The position numbers were made by a program, and so were the translations under genes. A model generated the notes under the pieces. The model was not told the origin of the DNA. It made no database searches and saw only the letters and a program-made list of their open reading frames with translations. DNA of 64,000 bases from Hyphomicrobiales bacterium (lineage in GTDB: Bacteria; Pseudomonadota; Alphaproteobacteria; Rhodospirillales; JACKKN01): positions 13,045 to 77,044 of the forward strand of contig JACKKN010000014.1 of the NCBI GenBank assembly GCA_024236415.1. Reading direction: 5' to 3'. This document shows positions 1 through 64,000 of this stretch, piece by piece (positions within the stretch are counted from its first letter, which is position 1; the number at the start of each line of letters is the position of its first letter).

Positions 1-265
1 GCCAGACCACCCGGTCGTCGAAGAACAGGTCCGGGGGCAGGTCGCGTGCCGCGCCGTCGCCGGCGTGCAGCAGCGCGAGCCACAGGTCGCCGGGGGCGCA
101 GGGGCCGACCATGGCCCGGGCCAGCTTGACGGCGTCGGGGCCGCATTTGTTCAAAAACGTGACCCGGTGGGGGAACAGGTGGCGCAGGGAGTATCCGCGC
201 TCGACGAAGCGGGGCAGCAGGCCGGCGTCGGCCTCGCGGAAGCGGTGGACCGGCGGGGCGCTCAT
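1..265 (-). CDS. hypothetical protein, N-terminal part only (gene runs off the left edge)
   Basis: Not in the ORF track because it is open at the window edge. The reverse-strand ATG at 263-265 overlaps the TGA stop of the upstream glycosyltransferase gene (ATGA overlap). My manual translation, MSAPPVHRFREADAGLLPRFVERGYSLRHLFPHRVTFLNKCGPDAVKLARAMVGP..., stays open to position 1 with GC-rich third codon positions. Confidence 0.4.
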   Translation of the reverse strand, partial: MSAPPVHRFREADAGLLPRFVERGYSLRHLFPHRVTFLNKCGPDAVKLARAMVGPCAPGDLWLALLHAGDGAARDLPPDLFFDDRVVW

Positions 266-1248
266 GGCCGCGGCGCCGCCTCCACCAGTTGGAAGTCCGG
301 CGCGTCCCAGCGCGGCGCCAGGAAACCCAGGACCAGGAACCAGGCCCCCACCAGGCGCACCGGGACGTAGTTCCGGTACCGGCCGCGCAGGGCCAGTTGC
401 GCGAAGTCCAGGGCCATCAGGGCCAGGGCGGCGGCGATGGCTGCCGCCTGCCCCGTGGCCAGGGCTGCCGCCAGCAGCGCCTGGGTCGCCAGCCCGGTGG
501 CGACGCCGGCGAAGACGCTGTGCCCGTGCCACAGGCGCCGGGGCGCCGCCAGGTGCTTGCGGATCAGGGCCCCCAGGGGCCGCGTGTACTGTTCGCGGTA
601 GAAGGCGCCGCGGCGGTCGGCGTGGTAGTAGGACACGGTGTGGTGGATGCCCATGACCATGGGCAGGGCCAGGATGCGGAACCGGCCGGACAGCCGGATG
701 GACATGTCCGTGTCCTCGCACCGGGTCAGGCGGGGGTCATATCGTGGGCGGGCCGCGGTCACCGCGGGGCCCAGCATGACGATGCCGTGGAACAGGTGGC
801 ACGGGCCGCCGCCGCCGACGGCGTAGCGGTCGCCGCCCTCGGCGATGCGCCGGTGCTGGCCGTCGTACAGCACCTCGGGCAGGCGGCCGAACACGATGTC
901 GGCGCGGTCCTCGGCCAGGGCGGCCAGGGCGGCGGCCACGAACCCGGGCTCGACGGCCACGTCGCCGTCGACGAGGAATACCGGGCCGGGCCCCGCCGCA
1001 TCCAGGATCACGTTACGGGTGGCAGACAGGTTGACGTGGCCTTGCATGGACAGCACGCGCGTATCGGCGCGGCCGCCGGCAAACGCCTGCATGGCGGCCA
1101 GGGTGCCGTCGGAGGACCCGGAGTCGACCAGCACGAACCGCACCCCCGGCACCCGCGCCGCCACCGCGGGCAGGGCGTCCAGGCAGGCGGTCAGGTGCGG
1201 AAGCCCGTTGCGGCAGGCGATTCCGACGGTCAGGGTCAGCTCGTCCAT
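262..1248 (-). CDS. family 2 glycosyltransferase (GT-A fold) with C-terminal membrane segments
   Basis: ORF 262..1779 trimmed to the ATG at 1248 (MDELTLTVGIACRNGLPHLTACLDALP...VRFVLVDSGSSDGT...FLVDGDVAVEPGF). These are typical GT2 N-terminal motifs including a DxD-like DGD, and the C-terminus is hydrophobic. The upstream 177 codons of the ORF are Arg/Pro-rich and run into the divergent gene, so I treat them as spurious. Confidence 0.8.
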   Translation of the reverse strand: MDELTLTVGIACRNGLPHLTACLDALPAVAARVPGVRFVLVDSGSSDGTLAAMQAFAGGRADTRVLSMQGHVNLSATRNVILDAAGPGPVFLVDGDVAVEPGFVAAALAALAEDRADIVFGRLPEVLYDGQHRRIAEGGDRYAVGGGGPCHLFHGIVMLGPAVTAARPRYDPRLTRCEDTDMSIRLSGRFRILALPMVMGIHHTVSYYHADRRGAFYREQYTRPLGALIRKHLAAPRRLWHGHSVFAGVATGLATQALLAAALATGQAAAIAAALALMALDFAQLALRGRYRNYVPVRLVGAWFLVLGFLAPRWDAPDFQLVEAAPRP

Positions 1249-1378
1249 GGCCCATGGTAGGCGGGCGCCGACGCCCCGGCAACGGTCTAGCGGGCACGGC
1301 ACGCGGCGTCTGTATCGCCCGGCGCCCCCGTGGTAGGGTCGCCGCTGACCACCACCGGACGGACCGTTCCCGATCGCC

Positions 1379-2503
1379 ATGCACGTCTGCCTGCTCTGCA
1401 CCGAAATCTTCCGCTGGGGGAAGTACGGCGGGTTCGGCCGCACGGCGCGCGCCGTGGGCCGCGCGCTGGCCAGCCGCGGGGTGCGGGTGTCGGCCGTGGT
1501 GCCCCTGCCGCGGGGCAGCCGCACGCCGGTGCGCGAGGAATTCGACGGCATCACCGTGCTCGGATATCCGCCGGCGGCGACCTGGGCCAGCCAGGACCTG
1601 TACCGCCAGGTCGACGCCGACCTGTACCACAGCATCGAACCCTTCACCGGCACCTGGCTGGCGCAGCGGGCCATGCCCGACCGGGCCCACGTGGTGACGT
1701 TCCAGGACCCGCGCCTGTTCCGCGACTGGTGGATCGAGTTCCGCCACCCGACCCGGGCCCGCCGGCAGACGGCGACCACCTGGCTGTACTACGAAAACCC
1801 CATGGTCCGCGCCGCCGTGCGCCGCTGCCACGGCTGCTCCGTCGCCGCGACCTCCCTGAGCGCCAAGGCCATGGCCAAGTACGGCCTGGACCGGGAGCCG
1901 GCGTTCCTGCCCACGCCGGTGGCCATCCCCGAGACGGTCGACAAGGCGGCGCGGCCCACGGCCTGCTTCGTCGGCCGGTTCGACCGGGTCAAGCGGCCGC
2001 AGGTGTTCTTCGACCTGGCCGCCCGCTGCCCGGACGTGGACTTCGTGGCCCTGGGCGGCGCCCAGGACGCGCGGTTCGAGCGCGAGCTGATGGACCGCGC
2101 GCCGCTGCCGCCGAACCTGACGCTGGCCGGGTTCATCAACCAGTTCGAGAGCGACGAGCTGAACCGCCACCTGGCGCGCAATTGGATCCTGGTCAACACC
2201 TCGGCCAAGGAGGGGCTGCCCAACGCCTTCGTCGAGGCCGCCGCCCACGGCTGCGCCATCCTCAGCGCCTTCGACCCCGACGGCTTCGCCTCGCGCTTCG
2301 GGCATCTGGTGACGGACGGCGACTACGCCGCCGGCCTGGCGGTCCTGCTGCGCGACGACCTGTGGCGCGAACGCGGCGCCGCCGGGCGCGATCACGTGCG
2401 CCGCCACTTCGCTGTCGATCTGGTCATGGACCGGTACCTGGATTTCTACGCCGCGGCGCTGGCGCGGGCCGGTCGCGGTTCGGTTCGCGCCGGCGCCATG
2501 TGA
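1379..2503 (+). CDS. family 1 (GT4-like, GT-B fold) glycosyltransferase
   Basis: 374-aa ORF. The N-terminus MHVCLLCTEIFRWGKYGGFGRTARAVGRALASRG is a typical GT4 start. The C-terminal half carries the EGLPNAFVEAAAHGCAIL motif (E-x7-E region of retaining GT-B enzymes). Divergent from the GT2 gene. Confidence 0.8.
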   Translation: MHVCLLCTEIFRWGKYGGFGRTARAVGRALASRGVRVSAVVPLPRGSRTPVREEFDGITVLGYPPAATWASQDLYRQVDADLYHSIEPFTGTWLAQRAMPDRAHVVTFQDPRLFRDWWIEFRHPTRARRQTATTWLYYENPMVRAAVRRCHGCSVAATSLSAKAMAKYGLDREPAFLPTPVAIPETVDKAARPTACFVGRFDRVKRPQVFFDLAARCPDVDFVALGGAQDARFERELMDRAPLPPNLTLAGFINQFESDELNRHLARNWILVNTSAKEGLPNAFVEAAAHGCAILSAFDPDGFASRFGHLVTDGDYAAGLAVLLRDDLWRERGAAGRDHVRRHFAVDLVMDRYLDFYAAALARAGRGSVRAGAM

Positions 2504-2703
2504 GCATTCTGTGCATCCGGACCAAATTATGGACGAAATGGTCGAATTTCGCCGCATGCCTGCAATCATCGGGCGGCAGGCCGCCTGACACGCCGACGCC
2601 GAGCCTGGAAGTCCGGCAAAAAATTTTGGATACTCTGACGGTTGCGTGTGTTTTCGCGGTCGGCGATTGAACAGAAGTCGATTGCGCCGGCGTTCAGGGG
2701 GCC

Positions 2704-5700
2704 ATGCCGTCATCCAACGAACAGTACCGCGGAATTGCCGACTGGCGGACCTGGGTTCTGCCGGCGGTCGCCTGCGCGGCCCTGGCCGCCGTTGCGGCCC
2801 TGAACTTCCTCCTGTTCCATACCCTGGCCGAACTGTTCGCCATCGTCGTCGCCCTGCTGGCCTTCCCCGTCGCCTGGTACACCTTTCCGTTCTCGCGCAA
2901 CAACTACCTGATGTTCCTGGCCTGCGGGTATTTCTGGATCGCCGTCCTGGACACCGCCCACACCTTCGCCTTCAAGGGCATGGGCATCCTGCCGGCCACC
3001 GGGCAGGCCAACGCCGCGACCCAGTTCTGGCTGGCGGCGCGGTACTGCGAGGCGGTGCTGTTGGCGGTGGCGCCGGCCTATCTGCATCGGACGGTTGACC
3101 GCGGGATCGCCTTCGGTGCCTTCGGCGCGGTGGCGGTGACCTGCGGCGGGGTGATCCTCGCCGGGCATTTCCCCGACGCGTTCGCGGAAGGCTCCGGACT
3201 GACCGGGTTCAAGATCGCCAGCGAATACGTGATCATCGTCGTTCTGTGCGGCGCCTTGGCGCACCTGTTGGCGCGGCGGCGGGCCCTGGGACCGATCATG
3301 TGCCCCATGGTGGCGACGGCCATCGTGCTGACCGCGGTGGCGGAATTCTGCTTCACCACCTACGTGCAGGTCTTCGACACCGCCCTCGTGGTCGGCCACC
3401 TGTTGAAGCTGGTGTCGTTCTGGCTGATCTTCGTGTCGGTGGTGCATTCGTCCCTGGTCCAGCCGTCGCTGGATCTGCGGCGCCAGTACGAGGACCGCGA
3501 GCGCATCACCAGCGAGCTGCGCGCCTCGGAACGCCAGGTCCGCGGCATCCTCGATAACATGGCCGACACGTTCTACCGCACCGACGCCGACGGCGTGGTG
3601 GTCCAGGTCTCGCAGTCCGTGTACGACATGCTGGGCTACCGGCCCGACGAGGTCCTGGGCCGGCGCCTGGTTGAATTCTACAGCAATCCGGCCGACCGCG
3701 ACGGACTGCTGGCGGAAATGGCGGCCAAGGGCGGCCGCGTCCAGGGTTACCGGGTGAAGCTGGTCCACAAGGCCGGGCACGAGGTTTGGATCGCGAGTAG
3801 CTCGCGGTTTGTTCTGGACGATGCCGGCGAGGTGGCCGGAGTCGAGGGGACGGCACGCGACATTACCGAGGACCTGCGCGCCGAGCAGGCCCTGCGCACC
3901 AGCGAGGAGCGGTTCCGCGCCCTGACCGAGAACGTCATGGACCTGATCGGCGTCCTTCGCCCCGACGGCAACGTCCGCTTCGTGTCGCCGTCGGTGCAGC
4001 GCGTGCTGGGATACGAGGCGGCCGAGCTGGTCGGCCGCAACGTGCTGGAATTCGTCCACCCCGACGACCAGCAGACCATGCAGGACGAGACAGGGCGGCT
4101 GCTCCTCGACCCGGACTATGTCAGCTCGGTCGAGGTGCGTTTCCGCCGCCGCGACGGCACCTGGGTGGTCTATGAATGCTTCGGCCGCAACCTGCTGGAC
4201 AACGCGGCGGTCGGCGGGATCGTGGTCAACGGCCACGACGTGACCAAGCACCGCCTGGCCGAGGCCGAGGCGCGCCGCGCCCACGCCATGATGGTCGACG
4301 CCATCGACGCCATTTCCGAAGGGTTCGTCCTGTACGACGCCGACGACCGCCTGGTCCTGTGGAACAGCAAGTACCTGGAGATCTACGCCGACAGCGCCGA
4401 GGCCATCAGGCCGGGCAACTCGTTCGAGGACATCCTGCGCCACGGGATCGAACGCGGCCAGTACGCGGACGCCGGCGGCGACCCCGAGAAATGGATCCTC
4501 GAACGCCTGGCGCGGCACCGCAACCCGCAGGGTCCCATCGAACAGCACCTGTCGGACGGCCGCTGGCTGAGGATCGAGGAGCGCCCGACCAAGGACGGCG
4601 GCATCGTCGGCATCCGCGCCGACATCACCGACCTGAAGAACGCCGAACAGGACATCCGCCGCCGCGCCTACTACGACTCCCTGACCGGCCTGGCGAACCG
4701 CTCCAACTGCATGGAGCGGCTGCGCGATTCCATCGTCCGGGCGCAGCGCGCCCGGACCATGTTCGGGCTGCTGTACATCGACCTGGACGGCTTCAAGAAG
4801 ACCAACGACACCCTGGGCCACTCCATCGGCGACCAGCTCCTGTGCCAGGCCGCCGAGCGCATCAAGTCCTGCCTGCGCGAAAGCGACCACGTGGCGCGCC
4901 TGGGCGGCGACGAGTTCACCGTGATCGCCGCCGACCTGAAGGACGAGATCGGCCTCTCGATCGTGTGCGAGACCATCAACCGCCGCCTGGCCGAGGTCTT
5001 CGTCATCGACGGGCACGAGGTCTATACCGGGGCCAGCATCGGCGTCACCGTCTATCCCGGCGACGGCGACGACGTGGAGGCGCTGCTGCGCAACGCCGAC
5101 ATGGCCATGTACGACGCCAAGGACTCGGGCCGCAACACCTTCAAGTTCTTCACCCGCGAGCTGACCGAGCGGGCCGAAACCTTCGTCCGGATCGAGAACG
5201 AGCTGCGCCGCGCCGTCCGGGAAGGGGAGTTCGTCCTGCACTACCAGGCGGTCTACGACCTGCAGCGCAACGGCGTCGCCGGGGTCGAGGCGCTGCTGCG
5301 CTGGCAGCACCCCACGCGCGGCCTGATCGGGCCGGACACGTTCATCGAGGTGGCCGAGCGCAGCGGGCTGATCGTGCCCATCGGCGAATGGGTGCTGGAG
5401 ACCGCGGTGCGGGCCATGGCCGCCAGCGGGACGCCGGGCTTCGTCGCCGTCAACCTGTCGACGCGCCAGTTCCGCGCCGGCTTCAACGCCCGCCAGGTCT
5501 CCGAGACCCTGTCCCGCGCCGGCTTCGACCCCGGCCGCCTGGTGCTGGAGATCACGGAATCCCTGCTGCTGGAGGACAATGTCGAGGTGCAGGGCGTGTT
5601 CAAGGACCTGCGCGCCATCGGCGTCGCCATCGCCGTCGACGATTTCGGCACCGGCTATTCGGCGCTCAGCTACCTGCGGCAGTTCCCGGTGTCCAAGCTC

Positions 5701-5943
5701 AAGGTCGACAAGTCCTTCGTGCGCGAGCTGGAAACCAACGAGAGCGACGTGCGTCTGGTCGAGACCATCATCGGCATGGCCGACGGGCTGGGGCTGGACC
5801 TGATCGCCGAGGGGGTCGAGACGCCGCGCCAGCGCGACATCCTACGCGACCTGGGATGCCGCTTCATCCAGGGGTACTTCATCGGCCGGCCAGAGGCGGA
5901 CATCGCCGCCGTCCTGGGCCGCGCCAACGCCGCTTGCAACTGA
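2704..5943 (+). CDS. membrane-anchored PAS/PAS/PAS-GGDEF-EAL signalling protein (c-di-GMP turnover)
   Basis: 1079-aa ORF. The N-terminal ~260 aa are multi-pass hydrophobic (FHTLAELFAIVVALLAF...; MASE3-like as far as I recall). Three PAS-like segments follow, then a GGDEF domain with an intact RLGGDEFTV motif. The EAL domain has EALLRW, DDFGTGYS and KVDKSFV motifs. Confidence 0.9.
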   Translation: MPSSNEQYRGIADWRTWVLPAVACAALAAVAALNFLLFHTLAELFAIVVALLAFPVAWYTFPFSRNNYLMFLACGYFWIAVLDTAHTFAFKGMGILPATGQANAATQFWLAARYCEAVLLAVAPAYLHRTVDRGIAFGAFGAVAVTCGGVILAGHFPDAFAEGSGLTGFKIASEYVIIVVLCGALAHLLARRRALGPIMCPMVATAIVLTAVAEFCFTTYVQVFDTALVVGHLLKLVSFWLIFVSVVHSSLVQPSLDLRRQYEDRERITSELRASERQVRGILDNMADTFYRTDADGVVVQVSQSVYDMLGYRPDEVLGRRLVEFYSNPADRDGLLAEMAAKGGRVQGYRVKLVHKAGHEVWIASSSRFVLDDAGEVAGVEGTARDITEDLRAEQALRTSEERFRALTENVMDLIGVLRPDGNVRFVSPSVQRVLGYEAAELVGRNVLEFVHPDDQQTMQDETGRLLLDPDYVSSVEVRFRRRDGTWVVYECFGRNLLDNAAVGGIVVNGHDVTKHRLAEAEARRAHAMMVDAIDAISEGFVLYDADDRLVLWNSKYLEIYADSAEAIRPGNSFEDILRHGIERGQYADAGGDPEKWILERLARHRNPQGPIEQHLSDGRWLRIEERPTKDGGIVGIRADITDLKNAEQDIRRRAYYDSLTGLANRSNCMERLRDSIVRAQRARTMFGLLYIDLDGFKKTNDTLGHSIGDQLLCQAAERIKSCLRESDHVARLGGDEFTVIAADLKDEIGLSIVCETINRRLAEVFVIDGHEVYTGASIGVTVYPGDGDDVEALLRNADMAMYDAKDSGRNTFKFFTRELTERAETFVRIENELRRAVREGEFVLHYQAVYDLQRNGVAGVEALLRWQHPTRGLIGPDTFIEVAERSGLIVPIGEWVLETAVRAMAASGTPGFVAVNLSTRQFRAGFNARQVSETLSRAGFDPGRLVLEITESLLLEDNVEVQGVFKDLRAIGVAIAVDDFGTGYSALSYLRQFPVSKLKVDKSFVRELETNESDVRLVETIIGMADGLGLDLIAEGVETPRQRDILRDLGCRFIQGYFIGRPEADIAAVLGRANAACN

Positions 5944-5998
5944 GCCGCCGCCGACCGGCATGTATTTGAAATCAACTTGAAGACATAATCATAATATC

Positions 5999-6592
5999 AT
6001 GAAATTGAACGATATTGATTCCCTGACGGCGGACACCATCGTGCCCTTCATCTCCGCCATCTTCGACCGCCGCGGCGCCGAGGCCTACCTGGGCGAGCCG
6101 GTGTCCATGGCCGAGCACATGCTGCAGGGCGCCATGCTGGCCGAACGCGGCGGCCAGGACGAGACCGTGATCGTCGCCGCCCTGCTGCACGACATCGGCC
6201 ATTTCACCAGCCGGTCGGGCACATTCTCCATGGACGACACCGAGGACAAGCTGCACGAGGTGGCCGGGGCCGAGCTGCTGCAACCGTTCTTCCCGCCGGT
6301 GGTGGTGGCCTGCGTGCGCCACCACGTGGCCGCCAAGCGCTACCTGTGCGCCACCCGGGCCGACTACTTCGCCCGCCTGTCGGAGCCGTCCAGGCACTCG
6401 CTGATGCTGCAGGGCGGCCCCATGACCGCCGCCGAGGTGGCGGCGTTCGAGCGCATCCCCGACCACCGCACGGTGATCAAGGTCCGCTACCTGGACGACG
6501 CCGGCAAGCGCGCCGGGGTCGCAACCCCGTCCTTCGCCCACTACGCGCCCATGGCGCAGCGGCTGGTGGACGCCCATTGCCCGGCCGGGTAG
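5999..6592 (+). CDS. HD-domain protein, PhnZ-like (phosphonate-degradation-associated HD / MIOX-like family)
   Basis: 197-aa ORF with an HD motif (AALLHDIGHF) and a later HHVAAKRYL. The overall pattern matches the phosphonate-associated HD family as I remember it. There is an AT-rich promoter-like stretch immediately upstream (about 5960-5998). Confidence 0.65.
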   Translation: MKLNDIDSLTADTIVPFISAIFDRRGAEAYLGEPVSMAEHMLQGAMLAERGGQDETVIVAALLHDIGHFTSRSGTFSMDDTEDKLHEVAGAELLQPFFPPVVVACVRHHVAAKRYLCATRADYFARLSEPSRHSLMLQGGPMTAAEVAAFERIPDHRTVIKVRYLDDAGKRAGVATPSFAHYAPMAQRLVDAHCPAG

Positions 6593-6650
6593 GCGGCGCC
6601 CCGTCGCGACCGGTCCCACAGGTCGGCGTCGCCGACCCGGGCGCCGGGCG

Positions 6651-7412
6651 CTATCCGTCGGCGCCGACGCGGAAGGCGATGCGGTGGCCCAGGTCGTCCT
6701 CGCCCTGGCCGACGGCGCCCCGGCCCTGGGAGGTCATGGTGCCCGCCGCCCTGCGGCCGTTGTCGCAGGCCAGCGTCCAGGTGCCCTGGCGCCGGTCGGC
6801 ATAGGTGAACGCGCCCGTGCACAGGCCCTTGCCGCCGGGCAGGCCGACCAACAGGCTGCCGCCGGTGCCCTTGCGGCGAATGTCGATGAACCCGCTGGCA
6901 CGTCCCAGGTAGCCCTGCCAGTCGACGTCGACGGGATGGCGTTCGGGCGCGGCGATGGCCATTTTCAGGTCATACAGTTCGACGCACTTGGCGGCGGTGG
7001 TGATCAGCCGGGTGCCGTCGGGCAGGGCACAGTCCATGACCGCGGCCGGGTCCGACCCGGTGTAGGCGATGCTGGGCACGCGGCCCGCGTCGGCGTCCTT
7101 CCAGACGACGACCCCGTCCCGTGCGTACACCTTGCAGGGCACGCCGTGGCTACCGTTCTGGCAGCCGTTGATGGCCACGTAGGCCGGATTGACGGAAGGG
7201 TCGCAAGCTCCGCCATGGGCGGGGCAATAGGAGTACGACGCCGATTTGCCGTCCAGGGAAACCGCGAAATCACGCCGGTTGGGGGTCGCCAGGTAGGCCT
7301 TGAAAGTGGCCTTGGCGAGGGGCGACAGGGTGACCGGCCCGCTGCCGAAATCCGAACTCTGGCAGGCGGACAGGGCCACCACGGCCGACAGCACGAACGC
7401 CGGGACTCGCAT
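6651..7412 (-). CDS. hypothetical lipoprotein
   Basis: ORF 6651..7439 trimmed to the ATG at 7412: MRVPAFVLSAVVALSAC-QSS gives a signal peptide plus lipobox (LSAC). A purine-rich GGGGGGAAA lies upstream. No recognisable domain; several Cys residues in the mature part. Confidence 0.6.
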   Translation of the reverse strand: MRVPAFVLSAVVALSACQSSDFGSGPVTLSPLAKATFKAYLATPNRRDFAVSLDGKSASYSYCPAHGGACDPSVNPAYVAINGCQNGSHGVPCKVYARDGVVVWKDADAGRVPSIAYTGSDPAAVMDCALPDGTRLITTAAKCVELYDLKMAIAAPERHPVDVDWQGYLGRASGFIDIRRKGTGGSLLVGLPGGKGLCTGAFTYADRRQGTWTLACDNGRRAAGTMTSQGRGAVGQGEDDLGHRIAFRVGADG

Positions 7413-7639
7413 CGGATTTCCCCCCACAGCGCGAAACACTCAATGGTAGCCCGGGGGTTGATACGGAGGTAGTAAAATTTGCAACGGGCCAGGGCCGTCC
7501 GGTTCACGCCGCGCGGGTCAGGGAAATGGTTTCCCTGCCTCGTCCGGCGGGCATCCACGCCGGCGCCGTCCAACCGCTGCCGCGGCCTTGACCGGGCGGC
7601 AAGGTGCCACCCGGCCAGGGGACCCAAGGCGATGGCGGC

Positions 7640-8725
7640 CTAGGCCGCCGGCATCTGGAACCCGGGGGTCGATTCCGACAGGGCCCGCTCCTCGGCCGTC
7701 ATGTCGGTTTCGATGCCCTCGAACAGGGGCGAGGAGAGGTAGCGCTCGCCGGTGTCGGGCAGCATGCACAGGATGACCGAGCCCGGCGCCGCCGTCTCGG
7801 CCACCTGCATGGCCACGGCGAAGGTGGAGCCGCCGGAGACGCCGGTCAGGATTCCCTCCTGCGCCGCCAGCTTGCGCGACCACTCGATGCCCACCGGGCC
7901 GGCCACGGGGATCAGGTCGTCGTAGTAGTGGTTGTCGATGGACTCCTGCAGCACCAGGGGGATGAAGTCCGGGGTCCAGCCCTGGATGGGGTGGGGCTGG
8001 AAGGCCGGGTGGCTTTCCGCCGGCGAGCCGTCGGCGGCCCGGCCCTGGGCGCGGCCGCTGCCGATCAGGGCGGCGTTGGCCGGCTCGCTGAGGATGATCC
8101 TGGTCTCGGGCCGCTCCTTCTTCAGCACCCGGCCGACGCCGGTCATGGTGCCGCCGGTGCCATAGCCGGTGACGAAGTAGTCCAGGCGCCGGCCGGCGAA
8201 GTCGCCCAGGATCTCGCGCGCCGTGGTGTTCTGGTGGATGGTGGCGTTGGCGTCGGTCTCGAACTGGCGGGCCAGGAACCAGCCGTTGGCCTCGGCCAGC
8301 TCGACGGCCTTGAGGTACATGCCGTACCCTTTCTGCTCCTTCGGCGTCAGCACCACCTTGGCGCCCAGGAACCGCATCAGGCGCCGGCGCTCGATGGAGA
8401 AACTTTCCGCCATGGTCACCACCAGGGGATAGCCCTTGGCGGCGCAGACCATGGCCAGGCCGATGCCGGTGTTGCCGCTGGTGGCCTCGACCACCGTCTG
8501 GCCCGGCTTCAGGGCGCCTCTGCGCTCGGCCTCCTCGATGATGGAGATGGCCAGGCGGTCCTTCACCGAGGCCAGGGGGTTGAAGTACTCGGCCTTGACG
8601 TAGACGGTCACGCCCTCGGGGGCCAGGCTGTTGACGCGGACGCAGGGGGTGTCGCCGATGGTGTCGACGATGCTGTCGTACAGGCGGCCGCGGCCGGAGG
8701 TTGTGCGTTGGGTCGGTGCGGTCAT
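7640..8725 (-). CDS. cysK: cysteine synthase (O-acetylserine sulfhydrylase family, PLP-dependent)
   Basis: 361-aa ORF with KAEYFNPLASVKDRLA (PLP lysine region), TSGNTGIGLA and GTGGT loops. It carries an internal insertion (GSGRAQGRAADGSPAESHPAFQP) and a C-terminal tail relative to canonical CysK. Confidence 0.85.
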   Translation of the reverse strand: MTAPTQRTTSGRGRLYDSIVDTIGDTPCVRVNSLAPEGVTVYVKAEYFNPLASVKDRLAISIIEEAERRGALKPGQTVVEATSGNTGIGLAMVCAAKGYPLVVTMAESFSIERRRLMRFLGAKVVLTPKEQKGYGMYLKAVELAEANGWFLARQFETDANATIHQNTTAREILGDFAGRRLDYFVTGYGTGGTMTGVGRVLKKERPETRIILSEPANAALIGSGRAQGRAADGSPAESHPAFQPHPIQGWTPDFIPLVLQESIDNHYYDDLIPVAGPVGIEWSRKLAAQEGILTGVSGGSTFAVAMQVAETAAPGSVILCMLPDTGERYLSSPLFEGIETDMTAEERALSESTPGFQMPAA

Positions 8726-8895
8726 GGCAGGTCTCCCGAGGGGTCAGGTGGGTCGTGGGGGTCGTGGGTGCCGCGGCGGCCGGGGGCGCGGCCGGTCTTG
8801 CGGGCACGGGGATTATATCGCCATTAAAACAGTTCAGTTCAAGAGAATGACGATTTATTACATTAAATTTCCGGGAAATGAAGTCCGCCGTCCGG

Positions 8896-9285
8896 CTAGG
8901 CCGCCGGAACCTCTTTCAGCACCACGGTCATGTTGCCGAACTCCTCGGCGATGTCCTCGCCGGTCTCGTGCATCCCGTCGTCGTCGGACTCGTAGCACCA
9001 AGTCAGGGTGACGGCGTTGCCGCGGGCGGCGCAGGCGTCCAGGACGTCGAACAGCCCGAACAGCACCTGGGCGGTGCTGCTGTGGAAATAGATGAACGCA
9101 CAGGTAACTTCGACCTGGGCCCCCTCCAGGGCCTCGAGATGTTGCGTCAGGGGGCCGAAGATGGGGTCGAAGAAGTCCTTGACGTTCTCGGGAAAGGAAT
9201 AGCCGCCGATGGCGAACCGGTTGGCGGAGAAATTGAAGTCCACGGCGGGCAGGATGTCGGTGCCGTCCAATCGAATGTTTTCCAT
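8896..9285 (-). CDS. DUF1987 / SiaC-like partner-switch phosphoprotein
   Basis: ORF 8896..9345 trimmed to the ATG at 9285 (MENIRLDGTDILPAVDFNFSANRFAIGGYSFPENVKDFFDPI...FIYFHSSTAQVLFGLFDVL...VTLTWCYESDDD...GEDIAEEF). The G-x-S-x-PEN, Y-x-N/H-SS and W-x-Y motifs match my recollection of Pseudomonas SiaC (PA0170). Confidence 0.7.
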   Translation of the reverse strand: MENIRLDGTDILPAVDFNFSANRFAIGGYSFPENVKDFFDPIFGPLTQHLEALEGAQVEVTCAFIYFHSSTAQVLFGLFDVLDACAARGNAVTLTWCYESDDDGMHETGEDIAEEFGNMTVVLKEVPAA

Positions 9286-9484
9286 GGCAGAATGTCCAAC
9301 CTCAAATGGTCGCGTGCGGCCAAGCGCGGCCCCGCGAGTCTTCAAATAAAGGGAAGTGGTACTCGAAGCGGCGCGTGGCCGGCAAGGGCGTTCCGCCGTA
9401 CCCGCGGCCGGGGGCCGGCAGACGCCGGTGCCCGTGGGGGCAAGACGCGATGCGTCCGGTCCTGTCCATTGCCGCCGCCATCCC

Positions 9485-10960
9485 TCAGAACCGGAATCCG
9501 ACCACGGCGATGTCGTCGACCCGGGGCGCCGTACCCTGGTGGTCGGCCAGCCGGGCCGTTAGTTCCCGGGCCTGGTCGGGCAGGGGCCGGTCCGCCGTGC
9601 GCGCCAGGGTGCGGACGAAGCGGCGCTTGCCGAACGACCGCCGGTGCGGGCCGCCGAACTGGTCCGGCAGGCCGTCGGTGGTCATGTAGTACCGGGTGCG
9701 GGCGGTGATCGGCACGCGCACGGTCTCGAACGTCCGGTCTGGCGGCACCCGGGCGAAGCCGATGCCCTGCCGGGCGCCACGGATCTCCTCGACCCCGTTC
9801 TCGCCGGCCACGAACAGGGAGAACCGGGCGCCGCAGAACAGGAACCCGCCGTCGCTGCCGTCGAAGAAACAGGCCCCCAGCTCCATGCCGTCGCGCGACC
9901 GGACCCCGTTCGGGTCCTGCATCAGGGCGGCGCGGATCAGGCCGTGCATGCGCTGGACCAGGGCCCCCAGGTCGCCCACCGGCACCGTCATCTGGGCCTG
10001 TTCCAGCGCGCCGGTGGCGATCAGCGTCATGAAGGCGCCGGGTACGCCGTGGCCGGTGCAGTCCCCCATGATCAGCAGCCACCCGCCGCCCCACGGACGC
10101 AGCCAGTAGATGTCGCCGCCGACCACGTCGCGCGGCTCCCAGATCACGAAATGGTCGGCGAACAGGGACTCGAAGGCGCCGGGCGCCGGCAGCACTGCAC
10201 GCTGGATGTGGCTGGCGTATTCGATGCTGGCGTGGATCTCGGCGGTGCGCGCCTTGACCAGCTCTTCCAGGTGGGCCTGGTATTCGGCGATCTGGCGGTC
10301 GGCGCTTTCCTGGTAGGTCTGCATGTCGTTGTAGGCACGCACCACGACGCCGATCTCGTCGCGGCTGTTCCAATCGACCTTCTGGCGCGCGCGGCCGGAC
10401 CGCGCGTGCTCGATGGCCGCCCGCAGCTTGGCCAGGGGGCGGCCGACGAACAGGCGGGTGGAAATCGAGGTGGCGCCGACCAGGGCCACGAACAGGGTCA
10501 GCAGGATCATGCCGTTGAAGCGGGCGTACTGGGCCAGGGCGGCGTTGATGTGGTCGTCCTTCACCGTCAGCACCAGGCGGCCCACCACCTGCCTGCGGCC
10601 GCCCTGGGCGAACACCACGTCTCCGGTACGCCGGAATTCGGGCTCGGCCGGCGGGCGGGCGATCTGACCCCGCGCGCTGAGCAGGGCGCCGTTGGTGTCG
10701 TACAGGGCGATGCTCTCGACCAGGGACAGCTCCTTGATTTGCGCCATCAGGATCTCGATGGCCCCGGTGTCGAATTCCCACACCGGGCCGGCGAAGGCCT
10801 TGGTCTCGACGGCCATCAGGTTGTCCAGCTCGGCCAGCAGGGCGGCCTTGCTCTCCTGGTGGAAGCGCCACGACTGGAACCCGAAGACCACGAGCTCGGC
10901 CACCAGCACGAGGGGGATGTAGACCGCGAGGGTCTTGAGCGCGAGCCTGTTCAGCCGCAA
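9485..10960 (-). CDS. membrane HAMP-domain PP2C/SpoIIE-type protein phosphatase (SiaA-like)
   Basis: ORF 9485..11140. I place the start at TTG 10960 (GGGAGA, 6-nt spacer, TTG; LRLNRLALKTLAVYIPLVLV...), because the upstream ATGs add an Arg/Pro-rich leader. Two TM segments flank a periplasmic-size loop, followed by a HAMP-like linker and a coiled coil. The PP2C motifs are VVGGDIYWL, IMGDCTGHGVPGAF, YMTTDGLPDQ and VDDIAVVGFRF. The start codon is uncertain. Confidence 0.8.
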   Translation of the reverse strand: MRLNRLALKTLAVYIPLVLVAELVVFGFQSWRFHQESKAALLAELDNLMAVETKAFAGPVWEFDTGAIEILMAQIKELSLVESIALYDTNGALLSARGQIARPPAEPEFRRTGDVVFAQGGRRQVVGRLVLTVKDDHINAALAQYARFNGMILLTLFVALVGATSISTRLFVGRPLAKLRAAIEHARSGRARQKVDWNSRDEIGVVVRAYNDMQTYQESADRQIAEYQAHLEELVKARTAEIHASIEYASHIQRAVLPAPGAFESLFADHFVIWEPRDVVGGDIYWLRPWGGGWLLIMGDCTGHGVPGAFMTLIATGALEQAQMTVPVGDLGALVQRMHGLIRAALMQDPNGVRSRDGMELGACFFDGSDGGFLFCGARFSLFVAGENGVEEIRGARQGIGFARVPPDRTFETVRVPITARTRYYMTTDGLPDQFGGPHRRSFGKRRFVRTLARTADRPLPDQARELTARLADHQGTAPRVDDIAVVGFRF

Positions 10961-11160
10961 TGCCTGTCTCCCCGCGCCGGTCGGCGGCGGCCGGGGTCGG
11001 GATCGCACCCGACGGGGCGGCGCCGGGTCTTTCCCGTACCGGCCGCGCATGCAACCGACGGGCGTTAAAGTCCGACGGTCTTGTCGCTCCTGACCAATCA
11101 GCCTACCATGTTGTTCACGCAACGCGGAAGCGGGAAACACGGCGGCGGAAGGAGTTGGCG

Positions 11161-11919
11161 ATGACCCGTGCCGGGCTGGTCTGTCTGTTGGCGGGCCTGA
11201 TGGGGCTGCCCCTGTGCGCCGTTGCCGGGGACACGGTCCGGGTCGGGTTCAAGTCGGGCAAGGCGCCCTATGTAATGGCGTCGGCGCCGTACACGGATTC
11301 CGACTACGACATGACCCGCCGCCTGGGCATCGAGGTCTCGCTCGTCCAGGAGGCCCTGGCGCCGTTCGGCAAGACCGTCCACCCCGTGTACATGAATTTC
11401 CACCGCATGCCGCGCCAGTTGTTGGACGGCAAGATCGACGCCGCCTCGAACGTGCCCGGGGACCTGCCCGGGGTCCTGTACGTGGAGCGGTTCCTGCGCC
11501 TGCGCGACCACATCATCGTCCGCGCCGACCTGGGCCGCCAGGTCGCCGGCCTGGGCGACCTGACCGGGTTGCGGGTGGCCGCGTTCCAGCGGGCCAAGGA
11601 CTTCCTGGGCGACGACTACCGCGCCGCGGTCGCCACCTTCGCCAGCTACCACGAGATCGACGACCAGAAGAACCAGGTCCTGCTGTTCCTGGCCGGCCGC
11701 GCCGACGCCCTGGTCATCGAGCTGGGAATCTTCAAGTACTGGGCCAAGGCCCTGGGCGGCGAGCAGCCGGGCTACCACGCCACGCCGCTGCTGAAGGACC
11801 CGTTCTGGATCGGCGTCGGGTTCCGCGACCCGGCCCTGCGCGACCAGTTCGTCGACGGCCTGGCGCGCCTGGTCAAGTCCGGGCGCTACGACCAGATCTA
11901 CGCCGAATACCTGGACTGA
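11161..11919 (+). CDS. periplasmic solute-binding protein, family 3 (amino-acid-type), orphan
   Basis: ORF 10960..11919 trimmed to the ATG at 11161 (GGAAGGAG RBS; MTRAGLVCLLAGLMGLPLCAVAGDTVRVGF is a signal peptide). SBP_bac_3-like organisation. No adjacent permease or ATPase genes. Confidence 0.7.
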   Translation: MTRAGLVCLLAGLMGLPLCAVAGDTVRVGFKSGKAPYVMASAPYTDSDYDMTRRLGIEVSLVQEALAPFGKTVHPVYMNFHRMPRQLLDGKIDAASNVPGDLPGVLYVERFLRLRDHIIVRADLGRQVAGLGDLTGLRVAAFQRAKDFLGDDYRAAVATFASYHEIDDQKNQVLLFLAGRADALVIELGIFKYWAKALGGEQPGYHATPLLKDPFWIGVGFRDPALRDQFVDGLARLVKSGRYDQIYAEYLD

Positions 11920-11937
11920 GGTCGCCCGCCGGCCGGG

Positions 11938-13101
11938 TCAGGCCCGGCCCAGGGCCGCCACCGCGGCGGCGACGCCGGACCCGGCCAGGGGCGCCTGGGC
12001 CGCGGCCAGGCCCAGTTCGACCCCGGCCAGCACCCCGGCCAGGCGGGCATCGTTGATCTCGCCCAGGTGGCCGATGCGGAACACCTTGCCCTTCAGCGGG
12101 CCCAGCCCGTTGCCGAGCGCGATGTTCGCCGTCTCGAGGATCACCGCGCGCAGGCGGTCGGCGTCCTGCCCGTCGGGCACGCGCACGGCGGTCAGGGACG
12201 GCGAGTGCTCGTCGGGGTGGCGGCACTGCACCTCCCAGCCCCAGGCGGCCACGGCGGCGCGGGTGGCGGCGGACAGGCGCCGGTGCCGCGCGAACACGTT
12301 GGCCAGGCCCTCCTCGGCCAGCATGTCCAGGGACTCGGCCAGGCCGTACAGCAGGTTGGTGGCCGGGGTGTAGGGGAACAGGCCGTCGCCGTTCATGGCC
12401 AGCATGGGCGCCCAGTCCCAGTAGCCGCGGGGGAAGCCGGCGGTCTTGGCCGCCGCCAGGGCGCGCGGGCCGATGGCGTTGAAGCCCAGGCCCGGCGGCA
12501 GCATCAGCCCCTTCTGCGAGCCGCACACGGTCACGTCCACGCCCCAGTCGTCGGGGCGGTACTCGGTGCAGGCCAGGGACGACACCGTGTCCACCAGCAG
12601 CAGGGCGCCGTGGCCGGCCGCGTCCATGGCCGCGCGCACCTGGGGCAGGCGGCTGGCGACCCCGGTCGAGGTCTCGTTGTGCACCACCATCACCGCCTTG
12701 ACGGCGCCGTCGCGGTCGTCGCGCAGGCGGTCCTCGATGGCCTGGGGGTCGGCGCCGTGGCGCCAGTCGCCGGGCAGGACCTCGGCGACCAGGCCCAGGC
12801 GGTCGGCCAGGACGCACCACTGGGTCGAGAACTGGCCGGTCTCGGCGCACAGCACCCGGTCGCCGGGCGACAGGGTGTTGACCAGGGCCGCCTCCCAGGC
12901 GCCGGTGGCCGAGGACGGGTAGGCGACCACCGGGTACTCGGTGCCGAACACGCCGCGCAGGCGCCCCAGCACGTCGCGGGCCAGGGCCTGGAACTCGGGG
13001 CCGCGGTGGTCGATGGTCGGCCGGGCCATGGCCCGCAGCACCCGTTCGGGCACGTTGCTGGGGCCGGGGATCTGCAACAGGTGGGGGCCGGGCGCGGCCA
13101 T
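11938..13101 (-). CDS. class V aminotransferase (serine-glyoxylate / alanine-glyoxylate type)
   Basis: 387-aa ORF. MAAPGPHLLQIPGPSNVPERVLRAMARPTIDHRGPEF is a typical AGXT-family N-terminus. The PLP-lysine region CGSQKGLMLPPGLGF is present. Confidence 0.85.
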   Translation of the reverse strand: MAAPGPHLLQIPGPSNVPERVLRAMARPTIDHRGPEFQALARDVLGRLRGVFGTEYPVVAYPSSATGAWEAALVNTLSPGDRVLCAETGQFSTQWCVLADRLGLVAEVLPGDWRHGADPQAIEDRLRDDRDGAVKAVMVVHNETSTGVASRLPQVRAAMDAAGHGALLLVDTVSSLACTEYRPDDWGVDVTVCGSQKGLMLPPGLGFNAIGPRALAAAKTAGFPRGYWDWAPMLAMNGDGLFPYTPATNLLYGLAESLDMLAEEGLANVFARHRRLSAATRAAVAAWGWEVQCRHPDEHSPSLTAVRVPDGQDADRLRAVILETANIALGNGLGPLKGKVFRIGHLGEINDARLAGVLAGVELGLAAAQAPLAGSGVAAAVAALGRA

Positions 13102-13170
13102 GGCGCGTCCTCCGTCGGTTGTGTCGGTCGGCGTCAGGATAGGGGCTGGCGCGGGCCGCGTACAGGTGGC

Positions 13171-16100
13171 CTATTCGGCGGCCGCGGTGGTGGCCGGGGT
13201 GCCGGCGTCGGCGCCGGCGTCGGCGGCGCGGCCCTCGGGCCGGCGCAGCTTGTCCAGGTACAGGTAGATGACCGGGGTCAGGAACAGGGTGATCACCTGC
13301 GACACGGCCAGGCCGCCGACCACGGTGATGCCCAGCGGCGCCCGCGCCTCGGCCCCGGCGCCGTGGCCCAGGGCGATGGGCAGGGCGCCGGCAAGGGCGG
13401 CGAAGGTGGTCATCATGATCGGCCGGAAGCGCAGCAGGCAGGCCTCGTAGATGGCCGCCTCGGGGGCCATGCCCTCGCGCTGCCGCTGCAGGGCGAAGTC
13501 GATCATCATGATGGCGTTCTTCTTGACGATGCCGACCAGCATGATGACGCCGACGAAGGCGTACAGCGTCAGCGGCAGGTCGAAGGCCATCAGCGCCAGC
13601 AGCGCGCCCAGGGCCGCCGCCGGCAGGCCCGACAGGATGGTCAGGGGGTGGATGAAGCTTTCGTACAGGATGCCCAGCACCAGGTACACCACTACCACCG
13701 CCAGGAACAGCAGCAGCCCCATGTTGCGCAGCGAGTCCTCGAACGCCTCGGCGGTGCCGCCGAACTGGGCCGACAGGGAGGCCGGCATCTGGATGCGGCT
13801 TTCCAGGTCGCGCACCTGCTGGATGGCGGTGCCCAGGGACACATCGGGCGCCAGGTTGAACGAGATGGTTACCGCCGGCAGCAGGCCCTGGTGGTTGATG
13901 GCCAGGGGGCCGACCTGGGTGGTCACCCGGGTCACGGTGTCGAGGCGGATCTGCTTGCCGTTGGCGGCGGTGACGAACAGTTGCGACAGGCCCTCGGCGC
14001 TGCGCTGGTAGGCCGGGTCGACCTCCAGCACCACCGAGTACTGGGCCGACGAGGTGTAGATGGTGGAGATCTTCTTGGACCCGAAGGCGGCCGCCAGCAC
14101 CGTCTCGATGGCGCGCGCGTCGACCCCCAGGGCGGCGGCGCGGTCGCGGTCGATGCTGACCAGCACGGTCGGGCTCTTGATCTGCAGGTCGCTGGTCACG
14201 TCCTGGAAGCCCGGCAGCTTGCGGATCTCCTGGCGCATGATCTCGGCCCACTCGTTCAGCTTCTCCAGGTCCAGGTCCTGCAGGGTGTACTGGTACTCGG
14301 CGTTGCTGAGCCGCCCGCCGACCCGGATCGCCGGTGGGTTCAGCACGAAGGCGCGGATGCCGGGCACCGAGTTCAGCTTGCGCCGCAGGTCCTGGACGAT
14401 GACGTTGATGTCCTTCTCGGGGCGGTTCTCGGGGGTCTTCAGGCGCAGCAGCATGAAGCCCTGGTTGTTGGTGCGCCGGCCGCCCGAGCTGCCGGCCCGC
14501 TCCATCACCGCCTCGATGTTGGGGTCGGCGGCGGCGATGCGCGCGATCTGGTGCTGGTAGGCCACCAGGGCGTCGTAGGACGCCTCGTCGCCGGCCTGGG
14601 TGCGCACCAGCAGGCGGCCGGTGTCCTCGGCCGGCAGGAAGTCCTTCTGGATCACGGAGTACAGGTAGACGGTGGCCAGGATGGTGGCGACGAACGACAG
14701 GAACACCACGAAGCGGTGGCGCAGGCACCAGCGCAGCCCGGCGGCGTAGCCGGCCAGCATGGCGCCGTAGGCGGCCTCGGTCCAGCGGAACAGGGCGCCG
14801 TGGCTCTCCCCGTGGCGGTGCAGGAAGCGCGAGCACATCATCGGGGTCAGGGTCAGCGACACCAGCCCCGAGGCCAGCACCGCGGCGGTGATGGTCAGCG
14901 CGAACTCGTTAAGCAGGCGCCCGATCATGCCGCCCATGAAGATGATGGGGATGAACACGGCCACCAGCGAGGCGGTCATGGACAGGATGGTGAACGCCAC
15001 CTCGCGCGAGCCGACCAGGGCGGCGGCGCGGCCGTCCAGGCCCTTTTCGCGGTGGCGTACGATGTTCTCCAGCATGACGATGGCGTCATCGACCACGAAC
15101 CCCACCGACAGGGTCAGGGCCATCAGCGACAGGTTGTTGAGGCTGAATCCCATGGCGTACATGGCGCTGAAGGTGCCGATCACCGAGATCGGCAGGGCGA
15201 TCGACGAGATCACCGTCGCCATCAGGTTGCGCAGGAACACGAAGATCACCATCACCACCAGGCCGGCGGCCAGCACCAGGGTGAACTGCACGTCGTTGAT
15301 GGAGCTGCGGATGCCCACCGAGCGGTCGTACATGACCTCGATGTTGATGGCCGCCGGGATCTGCTCGCGCAGCTTGGGCAGGGCCTTGGAGATCTCGTCG
15401 ACGATGCGCACCGTGTTCGACCCCGGCTGGCGGTACACCGCCATCAGCATGCCCTGCTCGTTGCCGAAGAAGGTCGAGGACTTCTGGTTGTCGACGTCGT
15501 CGATGGCGCGGCCGATGTCCTTGATGCGCACCGGCGCGCCGTTGCGGTAGGCCACCACCAGGTCGTTGTAGCCGGCGGCCCGCTCCAGGCTGCCGGTGGT
15601 CTTGATCGACGCCTCCTGGCTGGCGCCGGCGATGGTGCCCGTGGGCAGGTTGGTGTTGCCGGCCTGCACCGCCTGCTCGACCTGCGGCAGGCTCAGGTTG
15701 CGGGTCACCAGGGCGCCCGGGTCGACCTGGATGCGCACGGCGTACCGCTGCCGGCCCCAGAACTGCACCTGGGCCACCCCGTCGATGGTCGACACCTGCT
15801 GTTGCAGCACCGTCTCGGCATAATCGTTGAGGGTCGCCACCGGCAGCGACGGCGAGCTGAGGCGCAGGTAGTAGATGGCGAAGTTGGCCGGGTTGCGCTT
15901 GCGCAGGGACGGCGTCTCGGGCATGTCGTCGGGCAGGGCCCGCTGCGCCGCCGAGATGGCGGTCTGGATGTCCAGCGCCGCGGCGTCGATGTCGCGGTCG
16001 AGTTCGAATTCCAGGGTCACGCTGGTCGAGCCCAGGGAACTGACCGAGGTCATCTTGCGGATGCCGGCGACCTGGGCGAACTGGTTCTCCAGCGGCGTCG

Positions 16101-16290
16101 CCACCGAGGCGGCCATGGTTTCGGGGCTGGCGCCGGGCAGGCTGGCGCTGACCTCGATCACCGGGAAGTCCACGTTGGGCAGCTCGGCGATGGGCAGGGC
16201 GCGGTAGGCGATGATGCCGAACAGCACCAGGGCGGTCATCACCAGGGTGGTCATCACCGGGCGATGGATGCAGACCTCGGGCAGCCTCAT
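13171..16290 (-). CDS. RND efflux transporter, inner-membrane permease (AcrB/MdtB/C family)
   Basis: 1039-aa ORF. The N-terminus ...CIHRPVMTTLVMTALVLFGIIAYRALPIAELPNVDFPVIEVSASLPGASPE is a canonical RND start. The 12-TM layout with two large periplasmic loops is evident from hydrophobicity. Confidence 0.95.
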   Translation of the reverse strand: MRLPEVCIHRPVMTTLVMTALVLFGIIAYRALPIAELPNVDFPVIEVSASLPGASPETMAASVATPLENQFAQVAGIRKMTSVSSLGSTSVTLEFELDRDIDAAALDIQTAISAAQRALPDDMPETPSLRKRNPANFAIYYLRLSSPSLPVATLNDYAETVLQQQVSTIDGVAQVQFWGRQRYAVRIQVDPGALVTRNLSLPQVEQAVQAGNTNLPTGTIAGASQEASIKTTGSLERAAGYNDLVVAYRNGAPVRIKDIGRAIDDVDNQKSSTFFGNEQGMLMAVYRQPGSNTVRIVDEISKALPKLREQIPAAINIEVMYDRSVGIRSSINDVQFTLVLAAGLVVMVIFVFLRNLMATVISSIALPISVIGTFSAMYAMGFSLNNLSLMALTLSVGFVVDDAIVMLENIVRHREKGLDGRAAALVGSREVAFTILSMTASLVAVFIPIIFMGGMIGRLLNEFALTITAAVLASGLVSLTLTPMMCSRFLHRHGESHGALFRWTEAAYGAMLAGYAAGLRWCLRHRFVVFLSFVATILATVYLYSVIQKDFLPAEDTGRLLVRTQAGDEASYDALVAYQHQIARIAAADPNIEAVMERAGSSGGRRTNNQGFMLLRLKTPENRPEKDINVIVQDLRRKLNSVPGIRAFVLNPPAIRVGGRLSNAEYQYTLQDLDLEKLNEWAEIMRQEIRKLPGFQDVTSDLQIKSPTVLVSIDRDRAAALGVDARAIETVLAAAFGSKKISTIYTSSAQYSVVLEVDPAYQRSAEGLSQLFVTAANGKQIRLDTVTRVTTQVGPLAINHQGLLPAVTISFNLAPDVSLGTAIQQVRDLESRIQMPASLSAQFGGTAEAFEDSLRNMGLLLFLAVVVVYLVLGILYESFIHPLTILSGLPAAALGALLALMAFDLPLTLYAFVGVIMLVGIVKKNAIMMIDFALQRQREGMAPEAAIYEACLLRFRPIMMTTFAALAGALPIALGHGAGAEARAPLGITVVGGLAVSQVITLFLTPVIYLYLDKLRRPEGRAADAGADAGTPATTAAAE

Positions 16291-17489
16291 GACCGGGTCT
16301 CCTGGGCCACGGTGGGCCCGCTCTTGCCGTCACCCTTGGGCGCCACCTTGGCGCCCTTGAAAAGGCGCAGCTGGCCGTCGGTGACCACGGTCTCGCCGGC
16401 CTCGACCCCGCTGGTCAGGACCGTCAGGTCCTCCACCTCGGGGCCGGTGGTGACGGCGCGCAGGACCGCGGTCTTGTCGTCGCCGACCACCCACACGAAC
16501 AGGCCCGTCTGGTTGATCTGGATCGACCGCGACGGCACCAGCACCGCCTCGTCCAGGGTCCTAAGCAGCACCCGGGCGCGGGCGAACTGGCCCGGCACCA
16601 GGCGCTCGTCGGCGTTCTCGAAGCTGGCCAGCAGCTCGATGGTGCCGGTGCTGGCGTCGACCTGGTTGTTGATGAAGAACAGCTTGCCGGTGGCCACCAC
16701 CCCGTCGCTGGCCTGGGTGCTGAGGTCCACGCTCAGGGTCTCGCCGGCCATGCGCCGGCGCAGCTCGTCCAGGTGCCGCTCGGGCAGGCTGAAGGAGACG
16801 TAGACGGGCTTGGTCTCGGTGATCACCAGCAGCGGGGTCTCGTTGGCCTTGACGATGTTGCCCACCGACACCGGCAGGTTGCCCACCCGCCCGTCGATGG
16901 GCGAGCGGATGGTGGCGTAGGCCAGGTTCAGGTTGGCCAGCTCCACCGCCGCCTCCGAGGCGCGGACCGAGGCCCGGGTGGTGTCCACCAGGGTCGCGGC
17001 GTCGTCCAGCCGGGTCTGCGGCGAGAAGCCCTTGGCCGACAGGATCTTCAGGCGCTTGAAGTCGGCCACCGCCTTGTCGTGGTTGACCTTGTCGCGGGCC
17101 AGGGCGGCCTCGGCCTCCTTCAGGCGCGCCTGCAGGGGGCGGGCGTCCAGGCGGAACAGCACGTCGCCCCGGTGCACGGTCTGCCCTTCGCGCACCAGGG
17201 CCTCGATCAACTGGCCCTCGATCTGCGACTTGACCGAAACGGTGGAACGGGCCTTGACCGTGCCCACCCCCTCCAGGTGGATGGGCACGGCGCGCAGGAT
17301 CGCCTGGGCCACCCGCACCGGCACCGGCCGGGCCTTGGCGCCGGCCGCCTTGGGCTGGGCCTCGGGGGTCGGCACCAGGAAGGCCGGCAGCCAGGGCGCC
17401 AGGGCCTGGCGGGCGTCGGGGAACAGGAGCGCCCCGCCTGCCAGGACGCAAAGCAGCAGCAGGCCGTTGAGCAGTCGTTTCACCATCAA
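16287..17489 (-). CDS. RND efflux periplasmic adaptor (membrane fusion protein)
   Basis: 400-aa ORF with an N-terminal anchor (MMVKRLLNGLLLLCVLAGG) and a coiled-coil hairpin region. Lipoyl and beta-barrel motifs are present (IRSPIDGRVGNLPVSVGNIV). 4-nt overlap with the pump gene. Confidence 0.9.
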   Translation of the reverse strand: MMVKRLLNGLLLLCVLAGGALLFPDARQALAPWLPAFLVPTPEAQPKAAGAKARPVPVRVAQAILRAVPIHLEGVGTVKARSTVSVKSQIEGQLIEALVREGQTVHRGDVLFRLDARPLQARLKEAEAALARDKVNHDKAVADFKRLKILSAKGFSPQTRLDDAATLVDTTRASVRASEAAVELANLNLAYATIRSPIDGRVGNLPVSVGNIVKANETPLLVITETKPVYVSFSLPERHLDELRRRMAGETLSVDLSTQASDGVVATGKLFFINNQVDASTGTIELLASFENADERLVPGQFARARVLLRTLDEAVLVPSRSIQINQTGLFVWVVGDDKTAVLRAVTTGPEVEDLTVLTSGVEAGETVVTDGQLRLFKGAKVAPKGDGKSGPTVAQETRS

Positions 17490-17662
17490 TCAAGATTCCA
17501 AGCGCGCGCCACGCGACCGTTCCGCGGCACCGGGCACCGGGCGGGATCGCGTGCCGTGGGCGGCCGGGCCGCCACACCATCTTTTCAACATGGGAACAAT
17601 TCGCAGGTCCGGTCACAGTTTACAGCAAAAGCGGCGAAAAGACGCAAATGATTCTCACCTGG

Positions 17663-20317
17663 TCACGGGGCGCCGGCCGGGGGCTGCGACAGGCGCCGGG
17701 CCGCCACCTTGCGGCCGTAGTCCAGGGCGAAGATCAGCAGCGGCCCCAGCAGGGCGGCGCCATAGACCGGCATCGGAACCGGCCCCGTGCCCAGCACGAA
17801 ACCCACCGCCGGCACGTACAGGATGGCCCAGGACGCGGCCAGCTCGAACAGCACCCCGGCCACCAGCAGGGGGTTGGCGAAGGCGCCGCGGTCGATCCCG
17901 GTGCCGAAGCGCGAGCGGCGGCCGAACAGGTTGCCGATCTGCATCAACAGGATCGACGACAGGGCGATGCCGGTGGCCGACCGGTACAGGGGATCGTCGG
18001 TGGCCAGGGCATCGCCCCAGTGCCAGCCGCCGCCGTGCAGGACCCAGAAGAACAGGGACAGCGAGAACGCCGCCTCGATCAGCCCCAGGAAGCCGTAGGA
18101 GTGGGCGATCAGGCCGGCGGTCAACAGGCCCTGGTGCCGGTCGCGCGGCGGCTGGCGCATGACCTCGGGGTCCGGCTTCTCCTGGCCCAGGCTCATGGAC
18201 GGGATGATGTCGGTGCCCAGGTCGATGGCCAGGATCTGGATCACGGTCAGGGCCAGGGGCACGGGGAACAGGATGTACAGCAGGTAGGGGATGATCTCGG
18301 GCCCGTTGCTGACCAGCACGTAGTTGGTGAACTTGCGGATGTTGGCGAAGATGGTGCGCCCTTCCTCGATGCCGGCGACGATGGAGGCGAAGTTGTCGTC
18401 CAGCAGGATCACCTGGGCTGCCTCGCGGGCCACGTCGGTGCCGGTGCGGCCCATGGCCACGCCCACGTCCGCGGCCTTCAGGGCCGGCGCGTCGTTGACC
18501 CCGTCGCCGGTCACCGCCACCACCTTGTCCATCTGGTGCAGGGCGGCGACGATCTTCATCTTCTGCTCCGGCGTGGCGCGGGCGAACACGGCGGCGCCGG
18601 CCTGCAGCGCCGCCACCAGCTCGCCCTCGCGCAGGCGATCGAGTTCGTCGCCGGTGATGACCCGGTCCGCCCGGTCGTCGCCCTCGTCCAGGATGCCGGC
18701 GCGGCGGGCGATGGCGGCGGCGGTGTCCGGGTGGTCGCCGGTGATCATGACCATGGCGATCCCGGCGGCGCGGCACTGGGCGGCGGCGCCCGGCACCTCC
18801 GGCCGGATCGGGTCCTCCAGGCCCAGGAAGCCCAGCAGGGTCAGGTCGTGCTCCAGGGCGTCCTGGTCCATCCCGGCCTCGGCCGCCGCCAGGTCCCGCG
18901 CCGCCACGGCGATCACCCGATGGCCACGCCGGGCCAGGTCGTGGACCGTGGCCTCGGCGGCGGCCCTGTCGCCGGCCGACAGCAGGGGGGCGAGGGATTC
19001 CCAGGCGCCCTTGACCACGAAGCGCGCACCCGTGATGCCGGCCGAGCGCCGCTTTTCGACGTCGAAGGCGAAGTCGCGGGCCACGGCGGCGCGCAGGGCG
19101 GCCACGTCGCCGCCGTCGGCGGCCAGCCGCTCGGCGATGGCCACGTCCAGGGGGTCGCCCGAGAAGCCGCCGTCGCCCGCGGCCACGTCCGACGCCGCCA
19201 GGGCGGCGGCCAGCAGCGGGCCGGCCTCGGCCTCGCCGCCGTCGGCGCCGGCCAGGCGGGTCACGGTCAGGCGGTTGGCGGTCAGGGTGCCGGTCTTGTC
19301 GGTGCAGATGACGTGCACGGCGCCCAGGGCCTCGACCGCGTTCAGGCTCTTGACCAGGACGTTGCGCCGGGCCATGCGCAGGCTGCCCATGGCCAGGGAC
19401 AGGGTGAAGGTGGGCAGCAGCCCCTCGGGCACGTTGGCGACGATGATGCCCATCATGAACACCAGGCTGACCCACAGGGACGCCCCGGTGGCGACGCCGT
19501 AGGCGAAGAAGGTGGCGCCCAGCCCGACCGCGATCAGGGACAGCACCCGCACCATCTGCGCGGTCGAATGCTCCAGCGGCGACACGGTGCGCCGGATGTC
19601 GCGCGACAGCAGGGCGATGCGCCCGAACTGCGACCGGAACCCGGTGGCGAAGACCACCGCCCGGCCGCTGCCGCGCTGTACCGAGCAGCCGGCGAACAGG
19701 ATGTTGTCGGCCTCCAGCAGGGTGGCGTCCGAGGCCGTCGGGGTGCGCGGCAGGGGCAGGGACTCGCCGGTCAGGGGGGCGTTGTTGACCACCACGTCGG
19801 CGCCGGCGACCAGGCGCGCGTCGGCCGGGATGCGGTCGCCCTCGCGCAGGGCGACGACGTCGCCCGGCACCAGGTCCTCGGCCGGCACCGAGGATTCCGT
19901 GCCGCCGCGCAGCACGCGCACGTCGCGCGGCAGGAACTTGGCGATCTCCTCCATGGCCTTCTCGGCGCGGAACTCCTGGACGAAGCTGAACAGGGCGTTC
20001 AGCAGCGACACCCCGAACAGGGCGTAGCCCAGCACGTCCATGTTCTCGCCGGGCTGCACGGCCTCGCCGACGAAGCAGATGGCGGCGGCCAGGATCAGCA
20101 GCAGGGTGAAGAAGTTGGTGAACTGGCGCGCCAGCGAGCGCAGCCACCACAGGCCCTTGGGCGCCTCCAGGGTGTTGGGGCCGACCTCGGCCCGGCGCGC
20201 CGCCGCCTCGGCCGCGTCCAGTCCCTCGGGGCGGGAGCCCAGCAGGGCCGCCGCCTCTTCGGGCGCCACGTTCTGGATCTGGCTGCCGGGGGCCGGAAAG
20301 GGGGCGTCGCCGCTCAT
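17663..20317 (-). CDS. cation-transporting P-type ATPase, P2-like
   Basis: 884-aa ORF with ICTDKTGTLTANRL (phosphorylation motif), LTGES, VPEGLLPT in TM4, MITGDHPDTA and VTGDGVNDAPALKAADVGVAMG. There is no CPx heavy-metal motif. The start overlaps the upstream gene's stop (ATGA). Confidence 0.9.
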   Translation of the reverse strand: MSGDAPFPAPGSQIQNVAPEEAAALLGSRPEGLDAAEAAARRAEVGPNTLEAPKGLWWLRSLARQFTNFFTLLLILAAAICFVGEAVQPGENMDVLGYALFGVSLLNALFSFVQEFRAEKAMEEIAKFLPRDVRVLRGGTESSVPAEDLVPGDVVALREGDRIPADARLVAGADVVVNNAPLTGESLPLPRTPTASDATLLEADNILFAGCSVQRGSGRAVVFATGFRSQFGRIALLSRDIRRTVSPLEHSTAQMVRVLSLIAVGLGATFFAYGVATGASLWVSLVFMMGIIVANVPEGLLPTFTLSLAMGSLRMARRNVLVKSLNAVEALGAVHVICTDKTGTLTANRLTVTRLAGADGGEAEAGPLLAAALAASDVAAGDGGFSGDPLDVAIAERLAADGGDVAALRAAVARDFAFDVEKRRSAGITGARFVVKGAWESLAPLLSAGDRAAAEATVHDLARRGHRVIAVAARDLAAAEAGMDQDALEHDLTLLGFLGLEDPIRPEVPGAAAQCRAAGIAMVMITGDHPDTAAAIARRAGILDEGDDRADRVITGDELDRLREGELVAALQAGAAVFARATPEQKMKIVAALHQMDKVVAVTGDGVNDAPALKAADVGVAMGRTGTDVAREAAQVILLDDNFASIVAGIEEGRTIFANIRKFTNYVLVSNGPEIIPYLLYILFPVPLALTVIQILAIDLGTDIIPSMSLGQEKPDPEVMRQPPRDRHQGLLTAGLIAHSYGFLGLIEAAFSLSLFFWVLHGGGWHWGDALATDDPLYRSATGIALSSILLMQIGNLFGRRSRFGTGIDRGAFANPLLVAGVLFELAASWAILYVPAVGFVLGTGPVPMPVYGAALLGPLLIFALDYGRKVAARRLSQPPAGAP

Positions 20318-21156
20318 GCCGGCCCCCGGTACAGGGCCACGTCGCAGGGGGTGTCGCGCAGCAGCTCCTCCATGGGGTCGCCGAAGCGGAACAGGCGCGC
20401 CAGGCTTGCCCGCGGCGCCTCCAGGTAGATCAGGTCGCTGTCCAGGCGGCCGGCCTCGATCACCACCTGCTTGACCCAGTCGTCGGACACCCGCACCAGG
20501 GGATGGACGTGGGCCGGGTCCAGGCGCAGGGCGGCGGCGACCTCGGCGGCCACGGCCTGGGTCCGCTCCGACCCCGCGGCGCGCAGGCGCCCGGCGCGGC
20601 GCGCGTCCAGGCGGCGGAAGGCGACGCTGCCCAGGGTCACCACCCGCAGCACGTGGACGCGGCGGATGTCGGCCCCCAGCAGACCCAGGCAGGTCAGCCC
20701 CTGGCCCGGCTGGCGCGGGTGGTCGCCGACCGGGGCCAGGACCCGCCGCGCCACCCCCAGCAGGCCCGGCCGCACCACGCGCAGGGCCAGGGTGTGGAAC
20801 CGCCCGTGGGCCAGCAGTTGGGCCGAGATGGTGCCGGCCAGGTAGCCGCGCCGGCCGCCACGCACGCGCAGGCCGCAGACCAGCACCGTGCCGGGCCCCG
20901 GCGGCAGGCGCTCGACCAGGCCGCGGAACACGCCGCCGTGGACCGGGATGACCTCGACCTCGGCGCGCACGCCCTGGGCCGCGGCCTGGGCGGTCAGGGC
21001 CTCGAACCGGTCGGCCAGGGCCGGGGCCGGCAGGCCCACGTCCTCGCCGTACAGGACCGTCAGGACGCGCTCGGGCGTGTGCGCCGCCATGCGCACGGCG
21101 TAGCGGGCGATCCAGTCGCCGTTGACCGAGCCGTCATAGGCCAGGAAGACGGCCAT
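20314..21156 (-). CDS. tandem universal stress protein (UspA-like) domain protein
   Basis: 280-aa ORF made of two ~130-aa halves, each with a USP-like layout (MAVFLAYDGSVNGDWIARYAVRMA...VLVCG and RVLAPVGDH...CDVALYR). The assignment is pattern-based only. Confidence 0.55.
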   Translation of the reverse strand: MAVFLAYDGSVNGDWIARYAVRMAAHTPERVLTVLYGEDVGLPAPALADRFEALTAQAAAQGVRAEVEVIPVHGGVFRGLVERLPPGPGTVLVCGLRVRGGRRGYLAGTISAQLLAHGRFHTLALRVVRPGLLGVARRVLAPVGDHPRQPGQGLTCLGLLGADIRRVHVLRVVTLGSVAFRRLDARRAGRLRAAGSERTQAVAAEVAAALRLDPAHVHPLVRVSDDWVKQVVIEAGRLDSDLIYLEAPRASLARLFRFGDPMEELLRDTPCDVALYRGPA

Positions 21157-21162
21157 GGCCCG

Positions 21163-21720
21163 CTAGTCGTCCCGGACGCGGAAGGTGGCGTGGCACTCGC
21201 GGCAGACGGCGGTGATCTCCTGCAGGCGTTCCAGCACCCGGCGGTGGTCGTCCAGGCTGGGCGGGTCATAGGCGAACCAGGCCGCCTCGGCGAACCGGCC
21301 GGCGGCGGCGTGGAAGCGGATGGCCAGGACGCGGAACCGCTTGGCCGCGTCCACGTCGCCCGGGTCGGTCACGTTCAGGTCCGGGTCGCGGGCGATGGCC
21401 TTCTCCATGAACCGCCGGCGCACGGTCAGCACGTCCTCCTCGGACATGCCGCGGGCCAGCAGGGATTCCCAGGTCTTGTGGCCGAAATCCATGTGGAAGG
21501 CGGCGACCTTGGCGGCGCGCCGGAAATCGCCGGCCGCCACGGCGGCGACGATGTCGTCCAGGTTGCCCAGGTGGGCGCGCATGTCGGCCAGGAACTGGCC
21601 GCGCACCGCGTCGGGCAGGTTCAGGTTCTCGCGCCCGCCGCCCGCGGCCGGCGCCGTCCCGGCACCGCCCGCCAACACCAGCAGGGCCAGCAGCAGTCCC
21701 TTACCCAGTCCAGCACGCAT
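21163..21720 (-). CDS. class II c-type cytochrome (cytochrome c'/c-556-like), exported
   Basis: ORF 21163..21831 trimmed to the ATG at 21720 (GGAGGGG RBS; MRAGLGKGLLLALLVLAGGAGTAPA is a signal peptide). A single CxxCH (CRECH) lies 11 residues from the C-terminus of a ~150-aa helical mature protein, the arrangement typical of class II cytochromes c. Confidence 0.55.
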   Translation of the reverse strand: MRAGLGKGLLLALLVLAGGAGTAPAAGGGRENLNLPDAVRGQFLADMRAHLGNLDDIVAAVAAGDFRRAAKVAAFHMDFGHKTWESLLARGMSEEDVLTVRRRFMEKAIARDPDLNVTDPGDVDAAKRFRVLAIRFHAAAGRFAEAAWFAYDPPSLDDHRRVLERLQEITAVCRECHATFRVRDD

Positions 21721-21746
21721 CTCGCCCCTCCGTTCGATCCTTGGGG

Positions 21747-22436
21747 TCACTGGCCCGGCACCAGGGCCTGGCGCTGCTGTTCGGCGAAGCGGGCGATGGC
21801 CGCCGCCCCGGCGCGGTCGCAGGGCACGCACAGCAGGGCGTTGACCTCGTCCACCGCCTCGGGCGACAGCGGCCGGGCGGTGACCAGTCCCAGGTAGGTT
21901 CCCGCCAGGCGCAGGTCCGGGTCAACCTTCTCCAGCTCCTCCTGGTAGTTGGCCAGCAGGTACAGGGGCGATTTCCAGGCCGGGCTGTGGCCGGGCGCGA
22001 TGGTGGCGCGCACGGCGTCCAGCCGGCCCAGGTTGCGCCCGGCCATGCGGTCGCCGGCGTCCTTGCGGGCGGGGGTGTCGGCGCACCAGCTGCGGTCGGC
22101 GGCGGCCAGGCGCGGCGCCTGGGGCCCGGCGCCGGTGACCGGCCCGGCCGCCGGAGCCGAGGCCGTGGGGACGCCGCCGTCGCCGCCGTCCCCGCCGCCG
22201 GAGTACCGGTTGCGGTTGGTGGGTCCGGGACCCGTGCCCTGGCCCTGGTTGCCGTGGCCGGCGGTGGGGCCGGGCCCGGCGCCCAGGCCCTGGGCCGCGG
22301 CCGGAACCGCGGTCCAGGCGACGGCCACCAGGGCTAGGGCCAACAGGGCGGCGAGCGACCGGCGGGCGGAGAGGCGTGGCGCCGTCCGCGTGGGGGAGCG
22401 GGCACTTCCGTCTCGGTCTTGGTCGCGACGTGTCAT
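21747..22436 (-). CDS. exported Gly-rich hypothetical protein, distant member of the family encoded by the two upstream genes
   Basis: ORF 21747..22463. I prefer the ATG at 22436 (GGAGAGG, 6-nt spacer), but the GTG at 22463 overlapping the upstream stop is an alternative. It has a Tat-like SARRSLAALLALALVAVA leader and a Gly-rich stretch (GHGNQGQGTGPGP...GGGDGGDGG). The C-terminus has degenerate echoes of the paralogue domain (GRNLGRLDAVRA, KSPLYLLANYQEEL). Confidence 0.55.
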   Translation of the reverse strand: MTRRDQDRDGSARSPTRTAPRLSARRSLAALLALALVAVAWTAVPAAAQGLGAGPGPTAGHGNQGQGTGPGPTNRNRYSGGGDGGDGGVPTASAPAAGPVTGAGPQAPRLAAADRSWCADTPARKDAGDRMAGRNLGRLDAVRATIAPGHSPAWKSPLYLLANYQEELEKVDPDLRLAGTYLGLVTARPLSPEAVDEVNALLCVPCDRAGAAAIARFAEQQRQALVPGQ

Positions 22437-22459
22437 GGCGCACCTCTCCGCCGCACCGG

Positions 22460-23380
22460 TCACTCGCCGTGGCCGGCCAGGATGCCGGCGCGGACCTTGT
22501 CGGCCTTGGCGGCCAGGGCCGCCGTCTCGTCGGCGGTCAGGCTGAGGCCGAAAATCGTGTTCAGGGCGGTCACCGAGTCGGTGCCGATGGGGATCGACTT
22601 GTCCGACGCCGAGCCCAGGAAGATGGCCGCCAGGTCGAGCACCGAGGCCGGCGTCACGCCGGGCAGGGCGGTCTGCCGGTTGGCCAGCAGGTCCTTGTAG
22701 AGGCCCAGGTTCTGCAGCGGCGAGTCGATGCGCGGCGTGGTGGCGTAGGCGCCGGCCAGGGTGTCGGCAGCGCTTTCGGCGGTCGATTCATACAGCGCCG
22801 CCATGGTGCCGTCCCAGTTCGCCAGGGCCTCGTCCAGGGCGCGCTGGATCACGTGGCCCGGGGACCGCGCCACGTTCAGGCGGCCCAGTTCCACCTCGGG
22901 GATGCCGCCCTTGGCCCAGGCCGGGGCGCCGCCGCGGCCGCCGGACTCGTGGCCGGCCGCGCCGGGGTCGGAATCGTGCGCCGCACCGTGGCCGCCCTGG
23001 CCACCCTTGCCGCCCTTGCCCTCGTGGGTCCCTTCATGTTCGGTGTCGGCCTGGTCCTCGTGCTCGTGCTCCGAGCCGGCGGCGCCGGGCACGTGCGACT
23101 TGCCGCCGCCACCCTCGTGGCCGCTTTCCGGGTCGTGCTGGCTGCCCTTGCCCTTGTGGCCGGCGCCCTTGCGCCCGCCCAGGTGCTTGCCGCCCGACCC
23201 GTGCGCGCCGCGGCCGCCGGGCGCGGCGGCCTGGGCGGTCGGGCCGTCGGCCATCCGCACCACCGGCCCGCCGGGGCCGGGGTCGATGTCGATGCCGAGC
23301 ACCCCCGGTGCCATCAGCGCGAACAGGCCGGCGCCGCCCAACAGGGCCGCCCGGCGGAATCCGTCAGTGAATGTCTTCAT
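22460..23380 (-). CDS. exported Gly/His-rich hypothetical protein (paralogue B)
   Basis: 306-aa ORF with an RR-containing leader (MKTFTDGFRRAALLGGAGLFALMAP). The Gly/Lys/Glu/His low-complexity region has 13 His in roughly 95 residues. The conserved C-terminal ~150 aa are shared with 23469..24257 and end in GHGE. Confidence 0.7.
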   Translation of the reverse strand: MKTFTDGFRRAALLGGAGLFALMAPGVLGIDIDPGPGGPVVRMADGPTAQAAAPGGRGAHGSGGKHLGGRKGAGHKGKGSQHDPESGHEGGGGKSHVPGAAGSEHEHEDQADTEHEGTHEGKGGKGGQGGHGAAHDSDPGAAGHESGGRGGAPAWAKGGIPEVELGRLNVARSPGHVIQRALDEALANWDGTMAALYESTAESAADTLAGAYATTPRIDSPLQNLGLYKDLLANRQTALPGVTPASVLDLAAIFLGSASDKSIPIGTDSVTALNTIFGLSLTADETAALAAKADKVRAGILAGHGE

Positions 23381-23468
23381 GGATCGCCTCCCGTTCCAGG
23401 GGCCGGCCGCGCTGGAGCGGCCGGCACCGGTGTCGGGCGGCGCGCAGGCGCCGCCCGCGGACGGAAGG

Positions 23469-24257
23469 CTATTCGCCGTGACCCGTGTTGATGGCGGCCC
23501 GCACGTCCTCGGCCATGTCGGCCACGGCGGCCACGTCGGCCTCGCTCATCGTCAACCCGAAGATGGTGTTGATGGCGATCACCGTGTCCGTGGTCACGGC
23601 CACCGTCTTGTCCGAGGCCGATCCCAGCAGGATCGCCGCCAGGTCAAGGGTCGACGCCGGGGTGACGCCGGGCAGGGGCGAGGTGCCGCTGGTCAGCAGG
23701 TCGCGGTACAGGCCCAGGTTCTCCAGGGGCGAATCGATGCGGACCACGTTGTCGTAGTCCGTTTCCAGCAGGTTGGCGGCGGCTTCGGCCGTCAGCTCGT
23801 AGAACGACTCCATGGTGGCGGTGTCGAAGTTCTTCAGCGCCTCCTCGACCGCGCTGTCCAGCACGTGCGCGGGGGCGCGGGCGACGTTCAGGCGGCCCAG
23901 CTCGACCTCCGGGATGCCCTCCTGGGCCCAGACGGGCTTGCCGCCGCCGCCGTCGGGCTTGCCGGCGCCGGAGCGCGGACCCTTGCCGTCGCTGTCGTCA
24001 CCGGGGCCGCCCTGGCCCTTGCCGATTCCGCCGATGGCGCCGGGGCCGTTGCCCTGGCCGCCGCCGCCGGAACCCATGGCCTGCTTGCCTTTTCCGCCGC
24101 CGCCGCCGTCACCGTCCTCGTCGGCCAGGGCCGTGCCGGTCAGGCTGAGGCCGCTGTCCGTGAAGTGGGCGACGAGCAGGGGCGTGGCCACCAGGGCCAG
24201 CGCCACGGCGGTGGAAACGAGAAGCCTGTTGAGGATTAATTTTTCTGTGGTTTTCAT
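23469..24257 (-). CDS. exported Gly-rich hypothetical protein (paralogue A)
   Basis: ORF 23469..24290 trimmed to the ATG at 24257 (GGGAGA, 6-nt spacer; MKTTEKLILNRLLVSTAVALALVATPLLVA). It has a G/K/D-rich low-complexity stretch. The C-terminal domain carries GIPEVELGRLNVAR, RIDSPLENLGLYRDLL, LPGVTPASTLDLAAILLGSASDK, NTIFGL and a terminal GHGE. Confidence 0.7.
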   Translation of the reverse strand: MKTTEKLILNRLLVSTAVALALVATPLLVAHFTDSGLSLTGTALADEDGDGGGGGKGKQAMGSGGGGQGNGPGAIGGIGKGQGGPGDDSDGKGPRSGAGKPDGGGGKPVWAQEGIPEVELGRLNVARAPAHVLDSAVEEALKNFDTATMESFYELTAEAAANLLETDYDNVVRIDSPLENLGLYRDLLTSGTSPLPGVTPASTLDLAAILLGSASDKTVAVTTDTVIAINTIFGLTMSEADVAAVADMAEDVRAAINTGHGE

Positions 24258-24570
24258 CGTGCTTCTCCCTTCTCGATCGGAAGAGCCCACAGCGCGTCGC
24301 GACGGGAGTCCGCCATTCGTGGGTCAGAAGCACGGGCCGCTCGCCGCTGGCGAGCCTGGCATCTTCTCGAGCGAACCCTTTCAGGTTCAACGTCAATTGT
24401 ACCATTTATCATAAATTATCGGTCCGCTAATATGACAGACCAAGTCGACAGGTTTTGCACGCCTGCCATGCCATAATCGCGCGGACGAATTTTTGTTGCG
24501 GGGCCCACGGCATTTTTCAAGGGGCCCGGCGGGCCGGGCCCGCCAGACAGCTTGAACGAGGGGGAATTCC

Positions 24571-27069
24571 ATGCACCGCGGGCTCCGGCGCCCAGTCCCG
24601 AATCGCCTTGCGGCCGCCGTCCTGCTGGGCGCCGCCGCGGCGCTGGCCGCGGGCGCCGCCGCGGCCGGGGTGGCGCCGCCGTTCACCGGCCACTACGCCG
24701 GCGCCCAGGTCGGCTTCGGCGCCCTGGAGACGGACCTGGACGGCCCGCGCGCCGGCACCACGGCCGCCGACGACACCAGCGCCAACGGTTTCGTGGGCGG
24801 CCTGTTCGTGGGCTACGGCCGCGGGTTCGGCAGCCTGTACCTGGGCGGCGAGCTGGAGGCCGCCGCCGCCGACATCGAATCGGCGCAGCGCCTGGCCGGG
24901 GGCGGACGCCTGCAGGACCTGCGCAAGGGGCCCGAGGCCGCGGCCACCCTGCGCGCCGGCTACCTGGTGGACGGCCGCACGCTGCTCTTTGGCCGCGCCG
25001 GCCTGGCCTGGGGCCGGTTCGCCGCCGACATCCGCCCCGCCGACGGCTCCATCCACCGCACCGAGCAGGACCTGTGGGGCCTGCGATTCGGCCTGGGCGG
25101 CGAGTTCGCGGCCAGCCCGCACCTGGCCCTGCGGCTGGAATACGTGCACACCCTGTGGGACGCCTTCGGCCAGCCGTGGAGCGAGACCGGCGTGGCCGGG
25201 GTCGACACCTACGACACCGGCGAGGGCACGGTGCGGGTGGGCCTGGCCTGGCACTTCACGCCGCTCTACGACGGCGCGGCCGATGACGAACCGGGATACG
25301 TCCAGGCCCGGCGCGGCGCCGCGGGCGCCTACGTGGGCCTGCAGACCGGCTACCAGATCCTGTCCGTGCGCCAGAAGGGGCCGCGCGGCGCCGCCGACCT
25401 GTCGAAGAGCGACGACCTGGGCCGCGGCGGGTTCCAGGGCGGCCTGTTCGGCGGCTTCGGCACCTTCTTCGACCGCCTGTACGTGGGCGCCGACTTCGAG
25501 GGCAGCGGTTCGGACACCGAGCTGGAGTCGTCGCGCCTGCCGGGCAGCCGGGTGACCCGGGTGACCAAGCGCTACGACGTGGCGGCGGCGGCGCGGCTGG
25601 GCTACCTGCTGACCCCGGGGACCCTGATCTACGGCCGCCTGGGCGTGGCGGCGGCGCGGTTCAACACCGACGTGATCCTGGCCGACGGCCGCGCCTACGA
25701 CCAGGACGACACCCAGATCGGCATCCGCGCCGGCGCCGGCGCCGAGGTCGCCCTGGGCGACCCGTGGTTCCTGCGGCTGGACTATGCCTACACCCGCTAC
25801 AACGGCTACGAGGTGGACCGCACCAGCGCCGGGCAGCTCGCCGTCGGCGACGTGCACCTGGAGAACTTCGAGAACGAGGAATCCGCCTTCCGGGTCGGCC
25901 TGGGCTACCGCTTCGGCCAGCCGCAGCCGCGCGGCCGCACCACCGCCGCGGCCACCGGCCTGGCCCTGGGGTCGTTCACCGTGCACCCGACCCTGACCCT
26001 GTCCGAGACCTACGACGACAACATCTTCTCGACCCGGGCCATGACTGTGGACGACTTCGTCACCGTGATCACCCCGGCCCTGGCCGTCGAGTCGCAGTGG
26101 GACCGGCACCTGTTGAAGGTCAACGCCGACGCCGGCGTGGTCCGCTACGCCGACAACGGGGCCGAGGACCACGAGAACTACTCGGCCGCCGTCGACGGCC
26201 GCTACGACCTGACCGACAACGCCAACCTGTTCGCCGGCGCGGCCTATGCCCTGGAGCACGAGGGCCGCGAGTCGGCCGACGACGTGAGCGGCAGCGAGCC
26301 CACGCGGTTCGACCGGGTCAACGCCTATGCCGGCGCTTTCGCCCGCCGCGGCAACGCCTCGGTGCGGGCCGGCGGCACCTTCCGCCGCCTGGACTTCGAC
26401 GACGTGCCGGCCACCGGCGGCATGATCAACAACGACGACCGCGACCGCCGGGTCTACACCGGCGGCGTCTGGGCCGGCTATGTGGTGATGCCGCGGGTCG
26501 AGCTGTACGGCCAGGCGGCGGTGGACGTCCGCCGCTACGACTCGGCGGTGGACGACGCCGGCTTCGACCGCGATTCCGACGGCCAGCGGTACCTGGGCGG
26601 GGTCAAGGTGGAGCTGCGCCGCGGGGTCAAGGCCGACCTGTACGCCGGCTACCTGACCCAGGACTACGACGACCCCAGGCTGGCCGACGTGACCGCACCC
26701 CTGATCGGCGCCAAGGTCGAGATCCCGGCCACCGCGGCCACCACCATCACCGGCTACCTGGACCGGACCCTGTCCGAGACCACCCTGGCCGGGGCCTCGG
26801 GCTCGGTCTACACCTCGGTCGGGCTCAAGGTGGGGCACGACCTGACCCCGGACCTGCGCCTGAACCTGGATGCGTCTTACGGCAACGACGACTACCGCGG
26901 CATCAAGCGCAGCGACGATATCCTGCAACTGGGCCTGGGCCTGAAATACGGCGTCACCCCCAACCTGTCCCTGGGCGCCAGCTACGGCTACCGCAACCGG
27001 GACTCGGACGTGCTGGGCCAGAACTACAGCGGACAGCAGGTGTCGCTGTTCGTGGAAGGGGCCTTCTAG
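24571..27069 (+). CDS. outer-membrane protein with three consecutive beta-barrel-type modules
   Basis: 832-aa ORF with a signal peptide (LAAAVLLGAAAALAAGAAAAG). Two Omp25/OmpA-beta-barrel-like modules end in GLAWHF (aa 229, nt 25257) and GLGYRF (aa 448, nt 25914). A ~380-aa module follows with alternating-hydrophobic strands, resembling the putative beta-barrel porin-2 type, and ends in the C-terminal VEGAF. GAGGGGGA RBS. Confidence 0.8.
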   Translation: MHRGLRRPVPNRLAAAVLLGAAAALAAGAAAAGVAPPFTGHYAGAQVGFGALETDLDGPRAGTTAADDTSANGFVGGLFVGYGRGFGSLYLGGELEAAAADIESAQRLAGGGRLQDLRKGPEAAATLRAGYLVDGRTLLFGRAGLAWGRFAADIRPADGSIHRTEQDLWGLRFGLGGEFAASPHLALRLEYVHTLWDAFGQPWSETGVAGVDTYDTGEGTVRVGLAWHFTPLYDGAADDEPGYVQARRGAAGAYVGLQTGYQILSVRQKGPRGAADLSKSDDLGRGGFQGGLFGGFGTFFDRLYVGADFEGSGSDTELESSRLPGSRVTRVTKRYDVAAAARLGYLLTPGTLIYGRLGVAAARFNTDVILADGRAYDQDDTQIGIRAGAGAEVALGDPWFLRLDYAYTRYNGYEVDRTSAGQLAVGDVHLENFENEESAFRVGLGYRFGQPQPRGRTTAAATGLALGSFTVHPTLTLSETYDDNIFSTRAMTVDDFVTVITPALAVESQWDRHLLKVNADAGVVRYADNGAEDHENYSAAVDGRYDLTDNANLFAGAAYALEHEGRESADDVSGSEPTRFDRVNAYAGAFARRGNASVRAGGTFRRLDFDDVPATGGMINNDDRDRRVYTGGVWAGYVVMPRVELYGQAAVDVRRYDSAVDDAGFDRDSDGQRYLGGVKVELRRGVKADLYAGYLTQDYDDPRLADVTAPLIGAKVEIPATAATTITGYLDRTLSETTLAGASGSVYTSVGLKVGHDLTPDLRLNLDASYGNDDYRGIKRSDDILQLGLGLKYGVTPNLSLGASYGYRNRDSDVLGQNYSGQQVSLFVEGAF

Positions 27070-28553
27070 CCGCGCTTGCGCGCGCGCCAGGCGGACCAGG
27101 CCAGGGTGCCGGCGATGGCCAGCAGCAGGGCGCCGCTGATGGGGCGGGTGGCGAACACCGTCACGTCCATGTCGTTGGCCACCAGGCCGTTGCGCAGGTT
27201 GACCTCGATGATGGGGCCCAGCACCAGGCCGATGACGATGGGCGCCATGGGGAAGCCGAACCGGGCCAGGACGTAGCCCAGCACCCCCAGCACGGCGATC
27301 AGCCCGACCTCGAACGGCGCGTTGTTGATGGCGAACCCGCCGGTGGCGCACAGCACGGCGATGAGGGGCAGCAGCACCCGCGGCGGGATGGTCAGGATGC
27401 GCGGCAGCACCCGCCGCGCGCCCAGGCCCAGGACCAGGGTCATCAGCGCCGCCACCAGCAGGATGATCAGGATCTGGGCGAACAGGTCGCCGTGCTCGAT
27501 GATGAAGAACGGGCCCGGGTCGATGCCCTGGATCAGCAGGGCGCCGATCAGCACCGCCGTCACCGTGTCGCCGGGGATGCCCAGGGTCAGCAGCGGCACC
27601 AGGGCGCCGCCGGTGACCGCATTGTTGGCGGACTCGGCGGCGATCACGCCGCGGGTGGCGGCCGCCTCCTCGCCCAGGGCTTCCGCCTTGGCGCGGCCCG
27701 ACTGGCCGAAGGCGATCCACGACGCGATGGTCGGCCCGGTGCCCGGCAGGATGCCGATGAAGGTGCCGATCAGCGAGCTTTTCAGCAACAGCCAGCCGTT
27801 GCGCAGCAGGATGCCCGGCAGGCGCGCCAGGGCCAGGACCTGCTGCGGCGGCAGGGCCGCCGCGTCCTGGCGGGCGGCCGCCTGCAGCAGCATCTCGGCG
27901 ACGGCGAAGAAGGCGATCAGGGCCGGGATCAGGGGCACGCCGCCCTGCAACTCGTACAGCCCGAAGGTGAAGCGGGTGGTGCCGCCCACCTCGTCGATGC
28001 CGATGGTGCCCAGAAACATGCCCATGGCGGCGCCCATGATGCCCTTGACCAGGGACCCGCCCGACACGGCGGCGACGCAGATCAGCCCGAACAGGCCGAG
28101 GGCGAAATACTCGACCGAGGTGAACTCGAGGGCGAAGTTGGCCAGGTTGGGCGCCGCCACCATGAGGATGGCCAGGGAGATGAGGCCGCCCAGCACCGAG
28201 GCCACCACCGCCAGGCTGATGGCCAGGTCGGCCTTGCCGGCCCGGGCCAGGCGGTACCCGTCCAGCGCCGTGGCGGCGTTGCCGGGCGCGCCCGGGGTGT
28301 TGATCAGGATCGCCGGGATGGAGCCGGCGAAGTAGCCGGCCGAATAGATGCCCAGCAGCAGGGCCATGGCGACCTCGAAGCTGGCGCCGAAGGTCAGCGG
28401 CGTGGCGATGGCCACGCCGGTGGTGGCGGTCAGCCCCGGCGAGGCGCCGAACACGAAGCCCACCAGCACGCCGACCAGGACCCACAGCAGGATCTTGGCC
28501 TGAAACACGGCGGCGGCGCCGGCGAGGATGGTGTCGAGCGGGATCAGGTCCAC
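27066..28553 (-). CDS. tctA: tripartite tricarboxylate transporter, large permease
   Basis: ORF 27066..28745 trimmed to the GTG at 28553 (GAGGG RBS, 10 nt downstream of the tctB stop; VDLIPLDTILAGAAAVF...). About 495 aa, multi-pass. TctA-type motifs such as GASPGLTATTGVAI and GILPGTGPTIASWIAF are present. The upstream part of the ORF overlaps tctB out of frame. Confidence 0.85.
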   Translation of the reverse strand: MDLIPLDTILAGAAAVFQAKILLWVLVGVLVGFVFGASPGLTATTGVAIATPLTFGASFEVAMALLLGIYSAGYFAGSIPAILINTPGAPGNAATALDGYRLARAGKADLAISLAVVASVLGGLISLAILMVAAPNLANFALEFTSVEYFALGLFGLICVAAVSGGSLVKGIMGAAMGMFLGTIGIDEVGGTTRFTFGLYELQGGVPLIPALIAFFAVAEMLLQAAARQDAAALPPQQVLALARLPGILLRNGWLLLKSSLIGTFIGILPGTGPTIASWIAFGQSGRAKAEALGEEAAATRGVIAAESANNAVTGGALVPLLTLGIPGDTVTAVLIGALLIQGIDPGPFFIIEHGDLFAQILIILLVAALMTLVLGLGARRVLPRILTIPPRVLLPLIAVLCATGGFAINNAPFEVGLIAVLGVLGYVLARFGFPMAPIVIGLVLGPIIEVNLRNGLVANDMDVTVFATRPISGALLLAIAGTLAWSAWRARKRG

Positions 28554-28563
28554 GGCCCGGCCC

Positions 28564-28998
28564 TCAGAACCACACCGGCAGCAGCACGGTGAAGCCGTAG
28601 CGGAACAGGACGTAGACGCCGGCCGCCGTGGCCGCCGGCAGGACCAGCAGCTCCAGCGGCCGGCGCGACCCCAGCACCCACATGGCGGCGGCCATGAAGG
28701 CGAAGGTGCCCAGGCGGAAGTCCATGATCCGGAAGGTGAGGGCATAGGCCAGGAACAGGGCGGCGAAGGCCAGGCCGCGGCGGTCCAGCAGGCGCCCGAC
28801 CACGGCGCCCAGCGCCGCCGCCCCGGGGCGCAGGGCCAGGGCCAGGCCGCCGGCCAGCAGCACGGCGGCCAGCAGGTAGGGGAAGAAGCGCGCCGACAGG
28901 GTCGGCTGGCTGTCCAGGATGTCCACCCGCGCGGTCGCCGCCGCCAGGGCGAGCCCGGCGGCGGCGGTGGCGATTCCGGCCAGTCTGTCAGCCTTCAT
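28564..28998 (-). CDS. tctB: tripartite tricarboxylate transporter, small permease
   Basis: 144-aa, four-TM ORF lying between the tctC and tctA genes (MKADRLAGIATAAAGLALAAATARV...FFPYLLAAVLLAGG...). Size, position and hydrophobicity fit TctB. Confidence 0.7.
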   Translation of the reverse strand: MKADRLAGIATAAAGLALAAATARVDILDSQPTLSARFFPYLLAAVLLAGGLALALRPGAAALGAVVGRLLDRRGLAFAALFLAYALTFRIMDFRLGTFAFMAAAMWVLGSRRPLELLVLPAATAAGVYVLFRYGFTVLLPVWF

Positions 28999-29028
28999 GG
29001 GTGTGGTCCGGTGGCGGCGGGCGGCCGC

Positions 29029-30003
29029 CTACTTCATCAGACCGATTTCCTTCAGCACCACCGAATGCTTGGCCACGTTGGCGTCGATGCGCTGCTGGAA
29101 GGCGGCGCCGTCCAGGAACGCCTCGTGCAGGTTGAACTTCTTGTACAGCGCGCGGGTCTCGTCGGTGTTGGCCACCTTGGCCACCTCCATGCGCAGCTTG
29201 TCGACCACCGCCTGGGGCGCGCCCTTGTTGGTCAGCAGGCCGAACCAGACGGCGACGGTGAAGTCGTAGCCCTGCTCCTTGAAGGTGGGCGAGTCGGGCA
29301 GGTAGGGCACCCGCGTGTCGGCGGCGACGCCGATCACCCGCAGCTTGCCGGCCTTGGCCAGGGAGGTGTAGTTGGCGGCGCCGACGAACACGAAGTCGAC
29401 CTCGCCGGACAGGGTCTTGGTCACCGCGCCCTTGCCGCCGCGGCCGCCGATGTGGGTCATCTTGATGCCCTGGTCCTTGGCGAAGATTTCCATGTTGATG
29501 TGCTGGGTGGCGCCGGGGCCGGGGGTCGAATACTTGATCTTGCCGGGAGCCGCCTTGGCCGCGTCGACGATGTCCTTGACCGACTTGAACGGGCTGTCGG
29601 CCTTGACCGCCAGGCCGATGGGCGACTCGACCAGCTGGGCGATGGGCACGAAGTCGTCGGTCTTGTAGCCCGGGTCCTTGATCAGCGGCCGCGCCGTCAG
29701 GGCGCCGGTGGACCCCATCAGCAGGGTGTAGCCGTCGTGGGCCGCCTTGTTGGCCTCGGCGGTGCCCTTGCCGCCGCCGGCGCCGGGAATGTTCTTGACG
29801 ATGAACGGCACGCCCATGGCATCCTTCAGGCGGTCGGCGATGACGCGGGCCGACCCGTCCAGGGCGTCGCCGGCGCCGAAGGGCACGATGATCTCGACCG
29901 GCTTCTCGGGGTAGCCGGCGGCCATGGTCGGCGCGGCGGTGAAGGGGGCGGCGGCGGCCGCGGCGATCCAGGCGGCGGCGGCCAGTTTCTTCAGGTGTCC
30001 CAT
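29029..30003 (-). CDS. tctC: tripartite tricarboxylate transporter substrate-binding protein (Bug family)
   Basis: ORF 29029..30105 trimmed to the ATG at 30003 (GGGAGAGG RBS; MGHLKKLAAAAWIAAAAAAPFTAAPTMAAGYPEKPVEIIVPFGAGDALD...NIPGAGGG). These are the canonical Bug/TctC N-terminal motifs. Confidence 0.85.
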   Translation of the reverse strand: MGHLKKLAAAAWIAAAAAAPFTAAPTMAAGYPEKPVEIIVPFGAGDALDGSARVIADRLKDAMGVPFIVKNIPGAGGGKGTAEANKAAHDGYTLLMGSTGALTARPLIKDPGYKTDDFVPIAQLVESPIGLAVKADSPFKSVKDIVDAAKAAPGKIKYSTPGPGATQHINMEIFAKDQGIKMTHIGGRGGKGAVTKTLSGEVDFVFVGAANYTSLAKAGKLRVIGVAADTRVPYLPDSPTFKEQGYDFTVAVWFGLLTNKGAPQAVVDKLRMEVAKVANTDETRALYKKFNLHEAFLDGAAFQQRIDANVAKHSVVLKEIGLMK

Positions 30004-30087
30004 CGGGCCTCTCCCTTGTGTCGGTGGCGTTTCGTGTCGGCGGCGCGGCGTGGTGACTCGGCCGTTGACCGGGGCGCATAACTCATT

Positions 30088-30102
30088 TATACATGTATAT
30101 AC
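30088..30102. promoter_or_regulatory. candidate HutC-type operator in the tctC / hutC-like divergent promoter region
   Basis: A perfect 12-bp palindrome TATACATGTATA (30088-30099) overlaps GTATATAC (30095-30102), which fits the GT-n-TA-n-AC core described for HutC-subfamily GntR operators. It lies in a short, unusually AT-rich intergenic segment (30004-30134). Confidence 0.45.
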
Positions 30103-30134
30103 CAATTATCAAAACGGGTCAAACGGAAACTCCA

Positions 30135-30968
30135 ATGACAGGCAACGGAAACGGCTCCGGGGACGGAGAGGGGGAGGGGCGCAAGCTGCGCCTGCGGGAA
30201 GTGCAGGCCGAGGCGGTCTCGCCGGGCGCCGCGTGGACTTCCGACCAGGAACCCCAGCCCCTGTACCAGACCATCAAGCGGTTCGTGACCGACCACATCG
30301 AATCGGGCGAGTGGAAGCCGGGCCACCGCATCCCGTCCGAGGCCCAGATCGTCAAGATCCTGGGCGTGTCGCGCATGACCGTGAACCGGGCCATCCGCGA
30401 ACTGTCGGCCGAGGGCCGGGTGACCCGCATCCAGGGGGTCGGCACCTTCGTCGCCCAGCCGCGGCCGCGTTCGACCCTGCTGGACATCCGCAGCATCCGC
30501 GACGAGATCACCGACCGCGGCGGCGAGCATAGCTGCCGTGTGGTGGTGCAGGAGATGGAGACGGCCTCGGTGCCCGTGTCCCGGGCCCTGGCCATCGCCA
30601 GCTCGGTGCCGGTGCAGCACGTGGTGCTGCTGCACCTGGAGGACGGCCGCCCGGTGCAGGTCGAGGACCGGTACGTCAACCCGGTGGTGGCGCCCCACTT
30701 CCTGGACCAGGACTTCACCCGCACCACGCCCAGCGACTACCTGCTGAACCTGCTGCCGGTGACGGAGATCGAGCACAACATCGAATCCCGCCTGCCCGAC
30801 GCCCGCGAATGCGAGCTGCTGGCCATCGGCGCCGGCACCCCGGTGCTGGAACTGCGCCGCCGCTCGTGGTCGGGGCGCGCCGTGGTCACCCGGGTGCGCC
30901 TGGTGGGCCCCGGGTCGGTGTTCAGCGTCGGCGGCCGGTTCCGGGTCGGCGACGTGGCCCCGGCCTGA
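30135..30968 (+). CDS. GntR-family transcriptional regulator, HutC subfamily (wHTH + UTRA domain)
   Basis: ORF 30093..30968, with the start taken at ATG 30135. The HTH region is PLYQTIKRFVTDHIESGEWKPGHRIPSEAQIVKILGVSRMTVNRAIRELSAEGRVTRIQGVGTFV, followed by a UTRA-like effector domain. The ~45-aa Gly/Glu-rich N-terminal extension makes the exact start uncertain. Confidence 0.85.
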   Translation: MTGNGNGSGDGEGEGRKLRLREVQAEAVSPGAAWTSDQEPQPLYQTIKRFVTDHIESGEWKPGHRIPSEAQIVKILGVSRMTVNRAIRELSAEGRVTRIQGVGTFVAQPRPRSTLLDIRSIRDEITDRGGEHSCRVVVQEMETASVPVSRALAIASSVPVQHVVLLHLEDGRPVQVEDRYVNPVVAPHFLDQDFTRTTPSDYLLNLLPVTEIEHNIESRLPDARECELLAIGAGTPVLELRRRSWSGRAVVTRVRLVGPGSVFSVGGRFRVGDVAPA

Positions 30969-30995
30969 CGACCCCGGCGAGGAAGGATACCCCCC

Positions 30996-32000
30996 ATGCA
31001 ACGCATCGACGTCACCTACCTGAACCGCGACGACGTGGCCGCCCTGGCCCTGACCGACGACGAGATCATCAACGCCGTCGAGGAGGCCCTGCGCGCCCAG
31101 GGGCTGGGCCAGACGGTGATCGAGACCCGGGTCCACCTGGTCCCCGAGTCCTCGGACAAGGGCCACTTCAACGTCCTGCGCGGGGTGGTCAAGCCGCTGG
31201 GGGTGGCCGGGGTCAAGGTGGTCGGCGACTTCGTCGACAACTACAAGGTCGACCTGCCGTCCGAGGTGGCGGTGCTGAACCTGTTCGACCCGGTGACCGG
31301 GGTGCCCAAGGCGTTCATCGACGCCACCGCCATCACCGACATGCGCACCGGCGCGGTCACCGCCATCGGCGCCAAGTATCTGGCGCGCAAGGACTGCAAG
31401 GTGCTGGGCCACATCGGCGCCCGTGGCACCGCGTACTGGAACGTGCGCCTGCTGGACCACCTGTACGACTTCGACGAGATCCGCGTCCACTCGCGCCGGC
31501 CCGAGAGCCGCGAGGCCTTCGGCGCCCGCCTGTCCGCGGACCTGGGCAAGCCGGTCCGGGTGGTCGACAACTGGCACGACTGCCTCGCCGGCGCCGACAT
31601 CATGGTCGAGGCCTCGCGCCTGCCCGAACCCAAGCCCCTGTTCCTGACCGACTGGGTCAAGAAGGGCGCCTTCGTGGTGCCCTACGGCACCATGAGCGCG
31701 GTCGAACTGTCGCTGACCGACATCATGGACAAGGTGGTGGTGGACGACTGGGGCCAGTGCAAGCCCGGCCGGCCCTTCGGCTCCCTGCGCCGCCACGTGG
31801 ACGAGGGCAAGGTCACCGAACAGACCCTGCACGCCGAGATGGGCCAGATCGTGGCCGGCCACAAGCCGGGCCGCGAACGCGACGACGAGACCAACCTGTT
31901 CTGGCACCGCGGCCTCAGCACCACCGACATCGCCCTGGGCTGGGCCCTGATGGTCAAGGCCCGGGACCGCGGCCTGGGCCAGACCCTGCGCTTCGCCTGA
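30996..32000 (+). CDS. ornithine cyclodeaminase / mu-crystallin family NAD(P)-dependent enzyme
   Basis: 334-aa ORF. MQRIDVTYLNRDDVAALALTDDEIINAVEEAL is a typical OCD-family N-terminus. The Rossmann region is VLGHIGARGTAYWNVRLL. RBS AGGAAGGA. Confidence 0.8.
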   Translation: MQRIDVTYLNRDDVAALALTDDEIINAVEEALRAQGLGQTVIETRVHLVPESSDKGHFNVLRGVVKPLGVAGVKVVGDFVDNYKVDLPSEVAVLNLFDPVTGVPKAFIDATAITDMRTGAVTAIGAKYLARKDCKVLGHIGARGTAYWNVRLLDHLYDFDEIRVHSRRPESREAFGARLSADLGKPVRVVDNWHDCLAGADIMVEASRLPEPKPLFLTDWVKKGAFVVPYGTMSAVELSLTDIMDKVVVDDWGQCKPGRPFGSLRRHVDEGKVTEQTLHAEMGQIVAGHKPGRERDDETNLFWHRGLSTTDIALGWALMVKARDRGLGQTLRFA

Positions 32001-32025
32001 CCCGCCGCCAAGGAGGAACACGCCG

Positions 32026-33411
32026 ATGACCGGAGGCAACGGGCACCATCCGCAGGACCTGCGGCATTTCCTCGCCGACTTCGAGGCCAGCCACCCGGAC
32101 GAGGTGGTGCGCGTGACCGCGCCCGTGGACCTGGACTACGACGCCACCGCCGTCACCTTCGCCTACGAGAAGGCGGGCAGCCCGGTGCTGATCTTCGAGA
32201 ACGTGGCCGGGTCGCGGTTCCCGGTGCTGGCCAACCTGTTCGGCCGCCGTTCGCGCTACGCCGCCGCCCTGGGCTGCGCGCCCGGCGAGCTGATCGAGCG
32301 CTGGGGCAACCTGGACGCCGCCCCCATCAAGCCGCGGCGGGTCGAGACCGGGCCGGTCCTGGACGTGGTGCTGACCGGTGCCGAGGTGGACCTGGGGCGC
32401 CTGCCCATCATGCGCCATTTCCTGGAGGACGGCGGCGCCTACCTGACCAACACCATCGTCGTCGCCCAGGACCCGGAGACGGGGGTGCGCAACGCCTCGT
32501 TCCACCGCATGCAGGTCAACGGTCCGACCCGCCTGGGCACCAGCCTGCACAGCCGCCGCCACCTGTGGAACTACGCCCGCAAGGCCCGGGCCATGGGGCT
32601 CGGCGAACTGCCGGTGGCGGTGGTGATCGGCTGCCACCCCCTGTTCACCTTCGGCGCCGGCCTGTGGAAGGGGCCCATCGGCACCGACGAGTACGACGTC
32701 GCCGGCGGCTTCTTCGGCGCGCCGCTGGAGGTGGTGGCCGGCGTCACCGGGCCGGTGGACGTCCCGGCCCAGGCCGAGATCGTCCTCGAGGGCCGGCTGC
32801 TGCTGGACGCCGACGAGGACGAAGGGCCGTTCGGCGAGTTCACCGGCTATGCCTCGGAACGGTCGACCCGCCACGCCATAGAGGTGACCGGCATCCTGCA
32901 CCGCGGCGATGCCTACTACCACACCATCATCCCCGGCATCTCGGACGAGCACACCCTGCTGCTGGGCGTCTCGCAGGAGGCGCGCCAGCTCAAGGCCCTG
33001 CGCGTGCAATACCCGGCCGTCACCGCCGTGCACTATCCGAAATCGGGCACCTGCCTGCTGCACGCCTACGTCTCGGTCAAGGACCCGGCGCCGGGCGAGG
33101 CGCGCAACATCGCCGCCGCCGCCATCGGCGACAACCTGAGCGTGAAACTGGTGGTGGTGGTGGACGACGACGTCGACGTCTACGACGAGCAGCAGGTCCT
33201 GTGGGCCGTCTGCACCCGGTTCCAGGCCGACACCGACCTGGACGTGATCCGCCACGCCATGGGCGCCATCCTGGACCCGTCCAACGACAACGGCACCACG
33301 GCCAAGCTGATCATCGACGCCACCTGCAAGACCCGGCCCTATGCCCAGCGCCACACCCTGCCCGGGGCGTCGACCGAGAAGGCGCGGAGCCTGGTGCGCC
33401 CGCGCGGCTGA
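32026..33411 (+). CDS. UbiD-family (prFMN-dependent) decarboxylase
   Basis: 461-aa ORF with UbiD-family motifs as I recall them: DLRHFLADFEASHPDEVVRVTAPVDLDYDATAV, PVLIFENV, GGAYLTNTIVVAQDPETGVRNASFHRMQV and EGPFGEFTGYAS. RBS AAGGAGGA. Lies 25 nt after the OCD-like gene. Confidence 0.85.
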   Translation: MTGGNGHHPQDLRHFLADFEASHPDEVVRVTAPVDLDYDATAVTFAYEKAGSPVLIFENVAGSRFPVLANLFGRRSRYAAALGCAPGELIERWGNLDAAPIKPRRVETGPVLDVVLTGAEVDLGRLPIMRHFLEDGGAYLTNTIVVAQDPETGVRNASFHRMQVNGPTRLGTSLHSRRHLWNYARKARAMGLGELPVAVVIGCHPLFTFGAGLWKGPIGTDEYDVAGGFFGAPLEVVAGVTGPVDVPAQAEIVLEGRLLLDADEDEGPFGEFTGYASERSTRHAIEVTGILHRGDAYYHTIIPGISDEHTLLLGVSQEARQLKALRVQYPAVTAVHYPKSGTCLLHAYVSVKDPAPGEARNIAAAAIGDNLSVKLVVVVDDDVDVYDEQQVLWAVCTRFQADTDLDVIRHAMGAILDPSNDNGTTAKLIIDATCKTRPYAQRHTLPGASTEKARSLVRPRG

Positions 33412-33444
33412 TCCGGTCGCCGTCGCCCGGGGTGGCGGCGGGGA

Positions 33445-45646: not shown

Positions 45647-46009
45647 ATGGAAGAGGGGGCAGCCACCATCGGCGCGCTGGGCACCACGCTCTCGGTGTTC
45701 ATCGGCGTGACCGTGATCCTGGCCGGGTTCGCCAGCTACATGACCGGCCAGGCCCTGGCCAATACCTGGAAGCCGGGCTGGCAGGTGGTGGTCTATGGCT
45801 GCCTGCTGGGCTTCGCCGACCGGTTCCTGACCTTCGCCCTGTTCGGCGGCGAGCTGCTGTCCGTCTCGGGGTACGTGATCGACACCGGCGTGCTGCTGCT
45901 GATCGGCCTGTTCAGCTTCCGCTTCAACCAGGTACGCAAGATGACGGCCCAGTACCCCTGGATGTACGAACGGGCGGGGCTTTTCGCCTGGCGCGAGAAG
46001 GGCGGATGA
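45647..46009 (+). CDS. small integral membrane protein of unknown function, embedded in the liv cluster
   Basis: 120-aa ORF (ATG 45647; GAGGAGGG RBS 6 nt upstream) with three hydrophobic segments (TLSVFIGVTVILAGFASYM, VVVYGCLLGFADRFLTFALFGG, VIDTGVLLLIGLFSF). I believe similar small ORFs follow livF in other alphaproteobacteria, but I cannot verify this here. Confidence 0.55.
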   Translation: MEEGAATIGALGTTLSVFIGVTVILAGFASYMTGQALANTWKPGWQVVVYGCLLGFADRFLTFALFGGELLSVSGYVIDTGVLLLIGLFSFRFNQVRKMTAQYPWMYERAGLFAWREKGG

Positions 46010-46233
46010 CCGGCACCGCCGCGGCGGGGGCGCGGCAGGGGATGGCCACGGCCGGCTAAGTCACTGCAAAAGGCCGGCTTCGGGATGACAAATGCGCAAT
46101 AATTCTTGCTCAGCGGCCCACACATGATAACGTTCCGTCAGGTTGGCCCTGCGGTGCGGGGCCGCTGCGTTTGCCCACCCGGGAACCGGTGCGGTTGCAC
46201 CGGGCCCGATGGATTGTCCAGTACAGGGAGAGC

Positions 46234-47343
46234 ATGAAGAATATGCGGTACATCAAGACAGCACTCGCCGCCGCCGCCATCATGGCCGCCGGCATGACGT
46301 CCGCCCAGGCGGACATCAAGATCGCCACCGCCGGTCCCATGACCGGGCAATACGCCTCCTTCGGCGAGCAGATGCAGCGCGGCGCCGAGATGGCCGTGGC
46401 CGACATCAACGCCGCCGGCGGCGTCCTGGGCCAGAAGCTGGAATTGGAGATCGGCGACGACGCCTGCGACCCCAAGCAGGCCGTGGCCGTGGCCAACAAG
46501 ATGGTCAGCGACGGCGTGGTGTTCATGGCCGGGCACTTCTGCTCCGGCTCCTCGATCCCGGCCTCCAAGATCTACACCGAGGAAGGCATCGTCCAGATCT
46601 CGCCGGCCTCCACCAACCCGACCTTGACCGACGAGGGCGGCGACAACGTGTTCCGCACCTGCGGCCGTGACGACCAGCAGGGCATCGTCGCCGGCAACTA
46701 CCTGGCCGACCACTTCGGCAAGTCCAAGATCGCCATCCTGCACGACAAGACGGCCTACGGTAAGGGCCTGGCCGACGAGACCAAGGCCCAGCTGAACAAG
46801 CGCGGCATCAAGGAGACCATGTACGAGGCCTACACCGCCGGTGAAAAGGACTACTCGGCCCTGGTGTCCAAGATGAAGGCCGCCGGCGTGGGCGTCATCT
46901 ACCTGGGCGGCTACCACACCGAGGCCGGCCTGATCATCCGCCAGGCCCACGAGCAGGGCTACAAGCCGCAGATGGTCTCGGGCGACGCCCTGGTCACCGA
47001 CGAGTACTGGAAGATCACCGGCCCGTCGGGCGAGGGCACGCTGATGACCTTCAGCCCCGACCCGCGCAAGAACCCGATCGCCGCCCCGGTGGTGAAGAAG
47101 TTCCGCGACGGCGGCTACGAGCCGGAAGGCTACACGCTGTACACCTACGGCGCCATCCAGGCCTGGGCCCAGGCCGTGAACGCCGCCGGCGGCACCGACC
47201 CGGCAAAGGTGATCAAGGCCCTGCACGCGGGCCAGTTCGAGACCGTGCTGGGCAAGATCGGCTTCGACAAGAAGGGCGACGTGACCGCCCCCGGCTACGT
47301 GTTCTACGTCTGGAAGGACGGCAAGTACGACTACGTCAAGTAG
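46234..47343 (+). CDS. livK: branched-chain amino acid ABC transporter substrate-binding protein
   Basis: ORF 46171..47343 trimmed to the ATG at 46234 (AGGGAGAG RBS). MKNMRYIKTALAAAAIMAAGMTSAQA-DIKIATAGPMTGQYASFGEQMQRGAEMAVADINAAGGVLGQKLELEIGDDACDPKQAV is a canonical LivK/BraC family sequence. Confidence 0.9.
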   Translation: MKNMRYIKTALAAAAIMAAGMTSAQADIKIATAGPMTGQYASFGEQMQRGAEMAVADINAAGGVLGQKLELEIGDDACDPKQAVAVANKMVSDGVVFMAGHFCSGSSIPASKIYTEEGIVQISPASTNPTLTDEGGDNVFRTCGRDDQQGIVAGNYLADHFGKSKIAILHDKTAYGKGLADETKAQLNKRGIKETMYEAYTAGEKDYSALVSKMKAAGVGVIYLGGYHTEAGLIIRQAHEQGYKPQMVSGDALVTDEYWKITGPSGEGTLMTFSPDPRKNPIAAPVVKKFRDGGYEPEGYTLYTYGAIQAWAQAVNAAGGTDPAKVIKALHAGQFETVLGKIGFDKKGDVTAPGYVFYVWKDGKYDYVK

Positions 47344-47388
47344 GACGTGACCGGTTTCCGGGGCCAGCCATGGCCCCGGAACGCCAAG

Positions 47389-47417
47389 GGCCGGCGTGCG
47401 AACGCCGGCCTTTTTTT
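47389..47417 (+). terminator. rho-independent terminator downstream of livK
   Basis: GGCCGGCG-tgcgaa-CGCCGGCC (8-bp GC stem, 6-nt loop) followed directly by TTTTTTT (47411-47417). A second hairpin, CCGGGGCCA-gcca-TGGCCCCGG, lies just upstream (about 47357-47378). Confidence 0.75.
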
Positions 47418-47509
47418 GCGCCGCCGGCCTTTTTGTTGCTCCGAACGTGGATGGGCCACCGCCGGCTCAACGGCCGGTTTCGAACCAATTCCGGTGACTT
47501 GAGGGAGTT

Positions 47510-47980
47510 TTACTTGGCGCCGCGGCGCGTTGACTTGGGTTTTTCAGGGACCTGATCTTGCCCGTCGGCCTTGCGGCCCAAACCGATTTTCTTGGCGAAT
47601 TCGGATCGTTGTTTGGCGTAATTGGGCGAGACCATGGGATAGTCCGGCGGCAGGTTCCATTTCAGCCGGTACTCTTCCGGCGACATGCCGTAGTTGGTCC
47701 GCAGATGGCGCTTCAGCATCTTCAGCTTCTTCCCGTCCTCCAGGCAGACGATGTAGTCGTCGGTGACGGAACGGCGAACGGGAACAGCCGGCTTCGCGCT
47801 TTCCTTGCGGGTGGCCGTGTCGTCCGAGCTCAGGGTCTCGAGGGCGCCGAAAACGGTGGAAATGACATCGGGAATTTGGGCCGAGGTGACGTTGTTTTGG
47901 CTGACATAAGCGGCCACAATGTCGACAGCCATGCGCAGTAAATCTTCCCGCGAAACATTCTCAGTAATTTCGTCGCTCAT
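47510..47980 (-). CDS. mucR: MucR/Ros family zinc-finger transcriptional regulator
   Basis: 156-aa ORF. DLLRMAVDIVAAYVSQNNV...PAVPVRRSVTDDYIVCLEDGKKLKMLKRHLRTNYGMSPEEYRLKWNLPPDYPMVSPNYAKQRSEFAKKIGLG is the hallmark Ros/MucR C2H2-like region. Confidence 0.9.
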   Translation of the reverse strand: MSDEITENVSREDLLRMAVDIVAAYVSQNNVTSAQIPDVISTVFGALETLSSDDTATRKESAKPAVPVRRSVTDDYIVCLEDGKKLKMLKRHLRTNYGMSPEEYRLKWNLPPDYPMVSPNYAKQRSEFAKKIGLGRKADGQDQVPEKPKSTRRGAK

Positions 47981-48399
47981 ATGTCTGACCCGTGGTTCGA
48001 ATTATCGAGGATGTATATTGGGATAGTTGAGCAGCATAAGTCAACAGACTTTGTTTTCAATAAAATCGCAGATCGGGGCAGAAATATGGCGATTTTTGAT
48101 TTAACCCGCTTTTCAGTTCAATGTTTTCCGGCATCCTGCCCAACAAGGCACCGGTAAAATAAAAACCCCAGTTAAATGGAGCCTTATCGCCGCCGGGCAA
48201 ATGAAGGGGGTGGGCGGACAATAATTCTTGGCCGGGAAGGGTGATCCCGTCCTATTTCTGTGGATTATTTGGAAACGGATTCCCCCGGCCCGAACCGGGA
48301 ATTGGCGCCGCACCGACAGATTGTGGTGGCTTGGCACGGTCAGCCGACATATGGTATCAACATCCGAACACACGCCCACCATCCACAAGAAAAACCGAT
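47981..48399. promoter_or_regulatory. AT-rich divergent intergenic region between mucR and rpiB
   Basis: 419 nt without a credible ORF, visibly far more AT-rich than the rest of the window (for example ttgttttcaataaaatcgcagatc, gatttttgatttaaccc, ggtaaaataaaaacccc). It must contain the mucR and rpiB promoters. Confidence 0.5.
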
Positions 48400-48843
48400 A
48401 TGCCCAAAAACACCATCGCGATCGCCAGCGACCACGCCGGCTTTGACTTGAAGTACACCCTGAAACAGGACATCGCCGACCTGGGGTACGAGATCCTCGA
48501 CCTGGGCCCCGATGTCCCCGATTCCGTGGACTATCCCGACTACGGGTACGCCCTGGCCACGGCCATGAAGGACGGCCGCGCCACCATGGGCGTGCTGATC
48601 TGCGGCAGCGGCATCGGCATCAGCATCGCCGCCAACCGCTATCCCCAGATCCGCGCCGCCCTGGTCCACGACGCCATGGGCGCGCGCCTGGCGCGGGAAC
48701 ACAACGACGCCAACGTGGTCTGCTTCGGCGGCCGCATGATCGGCGCCGACGTGGCGCGGGACTGCCTGCGGGTGTTCCTGGACACCAAGTTCGCCGGCGG
48801 CCGGCACGAGCGCCGGGTCTATAAGCTGTCCAACCCGATCTGA
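48400..48843 (+). CDS. rpiB: ribose-5-phosphate isomerase B
   Basis: ORF 48241..48843 trimmed to the ATG at 48400. [36 protein letters not shown]...[28 protein letters not shown]...[12 protein letters not shown] is canonical RpiB/LacAB. Confidence 0.9.
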
Positions 48844-48902
48844 TCCGCAACCCACCCGGGCCCGCGGCCGTCGCGGTCCGGCATCGCCCAGGGACGACCG
48901 CC

Positions 48903-50213
<1,311 letters not shown>

Positions 50214-50248
50214 TCCACGGCTCGCCGCGAGTCTGAGGGGAGGGTACC

Positions 50249-50707
50249 ATGCGCTGCCCGTTCTGTGGCCACGACGACACCCAGGTGAAGGACTCCCGGC
50301 CGACGGAGGACAACGCCGCCATCCGCCGGCGGCGCTATTGCCCGGCCTGCGGGTCGCGCTTCACCACCTTCGAGCGGGTGCAACTGCGCGAACTGACGGT
50401 GCTGAAGTCCAACGGCGACAAGGTGCCCTTCGACCGCGACAAGCTGATCCGCTCGCTGCACATCGCCCTGCGCAAGCGGCCGGTGGAGGAGGAGCGCATC
50501 GAGCGCATCGCCAACGGCATCCAGCGCCGCCTGGAGACCCTGGGCGAGAACGAGATCCCGACCAAGGTCATCGGCGAGATGGTCATGGACAACCTGGCCG
50601 ACCTGGACCCGGTGGCCTACGTGCGCTTCGCCTCGGTCTACCGCAATTTCCGCGAGGCCAAGGATTTCGAGGACTTCATCGGAAACCTGGGTGGGCAAGA
50701 CGACTGA
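50249..50707 (+). CDS. nrdR: transcriptional repressor NrdR
   Basis: 152-aa [48 protein letters not shown] is the zinc ribbon, followed by an ATP-cone. Confidence 0.95.
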
Positions 50708-51842
50708 TCCCGGCCCGACCGGCACACCCGGCGCCGTGGCCGCGGCGGCCGACGTCGATCACATGCGCGCGGCCCTGGCCCTGGCGCGCCGGGGCCTGGG
50801 GCGGGTCTGGCCCAACCCGGCGGTGGGCTGCGTGCTGGTCGATCCGGCCGGCAACGTGGTCGGCCGCGGCTGGACCCAGCCCGGCGGCCGCCCCCACGCC
50901 GAGACCGAGGCCCTGGCCCGCGCCGGTGCCGCCGCCCGCGGCGCCACCGCTTACGTGACCCTGGAGCCCTGCGACCACCACGGCCAGACCCCGCCCTGTT
51001 CCCAGGCCCTGGTGGCCGCCGGCATCGCCCGCGCCGTGGTCGCCCTGACCGACCCGGACCCGCGGGTGGACGGCGGCGGCCTGGCCACCCTGCGCGGCGC
51101 CGGGATCGCGGTGCTGGACGGGGTCGAGGCCGCGGCGGCGGCCGAGGTCAACGCCGGTTTCCTGCTGCGCCTGGCCGCCGGGCGGCCGCTGTTCACCCTC
51201 AAGTCGGCGACCACCCTGGACGGGCGCATCGCCACCGCCGGCGGCGACAGCAAGTGGATCACCGGGCCCCGGGCACGGGCCGCCGGGCACCAGTTGCGGG
51301 CCGGCCACGACGCCATCATGGTCGGCATCGGCACCGCCCTGGCCGACGACCCGGACCTGACCGTGCGCCTGCCGGGGCTGGAGGACCGCTCGCCGGTGCG
51401 GGTGGTGGTGGACAGCGCCCTGCGCCTGCCGCCCGGCGGCCGCCTGGCCGCCACCGCCGCGGCCGTGCCCACCTGGGTCGCCACCACGTCCGGCGACGGC
51501 GCCCGGCGCCGGGCCCTGGAGGAACGGGGGGTCCAGGTGCTGGACGTGGCCGCGGGACCCGACGGGCGGCCCGACCCGGCGGCCCTGGCCGGCGTCCTGG
51601 GCGGGCGCGGCCTGACCCGGGTCCTGATCGAGGGCGGCGGCCGGCTGGCGGCGTCCTTCCTGGGCGCCGGGCTGGTGGACCGGGTGGCCTGGTTCCGGGC
51701 CGGACGCATCATCGGCGGCGATGGGGTTTCCGCGGTGGGGCCTTTTGGTGTAAATGCTCTCGCGGACGCGCCCGCCTTCGAACGCCGCTCCGTGCGGGAG
51801 CTGGGCGCGGACATCCTGGAAACCCTGATCCGAACCTCCTGA
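50691..51842 (+). CDS. ribD: bifunctional riboflavin biosynthesis deaminase/reductase
   Basis: 383-aa ORF (GTG start, overlapping the nrdR end by 17 nt; the start is uncertain). Deaminase motifs are [16 protein letters not shown] and [16 protein letters not shown]. The reductase half has [11 protein letters not shown]. Confidence 0.9.
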
Positions 51843-51854
51843 AAGTTCCGCATC

Positions 51855-52442
51855 ATGTTCACCGGCATCATCACGGACCTGGGCCACGTCCGGGCGGTCG
51901 ACCGCCCCGGCGACACCCGGTTCGAGTTCTCCACCCGTTACGACACCGGCGGCATCGACATCGGCGCCTCCATCTGCTGTTCCGGCGCCTGCATGACCGT
52001 GGTCGAGAAGGGACCCGGCTGGTTCGCCATCATGGCCTCGGCGGAATCGCTTTCGAAAACCACCATGGGCTCCTGGGCCGTGGACACCCCGGTGAACTTC
52101 GAGCGCGCCCTGGCGGTGGGCGACGAGCTGGGCGGGCACATCGTGTCGGGCCACGTGGACGGGGTCGGCCGGGTCGTGTCGGTGACCCCCGAGGGCGATT
52201 CCAAACGCTTCGTGTTCGAGGTGCCCGAGGGCCTGAAGCGGTTCATCGCGCCCAAGGGGTCGGTCGCCGTGGACGGCGTGTCGCTGACCGTCAACGAGGT
52301 CGACGGCGCCCGCTTCGGCGTCAACATCATCCCCCACACCCAGGAGGTGACGACCCTTGGAAAACTGGGTCCGGGCGATGCCGTAAACCTGGAAATCGAC
52401 ATGCTGGCGCGGTATGTTGCGCGGCTTTTGGAAAGGGACTGA
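51855..52442 (+). CDS. ribE: riboflavin synthase (alpha chain)
   Basis: 195-aa ORF. MFTGIITDLGHV... and the internal repeat ...GHIVSGHVDGVG... SVAVDGVSLTV are typical. Confidence 0.9.
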   Translation: MFTGIITDLGHVRAVDRPGDTRFEFSTRYDTGGIDIGASICCSGACMTVVEKGPGWFAIMASAESLSKTTMGSWAVDTPVNFERALAVGDELGGHIVSGHVDGVGRVVSVTPEGDSKRFVFEVPEGLKRFIAPKGSVAVDGVSLTVNEVDGARFGVNIIPHTQEVTTLGKLGPGDAVNLEIDMLARYVARLLERD

Positions 52443-52445
52443 TCC

Positions 52446-53576
52446 GTGCCGCACAGCGACTACCTCTCGTCCGTCGAGGAAATCATCGAGGACGCCCGCA
52501 ACGGGCGCATGTTCATCCTGGTCGACGACGAGGAGCGGGAGAACGAGGGCGACCTGGTGATCCCCGGCCAGATGGCCACGCCGGACGCCATCAACTTCAT
52601 GGCCAAGCACGGCCGCGGCCTGATCTGCCTGGCCCTGACCGCCGAACGGGTCAAGGAGCTGGAGCTGCCGCGCATGGCGCGCAGCAACGAGTCCCGCCAC
52701 GAGACCAACTTCACGGTGTCGATCGAGGCGCGCGAGGGCGTGACCACCGGCATCTCGGCCTCGGACCGGGCGCGCACCATCGCCGTGGCCATCGACGGAT
52801 CGAAGGGCGCGCGCGACATCGTGTCGCCGGGCCACGTCTTTCCCCTGGAGGCCCAGGACGGCGGCGTGCTGGTGCGCACCGGGCACACCGAGGCGGCGGT
52901 GGACGTGTCGCGCCTGGCCGGGCTGAACCCGTCGGGCGTGATCTGCGAGATCATGAACGAGGACGGCACCATGGCCCGCATGCCGGACCTGGTGGCCTTC
53001 GCCCAGCACCACGGCCTCAAGATCGGCACCATCGCCGACCTGATCGCCTACCGCCTGCGCCACGACCGCATCGTCGCCTGCAACCTGGAGACCACCCTGC
53101 ACAGCGCCTACGGCGGCGAGTTCCGCATGTCCGTCTACGTCAACAAGACCGCCTATGCCGAGCACATCGCCCTGATCAAGGGCGACGTGCAGACGGACGA
53201 GCCGGTGCTGGTGCGCATGCATGCCCTGAACGTGCTGGACGACGTGCTGGGCGACCACGACGGCGGCAAGGCCGGCGAGCTGCACCGCGCCATGTCCCTG
53301 GTCGGCGAGGCCGGCCGCGGCGTGGTGGTGCTGATCCGCGAACCCAACCGGCACAGCCTGTCGGCGCGCCTGCGCGCCAAGATGGGCCAGGCCGTGGAGC
53401 CGCAGCAGACCGGCAGCGAACTGCGCGCCTATGGCGTCGGCGCGCAGATCCTGCTCGACCTGGGGGTCAAGAACATGATCCTGCTGTCCAACACTCGGCG
53501 CACCATCGTCGGCCTGGAGGGGTACGGCCTGAAGGTCGTCGAACAGCGCCCGATCCCCGCCGACAAGACCCCCTGA
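52446..53576 (+). CDS. ribBA: 3,4-dihydroxy-2-butanone-4-phosphate synthase fused to a GTP cyclohydrolase II-like domain
   Basis: 376-aa ORF (GTG start). DHBP synthase motifs are VDDEERENEGDLVIPG, GLICLA and RTGHTEAAVDVSRLAG. The C-terminal GCH-II-like half has LLSNTRRTIVGLEGYGLKV. Confidence 0.9.
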   Translation: MPHSDYLSSVEEIIEDARNGRMFILVDDEERENEGDLVIPGQMATPDAINFMAKHGRGLICLALTAERVKELELPRMARSNESRHETNFTVSIEAREGVTTGISASDRARTIAVAIDGSKGARDIVSPGHVFPLEAQDGGVLVRTGHTEAAVDVSRLAGLNPSGVICEIMNEDGTMARMPDLVAFAQHHGLKIGTIADLIAYRLRHDRIVACNLETTLHSAYGGEFRMSVYVNKTAYAEHIALIKGDVQTDEPVLVRMHALNVLDDVLGDHDGGKAGELHRAMSLVGEAGRGVVVLIREPNRHSLSARLRAKMGQAVEPQQTGSELRAYGVGAQILLDLGVKNMILLSNTRRTIVGLEGYGLKVVEQRPIPADKTP

Positions 53577-53600
53577 ACCTGAACCAAGGGTGACCCAGCC

Positions 53601-54065
53601 ATGAGCGACACGCCCAACATCCTGATCATCGAGGCCCGCTTCTACGAGGACATCACCGACGAGCTGGCGCGCGGCGTGATCCAGGTCCTGGACGACGCCG
53701 GCGTGGGGTACGAGCGCATCGCCGTGCCGGGCGTGTTCGAGATTCCGGCCGCCATGCGCTTCGCCATCCGCGCCATGGAGATCCAGTCCGCCGCGCACCG
53801 CTATTCGGGGTTCATCACGCTGGGCTGCGTCATCCGCGGCGAGACCGACCACTACGACCACATCTGCCGCGAGTCGAGCCGGGCCCTGATGGAGCTGACC
53901 ACCGAGTTCTGCGTCGCCCACGGCTGGGGGGTGCTGACCTGCGAGGATTACGAGCAGGCCCGGGTGCGCGCGTCGGTCGAGCAGAAGAACAAGGGCGCCG
54001 ACGCCGCCGTGGCCTGCCTGCGCATGATGGCAATCAAGAAACAGATGCGCCTGTCGCCGCAATGA
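53601..54065 (+). CDS. ribH: 6,7-dimethyl-8-ribityllumazine synthase
   Basis: 154-aa ORF with ILIIEARFYEDITDELARGV...VPGVFEIPAA...GCVIRGETDHYDHI. Confidence 0.95.
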   Translation: MSDTPNILIIEARFYEDITDELARGVIQVLDDAGVGYERIAVPGVFEIPAAMRFAIRAMEIQSAAHRYSGFITLGCVIRGETDHYDHICRESSRALMELTTEFCVAHGWGVLTCEDYEQARVRASVEQKNKGADAAVACLRMMAIKKQMRLSPQ

Positions 54066-54616
54066 GCAAGGGTGCCACCGCCCGCAGCCGATCGGTCGCC
54101 CGGCTGTGCGCCGTCCAGGCGCTGTACGAGCTGGACATCACCGGCGCGCCGGTGGACCCGGTGCTGACCATGTTCATGCAGGACCGCTGGGACCTGGCCG
54201 GCGGCGTGGCCGGCGACGGCGACCTGGATGATGACGACGACGCCGCCTTCGCCCGGCCGCGGCCGGTGTTGCCGCCGGCGAAGATGAAGCGGCCCGAAAC
54301 GGGCCTGCTGGCCGACCTGGTGCGCGGGGTCGAGGCCCGGCGCGGCGAGCTGGACGAGATGCTGATGGGCGGCCTGGAGCAGGACCGCCCCGTCGCCCGG
54401 CTCGAGGTCCTGGTGCGGGCCATCCTGCGCGCCGGCGCCTACGAGTTGCTGACCCAGGCCAAGACGCCGGCCAAGGTGGTGATCACCGAATACGTGGACG
54501 TGGCGCGGTCGTTCTTCACCGGCCCCGAACCGGGGCTGGTCAACGCAGTCCTCGACAAGCTGGCGCGGGTACTGCGCGCCGAGGAATTCGAGGACACGCG
54601 ACCGCGCGGGGCCTGA
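54062..54616 (+). CDS. nusB: transcription antitermination factor NusB
   Basis: 184-aa ORF with a 4-nt overlap with ribH. ARSRSVARLCAVQALYELDI... and LEVLVRAILRAGAYELL...VVITEYVDVARSF...GLVNAVLDKLAR match NusB. It contains an acidic insertion. Confidence 0.9.
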   Translation: MSKGATARSRSVARLCAVQALYELDITGAPVDPVLTMFMQDRWDLAGGVAGDGDLDDDDDAAFARPRPVLPPAKMKRPETGLLADLVRGVEARRGELDEMLMGGLEQDRPVARLEVLVRAILRAGAYELLTQAKTPAKVVITEYVDVARSFFTGPEPGLVNAVLDKLARVLRAEEFEDTRPRGA

Positions 54617-54620
54617 CGCC

Positions 54621-55640
54621 GTGGGCGCCGGTGGCAACCGAGGCGACGGCCAGGGCGAGTTCGCGATCATCGCCCGCCATTTCGCGCCCCTGGCCGCCGG
54701 CGAACCCGGGGCGCTGGGCCTGCTGGACGACGCCGCCGTTCTGGATATCCCGCCCGGCCAGCAGGTGGTGGTGACCACCGATTGCCTGGTCGCCGGCGTG
54801 CACTTCCTGGCCGAGGCCACGGCGGCCGAGGTGGCGCACCGGGCGCTGGCCGTTAACCTGTCGGACCTGGCCGCCATGGGGGCCGCGCCCCGGGCCTACA
54901 CCCTGGCCCTGGCCCTGCCCGAAAACCTCAGAAAATCAGAGGACTGGATCGCGGCTTTCAGCGAAACCCTGAACGCCGTCCAGGGCGAGTTCGGGATTGT
55001 CCTGGCGGGCGGCGACACCGTGTCCACACCGGGGCCGCTGACCGTGACGGTCACCGCCCTGGGCACCGTGGCGGCCGGCCGCGCGCTGCGCCGGGGCGGC
55101 GCCGCGGCGGGCGAGGGGGTCTTCGTCTCGGGCACCGTCGGCGACGCCGCCCTGGGCCTGCGGGTGTTGCGCGGCGGCCTGGGAGACCTTGCCGAAGACC
55201 ACCGCGCCTTCCTGGCCGAGCGCCACCGCCGGCCGACGCCGCGCCTGGCCCTGGGCCGGGCCCTGGTCGGGCTGGCCACGGCCGCCGCCGACGTGTCCGA
55301 CGGCCTGCTGGCGGACCTGGGCCACATCTGCGAAGCCTCGGGCCTAGCGGCGCGGGTGGAGGCGGCGCGGGTGCCCCTGTCGCCGGCGGCGCGGGCCGCC
55401 GTGGACGGCGACCCCGCCCTGCTGGCCGAGGTGCTGACCGGCGGCGACGACTACGAGCTGGTGTTCACCCTGCCCGACGGCGCCGTGGACGAGGCCCGGC
55501 GCCGGGCCGCCGGCCTGGGTCTGGCCATCACCGCCATCGGCCGCACGGCGCCGGCGGGCGCGGCGGGGGCGGGGGTCGCGGCCGTGGACCGGGATGGCGC
55601 GCCCCTGGCTCTGGCGGCCACGGGGTACCGCCATTTCTGA
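54621..55640 (+). CDS. thiL: thiamine-monophosphate kinase
   Basis: 339-aa ORF (GTG start). GEFAIIARHFAP...DDAAVL...VVTTDCLVAGVHF...LAVNLSDLAAMGA is a typical ThiL/AIR-synthase-like fold. Confidence 0.9.
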   Translation: MGAGGNRGDGQGEFAIIARHFAPLAAGEPGALGLLDDAAVLDIPPGQQVVVTTDCLVAGVHFLAEATAAEVAHRALAVNLSDLAAMGAAPRAYTLALALPENLRKSEDWIAAFSETLNAVQGEFGIVLAGGDTVSTPGPLTVTVTALGTVAAGRALRRGGAAAGEGVFVSGTVGDAALGLRVLRGGLGDLAEDHRAFLAERHRRPTPRLALGRALVGLATAAADVSDGLLADLGHICEASGLAARVEAARVPLSPAARAAVDGDPALLAEVLTGGDDYELVFTLPDGAVDEARRRAAGLGLAITAIGRTAPAGAAGAGVAAVDRDGAPLALAATGYRHF

Positions 55641-55743
55641 CGCCGCAGGGCCCGGGGCCGCTTCCACCGCCGCGGCATTCCGGGAATAATGGGGGAAGAT
55701 TCGGAACCGTCCGGGGGCCGGCCCGCGCCGGCGACTGCCGCCC

Positions 55744-56202
55744 ATGAAGAAGCTCGTGATCCTGGTCGTGTTGGTGCTGGTCCTGGCCGGGGCCGGGGGG
55801 GCGGCCCTCTTTTTCCTCAAGCTGGGCCCGTTCGCGCCGCCGCCGGGCGCCAAGTCGGCGGCGGCCCCGGCGCCCAAGCCCGATCCGCCCCGGTTCATCC
55901 CCATGTCGGCCATGTCGGTGCCCATCTTCCAGGGCGACCGGGTGGTCGCCACCATCCAGTTCGAGATCGTGCTGGAAACCCGGGACCCCGAGGTGGAATA
56001 CGCGGTCAAGAAGGACCAGGTGCGCCTGAAGGACGCCTTCCTGCGCGACCTGCACGGCTTCATGCCGCGGCTGCTGCGCGACGCCGACAACATCGACCTG
56101 CTGGTGCTGAAGAAGCGGCTCAAGATGGTGGCCGACCGCACCCTGGGCGAGGGCAAGATCAGCGACGTGCTGATCCAGTCCGTGACCCAGCAGGGCGGGT
56201 GA
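55744..56202 (+). CDS. single-pass membrane protein, FliL-like
   Basis: 152-aa ORF. An N-terminal TM (MKKLVILVVLVLVLAGAGGAALFF) and a Pro-rich linker are followed by the pattern ...FIPMSAMSVPIFQGDRVVATIQFEIVLETRD...VRLKDAFLRDL..., reminiscent of FliL family proteins. There are no flagellar genes nearby. Weak, pattern-only call. Confidence 0.4.
   Translation: MKKLVILVVLVLVLAGAGGAALFFLKLGPFAPPPGAKSAAAPAPKPDPPRFIPMSAMSVPIFQGDRVVATIQFEIVLETRDPEVEYAVKKDQVRLKDAFLRDLHGFMPRLLRDADNIDLLVLKKRLKMVADRTLGEGKISDVLIQSVTQQGG

Positions 56203-64000: not shown

Follow-up and report, generated by a model that had tools for sequence, protein, structure and literature searches.

A six-gene string in a Hyphomicrobiales genome is probably a lineage-specific juxtaposition of three independent units

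Six co-directional genes of a Hyphomicrobiales bacterium, which encode exported Gly-rich proteins, a cytochrome c, a tandem USP and a P2-type ATPase, are with a probability of about 0.8 three units that evolved independently and came to be adjacent in this lineage, and not a dedicated six-component system. The first of these units would be a divergently oriented gene for a BBP2_2 outer-membrane barrel (OMP) together with genes A, B and C, a widespread and uncharacterised envelope gene set; the second would be a solitary periplasmic class II cytochrome c (gene D), and the third a two-gene USP-ATPase cassette. We divide the string into OMP|A-B-C, a lone cytochrome and a USP-ATPase cassette because the six-gene synteny fails in other genomes. 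As the three units are adjacent in this genome only, nothing points to a new combined system, and the tempting but unsupported notion of a new six-component envelope system can be struck off. The preliminary description of the locus rightly stated that no system of this composition has been described, which follows from the composition being a one-off juxtaposition. Selection may nevertheless have favoured this gene arrangement in this lineage.

Gene organization of the locus

The window is the whole stretch of 64,000 nucleotides that was analyzed (GCA_024236415.1, JACKKN010000014.1:13045-77044), and the features considered here are located in it as follows:

24571-27069, plus strand: OMP gene, 832 aa, with N-terminal OMP_b-brl/OmpA-like barrel repeats and a C-terminal BBP2_2 (PF10082) barrel
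24258-24570, no strand: A/OMP divergent intergenic region, AT-rich, presumed to hold the promoters of both genes
23469-24257, minus strand: gene A, 262-aa exported Gly-rich protein
23381-23468, minus strand: A/B spacer, 88 nt, with two perfect GC hairpins
22460-23380, minus strand: gene B, 306-aa A paralogue with a His/Gly/Glu-rich linker
21747-22436, minus strand: gene C, 229-aa exported Gly/Pro-rich protein
21163-21720, minus strand: gene D, 185-aa exported class II (four-helix-bundle) cytochrome c
20314-21156, minus strand: tandem USP gene, 280 aa
17663-20317, minus strand: P2-type ATPase gene, 884 aa

Reading of the sequence bears out the six co-directional minus-strand genes and the spacings first described for them, which from A to the ATPase gene amount to 88, 23 (or a 4-nt overlap), 26, 6 and −4 nt, the last being an ATGA overlap; gene C starts with an ATG after GGAGAGG and has an alternative GTG at 22463. 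Likewise, the region between A and OMP that had been described as AT-rich has the lowest GC content of its surroundings (0.59 at 24200-24599 vs ~0.70-0.80 around it), and no match to the sigma-70 consensus was found in it. The 23-, 26-, 6- and −4-nt junctions are too short for hairpins. Because the spacers from B onward are tight and without room for promoters, read-through from B to the ATPase gene is plausible in this genome, and B through ATPase may share one transcript; such co-expression would be a positional accident and not evidence of shared function. The USP gene starts 6 nt past the D stop, its stop codon shares an ATGA with the start of the ATPase gene, and it has no convincing Shine-Dalgarno sequence of its own: Given this and the very tight spacing, D, USP and ATPase are probably co-transcribed here and perhaps translationally coupled.

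Conservation of the gene neighbourhood

For gene A, neighbours were scored within 10 kb at 88 A-family loci from Alpha- and Gammaproteobacteria. A BBP2_2 OMP was present at 34 of these loci, a member of the C family at 28 and a second A copy at 16, while neither a D-like gene (0/88) nor a USP (0/88) was present at any of them. The P-type ATPases encountered at four of the 88 loci are paralogous, lie 6-8 kb off and reach 238-360 bits vs 1025-1111 bits for true orthologues. Unbiased clustering of the neighbouring ORFs returned A, the BBP2 OMP (28 loci), a small OMP_b-brl protein (18), C (17), an OmpR-type regulator (15) and a kinase (7), and yielded no D-, USP- or ATPase-like cluster.

The other units were followed in the same manner. 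Ten loci contain ATPases orthologous to the one studied here (at least 60% identity, range 60-83%; seven genomes and three metagenome contigs), and in 10/10 cases a tandem USP lies directly upstream; cytochrome or Gly-rich genes were found at none of the ten, and the genes further upstream differ everywhere (aldo-keto reductase, rodA, molybdopterin oxidoreductase, M23 peptidase). The USP-ATPase pair is thus a self-contained cassette. D-family contexts constitute a small sample of nine loci, in which the D genes are solitary and A/B/C, USP and ATPase are lacking (0/9). Among 60 same-order relatives the A domain is absent (0/60) and the USP-ATPase pair occurs in three, all without the A domain; one other genome of the same family, which is 76% complete, has neither the A domain nor the pair. 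In JGI sample 3300042731, the contig with the order OMP-A-B-C-206aa ends against a convergent GGDEF/EAL gene, and the USP-ATPase pair (USP 68% identical) resides on another contig. The six-gene combination consequently recurs in no other genome examined, and the preliminary description of the string as one envelope module, for which missing synteny in relatives had been named as a refutation, is not supported (0/88 A, 0/10 USP-ATPase and 0/9 D loci).

Alternative readings of the juxtaposition

It is improbable that D, USP and ATPase constitute a new lineage-specific functional trio, unrelated to A/B/C, in which a periplasmic cytochrome co-translated with a USP-regulated pump reports or relays the respiratory or redox state. 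The 6-nt distance from the D stop to the USP start and the lack of a clear ribosome-binding site in front of USP do suggest translational coupling of these two genes, but no cytochrome is encoded upstream at the other USP-ATPase loci (0/10) and neither USP nor pump at the other D loci (0/9). Moreover, no direct contact between D and USP is expected, because the former is periplasmic and the latter cytoplasmic. A precedent for linking USP-pump pairs to low oxygen or redox is provided by Mycobacterium tuberculosis, as its genes Rv1996 and ctpF share the hypoxia-responsive DevR (DosR) regulon (PMC3177182).

Even less probable is a single co-expressed envelope module of all six genes, in which exported redox and Gly/His-rich proteins would be coupled to a USP-regulated ion pump, for example in metal, cation or redox-linked envelope stress. 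The combination is found at none of the A (0/88), USP-ATPase (0/10) and D loci (0/9) considered above, and the six co-directional genes with their short spacers, one ATGA overlap and single AT-rich divergent region upstream, which would agree with such a module, are interrupted by a strong hairpin that parts A from the rest and has counterparts at homologous junctions. In favour of the module, the His-rich B might bind metal, and the envelope is the site of action of both the pump and the exported proteins; against it, the ligands of the pump are of the Na,K type and not of the transition-metal type.

An assembly artefact, i.e. a chimeric contig, is very improbable: The genome is apparently a draft metagenome-assembled one (32 contigs, 86% complete, 2% contamination) and the three units are separate everywhere else, but the contig measures 126 kb, GC and GC3 are uniform across the units, and the junctions are short, well-formed spacers with proper stop, Shine-Dalgarno and start and without a mis-join-prone repeat.

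The OMP-A-B-C gene set

With the string read as a juxtaposition of three units, attention shifts to OMP-A-B-C, whose OMP-linked Gly-rich proteins form a large family without a Pfam family or structural relative in the PDB and are the more intriguing part of the locus; the set also stands out in that its His-rich paralogue and the hairpin following its first gene are conserved. In the product of gene A, a hydrophobic signal at the N-terminus and a disordered Gly-rich linker precede a conserved all-alpha C-terminal domain of ~140 aa that ends in GHGE. Its family comprises at least 916 homologous protein clusters, every one of them annotated as hypothetical, and no Pfam family exists for it. In the AlphaFold model, residues ~125-260 form nine helices with pLDDT >95; neither this fold (best E 0.29, TM <0.2) nor the sequence has a match in the PDB. 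B shares 60% identity with A across a 166-aa C-terminal region (E 4e-64) and carries 13 His in the linker ahead of the conserved domain. This distribution is general: In 11/11 loci with two copies, it is the second that is rich in His (mean His 9.5 vs 1.5). C was not recovered with B by BLASTP, and profile-profile comparison of the A and C families gave a probability of 95.4% (E 1.8e-8); C is a distant paralogue that has only its last ~77 residues in common with the A/B domain. Within the C family C118 and C203 are invariant and possibly form a disulfide. Taken together, A would be the His-poor subunit, B its His-rich paralogue and C a remote paralogue with two invariant cysteines.

The Gly-rich family has its conserved partner in the BBP2_2 OMP. 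It matches BBP2_2 at residues 460-829 (4.3e-98) as well as OMP_b-brl (4.5e-34), and fused BBP2_2+OMP_b-brl proteins of 813-873 aa adjoin A in the JGI contig and at locus L010, too. It resembles the EpsL-type, PEP-CTERM-associated OMPs in being a BBP2_2 protein with weaker matches to TIGR03016 and EpsL, but it scores under the curated cut-offs of these families, its barrel is fused to OMP_b-brl repeats, and its conserved neighbours are the A/B/C proteins instead of exopolysaccharide genes.

Tentatively, and with more doubt than confidence as regards the reading as a whole including the roles of its components, the OMP barrel and the A/B/C core could represent an undescribed kind of envelope system that is spread over at least 181 proteobacterial species. 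In such a system A would be an abundant Gly-rich protein, its transcript kept apart from the rest by a stem-loop or terminator that is conserved; B would be a His-rich paralogue responsive to metal or pH, and C, with its two invariant cysteines, would serve as an adaptor. A, B and C would cooperate with the dedicated BBP2_2/OMP_b-brl barrel or be displayed through it, often with an OmpR-type two-component system in control. Transcriptional wiring of this system to the cytochrome and the USP-controlled Na,K-type pump may have arisen in this one lineage.

The stem-loop structure between A and B

The earlier statement that no terminator-like hairpin lies between the genes proved wrong for the 88-nt A/B spacer. 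Two inverted repeats in this spacer, CGGGCGGCGC/GCGCCGCCCG and GCCGGCCGC/GCGGCCGGC, are perfect and consist of G and C only. An outer stem pairs with the Shine-Dalgarno region of B, and the folding energy of −62.5 kcal/mol (z = −4.56) was equalled in 0/200 shuffles. The hairpin has no U-tract and for this reason escaped a consensus terminator scan. As a dispersed repeat, the spacer sequence was not found elsewhere in its own genome, where it is unique. Homologous A/B junctions carry canonical U-tract terminators in three cases (L010, L017 and L008) and strong stems in three others (L004, L062 and L054). The A/B hairpin is a candidate for attenuation, for partial termination or for a 3' structure that stabilises the mRNA; since the U-tract is absent, it may stabilise the mRNA and not terminate transcription. 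The stem-loop after A would probably render A the most abundant transcript and pass only some of the transcription on to B and C.

The USP-ATPase cassette

The pump had been assigned to the P2 and not the P1B type, with which its motifs agree: DKTGT, TGES, VPEGLL and TGDGVNDAP are present and a CPx motif is absent. Cation_ATPase_N (PF00690), E1-E2_ATPase (PF00122), Hydrolase (PF00702) and Cation_ATPase_C (PF00689) are matched, and the scores against P1B models are far lower. Its best NCBIfam match is TIGR01106 with 533.8 bits, which is under the cut-off of 946.1, and in the PDB it scores highest with Na,K-ATPase alpha (463 bits), ahead of SPCA/SERCA (361-367 bits) and LMCA1 (331 bits). Judged by sequence, the ATPase therefore resembles the P2C group (Na,K/H,K-ATPase alpha) without being a curated member. 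The similarity extends to the ion-binding region: TM4 (IIVANVPEGLL), TM5 (SNxPE) and TM6 (IDLGTD) are nearly identical to those of the Na,K-/H,K-ATPase alpha subunits, and in an alignment with Na,K-ATPase alpha-3 the segments VPEGLL, SNGPE and IDLGTD coincide with the site I/II ligands. Because these ligands are conserved, the pump most likely moves monovalent cations. It differs from the alpha subunits in its length (884 vs ~1000 aa), in that no beta or FXYD gene is adjacent, the neighbouring genes including no single-pass glycoprotein gene as a beta-subunit candidate, and in the TM8 Asp of the third Na+ site, which is apparently Asn here, in a weakly aligned region. Published surveys list alpha-like proteins of prokaryotes in which the beta-assembly motif is missing (PMC9609216).

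The tandem character proposed for the USP is confirmed by a PF00582 match in two stretches (36.3 bits vs a cut-off of 24). ATP-binding members of the USP class possess the canonical motif G-x2-G-x9-G-[ST]. This nucleotide-binding motif was not found in the USP studied here: Domain 1 has an invariant G95-x-R97 ... G104-x3-G108-T109 with an Arg-rich loop in place of the second Gly, and domain 2 is without a Gly motif. YDGS...W...YA and a C-G-x-R-...-G-x3-G-T loop are invariant.

One clade of bacterial Na,K-ATPase-like pumps is in all cases inherited together with this tandem USP (10/10 loci), and the ATPase homologues of the sister clade at 41-48% identity lack it (0/8); the 4-nt overlap of the two genes recurs in P0243, L170 and L171. 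The cytoplasmic tandem USP would be translationally coupled, through ATGA, to a Na,K-ATPase-like P2 pump, and the strict co-inheritance suggests that it most likely regulates this pump directly, which makes the pair a clean and testable case of a USP as the dedicated partner of a primary ion pump. By kind of gene, it is comparable to Rv1996 and ctpF of Mycobacterium tuberculosis, where a USP gene is likewise paired with a cation P-type ATPase gene; we take Rv1996 to be a tandem USP directly beside ctpF (Rv1997), and ctpF to be of the P2 type. The two cases differ in that the pump described here is most like the Na,K-/H,K-ATPases. The Mycobacterium genes, both members of the DevR regulon, have DevR boxes of their own and are listed without operon partners (PMC3177182), whereas the USP and ATPase genes described here overlap by 4 nt and no regulator or binding site was identified at their locus.

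The class II cytochrome c

Gene D encodes a member of a divergent class II cytochrome c family, in line with the initial assignment, which had rested on a CxxCH close to the C-terminus and for which conservation of this motif was decisive: C173, C176 and H177 are invariant in 42 homologous sequences, and the fold predicted for D resembles that of cytochrome c'. The family has few members (116 representatives at E ≤ 1e-3). Its profile matches cytochromes c' in the PDB (E = 1.1e-6), and 38/42 members match PF01322 (E ≤ 0.01), D itself reaching 14.9 bits and staying under the gathering cut-off of 26.5. The AlphaFold model of D is a four-helix bundle (pLDDT 88.9), for which the top Foldseek matches are cytochromes c' with a probability of 0.99-1.0 and TM (target) of 0.5-0.6, at an E of only ~0.07. 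With the cytochromes c', c-556 and b562 (PF01322/PF07361), D shares the CxxCH few residues from the C-terminus, in its case a CRECH nine residues away; it deviates from the known class II cytochromes by its score under the Pfam cut-off and by ~45 additional residues that are inserted between bundle helices 2 and 3 and contain two extra helices. Met47 in helix 1 is invariant in the D family, as would befit the Met-His-ligated c-556 and b562, in which a helix-1 Met presumably plays the same haem-ligand role. This invariant Met suggests that the putative haem site of D holds a six-coordinate, electron-carrying haem of the c-556/b562 type rather than a gas-binding one of the c' type.

Gene Order and Spacing

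The preliminary description held that six minus-strand genes at 17663–24570 probably form one envelope module. The ORF list together with the sequence yields the following six genes, upstream of which an outer-membrane protein (OMP) gene is divergently oriented:

Genes of the string and the divergent OMP gene
24257–23469, minus strand: A, Gly-rich exported protein, 262 aa
23380–22460, minus strand: B, Gly-rich exported protein, 306 aa
22436–21747, minus strand: C, Gly-rich exported protein, 229 aa, GGAGAGG 5′ of the ATG
21720–21163, minus strand: D, class II cytochrome c, 185 aa
21156–20314, minus strand: tandem universal stress protein (USP), 280 aa
20317–17663, minus strand: P-type ATPase, 884 aa
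24571–27069, divergent to A: OMP, 832 aa, BBP2_2 (PF10082) barrel with an OMP_b-brl part

The spacers from A to the ATPase, re-derived from the same two sources, are 88, 23, 26, 6, and −4 nt, as had been described; an in-frame GTG at 22463 provides an alternative start of C that would create a 4-nt overlap. The region between A and the OMP gene, which had been called AT-rich, is indeed a local GC minimum (0.59 versus about 0.70–0.80 around it). A sigma-70 promoter scan of 13000–25000 returned no promoter, which is a weak test at a genome GC of about 72%. Because the spacers following B lack the length to hold signals and a clear ribosome-binding site of its own is missing from the USP gene, co-transcription of B through the ATPase is plausible in this genome. 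At the other end, a terminator search of the 173 nt between the ATPase stop codon and the RND adaptor gene (17490–17662) revealed no significant structure (z −0.23), so that the ATPase transcript could conceivably run on into the RND genes.

Three Units in One String

Co-transcription in one genome is distinct from a conserved module. The preliminary description had itself named a lack of synteny conservation among relatives as evidence against the module, and this lack is what we found: The combination recurs in 0/88 loci of the A family, in 0/10 loci of the USP–ATPase pair, and in 0/9 loci of the D family. The six-gene string is composed of a divergently arranged OMP/A-B-C set, a solitary class II cytochrome c, and a USP–ATPase cassette. 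The individual parts had been recognized correctly, the module had not; the original observation is partly confirmed and its interpretation partly supported. The firmly conserved items within 17663–24570 belong to already known types.

In JGI sample 3300042731, a contig carrying OMP-A-B-C and a 206-aa protein ends at a GGDEF/EAL gene, and a USP–ATPase pair lies on a separate 6.5-kb contig (USP 68% identical); should a single relative of this organism be the source of both contigs, the units are not linked in it.

The USP–ATPase Cassette

Sixty same-order relatives contain three orthologous ATPases (60–72% identity), each with a tandem USP (44–46% identity) directly upstream and with differing outer neighbors, namely an aldo-keto reductase and trmFO in one case and rodA-PBP2 in another. 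A sample of 400 genomes of the class added four further orthologues (64–69%), all four with a USP, as well as six homologues at 41–46% identity, none of them with one. In the closest metagenomic relatives (USP 67–70% identical; ATPase fragments of L170 and L171 76–83% identical), the USP gene again precedes the ATPase gene with a 4-nt overlap, and the pair is preceded by a gene for a molybdopterin oxidoreductase or for an M23 peptidase. Overall, the USP accompanies 10/10 ATPase orthologues and 0/8 ATPases of the 41–48% sister group; D or A/B/C accompany 0/10 orthologues. Such strict co-inheritance, together with the overlapping start and stop codons, suggests that the two proteins are direct regulatory partners. 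The nearest precedent is found in M. tuberculosis, where the DevR/DosR regulon includes a USP gene, Rv1996, as well as a P-type ATPase gene, ctpF (PMC3177182). A search 5′ of the USP orthologues for a shared FNR/CRP-type box turned up a near-consensus site in a single locus (L120), which does not support a conserved operator.

The canonical nucleotide-binding motif of USPs is G-x2-G-x9-G-[ST]. It is not kept in the pump-linked family: Domain 1 carries an Arg-rich variant of the loop, C-G-x-R-x-[RK]-x-G-R-R-G-x-L-x-G-T, and domain 2 has no Gly motif. Moreover, the family alignment (A6) contains the invariant residues Y7, D8, G9, S10, W15, Y19, and A20, corresponding to an N-terminal YDGS...W...YA motif. 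Given this motif and the Arg-rich loop, one may speculate that the USP senses a phosphorylated ligand.

The assignment of the ATPase to the P2 type holds, as all P2 hallmarks are present and a CPx motif is absent. Among PDB entries, it scores highest with the α-subunit of Na,K-/H,K-ATPase (463 bits), followed by SPCA/SERCA (361–367 bits) and the bacterial Ca pump LMCA1 (331 bits), and its ligand motifs in TM4, TM5, and TM6 are almost identical to those of the Na,K-/H,K-ATPase α-subunit. The protein falls below the curated TIGR01106 threshold; prokaryotic Na,K-ATPase-like sequences without the β-assembly motif have been catalogued before (PMC9609216). In a weak TM8 alignment (residues ~788–800), an asparagine is aligned with D926, the aspartate that in Na,K-ATPase belongs to the third Na+ site, whereas Gln923 is kept. 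If real, this exchange would imply a pump with two cation sites instead of three.

The Solitary Cytochrome

Taken alone, D scores 14.9 bits against PF01322, which is below the Pfam cut-off. Its assignment as a class II cytochrome c is nevertheless supported by its family, which comprises 116 representatives at E ≤ 1e-3 in an exhaustive HMMER search: CxxCH does not vary across 42 aligned sequences, 38 of the 42 members match PF01322, and the family profile retrieves cytochromes c′ from the PDB (1.1e-6). Cytochromes c′ are also the top fold matches of the AlphaFold model of D (pLDDT 88.9), which includes an insert of ~45 residues forming two additional helices. Met47 in helix 1 is likewise invariant, which suggests a Met-His ligated, electron-carrying type resembling c-556/b562.

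The synteny sample for D comprised nine loci (seven from genomes, plus a single homologue at two places in metagenomes), none of which has A/B/C, a USP, or the pump within 7–10 kb. One of the nine is located in the organism's own genome (L165, contig C11:61552–61995) and encodes a second, shorter paralogue without the ~45-residue insert; no relatives of A/B/C, USP, or ATPase occur within about 7 kb of it. A single-protein metagenome scan with D found no relatives.

The A, B, and C Proteins

A and B share a C-terminal region with 60% identity over 166 residues. C shows no BLASTP similarity to B, and its relationship to A and B becomes visible by profile–profile comparison only: The C-family profile aligns with that of the A family over the final ~77 residues of the latter (95.4% probability, E 1.8e-8), which makes C, a protein with two invariant cysteines, a remote paralogue. 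None of the three has a meaningful match in Pfam, NCBIfam, PADLOC, or PHROGs (one low-complexity PHROG match, E 0.0068). The A family encompasses at least 916 clusters in a collection of 5.8 billion proteins, all annotated as "hypothetical"; in the collection of species genomes, relatives are encoded in 181 stretches. AlphaFold, supplied with a 60-sequence alignment, models residues ~125–260 of A as a nine-helix domain with a pLDDT above 95, for which neither Foldseek (best E 0.29, TM below 0.2) nor the family sequence profile identified a significant match in the PDB.

Eleven loci carry two A-type genes, and at each of them (11/11) it is the second copy that is rich in His, with a mean of 9.5 histidines in the variable region versus 1.5 in the first copy; at this locus, B has 13 and A has 1. 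The disordered linker of the second paralogue (B, 22460–23380, and the 11 loci) is, besides, consistently rich in Glu/Asp, and its composition would be in keeping with the binding of metal or protons. The N-terminus of C (22340–22436) has a long charged n-region including ARRSLAAL, a partial twin-arginine-like motif; homologues of C, for example in L008, carry ordinary Sec-type signals.

A Recurrent OMP-A-B-C Set

All proteins encoded by the cluster in the window served as queries against 88 A-family loci (80 from genomes, 8 from metagenomes). At a distance of up to 10 kb from A, a BBP2_2 barrel gene occurs in 34/88 loci, a C-family gene in 28/88, a second A copy in 16/88, a P-type ATPase in 4/88, and a D-like gene or a USP in 0/88 each. 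The four ATPases, 6–8 kb distant, are paralogues, judging from their scores of 238–360 bits. Unbiased clustering of all A-flanking ORFs agrees with the directed search and additionally yields a small OMP_b-brl porin in 18 loci, mostly of Rhodobacteraceae, an OmpR-type regulator in 15, and a kinase in 7. About one third of the loci have A by itself, surrounded by housekeeping genes; the neighbors in these loci (Rhizobiales and some others), such as typA/bipA, pnp, cysS, and catalase, offer no functional clue. The A domain is present in 0/60 same-order relatives.

An OMP (BBP2_2 and/or OMP_b-brl) with A, B, and C is a recurrent gene set (21747–27069 here; loci L003–L092) with three layouts. In Acetobacteraceae-like genomes the order is BBP2(−)/C-A; gammaproteobacterial as well as other genomes have a BBP2+OMP_b-brl fusion followed by A, B, and in some cases C; in Rhodobacteraceae, A and optionally a second copy A′ are followed by a small OMP_b-brl. 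Literature on PF10082, BBP2, and DUF2320 was sought, and all papers retrieved were unrelated. This uncharacterized set is a more interesting object than the six-gene string. An OmpR-type response regulator, sometimes with a kinase, lies a few kb from A-family genes in 15/85 loci (L010:438–2467, L059, L069, L070, and 11 others); such a pair is absent from the surroundings of the window cluster.

A Stem-Loop behind the First Gene

The statement that no terminator-like hairpin separates the genes is incorrect: The 88-nt spacer between A and B (23381–23468) harbors two inverted repeats, 10 bp and 9 bp in length, that are perfect and consist of G and C only. An outer stem pairs with the Shine–Dalgarno region of B. 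The spacer folds with −62.5 kcal/mol (z = −4.56), and 0/200 shuffled sequences were as stable. A consensus terminator scan missed this hairpin due to the absence of a U-tract. A REP-like dispersed repeat is ruled out, since the element is not dispersed in the organism's own genome. Comparable structures follow the first A-type gene at other loci:

Structured junctions 3′ of the first A-type gene
L008:2900–3017: textbook terminator with U-tract
L010:6904–7004: textbook terminator with U-tract
L017:9415–9560: textbook terminator with U-tract
L004:9808–9893: long perfect stem
L054:2274–2361: long perfect stem
L062: long perfect stem

Stem-loops thus recur behind the first gene at these loci; the arrangement is found in distant taxa, with a canonical U-tract terminator in lower-GC genomes. 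The A/B stem-loop might act as an attenuator or as an mRNA-stabilizing 3′ end, either of which would make A the abundant product. Its recurrence suggests that A is expressed differently from B and C.

Follow-up and report, generated by a model that had tools for sequence, protein, structure and literature searches.

Genes for a conserved, hitherto undescribed family of predicted exported Gly-rich proteins adjoin outer-membrane barrel genes in Alpha- and Gammaproteobacteria

Several described bacterial systems resemble parts of the locus analysed here. Spy, CpxP and ZraP are, like the proteins described below, small, exported and all-alpha; they belong to envelope-stress regulons, and some members carry His-rich flexible segments (ZraP is His-rich and binds Zn). 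PcoB/CopB-type proteins are outer-membrane copper proteins, and ZnuA-like proteins are periplasmic metal binders with His-rich loops; these systems share with the present one the combination of a barrel or periplasmic protein with a disordered His-rich segment. EpsL and the PEP-CTERM-associated outer-membrane proteins (TIGR03014, TIGR03016) share a PF10082 barrel with the C-terminal part of the outer-membrane protein encoded here. Among alphaproteobacteria, OmpW is a core outer-membrane protein of the FNR regulon (Dufour et al. 2010, PMC2908626; Ebert et al. 2017, PMC5398030); its gene, a small barrel gene behind a TTGAT-N4-ATCAA box and induced at low oxygen, resembles the present case and is a precedent for outer-membrane remodelling by FNR. 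PioAB of Rhodopseudomonas palustris is a porin-partner module under FixK control (PMC3050613), and is alike in that a barrel is encoded together with periplasmic partners under FNR-family control in anoxia.

The locus analysed here lies in a stretch of 64,000 nucleotides from a Hyphomicrobiales bacterium (hereafter, the window) and comprises three minus-strand genes, A, B and C, and a divergent outer-membrane protein (OMP) gene (Table 1). It differs from each of these systems. Unlike Spy, CpxP and ZraP, the A, B and C proteins have no LTXXQ or Metal_resist Pfam match at E <= 1 and no Foldseek match in the PDB, where the structures of those proteins would be included; the helical domain of A has a different topology, with seven helices, and the family has ties to barrels and an FNR-type box, not to Cpx/Zra control. 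Unlike PcoB/CopB and ZnuA, they have no CopB or ZnuA Pfam match, the tethers are not Met-rich, and the His-rich segment, for which metal binding is predicted, resides mostly on a separate helical-domain protein, although some partner barrels here likewise carry such a segment at the N-terminus. The EpsL and PEP-CTERM-associated proteins differ in that the window OMP falls below both NCBIfam cut-offs (47 vs 275 and 72 vs 90.85) and in that polysaccharide or exosortase genes are not conserved near A/B/C. OmpW belongs to PF03922, whereas the barrels here belong to PF13505 and PF10082 and are accompanied by two to three predicted exported helical proteins not described in PMC2908626 or PMC5398030. 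Unlike PioAB, A, B and C are without haem motifs, and the MtrB_PioB match of the window barrel is sub-threshold (E 1.3e-4; 21 bits vs 23).

Table 1. Features of the A/B/C locus and its surroundings, in positions of the window.
Feature	Position	Strand	Description	Basis
ATPase gene	17663-20317	-	type II P-type ATPase	Pfam/NCBIfam
Downstream genes	17663..21720	-	local neighbours, not conserved partners	Pfam, NCBIfam; tblastn
USP gene	20314-21156	-	tandem USP	Pfam/NCBIfam
Cytochrome gene	21163-21720	-	cytochrome c'-like	Pfam/NCBIfam
Gene C	21747..22436	-	shortened remote paralogue, 229 aa	154 representative clusters
C helical domain	21750..22088	-	aa 117-229, 5 helices, probable disulfide	AlphaFold pLDDT 83-98
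Gene B	22460..23380	-	His-rich full-length paralogue, 306 aa	
B motif and helical domain	22463..22927	-	conserved motif + helical domain, aa 152-306	BLASTP vs A
B Gly/His-rich linker	22928..23221	-	aa 54 to about 152	34% Gly, 13 His at 60-144
Gene A	23469..24257	-	predicted exported, His-poor, full-length member, 262 aa	ORF; 767 homologues
A helical domain	23472..23870	-	aa 130-262, 7 helices, GHGE end	AlphaFold pLDDT about 92-98
A motif	23871..23936	-	near-invariant PVWAQEGIPEVELGRLNVARAP, aa 108-129	family alignment; pLDDT 55-68
A linker	23937..24122	-	disordered Gly/Lys/Asp linker, aa 46-107	48% Gly, 0 His; pLDDT 40-57
A signal peptide	24123..24257	-	predicted, aa 1-45	hydrophobic core then ALA|DE
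Divergent promoter region	24258..24570	.	between A and OMP gene; without FNR-type box; palindrome inside	
OMP gene	24571..27069	+	conserved partner; 832 aa, two OMP_b-brl barrels and a BBP2_2 barrel fused	Pfam

A reading of the sequence without database searches (the sequence-only reading) had described A, B and C as a tandem family of exported Gly-rich proteins, and ORFs are present at exactly the coordinates that it gave. Database relatives of A number at least 767 at E <= 1e-3, all of them named 'hypothetical', and A-family relatives occupy 214 genomic loci in a genome collection, in Alpha- and Gammaproteobacteria (Hoeflea, Acidocella, Thioclava, Sulfitobacter, Thiohalobacter and other genera); with the relatives of C, these numbers show that the three genes are not chance ORFs. 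A collection of plasmids gave no match. A and B are close paralogues: BLASTP aligns A 98-262 with B 142-306 at 100/166 identities (60%; E 4e-64), the alignment contains all of the shared runs quoted beforehand (GIPEVELGRLNVAR, RIDSPLxNLGLYxDLL, LPGVTPASxLDLAAIxLGSASDK, NTIFGL and the terminal GHGE), and an HMM of the A domain matches B at E 7.8e-72. Within the motif that precedes the helical domain of A, residues W110, P116, E119, L120, G121, R122, R127 and P129 are invariant among 41 A-family sequences, and we consider it a candidate partner-binding motif.

The kinship of C is remote. BLASTP detects no significant similarity of C to A or B. Profile comparison with hhalign, which was done again with trimmed profiles, relates the A family to the C family at 91.6% probability (E 8e-7) over 76 columns (A 173-259, C 154-228), with no confident extension into the N-terminal motif of C, and the HMMs of the two domains match each other's family weakly in both directions. 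Since the hhalign alignment and the HMM cross-matches agree, the 'degenerate echoes' that had been noticed in C represent real, remote homology that does not reach beyond the domain's C-terminal half. The claim that three members share a domain of ~150 residues was overstated for C, in which about the last 80-110 residues of the fold are kept (five helices vs seven). Ahead of that domain, residues 50-116 of C form a Gly-rich linker (30% Gly).

Searches for described relatives gave uniformly negative results. A, B and C have no match near the curated cut-offs of Pfam-A or NCBIfam; relaxing the threshold to E <= 1 across 41 A-family and 15 C-family members reveals no recurrent Pfam or NCBIfam family; hmmsearch of PDB sequences with the A-family profile returns only low-complexity noise (best E 0.16); and Foldseek of PDB folds gives best E values of about 0.7 for A (0.72; TM <= 0.25) and 1.6 for C. 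Foldseek echoes to globins, the diphtheria toxin T domain and the spidroin N-terminal domain were set aside as noise (probabilities <= 0.14). The AlphaFold models of the A and C helical domains are confident despite the absence of fold relatives, and full-text literature searches on FnrL/FixK regulons, on BBP2_2 and on His-rich or Gly-rich periplasmic proteins brought up no description of the family. The proposal that the shared C-terminal domain resembles no described family is borne out by sequence and fold alike. We conclude that A, B and C belong to a conserved, hitherto undescribed cell-envelope protein family.

The N-termini point to export of the Sec type. A, B and C each begin with a hydrophobic segment followed by an AxA-type site, and all three are predicted to carry Sec-type signal peptides. 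Under a rule-based test for an n-h-c signal peptide (a core with at least 9 of 12 hydrophobic residues plus a small-x-small cleavage site), 107 of 117 A-family homologues have the hydrophobic core and 108 an [AVST]xA site, at median position 44, which agrees with the earlier view of an extracytoplasmic family. None of the three proteins has a lipobox Cys. The same reading had pointed to RR in two of the N-termini and taken it as Tat-like. The arginine pairs are there, in B (FRRAALL) and in C (SARRSLAAL), in an imperfect context, but a motif like the Tat consensus (S/T-R-R-x-F-L-K ahead of the h-region) is present in 1 of 117 N-termini from the A family and in 6 of 120 from the C family, and with no conserved RR we reject Tat export as a trait of the family. 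Cys118 and Cys203 are invariant across the C-family alignment; given this invariant pair, Sec export followed by oxidation in the periplasm would fit C better than Tat.

Between signal peptide and helical domain lie the Gly-rich tethers. Their disorder, proposed from composition, is matched by AlphaFold pLDDT of about <50 across the linkers, and the reported His contrast is confirmed: the 13 His of B fall within 85 residues, and the equivalent stretch of A has 0 His. This contrast extends to the family. At least 5 His occur in the linker of about 80 aa in 54 of 101 relatives, typically as GGHSGGHS...GHDSGHD repeats, and 22 of 101, including A of the window, have 0-1 His. In the window and in seven other tandem loci, across lineages, the His-poor gene comes first and the His-rich gene second, an order that holds even where the pairs cluster by lineage in the tree. 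Several partner barrels bear N-terminal Gly/His/Asp/Glu-rich segments of their own, and at locus L065 low-complexity segments are rich in Gly/Gln/Ser. From composition, we predict that the Gly/His tethers bind metal ions. The helical domain has no homology that links the family to metals, and no metal transporter or metal regulator was found as a recurrent neighbour (P-type ATPase in 2/80 loci); a CNNM/CorC gene beside the barrel of locus L092 is absent from the other loci and was rejected as a neighbourhood theme.

The conserved neighbour is the barrel. The window OMP matches PF10082 over aa 460-829 at E about 4e-98 (4.3e-98; 329 bits vs a cut-off of 23.7) and PF13505 at E 4.5e-34 (118.6 bits). 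A BBP2_2 and/or OMP_b-brl barrel lies within 4 kb of the A-family gene in 59 of 79 loci, which upholds the suggestion that the divergent OMP is a conserved neighbour; a barrel is missing from this distance in the other 20 (about a quarter), and is adjacent in 9/9 contexts with Pfam annotation. The two barrel types occur fused in both orders (the window, L084 and L093), and in Rhodobacterales the sole adjacent barrel is a small one of the OMP_b-brl type, about 260 aa.

We searched 79 loci, from -300 to +60 of the first module gene, for TTGAT-N4-ATCAA with at most one mismatch and compared the counts with those in shuffled sequence. Such a box is present in 46 of the 79 loci, in 14 of them a perfect one, against a mean of 4.9 and a maximum of 11 in shuffles. 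Box positions peak at -500..0. Perfect boxes are present in the closest relatives of the window locus (L089 and L090), and the gene divergent from A at L090 encodes a regulator of the CRP/FNR family whose N-terminus has a Cys motif. In Hoeflea, boxes precede both the barrel and the A/B/C gene sets, and gammaproteobacterial loci have further boxes in positions consistent with the promoter of the barrel gene. We conclude that, to judge from these boxes, the module probably belongs to an FNR/FixK-type low-oxygen regulon in most lineages. Because relatives of A/B/C adjoin outer-membrane barrels, usually behind an FNR-type switch, the whole looks like an undescribed cell-envelope module. Within the window, the stretch that separates A from the OMP gene has no match to TTGA-N6-TCAA, even with mismatches at 2 of the 8 core positions; the only near-consensus site of the locus, at 23569-23582, is inside the A coding region, and such sites are at chance level in the window as a whole (three found vs an estimated ~2 expected in 64 kb). 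Low-oxygen control is for this reason a claim about the family that we do not extend to the window locus. The palindrome of the divergent region, ATTTATCATAAAT at 24404-24416, is present as a single copy in the window, and so points to no regulon; an Rfam scan of the window was empty, which argues against a riboswitch or leader RNA.

Our best guess, which we put forward tentatively, is that A, B and C are parts of an envelope module for low oxygen: the helical domains would cooperate with the barrels, and the Gly/His tethers would serve to bind metal ions. Each full-length protein consists of a predicted Sec-type signal peptide, a disordered Gly-rich tether of 60-100 residues, His-poor in A and His-rich in B, a near-invariant short motif (PVWAQEGIPEVELGRLNVxRxP) and a compact helical domain of ~130 residues, of which C is a shortened paralogue, probably disulfide-bearing. 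The partners would be outer-membrane beta-barrels, BBP2_2 and/or 8-stranded OMP_b-brl, united in the window in the one divergent 832-aa fusion; the helical domains, the invariant motif or both may dock on the periplasmic face of these barrels, as gene adjacency suggests, and the flexible Gly/His/Asp tethers may capture or buffer divalent metals (Cu, Ni, Zn or Fe(II)) on their passage across the outer membrane, for use by metal-dependent anaerobic or microaerobic enzymes. If this is right, an unrecognised component of the low-oxygen (FNR/FixK) response exists in many marine, soil and wastewater proteobacteria, namely an outer-membrane/periplasmic module that combines disordered Gly/His tethers with a helical domain of no known fold; it would constitute a new structural family accompanied by unusual fused multi-barrel outer-membrane proteins, and would bear on the collection or buffering, at the outer membrane, of the metals that anaerobic and microaerobic respiration needs. 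Even apart from function, the family offers a clear and inexpensive experimental handle: it has cultured carriers (Hoeflea sp. BAL378, Thioclava sediminum, Sulfitobacter sp. HGT1, Acidocella aminolytica DSM 11237, Ciceribacter selenitireducens and Thiohalobacter thiocyanaticus), and a regulator, a partner protein and a ligand class are predicted.

A reading that we judge unlikely, though the best of the alternatives, is that the proteins serve envelope structure or stress, tethering or cushioning the outer membrane when oxygen is limiting; the helical domain would bind barrels, the Gly-rich regions would act as spacers or as a hydrated gel, and the His residues would buffer pH or be incidental. 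Long, Gly-dominated, disordered linkers suit such a role, as do the 22 of 101 relatives with almost no His and the link to abundant small OMP_b-brl barrels, and restructuring of the envelope by FNR regulons has been reported, for example for OmpW (PMC2908626, PMC5398030). Against this, His-poor and His-rich genes recur as pairs and barrels have His/Asp/Glu-rich extensions, which points to ligand chemistry and not to a simple spacer, and the proteins have no peptidoglycan-binding or lipid-anchor feature, that is, no lipobox Cys and no recurrent Pfam match.

Two further proposals we hold to be quite improbable, each to about the same degree. One extends the low-oxygen metal-binding module to a previously unknown outer-membrane machine, made up of the multi-barrel OMP and A/B/C and switched by FNR at low oxygen: PVWAQEGIPEVELGRLNV would enter the barrel or serve as its gate, and the Gly/His tethers, similar to prion octarepeats, would draw a metal in short supply, such as the copper that cbb3 oxidase or denitrification enzymes need, through the outer membrane without TonB, or would themselves be threaded to the surface. 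If true, such a machine would introduce a new principle of transport, built on a new fold. The other makes A/B/C substrates that are secreted through the BBP2_2 barrel and form a Gly-rich surface matrix or adhesin layer at low oxygen. BBP2_2 relatives (EpsL and the PEP-CTERM-associated OMPs) are tied to surface-polymer export, the window OMP has sub-threshold matches to TIGR03016 and TIGR03014, Gly/Gln/Ser-rich segments such as those at L065 resemble matrix proteins, and the boxes before both gene sets in Hoeflea and at likely barrel promoters in gammaproteobacteria make the barrel and A/B/C genes appear co-regulated. However, 8-stranded barrels are not known to have a pore large enough to export protein, and the only adjacent barrel in Rhodobacterales, of the small OMP_b-brl type, would be too narrow for this purpose; moreover, the barrels' own Gly/His-rich segments are N-terminal, which would place them in the periplasm, and repeats or amyloid-type motifs are absent.

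That A/B/C act in the periplasm as chaperones or assembly factors devoted to the neighbouring barrels, in the manner of Skp or Spy-type helpers, seems to us very unlikely: the adjacency to barrels is tight and conserved and the domain behind the flexible conserved motif is all-helical, but the proteins resemble Spy, CpxP, ZraP, Skp and SurA in neither sequence nor fold, two to three paralogues per barrel and His-rich tethers would not be expected of chaperones, and a quarter of the loci have no barrel within 4 kb.

RND and MFP genes, present in 1 and 0 of 80 loci, were rejected as conserved partners. The downstream genes of the window had suggested to the sequence-only reading a linkage to cytochrome, USP and ATPase that tblastn does not support, and the idea that A/B/C are accessories of this local cytochrome c'/USP/P-type ATPase cluster, with a respiratory or cation-pump role, is highly improbable: the genes share one strand and are tightly spaced (27 bp separate the end of C from the cytochrome gene, and the USP and ATPase genes have 4 bp in common), and USP and a heavy-metal P-type ATPase, not of the window's type II, are listed for the alphaproteobacterial FNR regulon (PMC2908626), but cytochrome, USP and ATPase genes accompany 0, 0 and 2 of 80 related loci, which largely refutes it, and the closest relatives carry other downstream genes, encoding GGDEF-EAL and GATase proteins and SoxA/TsdA cytochromes.

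The three consecutive minus-strand genes A (His-poor, full-length), B (its His-rich, full-length paralogue), and C (shorter) are present in the ORF listing and are genuine genes rather than chance ORFs. A and B are 60% identical over their C-terminal 166 residues (E 4e-64), an alignment that contains all of the shared runs, and the terminal GHGE, picked out in the sequence-only reading. At E<=1e-3 a search with the A domain yields at least 767 proteins, ~250-290 aa in length and every one unnamed or 'hypothetical', and scanning a single genome per species gives 214 A-family loci in Alpha- and Gammaproteobacteria.

Features of the window and of related loci (L-numbers; coordinates are those of each locus)
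Feature	Position	Strand	Details
A	23469-24257	minus	262 aa
A linker	residues 46-107		48% Gly, 0 His
B	22460-23380	minus	306 aa
B linker	residues 54-152		34% Gly, 13 His (positions 60-144)
C	21747-22436	minus	229 aa
C linker	residues 50-116		30% Gly, 1 His
OMP	24571-27069	+	PF10082 and PF13505
FNR-type box	23569-23582		TTGATGGCGATCAC, 1 mismatch
Palindrome, 6-1-6	24404-24416		ATTTATCATAAAT, perfect
Inverted repeat, GC-rich	24516-24556		20 nt, 80% complementary, 1-nt spacer
CRECH protein	21163-21720	minus	185 aa, exported
USP/ATPase gene overlap	20314-20317		4 bp
Three ORFs	27066-30105	minus	559, 144, 358 aa
CRP/FNR-family regulator	L090 1077-1802	minus	N-terminal Cys motif (C10, C21, C24)
Gammaproteobacterial fusion barrels	L084 3113-5680; L093 503-3079		855-858 aa
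Small Rhodobacterales barrels	L028 10557-11618; L030 10473-11564; L044 4728-5798		N-terminal Gly/His/Asp/Glu-rich segments; adjoin A-family genes
DUF6656 and 196-aa proteins	Hoeflea L081 5216-6675		precede barrel gene
Extra paralogue	L005 8299-9414; L019 8352-9530; L032 8275-9456; L062 8325-9587; others		370-440 aa

An alignment of 41 A-family members (A1) reveals a fixed layout: a hydrophobic N-terminus, an AxA-type site near residue 44, a variable Gly-rich stretch followed in many members by the short motif GGPxxDSDxKGP, a near-invariant motif, PVWAQEGIPEVELGRLNVxRxP, and a conserved domain terminating in GHG(E). In an AlphaFold model built on A1, residues 130-262 of A form seven helices (pLDDT 92-98), the linker is disordered (pLDDT 40-57), and the near-invariant motif has intermediate confidence (pLDDT 55-68). 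Because this motif is strongly conserved yet lacks a confidently predicted fold, we infer that it may be a partner-binding segment. The domain had been said to resemble no named family, and this is borne out: A, B, and C have no match in Pfam, NCBIfam, or PDB sequences, scanning every family member at E<=1 yields no recurrent family, and Foldseek of the A model against PDB gives a best E of 0.7 and TM <=0.25. The helical domain, without any fold relative, is new here.

BLASTP of C against A and B detects no significant similarity. Profile-profile comparison of A1 with the C family (A2, gathered from related loci) gives 91.6% probability (E 8e-7; 76 columns, A 173-259 vs. C 154-228), and 90.6% on repetition with trimmed profiles; the C HMM weakly matches the C-terminal part of many A-family proteins, B included (E 0.004), and the A HMM matches many C-family representatives. 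The AlphaFold model of C contains five helices (133-225, pLDDT 83-98) that correspond to five of the seven in A, two being absent. From the profile match, the HMM cross-matches, and the five-of-seven helices, we conclude that C is a remote, shortened paralogue; the proposed three-member family with a shared domain holds as distant homology, but not with C, truncated as it is, as a third member of equal rank. The C family comprises only 154 representative clusters (exhaustive HMMER search), with the consensus NLxRLxAAQxxLAPGF...LLAxYQEELEK..PD..LAAxYLAL..PIT....VNALLCV and two invariant cysteines, C118 and C203; a fold search of the C model against PDB found no match.

Export was judged by simple sequence rules (hydrophobic core, [AVST]xA site, Tat-like RR motif). 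Strong hydrophobic cores are present in 107, and [AVST]xA sites in 108, of 117 A-family N-termini. The finding is real, and the core of the sequence-only reading, a domain of no known family on exported proteins with disordered tethers, is sound. Its suggestion of Tat-like export fares differently: Tat-like RR motifs occur in 1 of 117 A-family and 6 of 120 C-family proteins, and, since they are so rare in relatives, the RR of B and C is not a family trait. By these rules Tat export appears unlikely; no lipobox cysteine is present, and the conserved Cys pair of C fits Sec export followed by periplasmic oxidation.

The Gly-dominated linkers, and the His contrast between B and A, are as originally described (table). 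Five or more His occur in 54 of 101 family linkers (usually 9-15, in the pattern GGHSGGHS...GHDSGHDHD...GHGHSHD), and 22 linkers have 0-1; to judge by this composition, the disordered tethers may bind metals. Tandem pairs of full-length copies consist of a His-poor copy followed by a His-rich one, as in the window (A, B) and at L041, L045, L050, L052, L070, L072, and L073. This recurrent pairing is new here. In a neighbour-joining tree, copies from the window, L089, and L090 cluster by type, whereas Rhodobacterales pairs cluster by lineage; because the tree mixes the two groupings, the pairing has been either repeatedly re-created or kept through concerted evolution, and under either history is under selection.

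In tblastn searches with the window's proteins against 80 related loci, the divergently encoded outer-membrane protein (OMP) has homologues at 30. De novo clustering of neighbouring ORFs identifies a second barrel family (~260 aa; 29 loci, mostly Rhodobacterales and Rhizobiales) that includes a Hoeflea protein annotated PF13505 OMP_b-brl. A BBP2_2 and/or OMP_b-brl barrel lies <=4 kb away at 59 of 79 loci (48 of the 62 with both flanks complete), bearing out the anticipated association with the OMP, and all 9 of 9 Pfam-annotated contexts have an adjacent barrel, the remaining flanking genes being entirely different. In the three closest relatives the order (OMP or FNR-like regulator)-A-B-like-C-like is retained and the downstream genes differ. 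We conclude that the conserved partner is an outer-membrane barrel, not the cytochrome, USP, or ATPase.

In the OMP, two OMP_b-brl barrels are fused to a BBP2_2 barrel, apparently giving three beta-barrels in one 832-aa polypeptide, and gammaproteobacterial relatives are fusions with reversed domain order. Because they are fused in either order, the barrel types probably act together; multi-barrel fusions in both orders are unusual. Several partner barrels carry, past the signal peptide, Gly/His/Asp/Glu-rich segments (e.g., GGHEDGGHEDGSEGGGHEDGDHEEGGG) that would be located in the periplasm. The 196-aa Hoeflea protein has a weak Inhibitor_I36/beta-gamma-crystallin-like match. Gammaproteobacterial loci encode an additional paralogue upstream of the His-rich copy, with a distinct Cys-containing N-terminal region (DDSDSDRPxWAGG...GDxYGDLxV..RD..TG.P), covering positions 12-132 of the 158-position A-domain profile.

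Upstream of related loci we sought the FNR/FixK/Dnr consensus TTGAT-N4-ATCAA with <=1 mismatch. Over 87 loci, 35 matches fall within the 500 bp preceding the first A-type gene, vs. 1-6 in other bins, with a second peak at loci where a C-type gene stands ahead of A. Of 79 non-redundant loci, 46 contain a box between -300 and +60 relative to the first gene of the module (14 perfect); dinucleotide-preserving shuffles average 4.9 (maximum 11). Perfect boxes stand 140-160 bp ahead of A in L089 and L090, both near relatives; in L090 the CRP/FNR-family regulator is divergent from the A homologue, and the intergenic region holds two boxes. Hoeflea has boxes ahead of the barrel gene set as well as the A gene, and at L081 a second box lies between the DUF6656 and 196-aa protein genes. 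This family-wide box is new here: published alphaproteobacterial FNR regulons include OmpW, USPs, and a heavy-metal P-type ATPase, and do not describe the A/B/C family (PMC2908626, PMC5398030).

The window's A-OMP interval has no FNR-type box, even allowing 2/8 core mismatches, so that low-oxygen control is a property of the family that the window locus may not share; the neighbouring cytochrome c'-like and USP genes are at least compatible with low-oxygen physiology. The only near-consensus box near A, B, and C lies within the 3' end of A, 189 bp upstream of the B start; three FNR-type boxes occur window-wide, close to the ~2 estimated by chance. The palindrome ATTTATCATAAAT sits in AT-rich sequence within the divergent A/OMP promoter region, has no second copy in the 64 kb of the window (expectation from shuffles, 0) and may be a candidate operator for another regulator in place of the relatives' FNR box. 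The inverted repeat, which ends 15 bp ahead of the start codon of the OMP gene, could form a hairpin in the 5' UTR.

All membership tests run on A, B, and C came out negative, and clear known-family membership is confined to the partner barrel (PF10082, PF13505). We see in A, B, and C no demonstrably new kind of system but an uncharacterised family of exported proteins with a new helical domain, disordered, often His-rich, Gly-rich tethers, a genetic partnership with barrels, and, in most lineages, an FNR-type box. Our reading of these features is tentative: the helical domain and/or near-invariant motif would dock onto outer-membrane barrels, and the tethers would bind divalent metals that are needed, or tolerated, when oxygen is low. 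The nearest functional analogues are ZraP/Spy/CpxP, the His-rich segments of PcoB/CopB or ZnuA, FNR-regulated OmpW, FixK-regulated porin-partner modules such as PioAB, and EpsL-type BBP2_2 barrels. That the proteins instead act as an envelope spacer, or in a stress role, we consider unlikely; that the barrel secretes them as surface or matrix substrates is more doubtful still, and a role as dedicated barrel chaperones is improbable. Linkage to the local cytochrome/ATPase genes is the least credible alternative, homologues of the cytochrome c'-like protein, USP, and MFP being found at 0/80 loci, of the P-type ATPase at 2/80, and of RND at 1/80, and the co-occurrence envisaged with cytochrome, USP, and ATPase falls away.

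Among the other genes of the window, the one starting 27 bp past the C stop codon encodes a protein with a C-terminal CRECH haem motif and only a sub-threshold cytochrome c' match (PF01322, E 0.055); it appears to be a divergent class II cytochrome c. The overlap of the tandem-USP and type II P-type ATPase genes suggests translational coupling. The three ORFs next to the OMP gene are, by eye, what we take to be a TctA/TctB/TctC-type tripartite tricarboxylate transporter.
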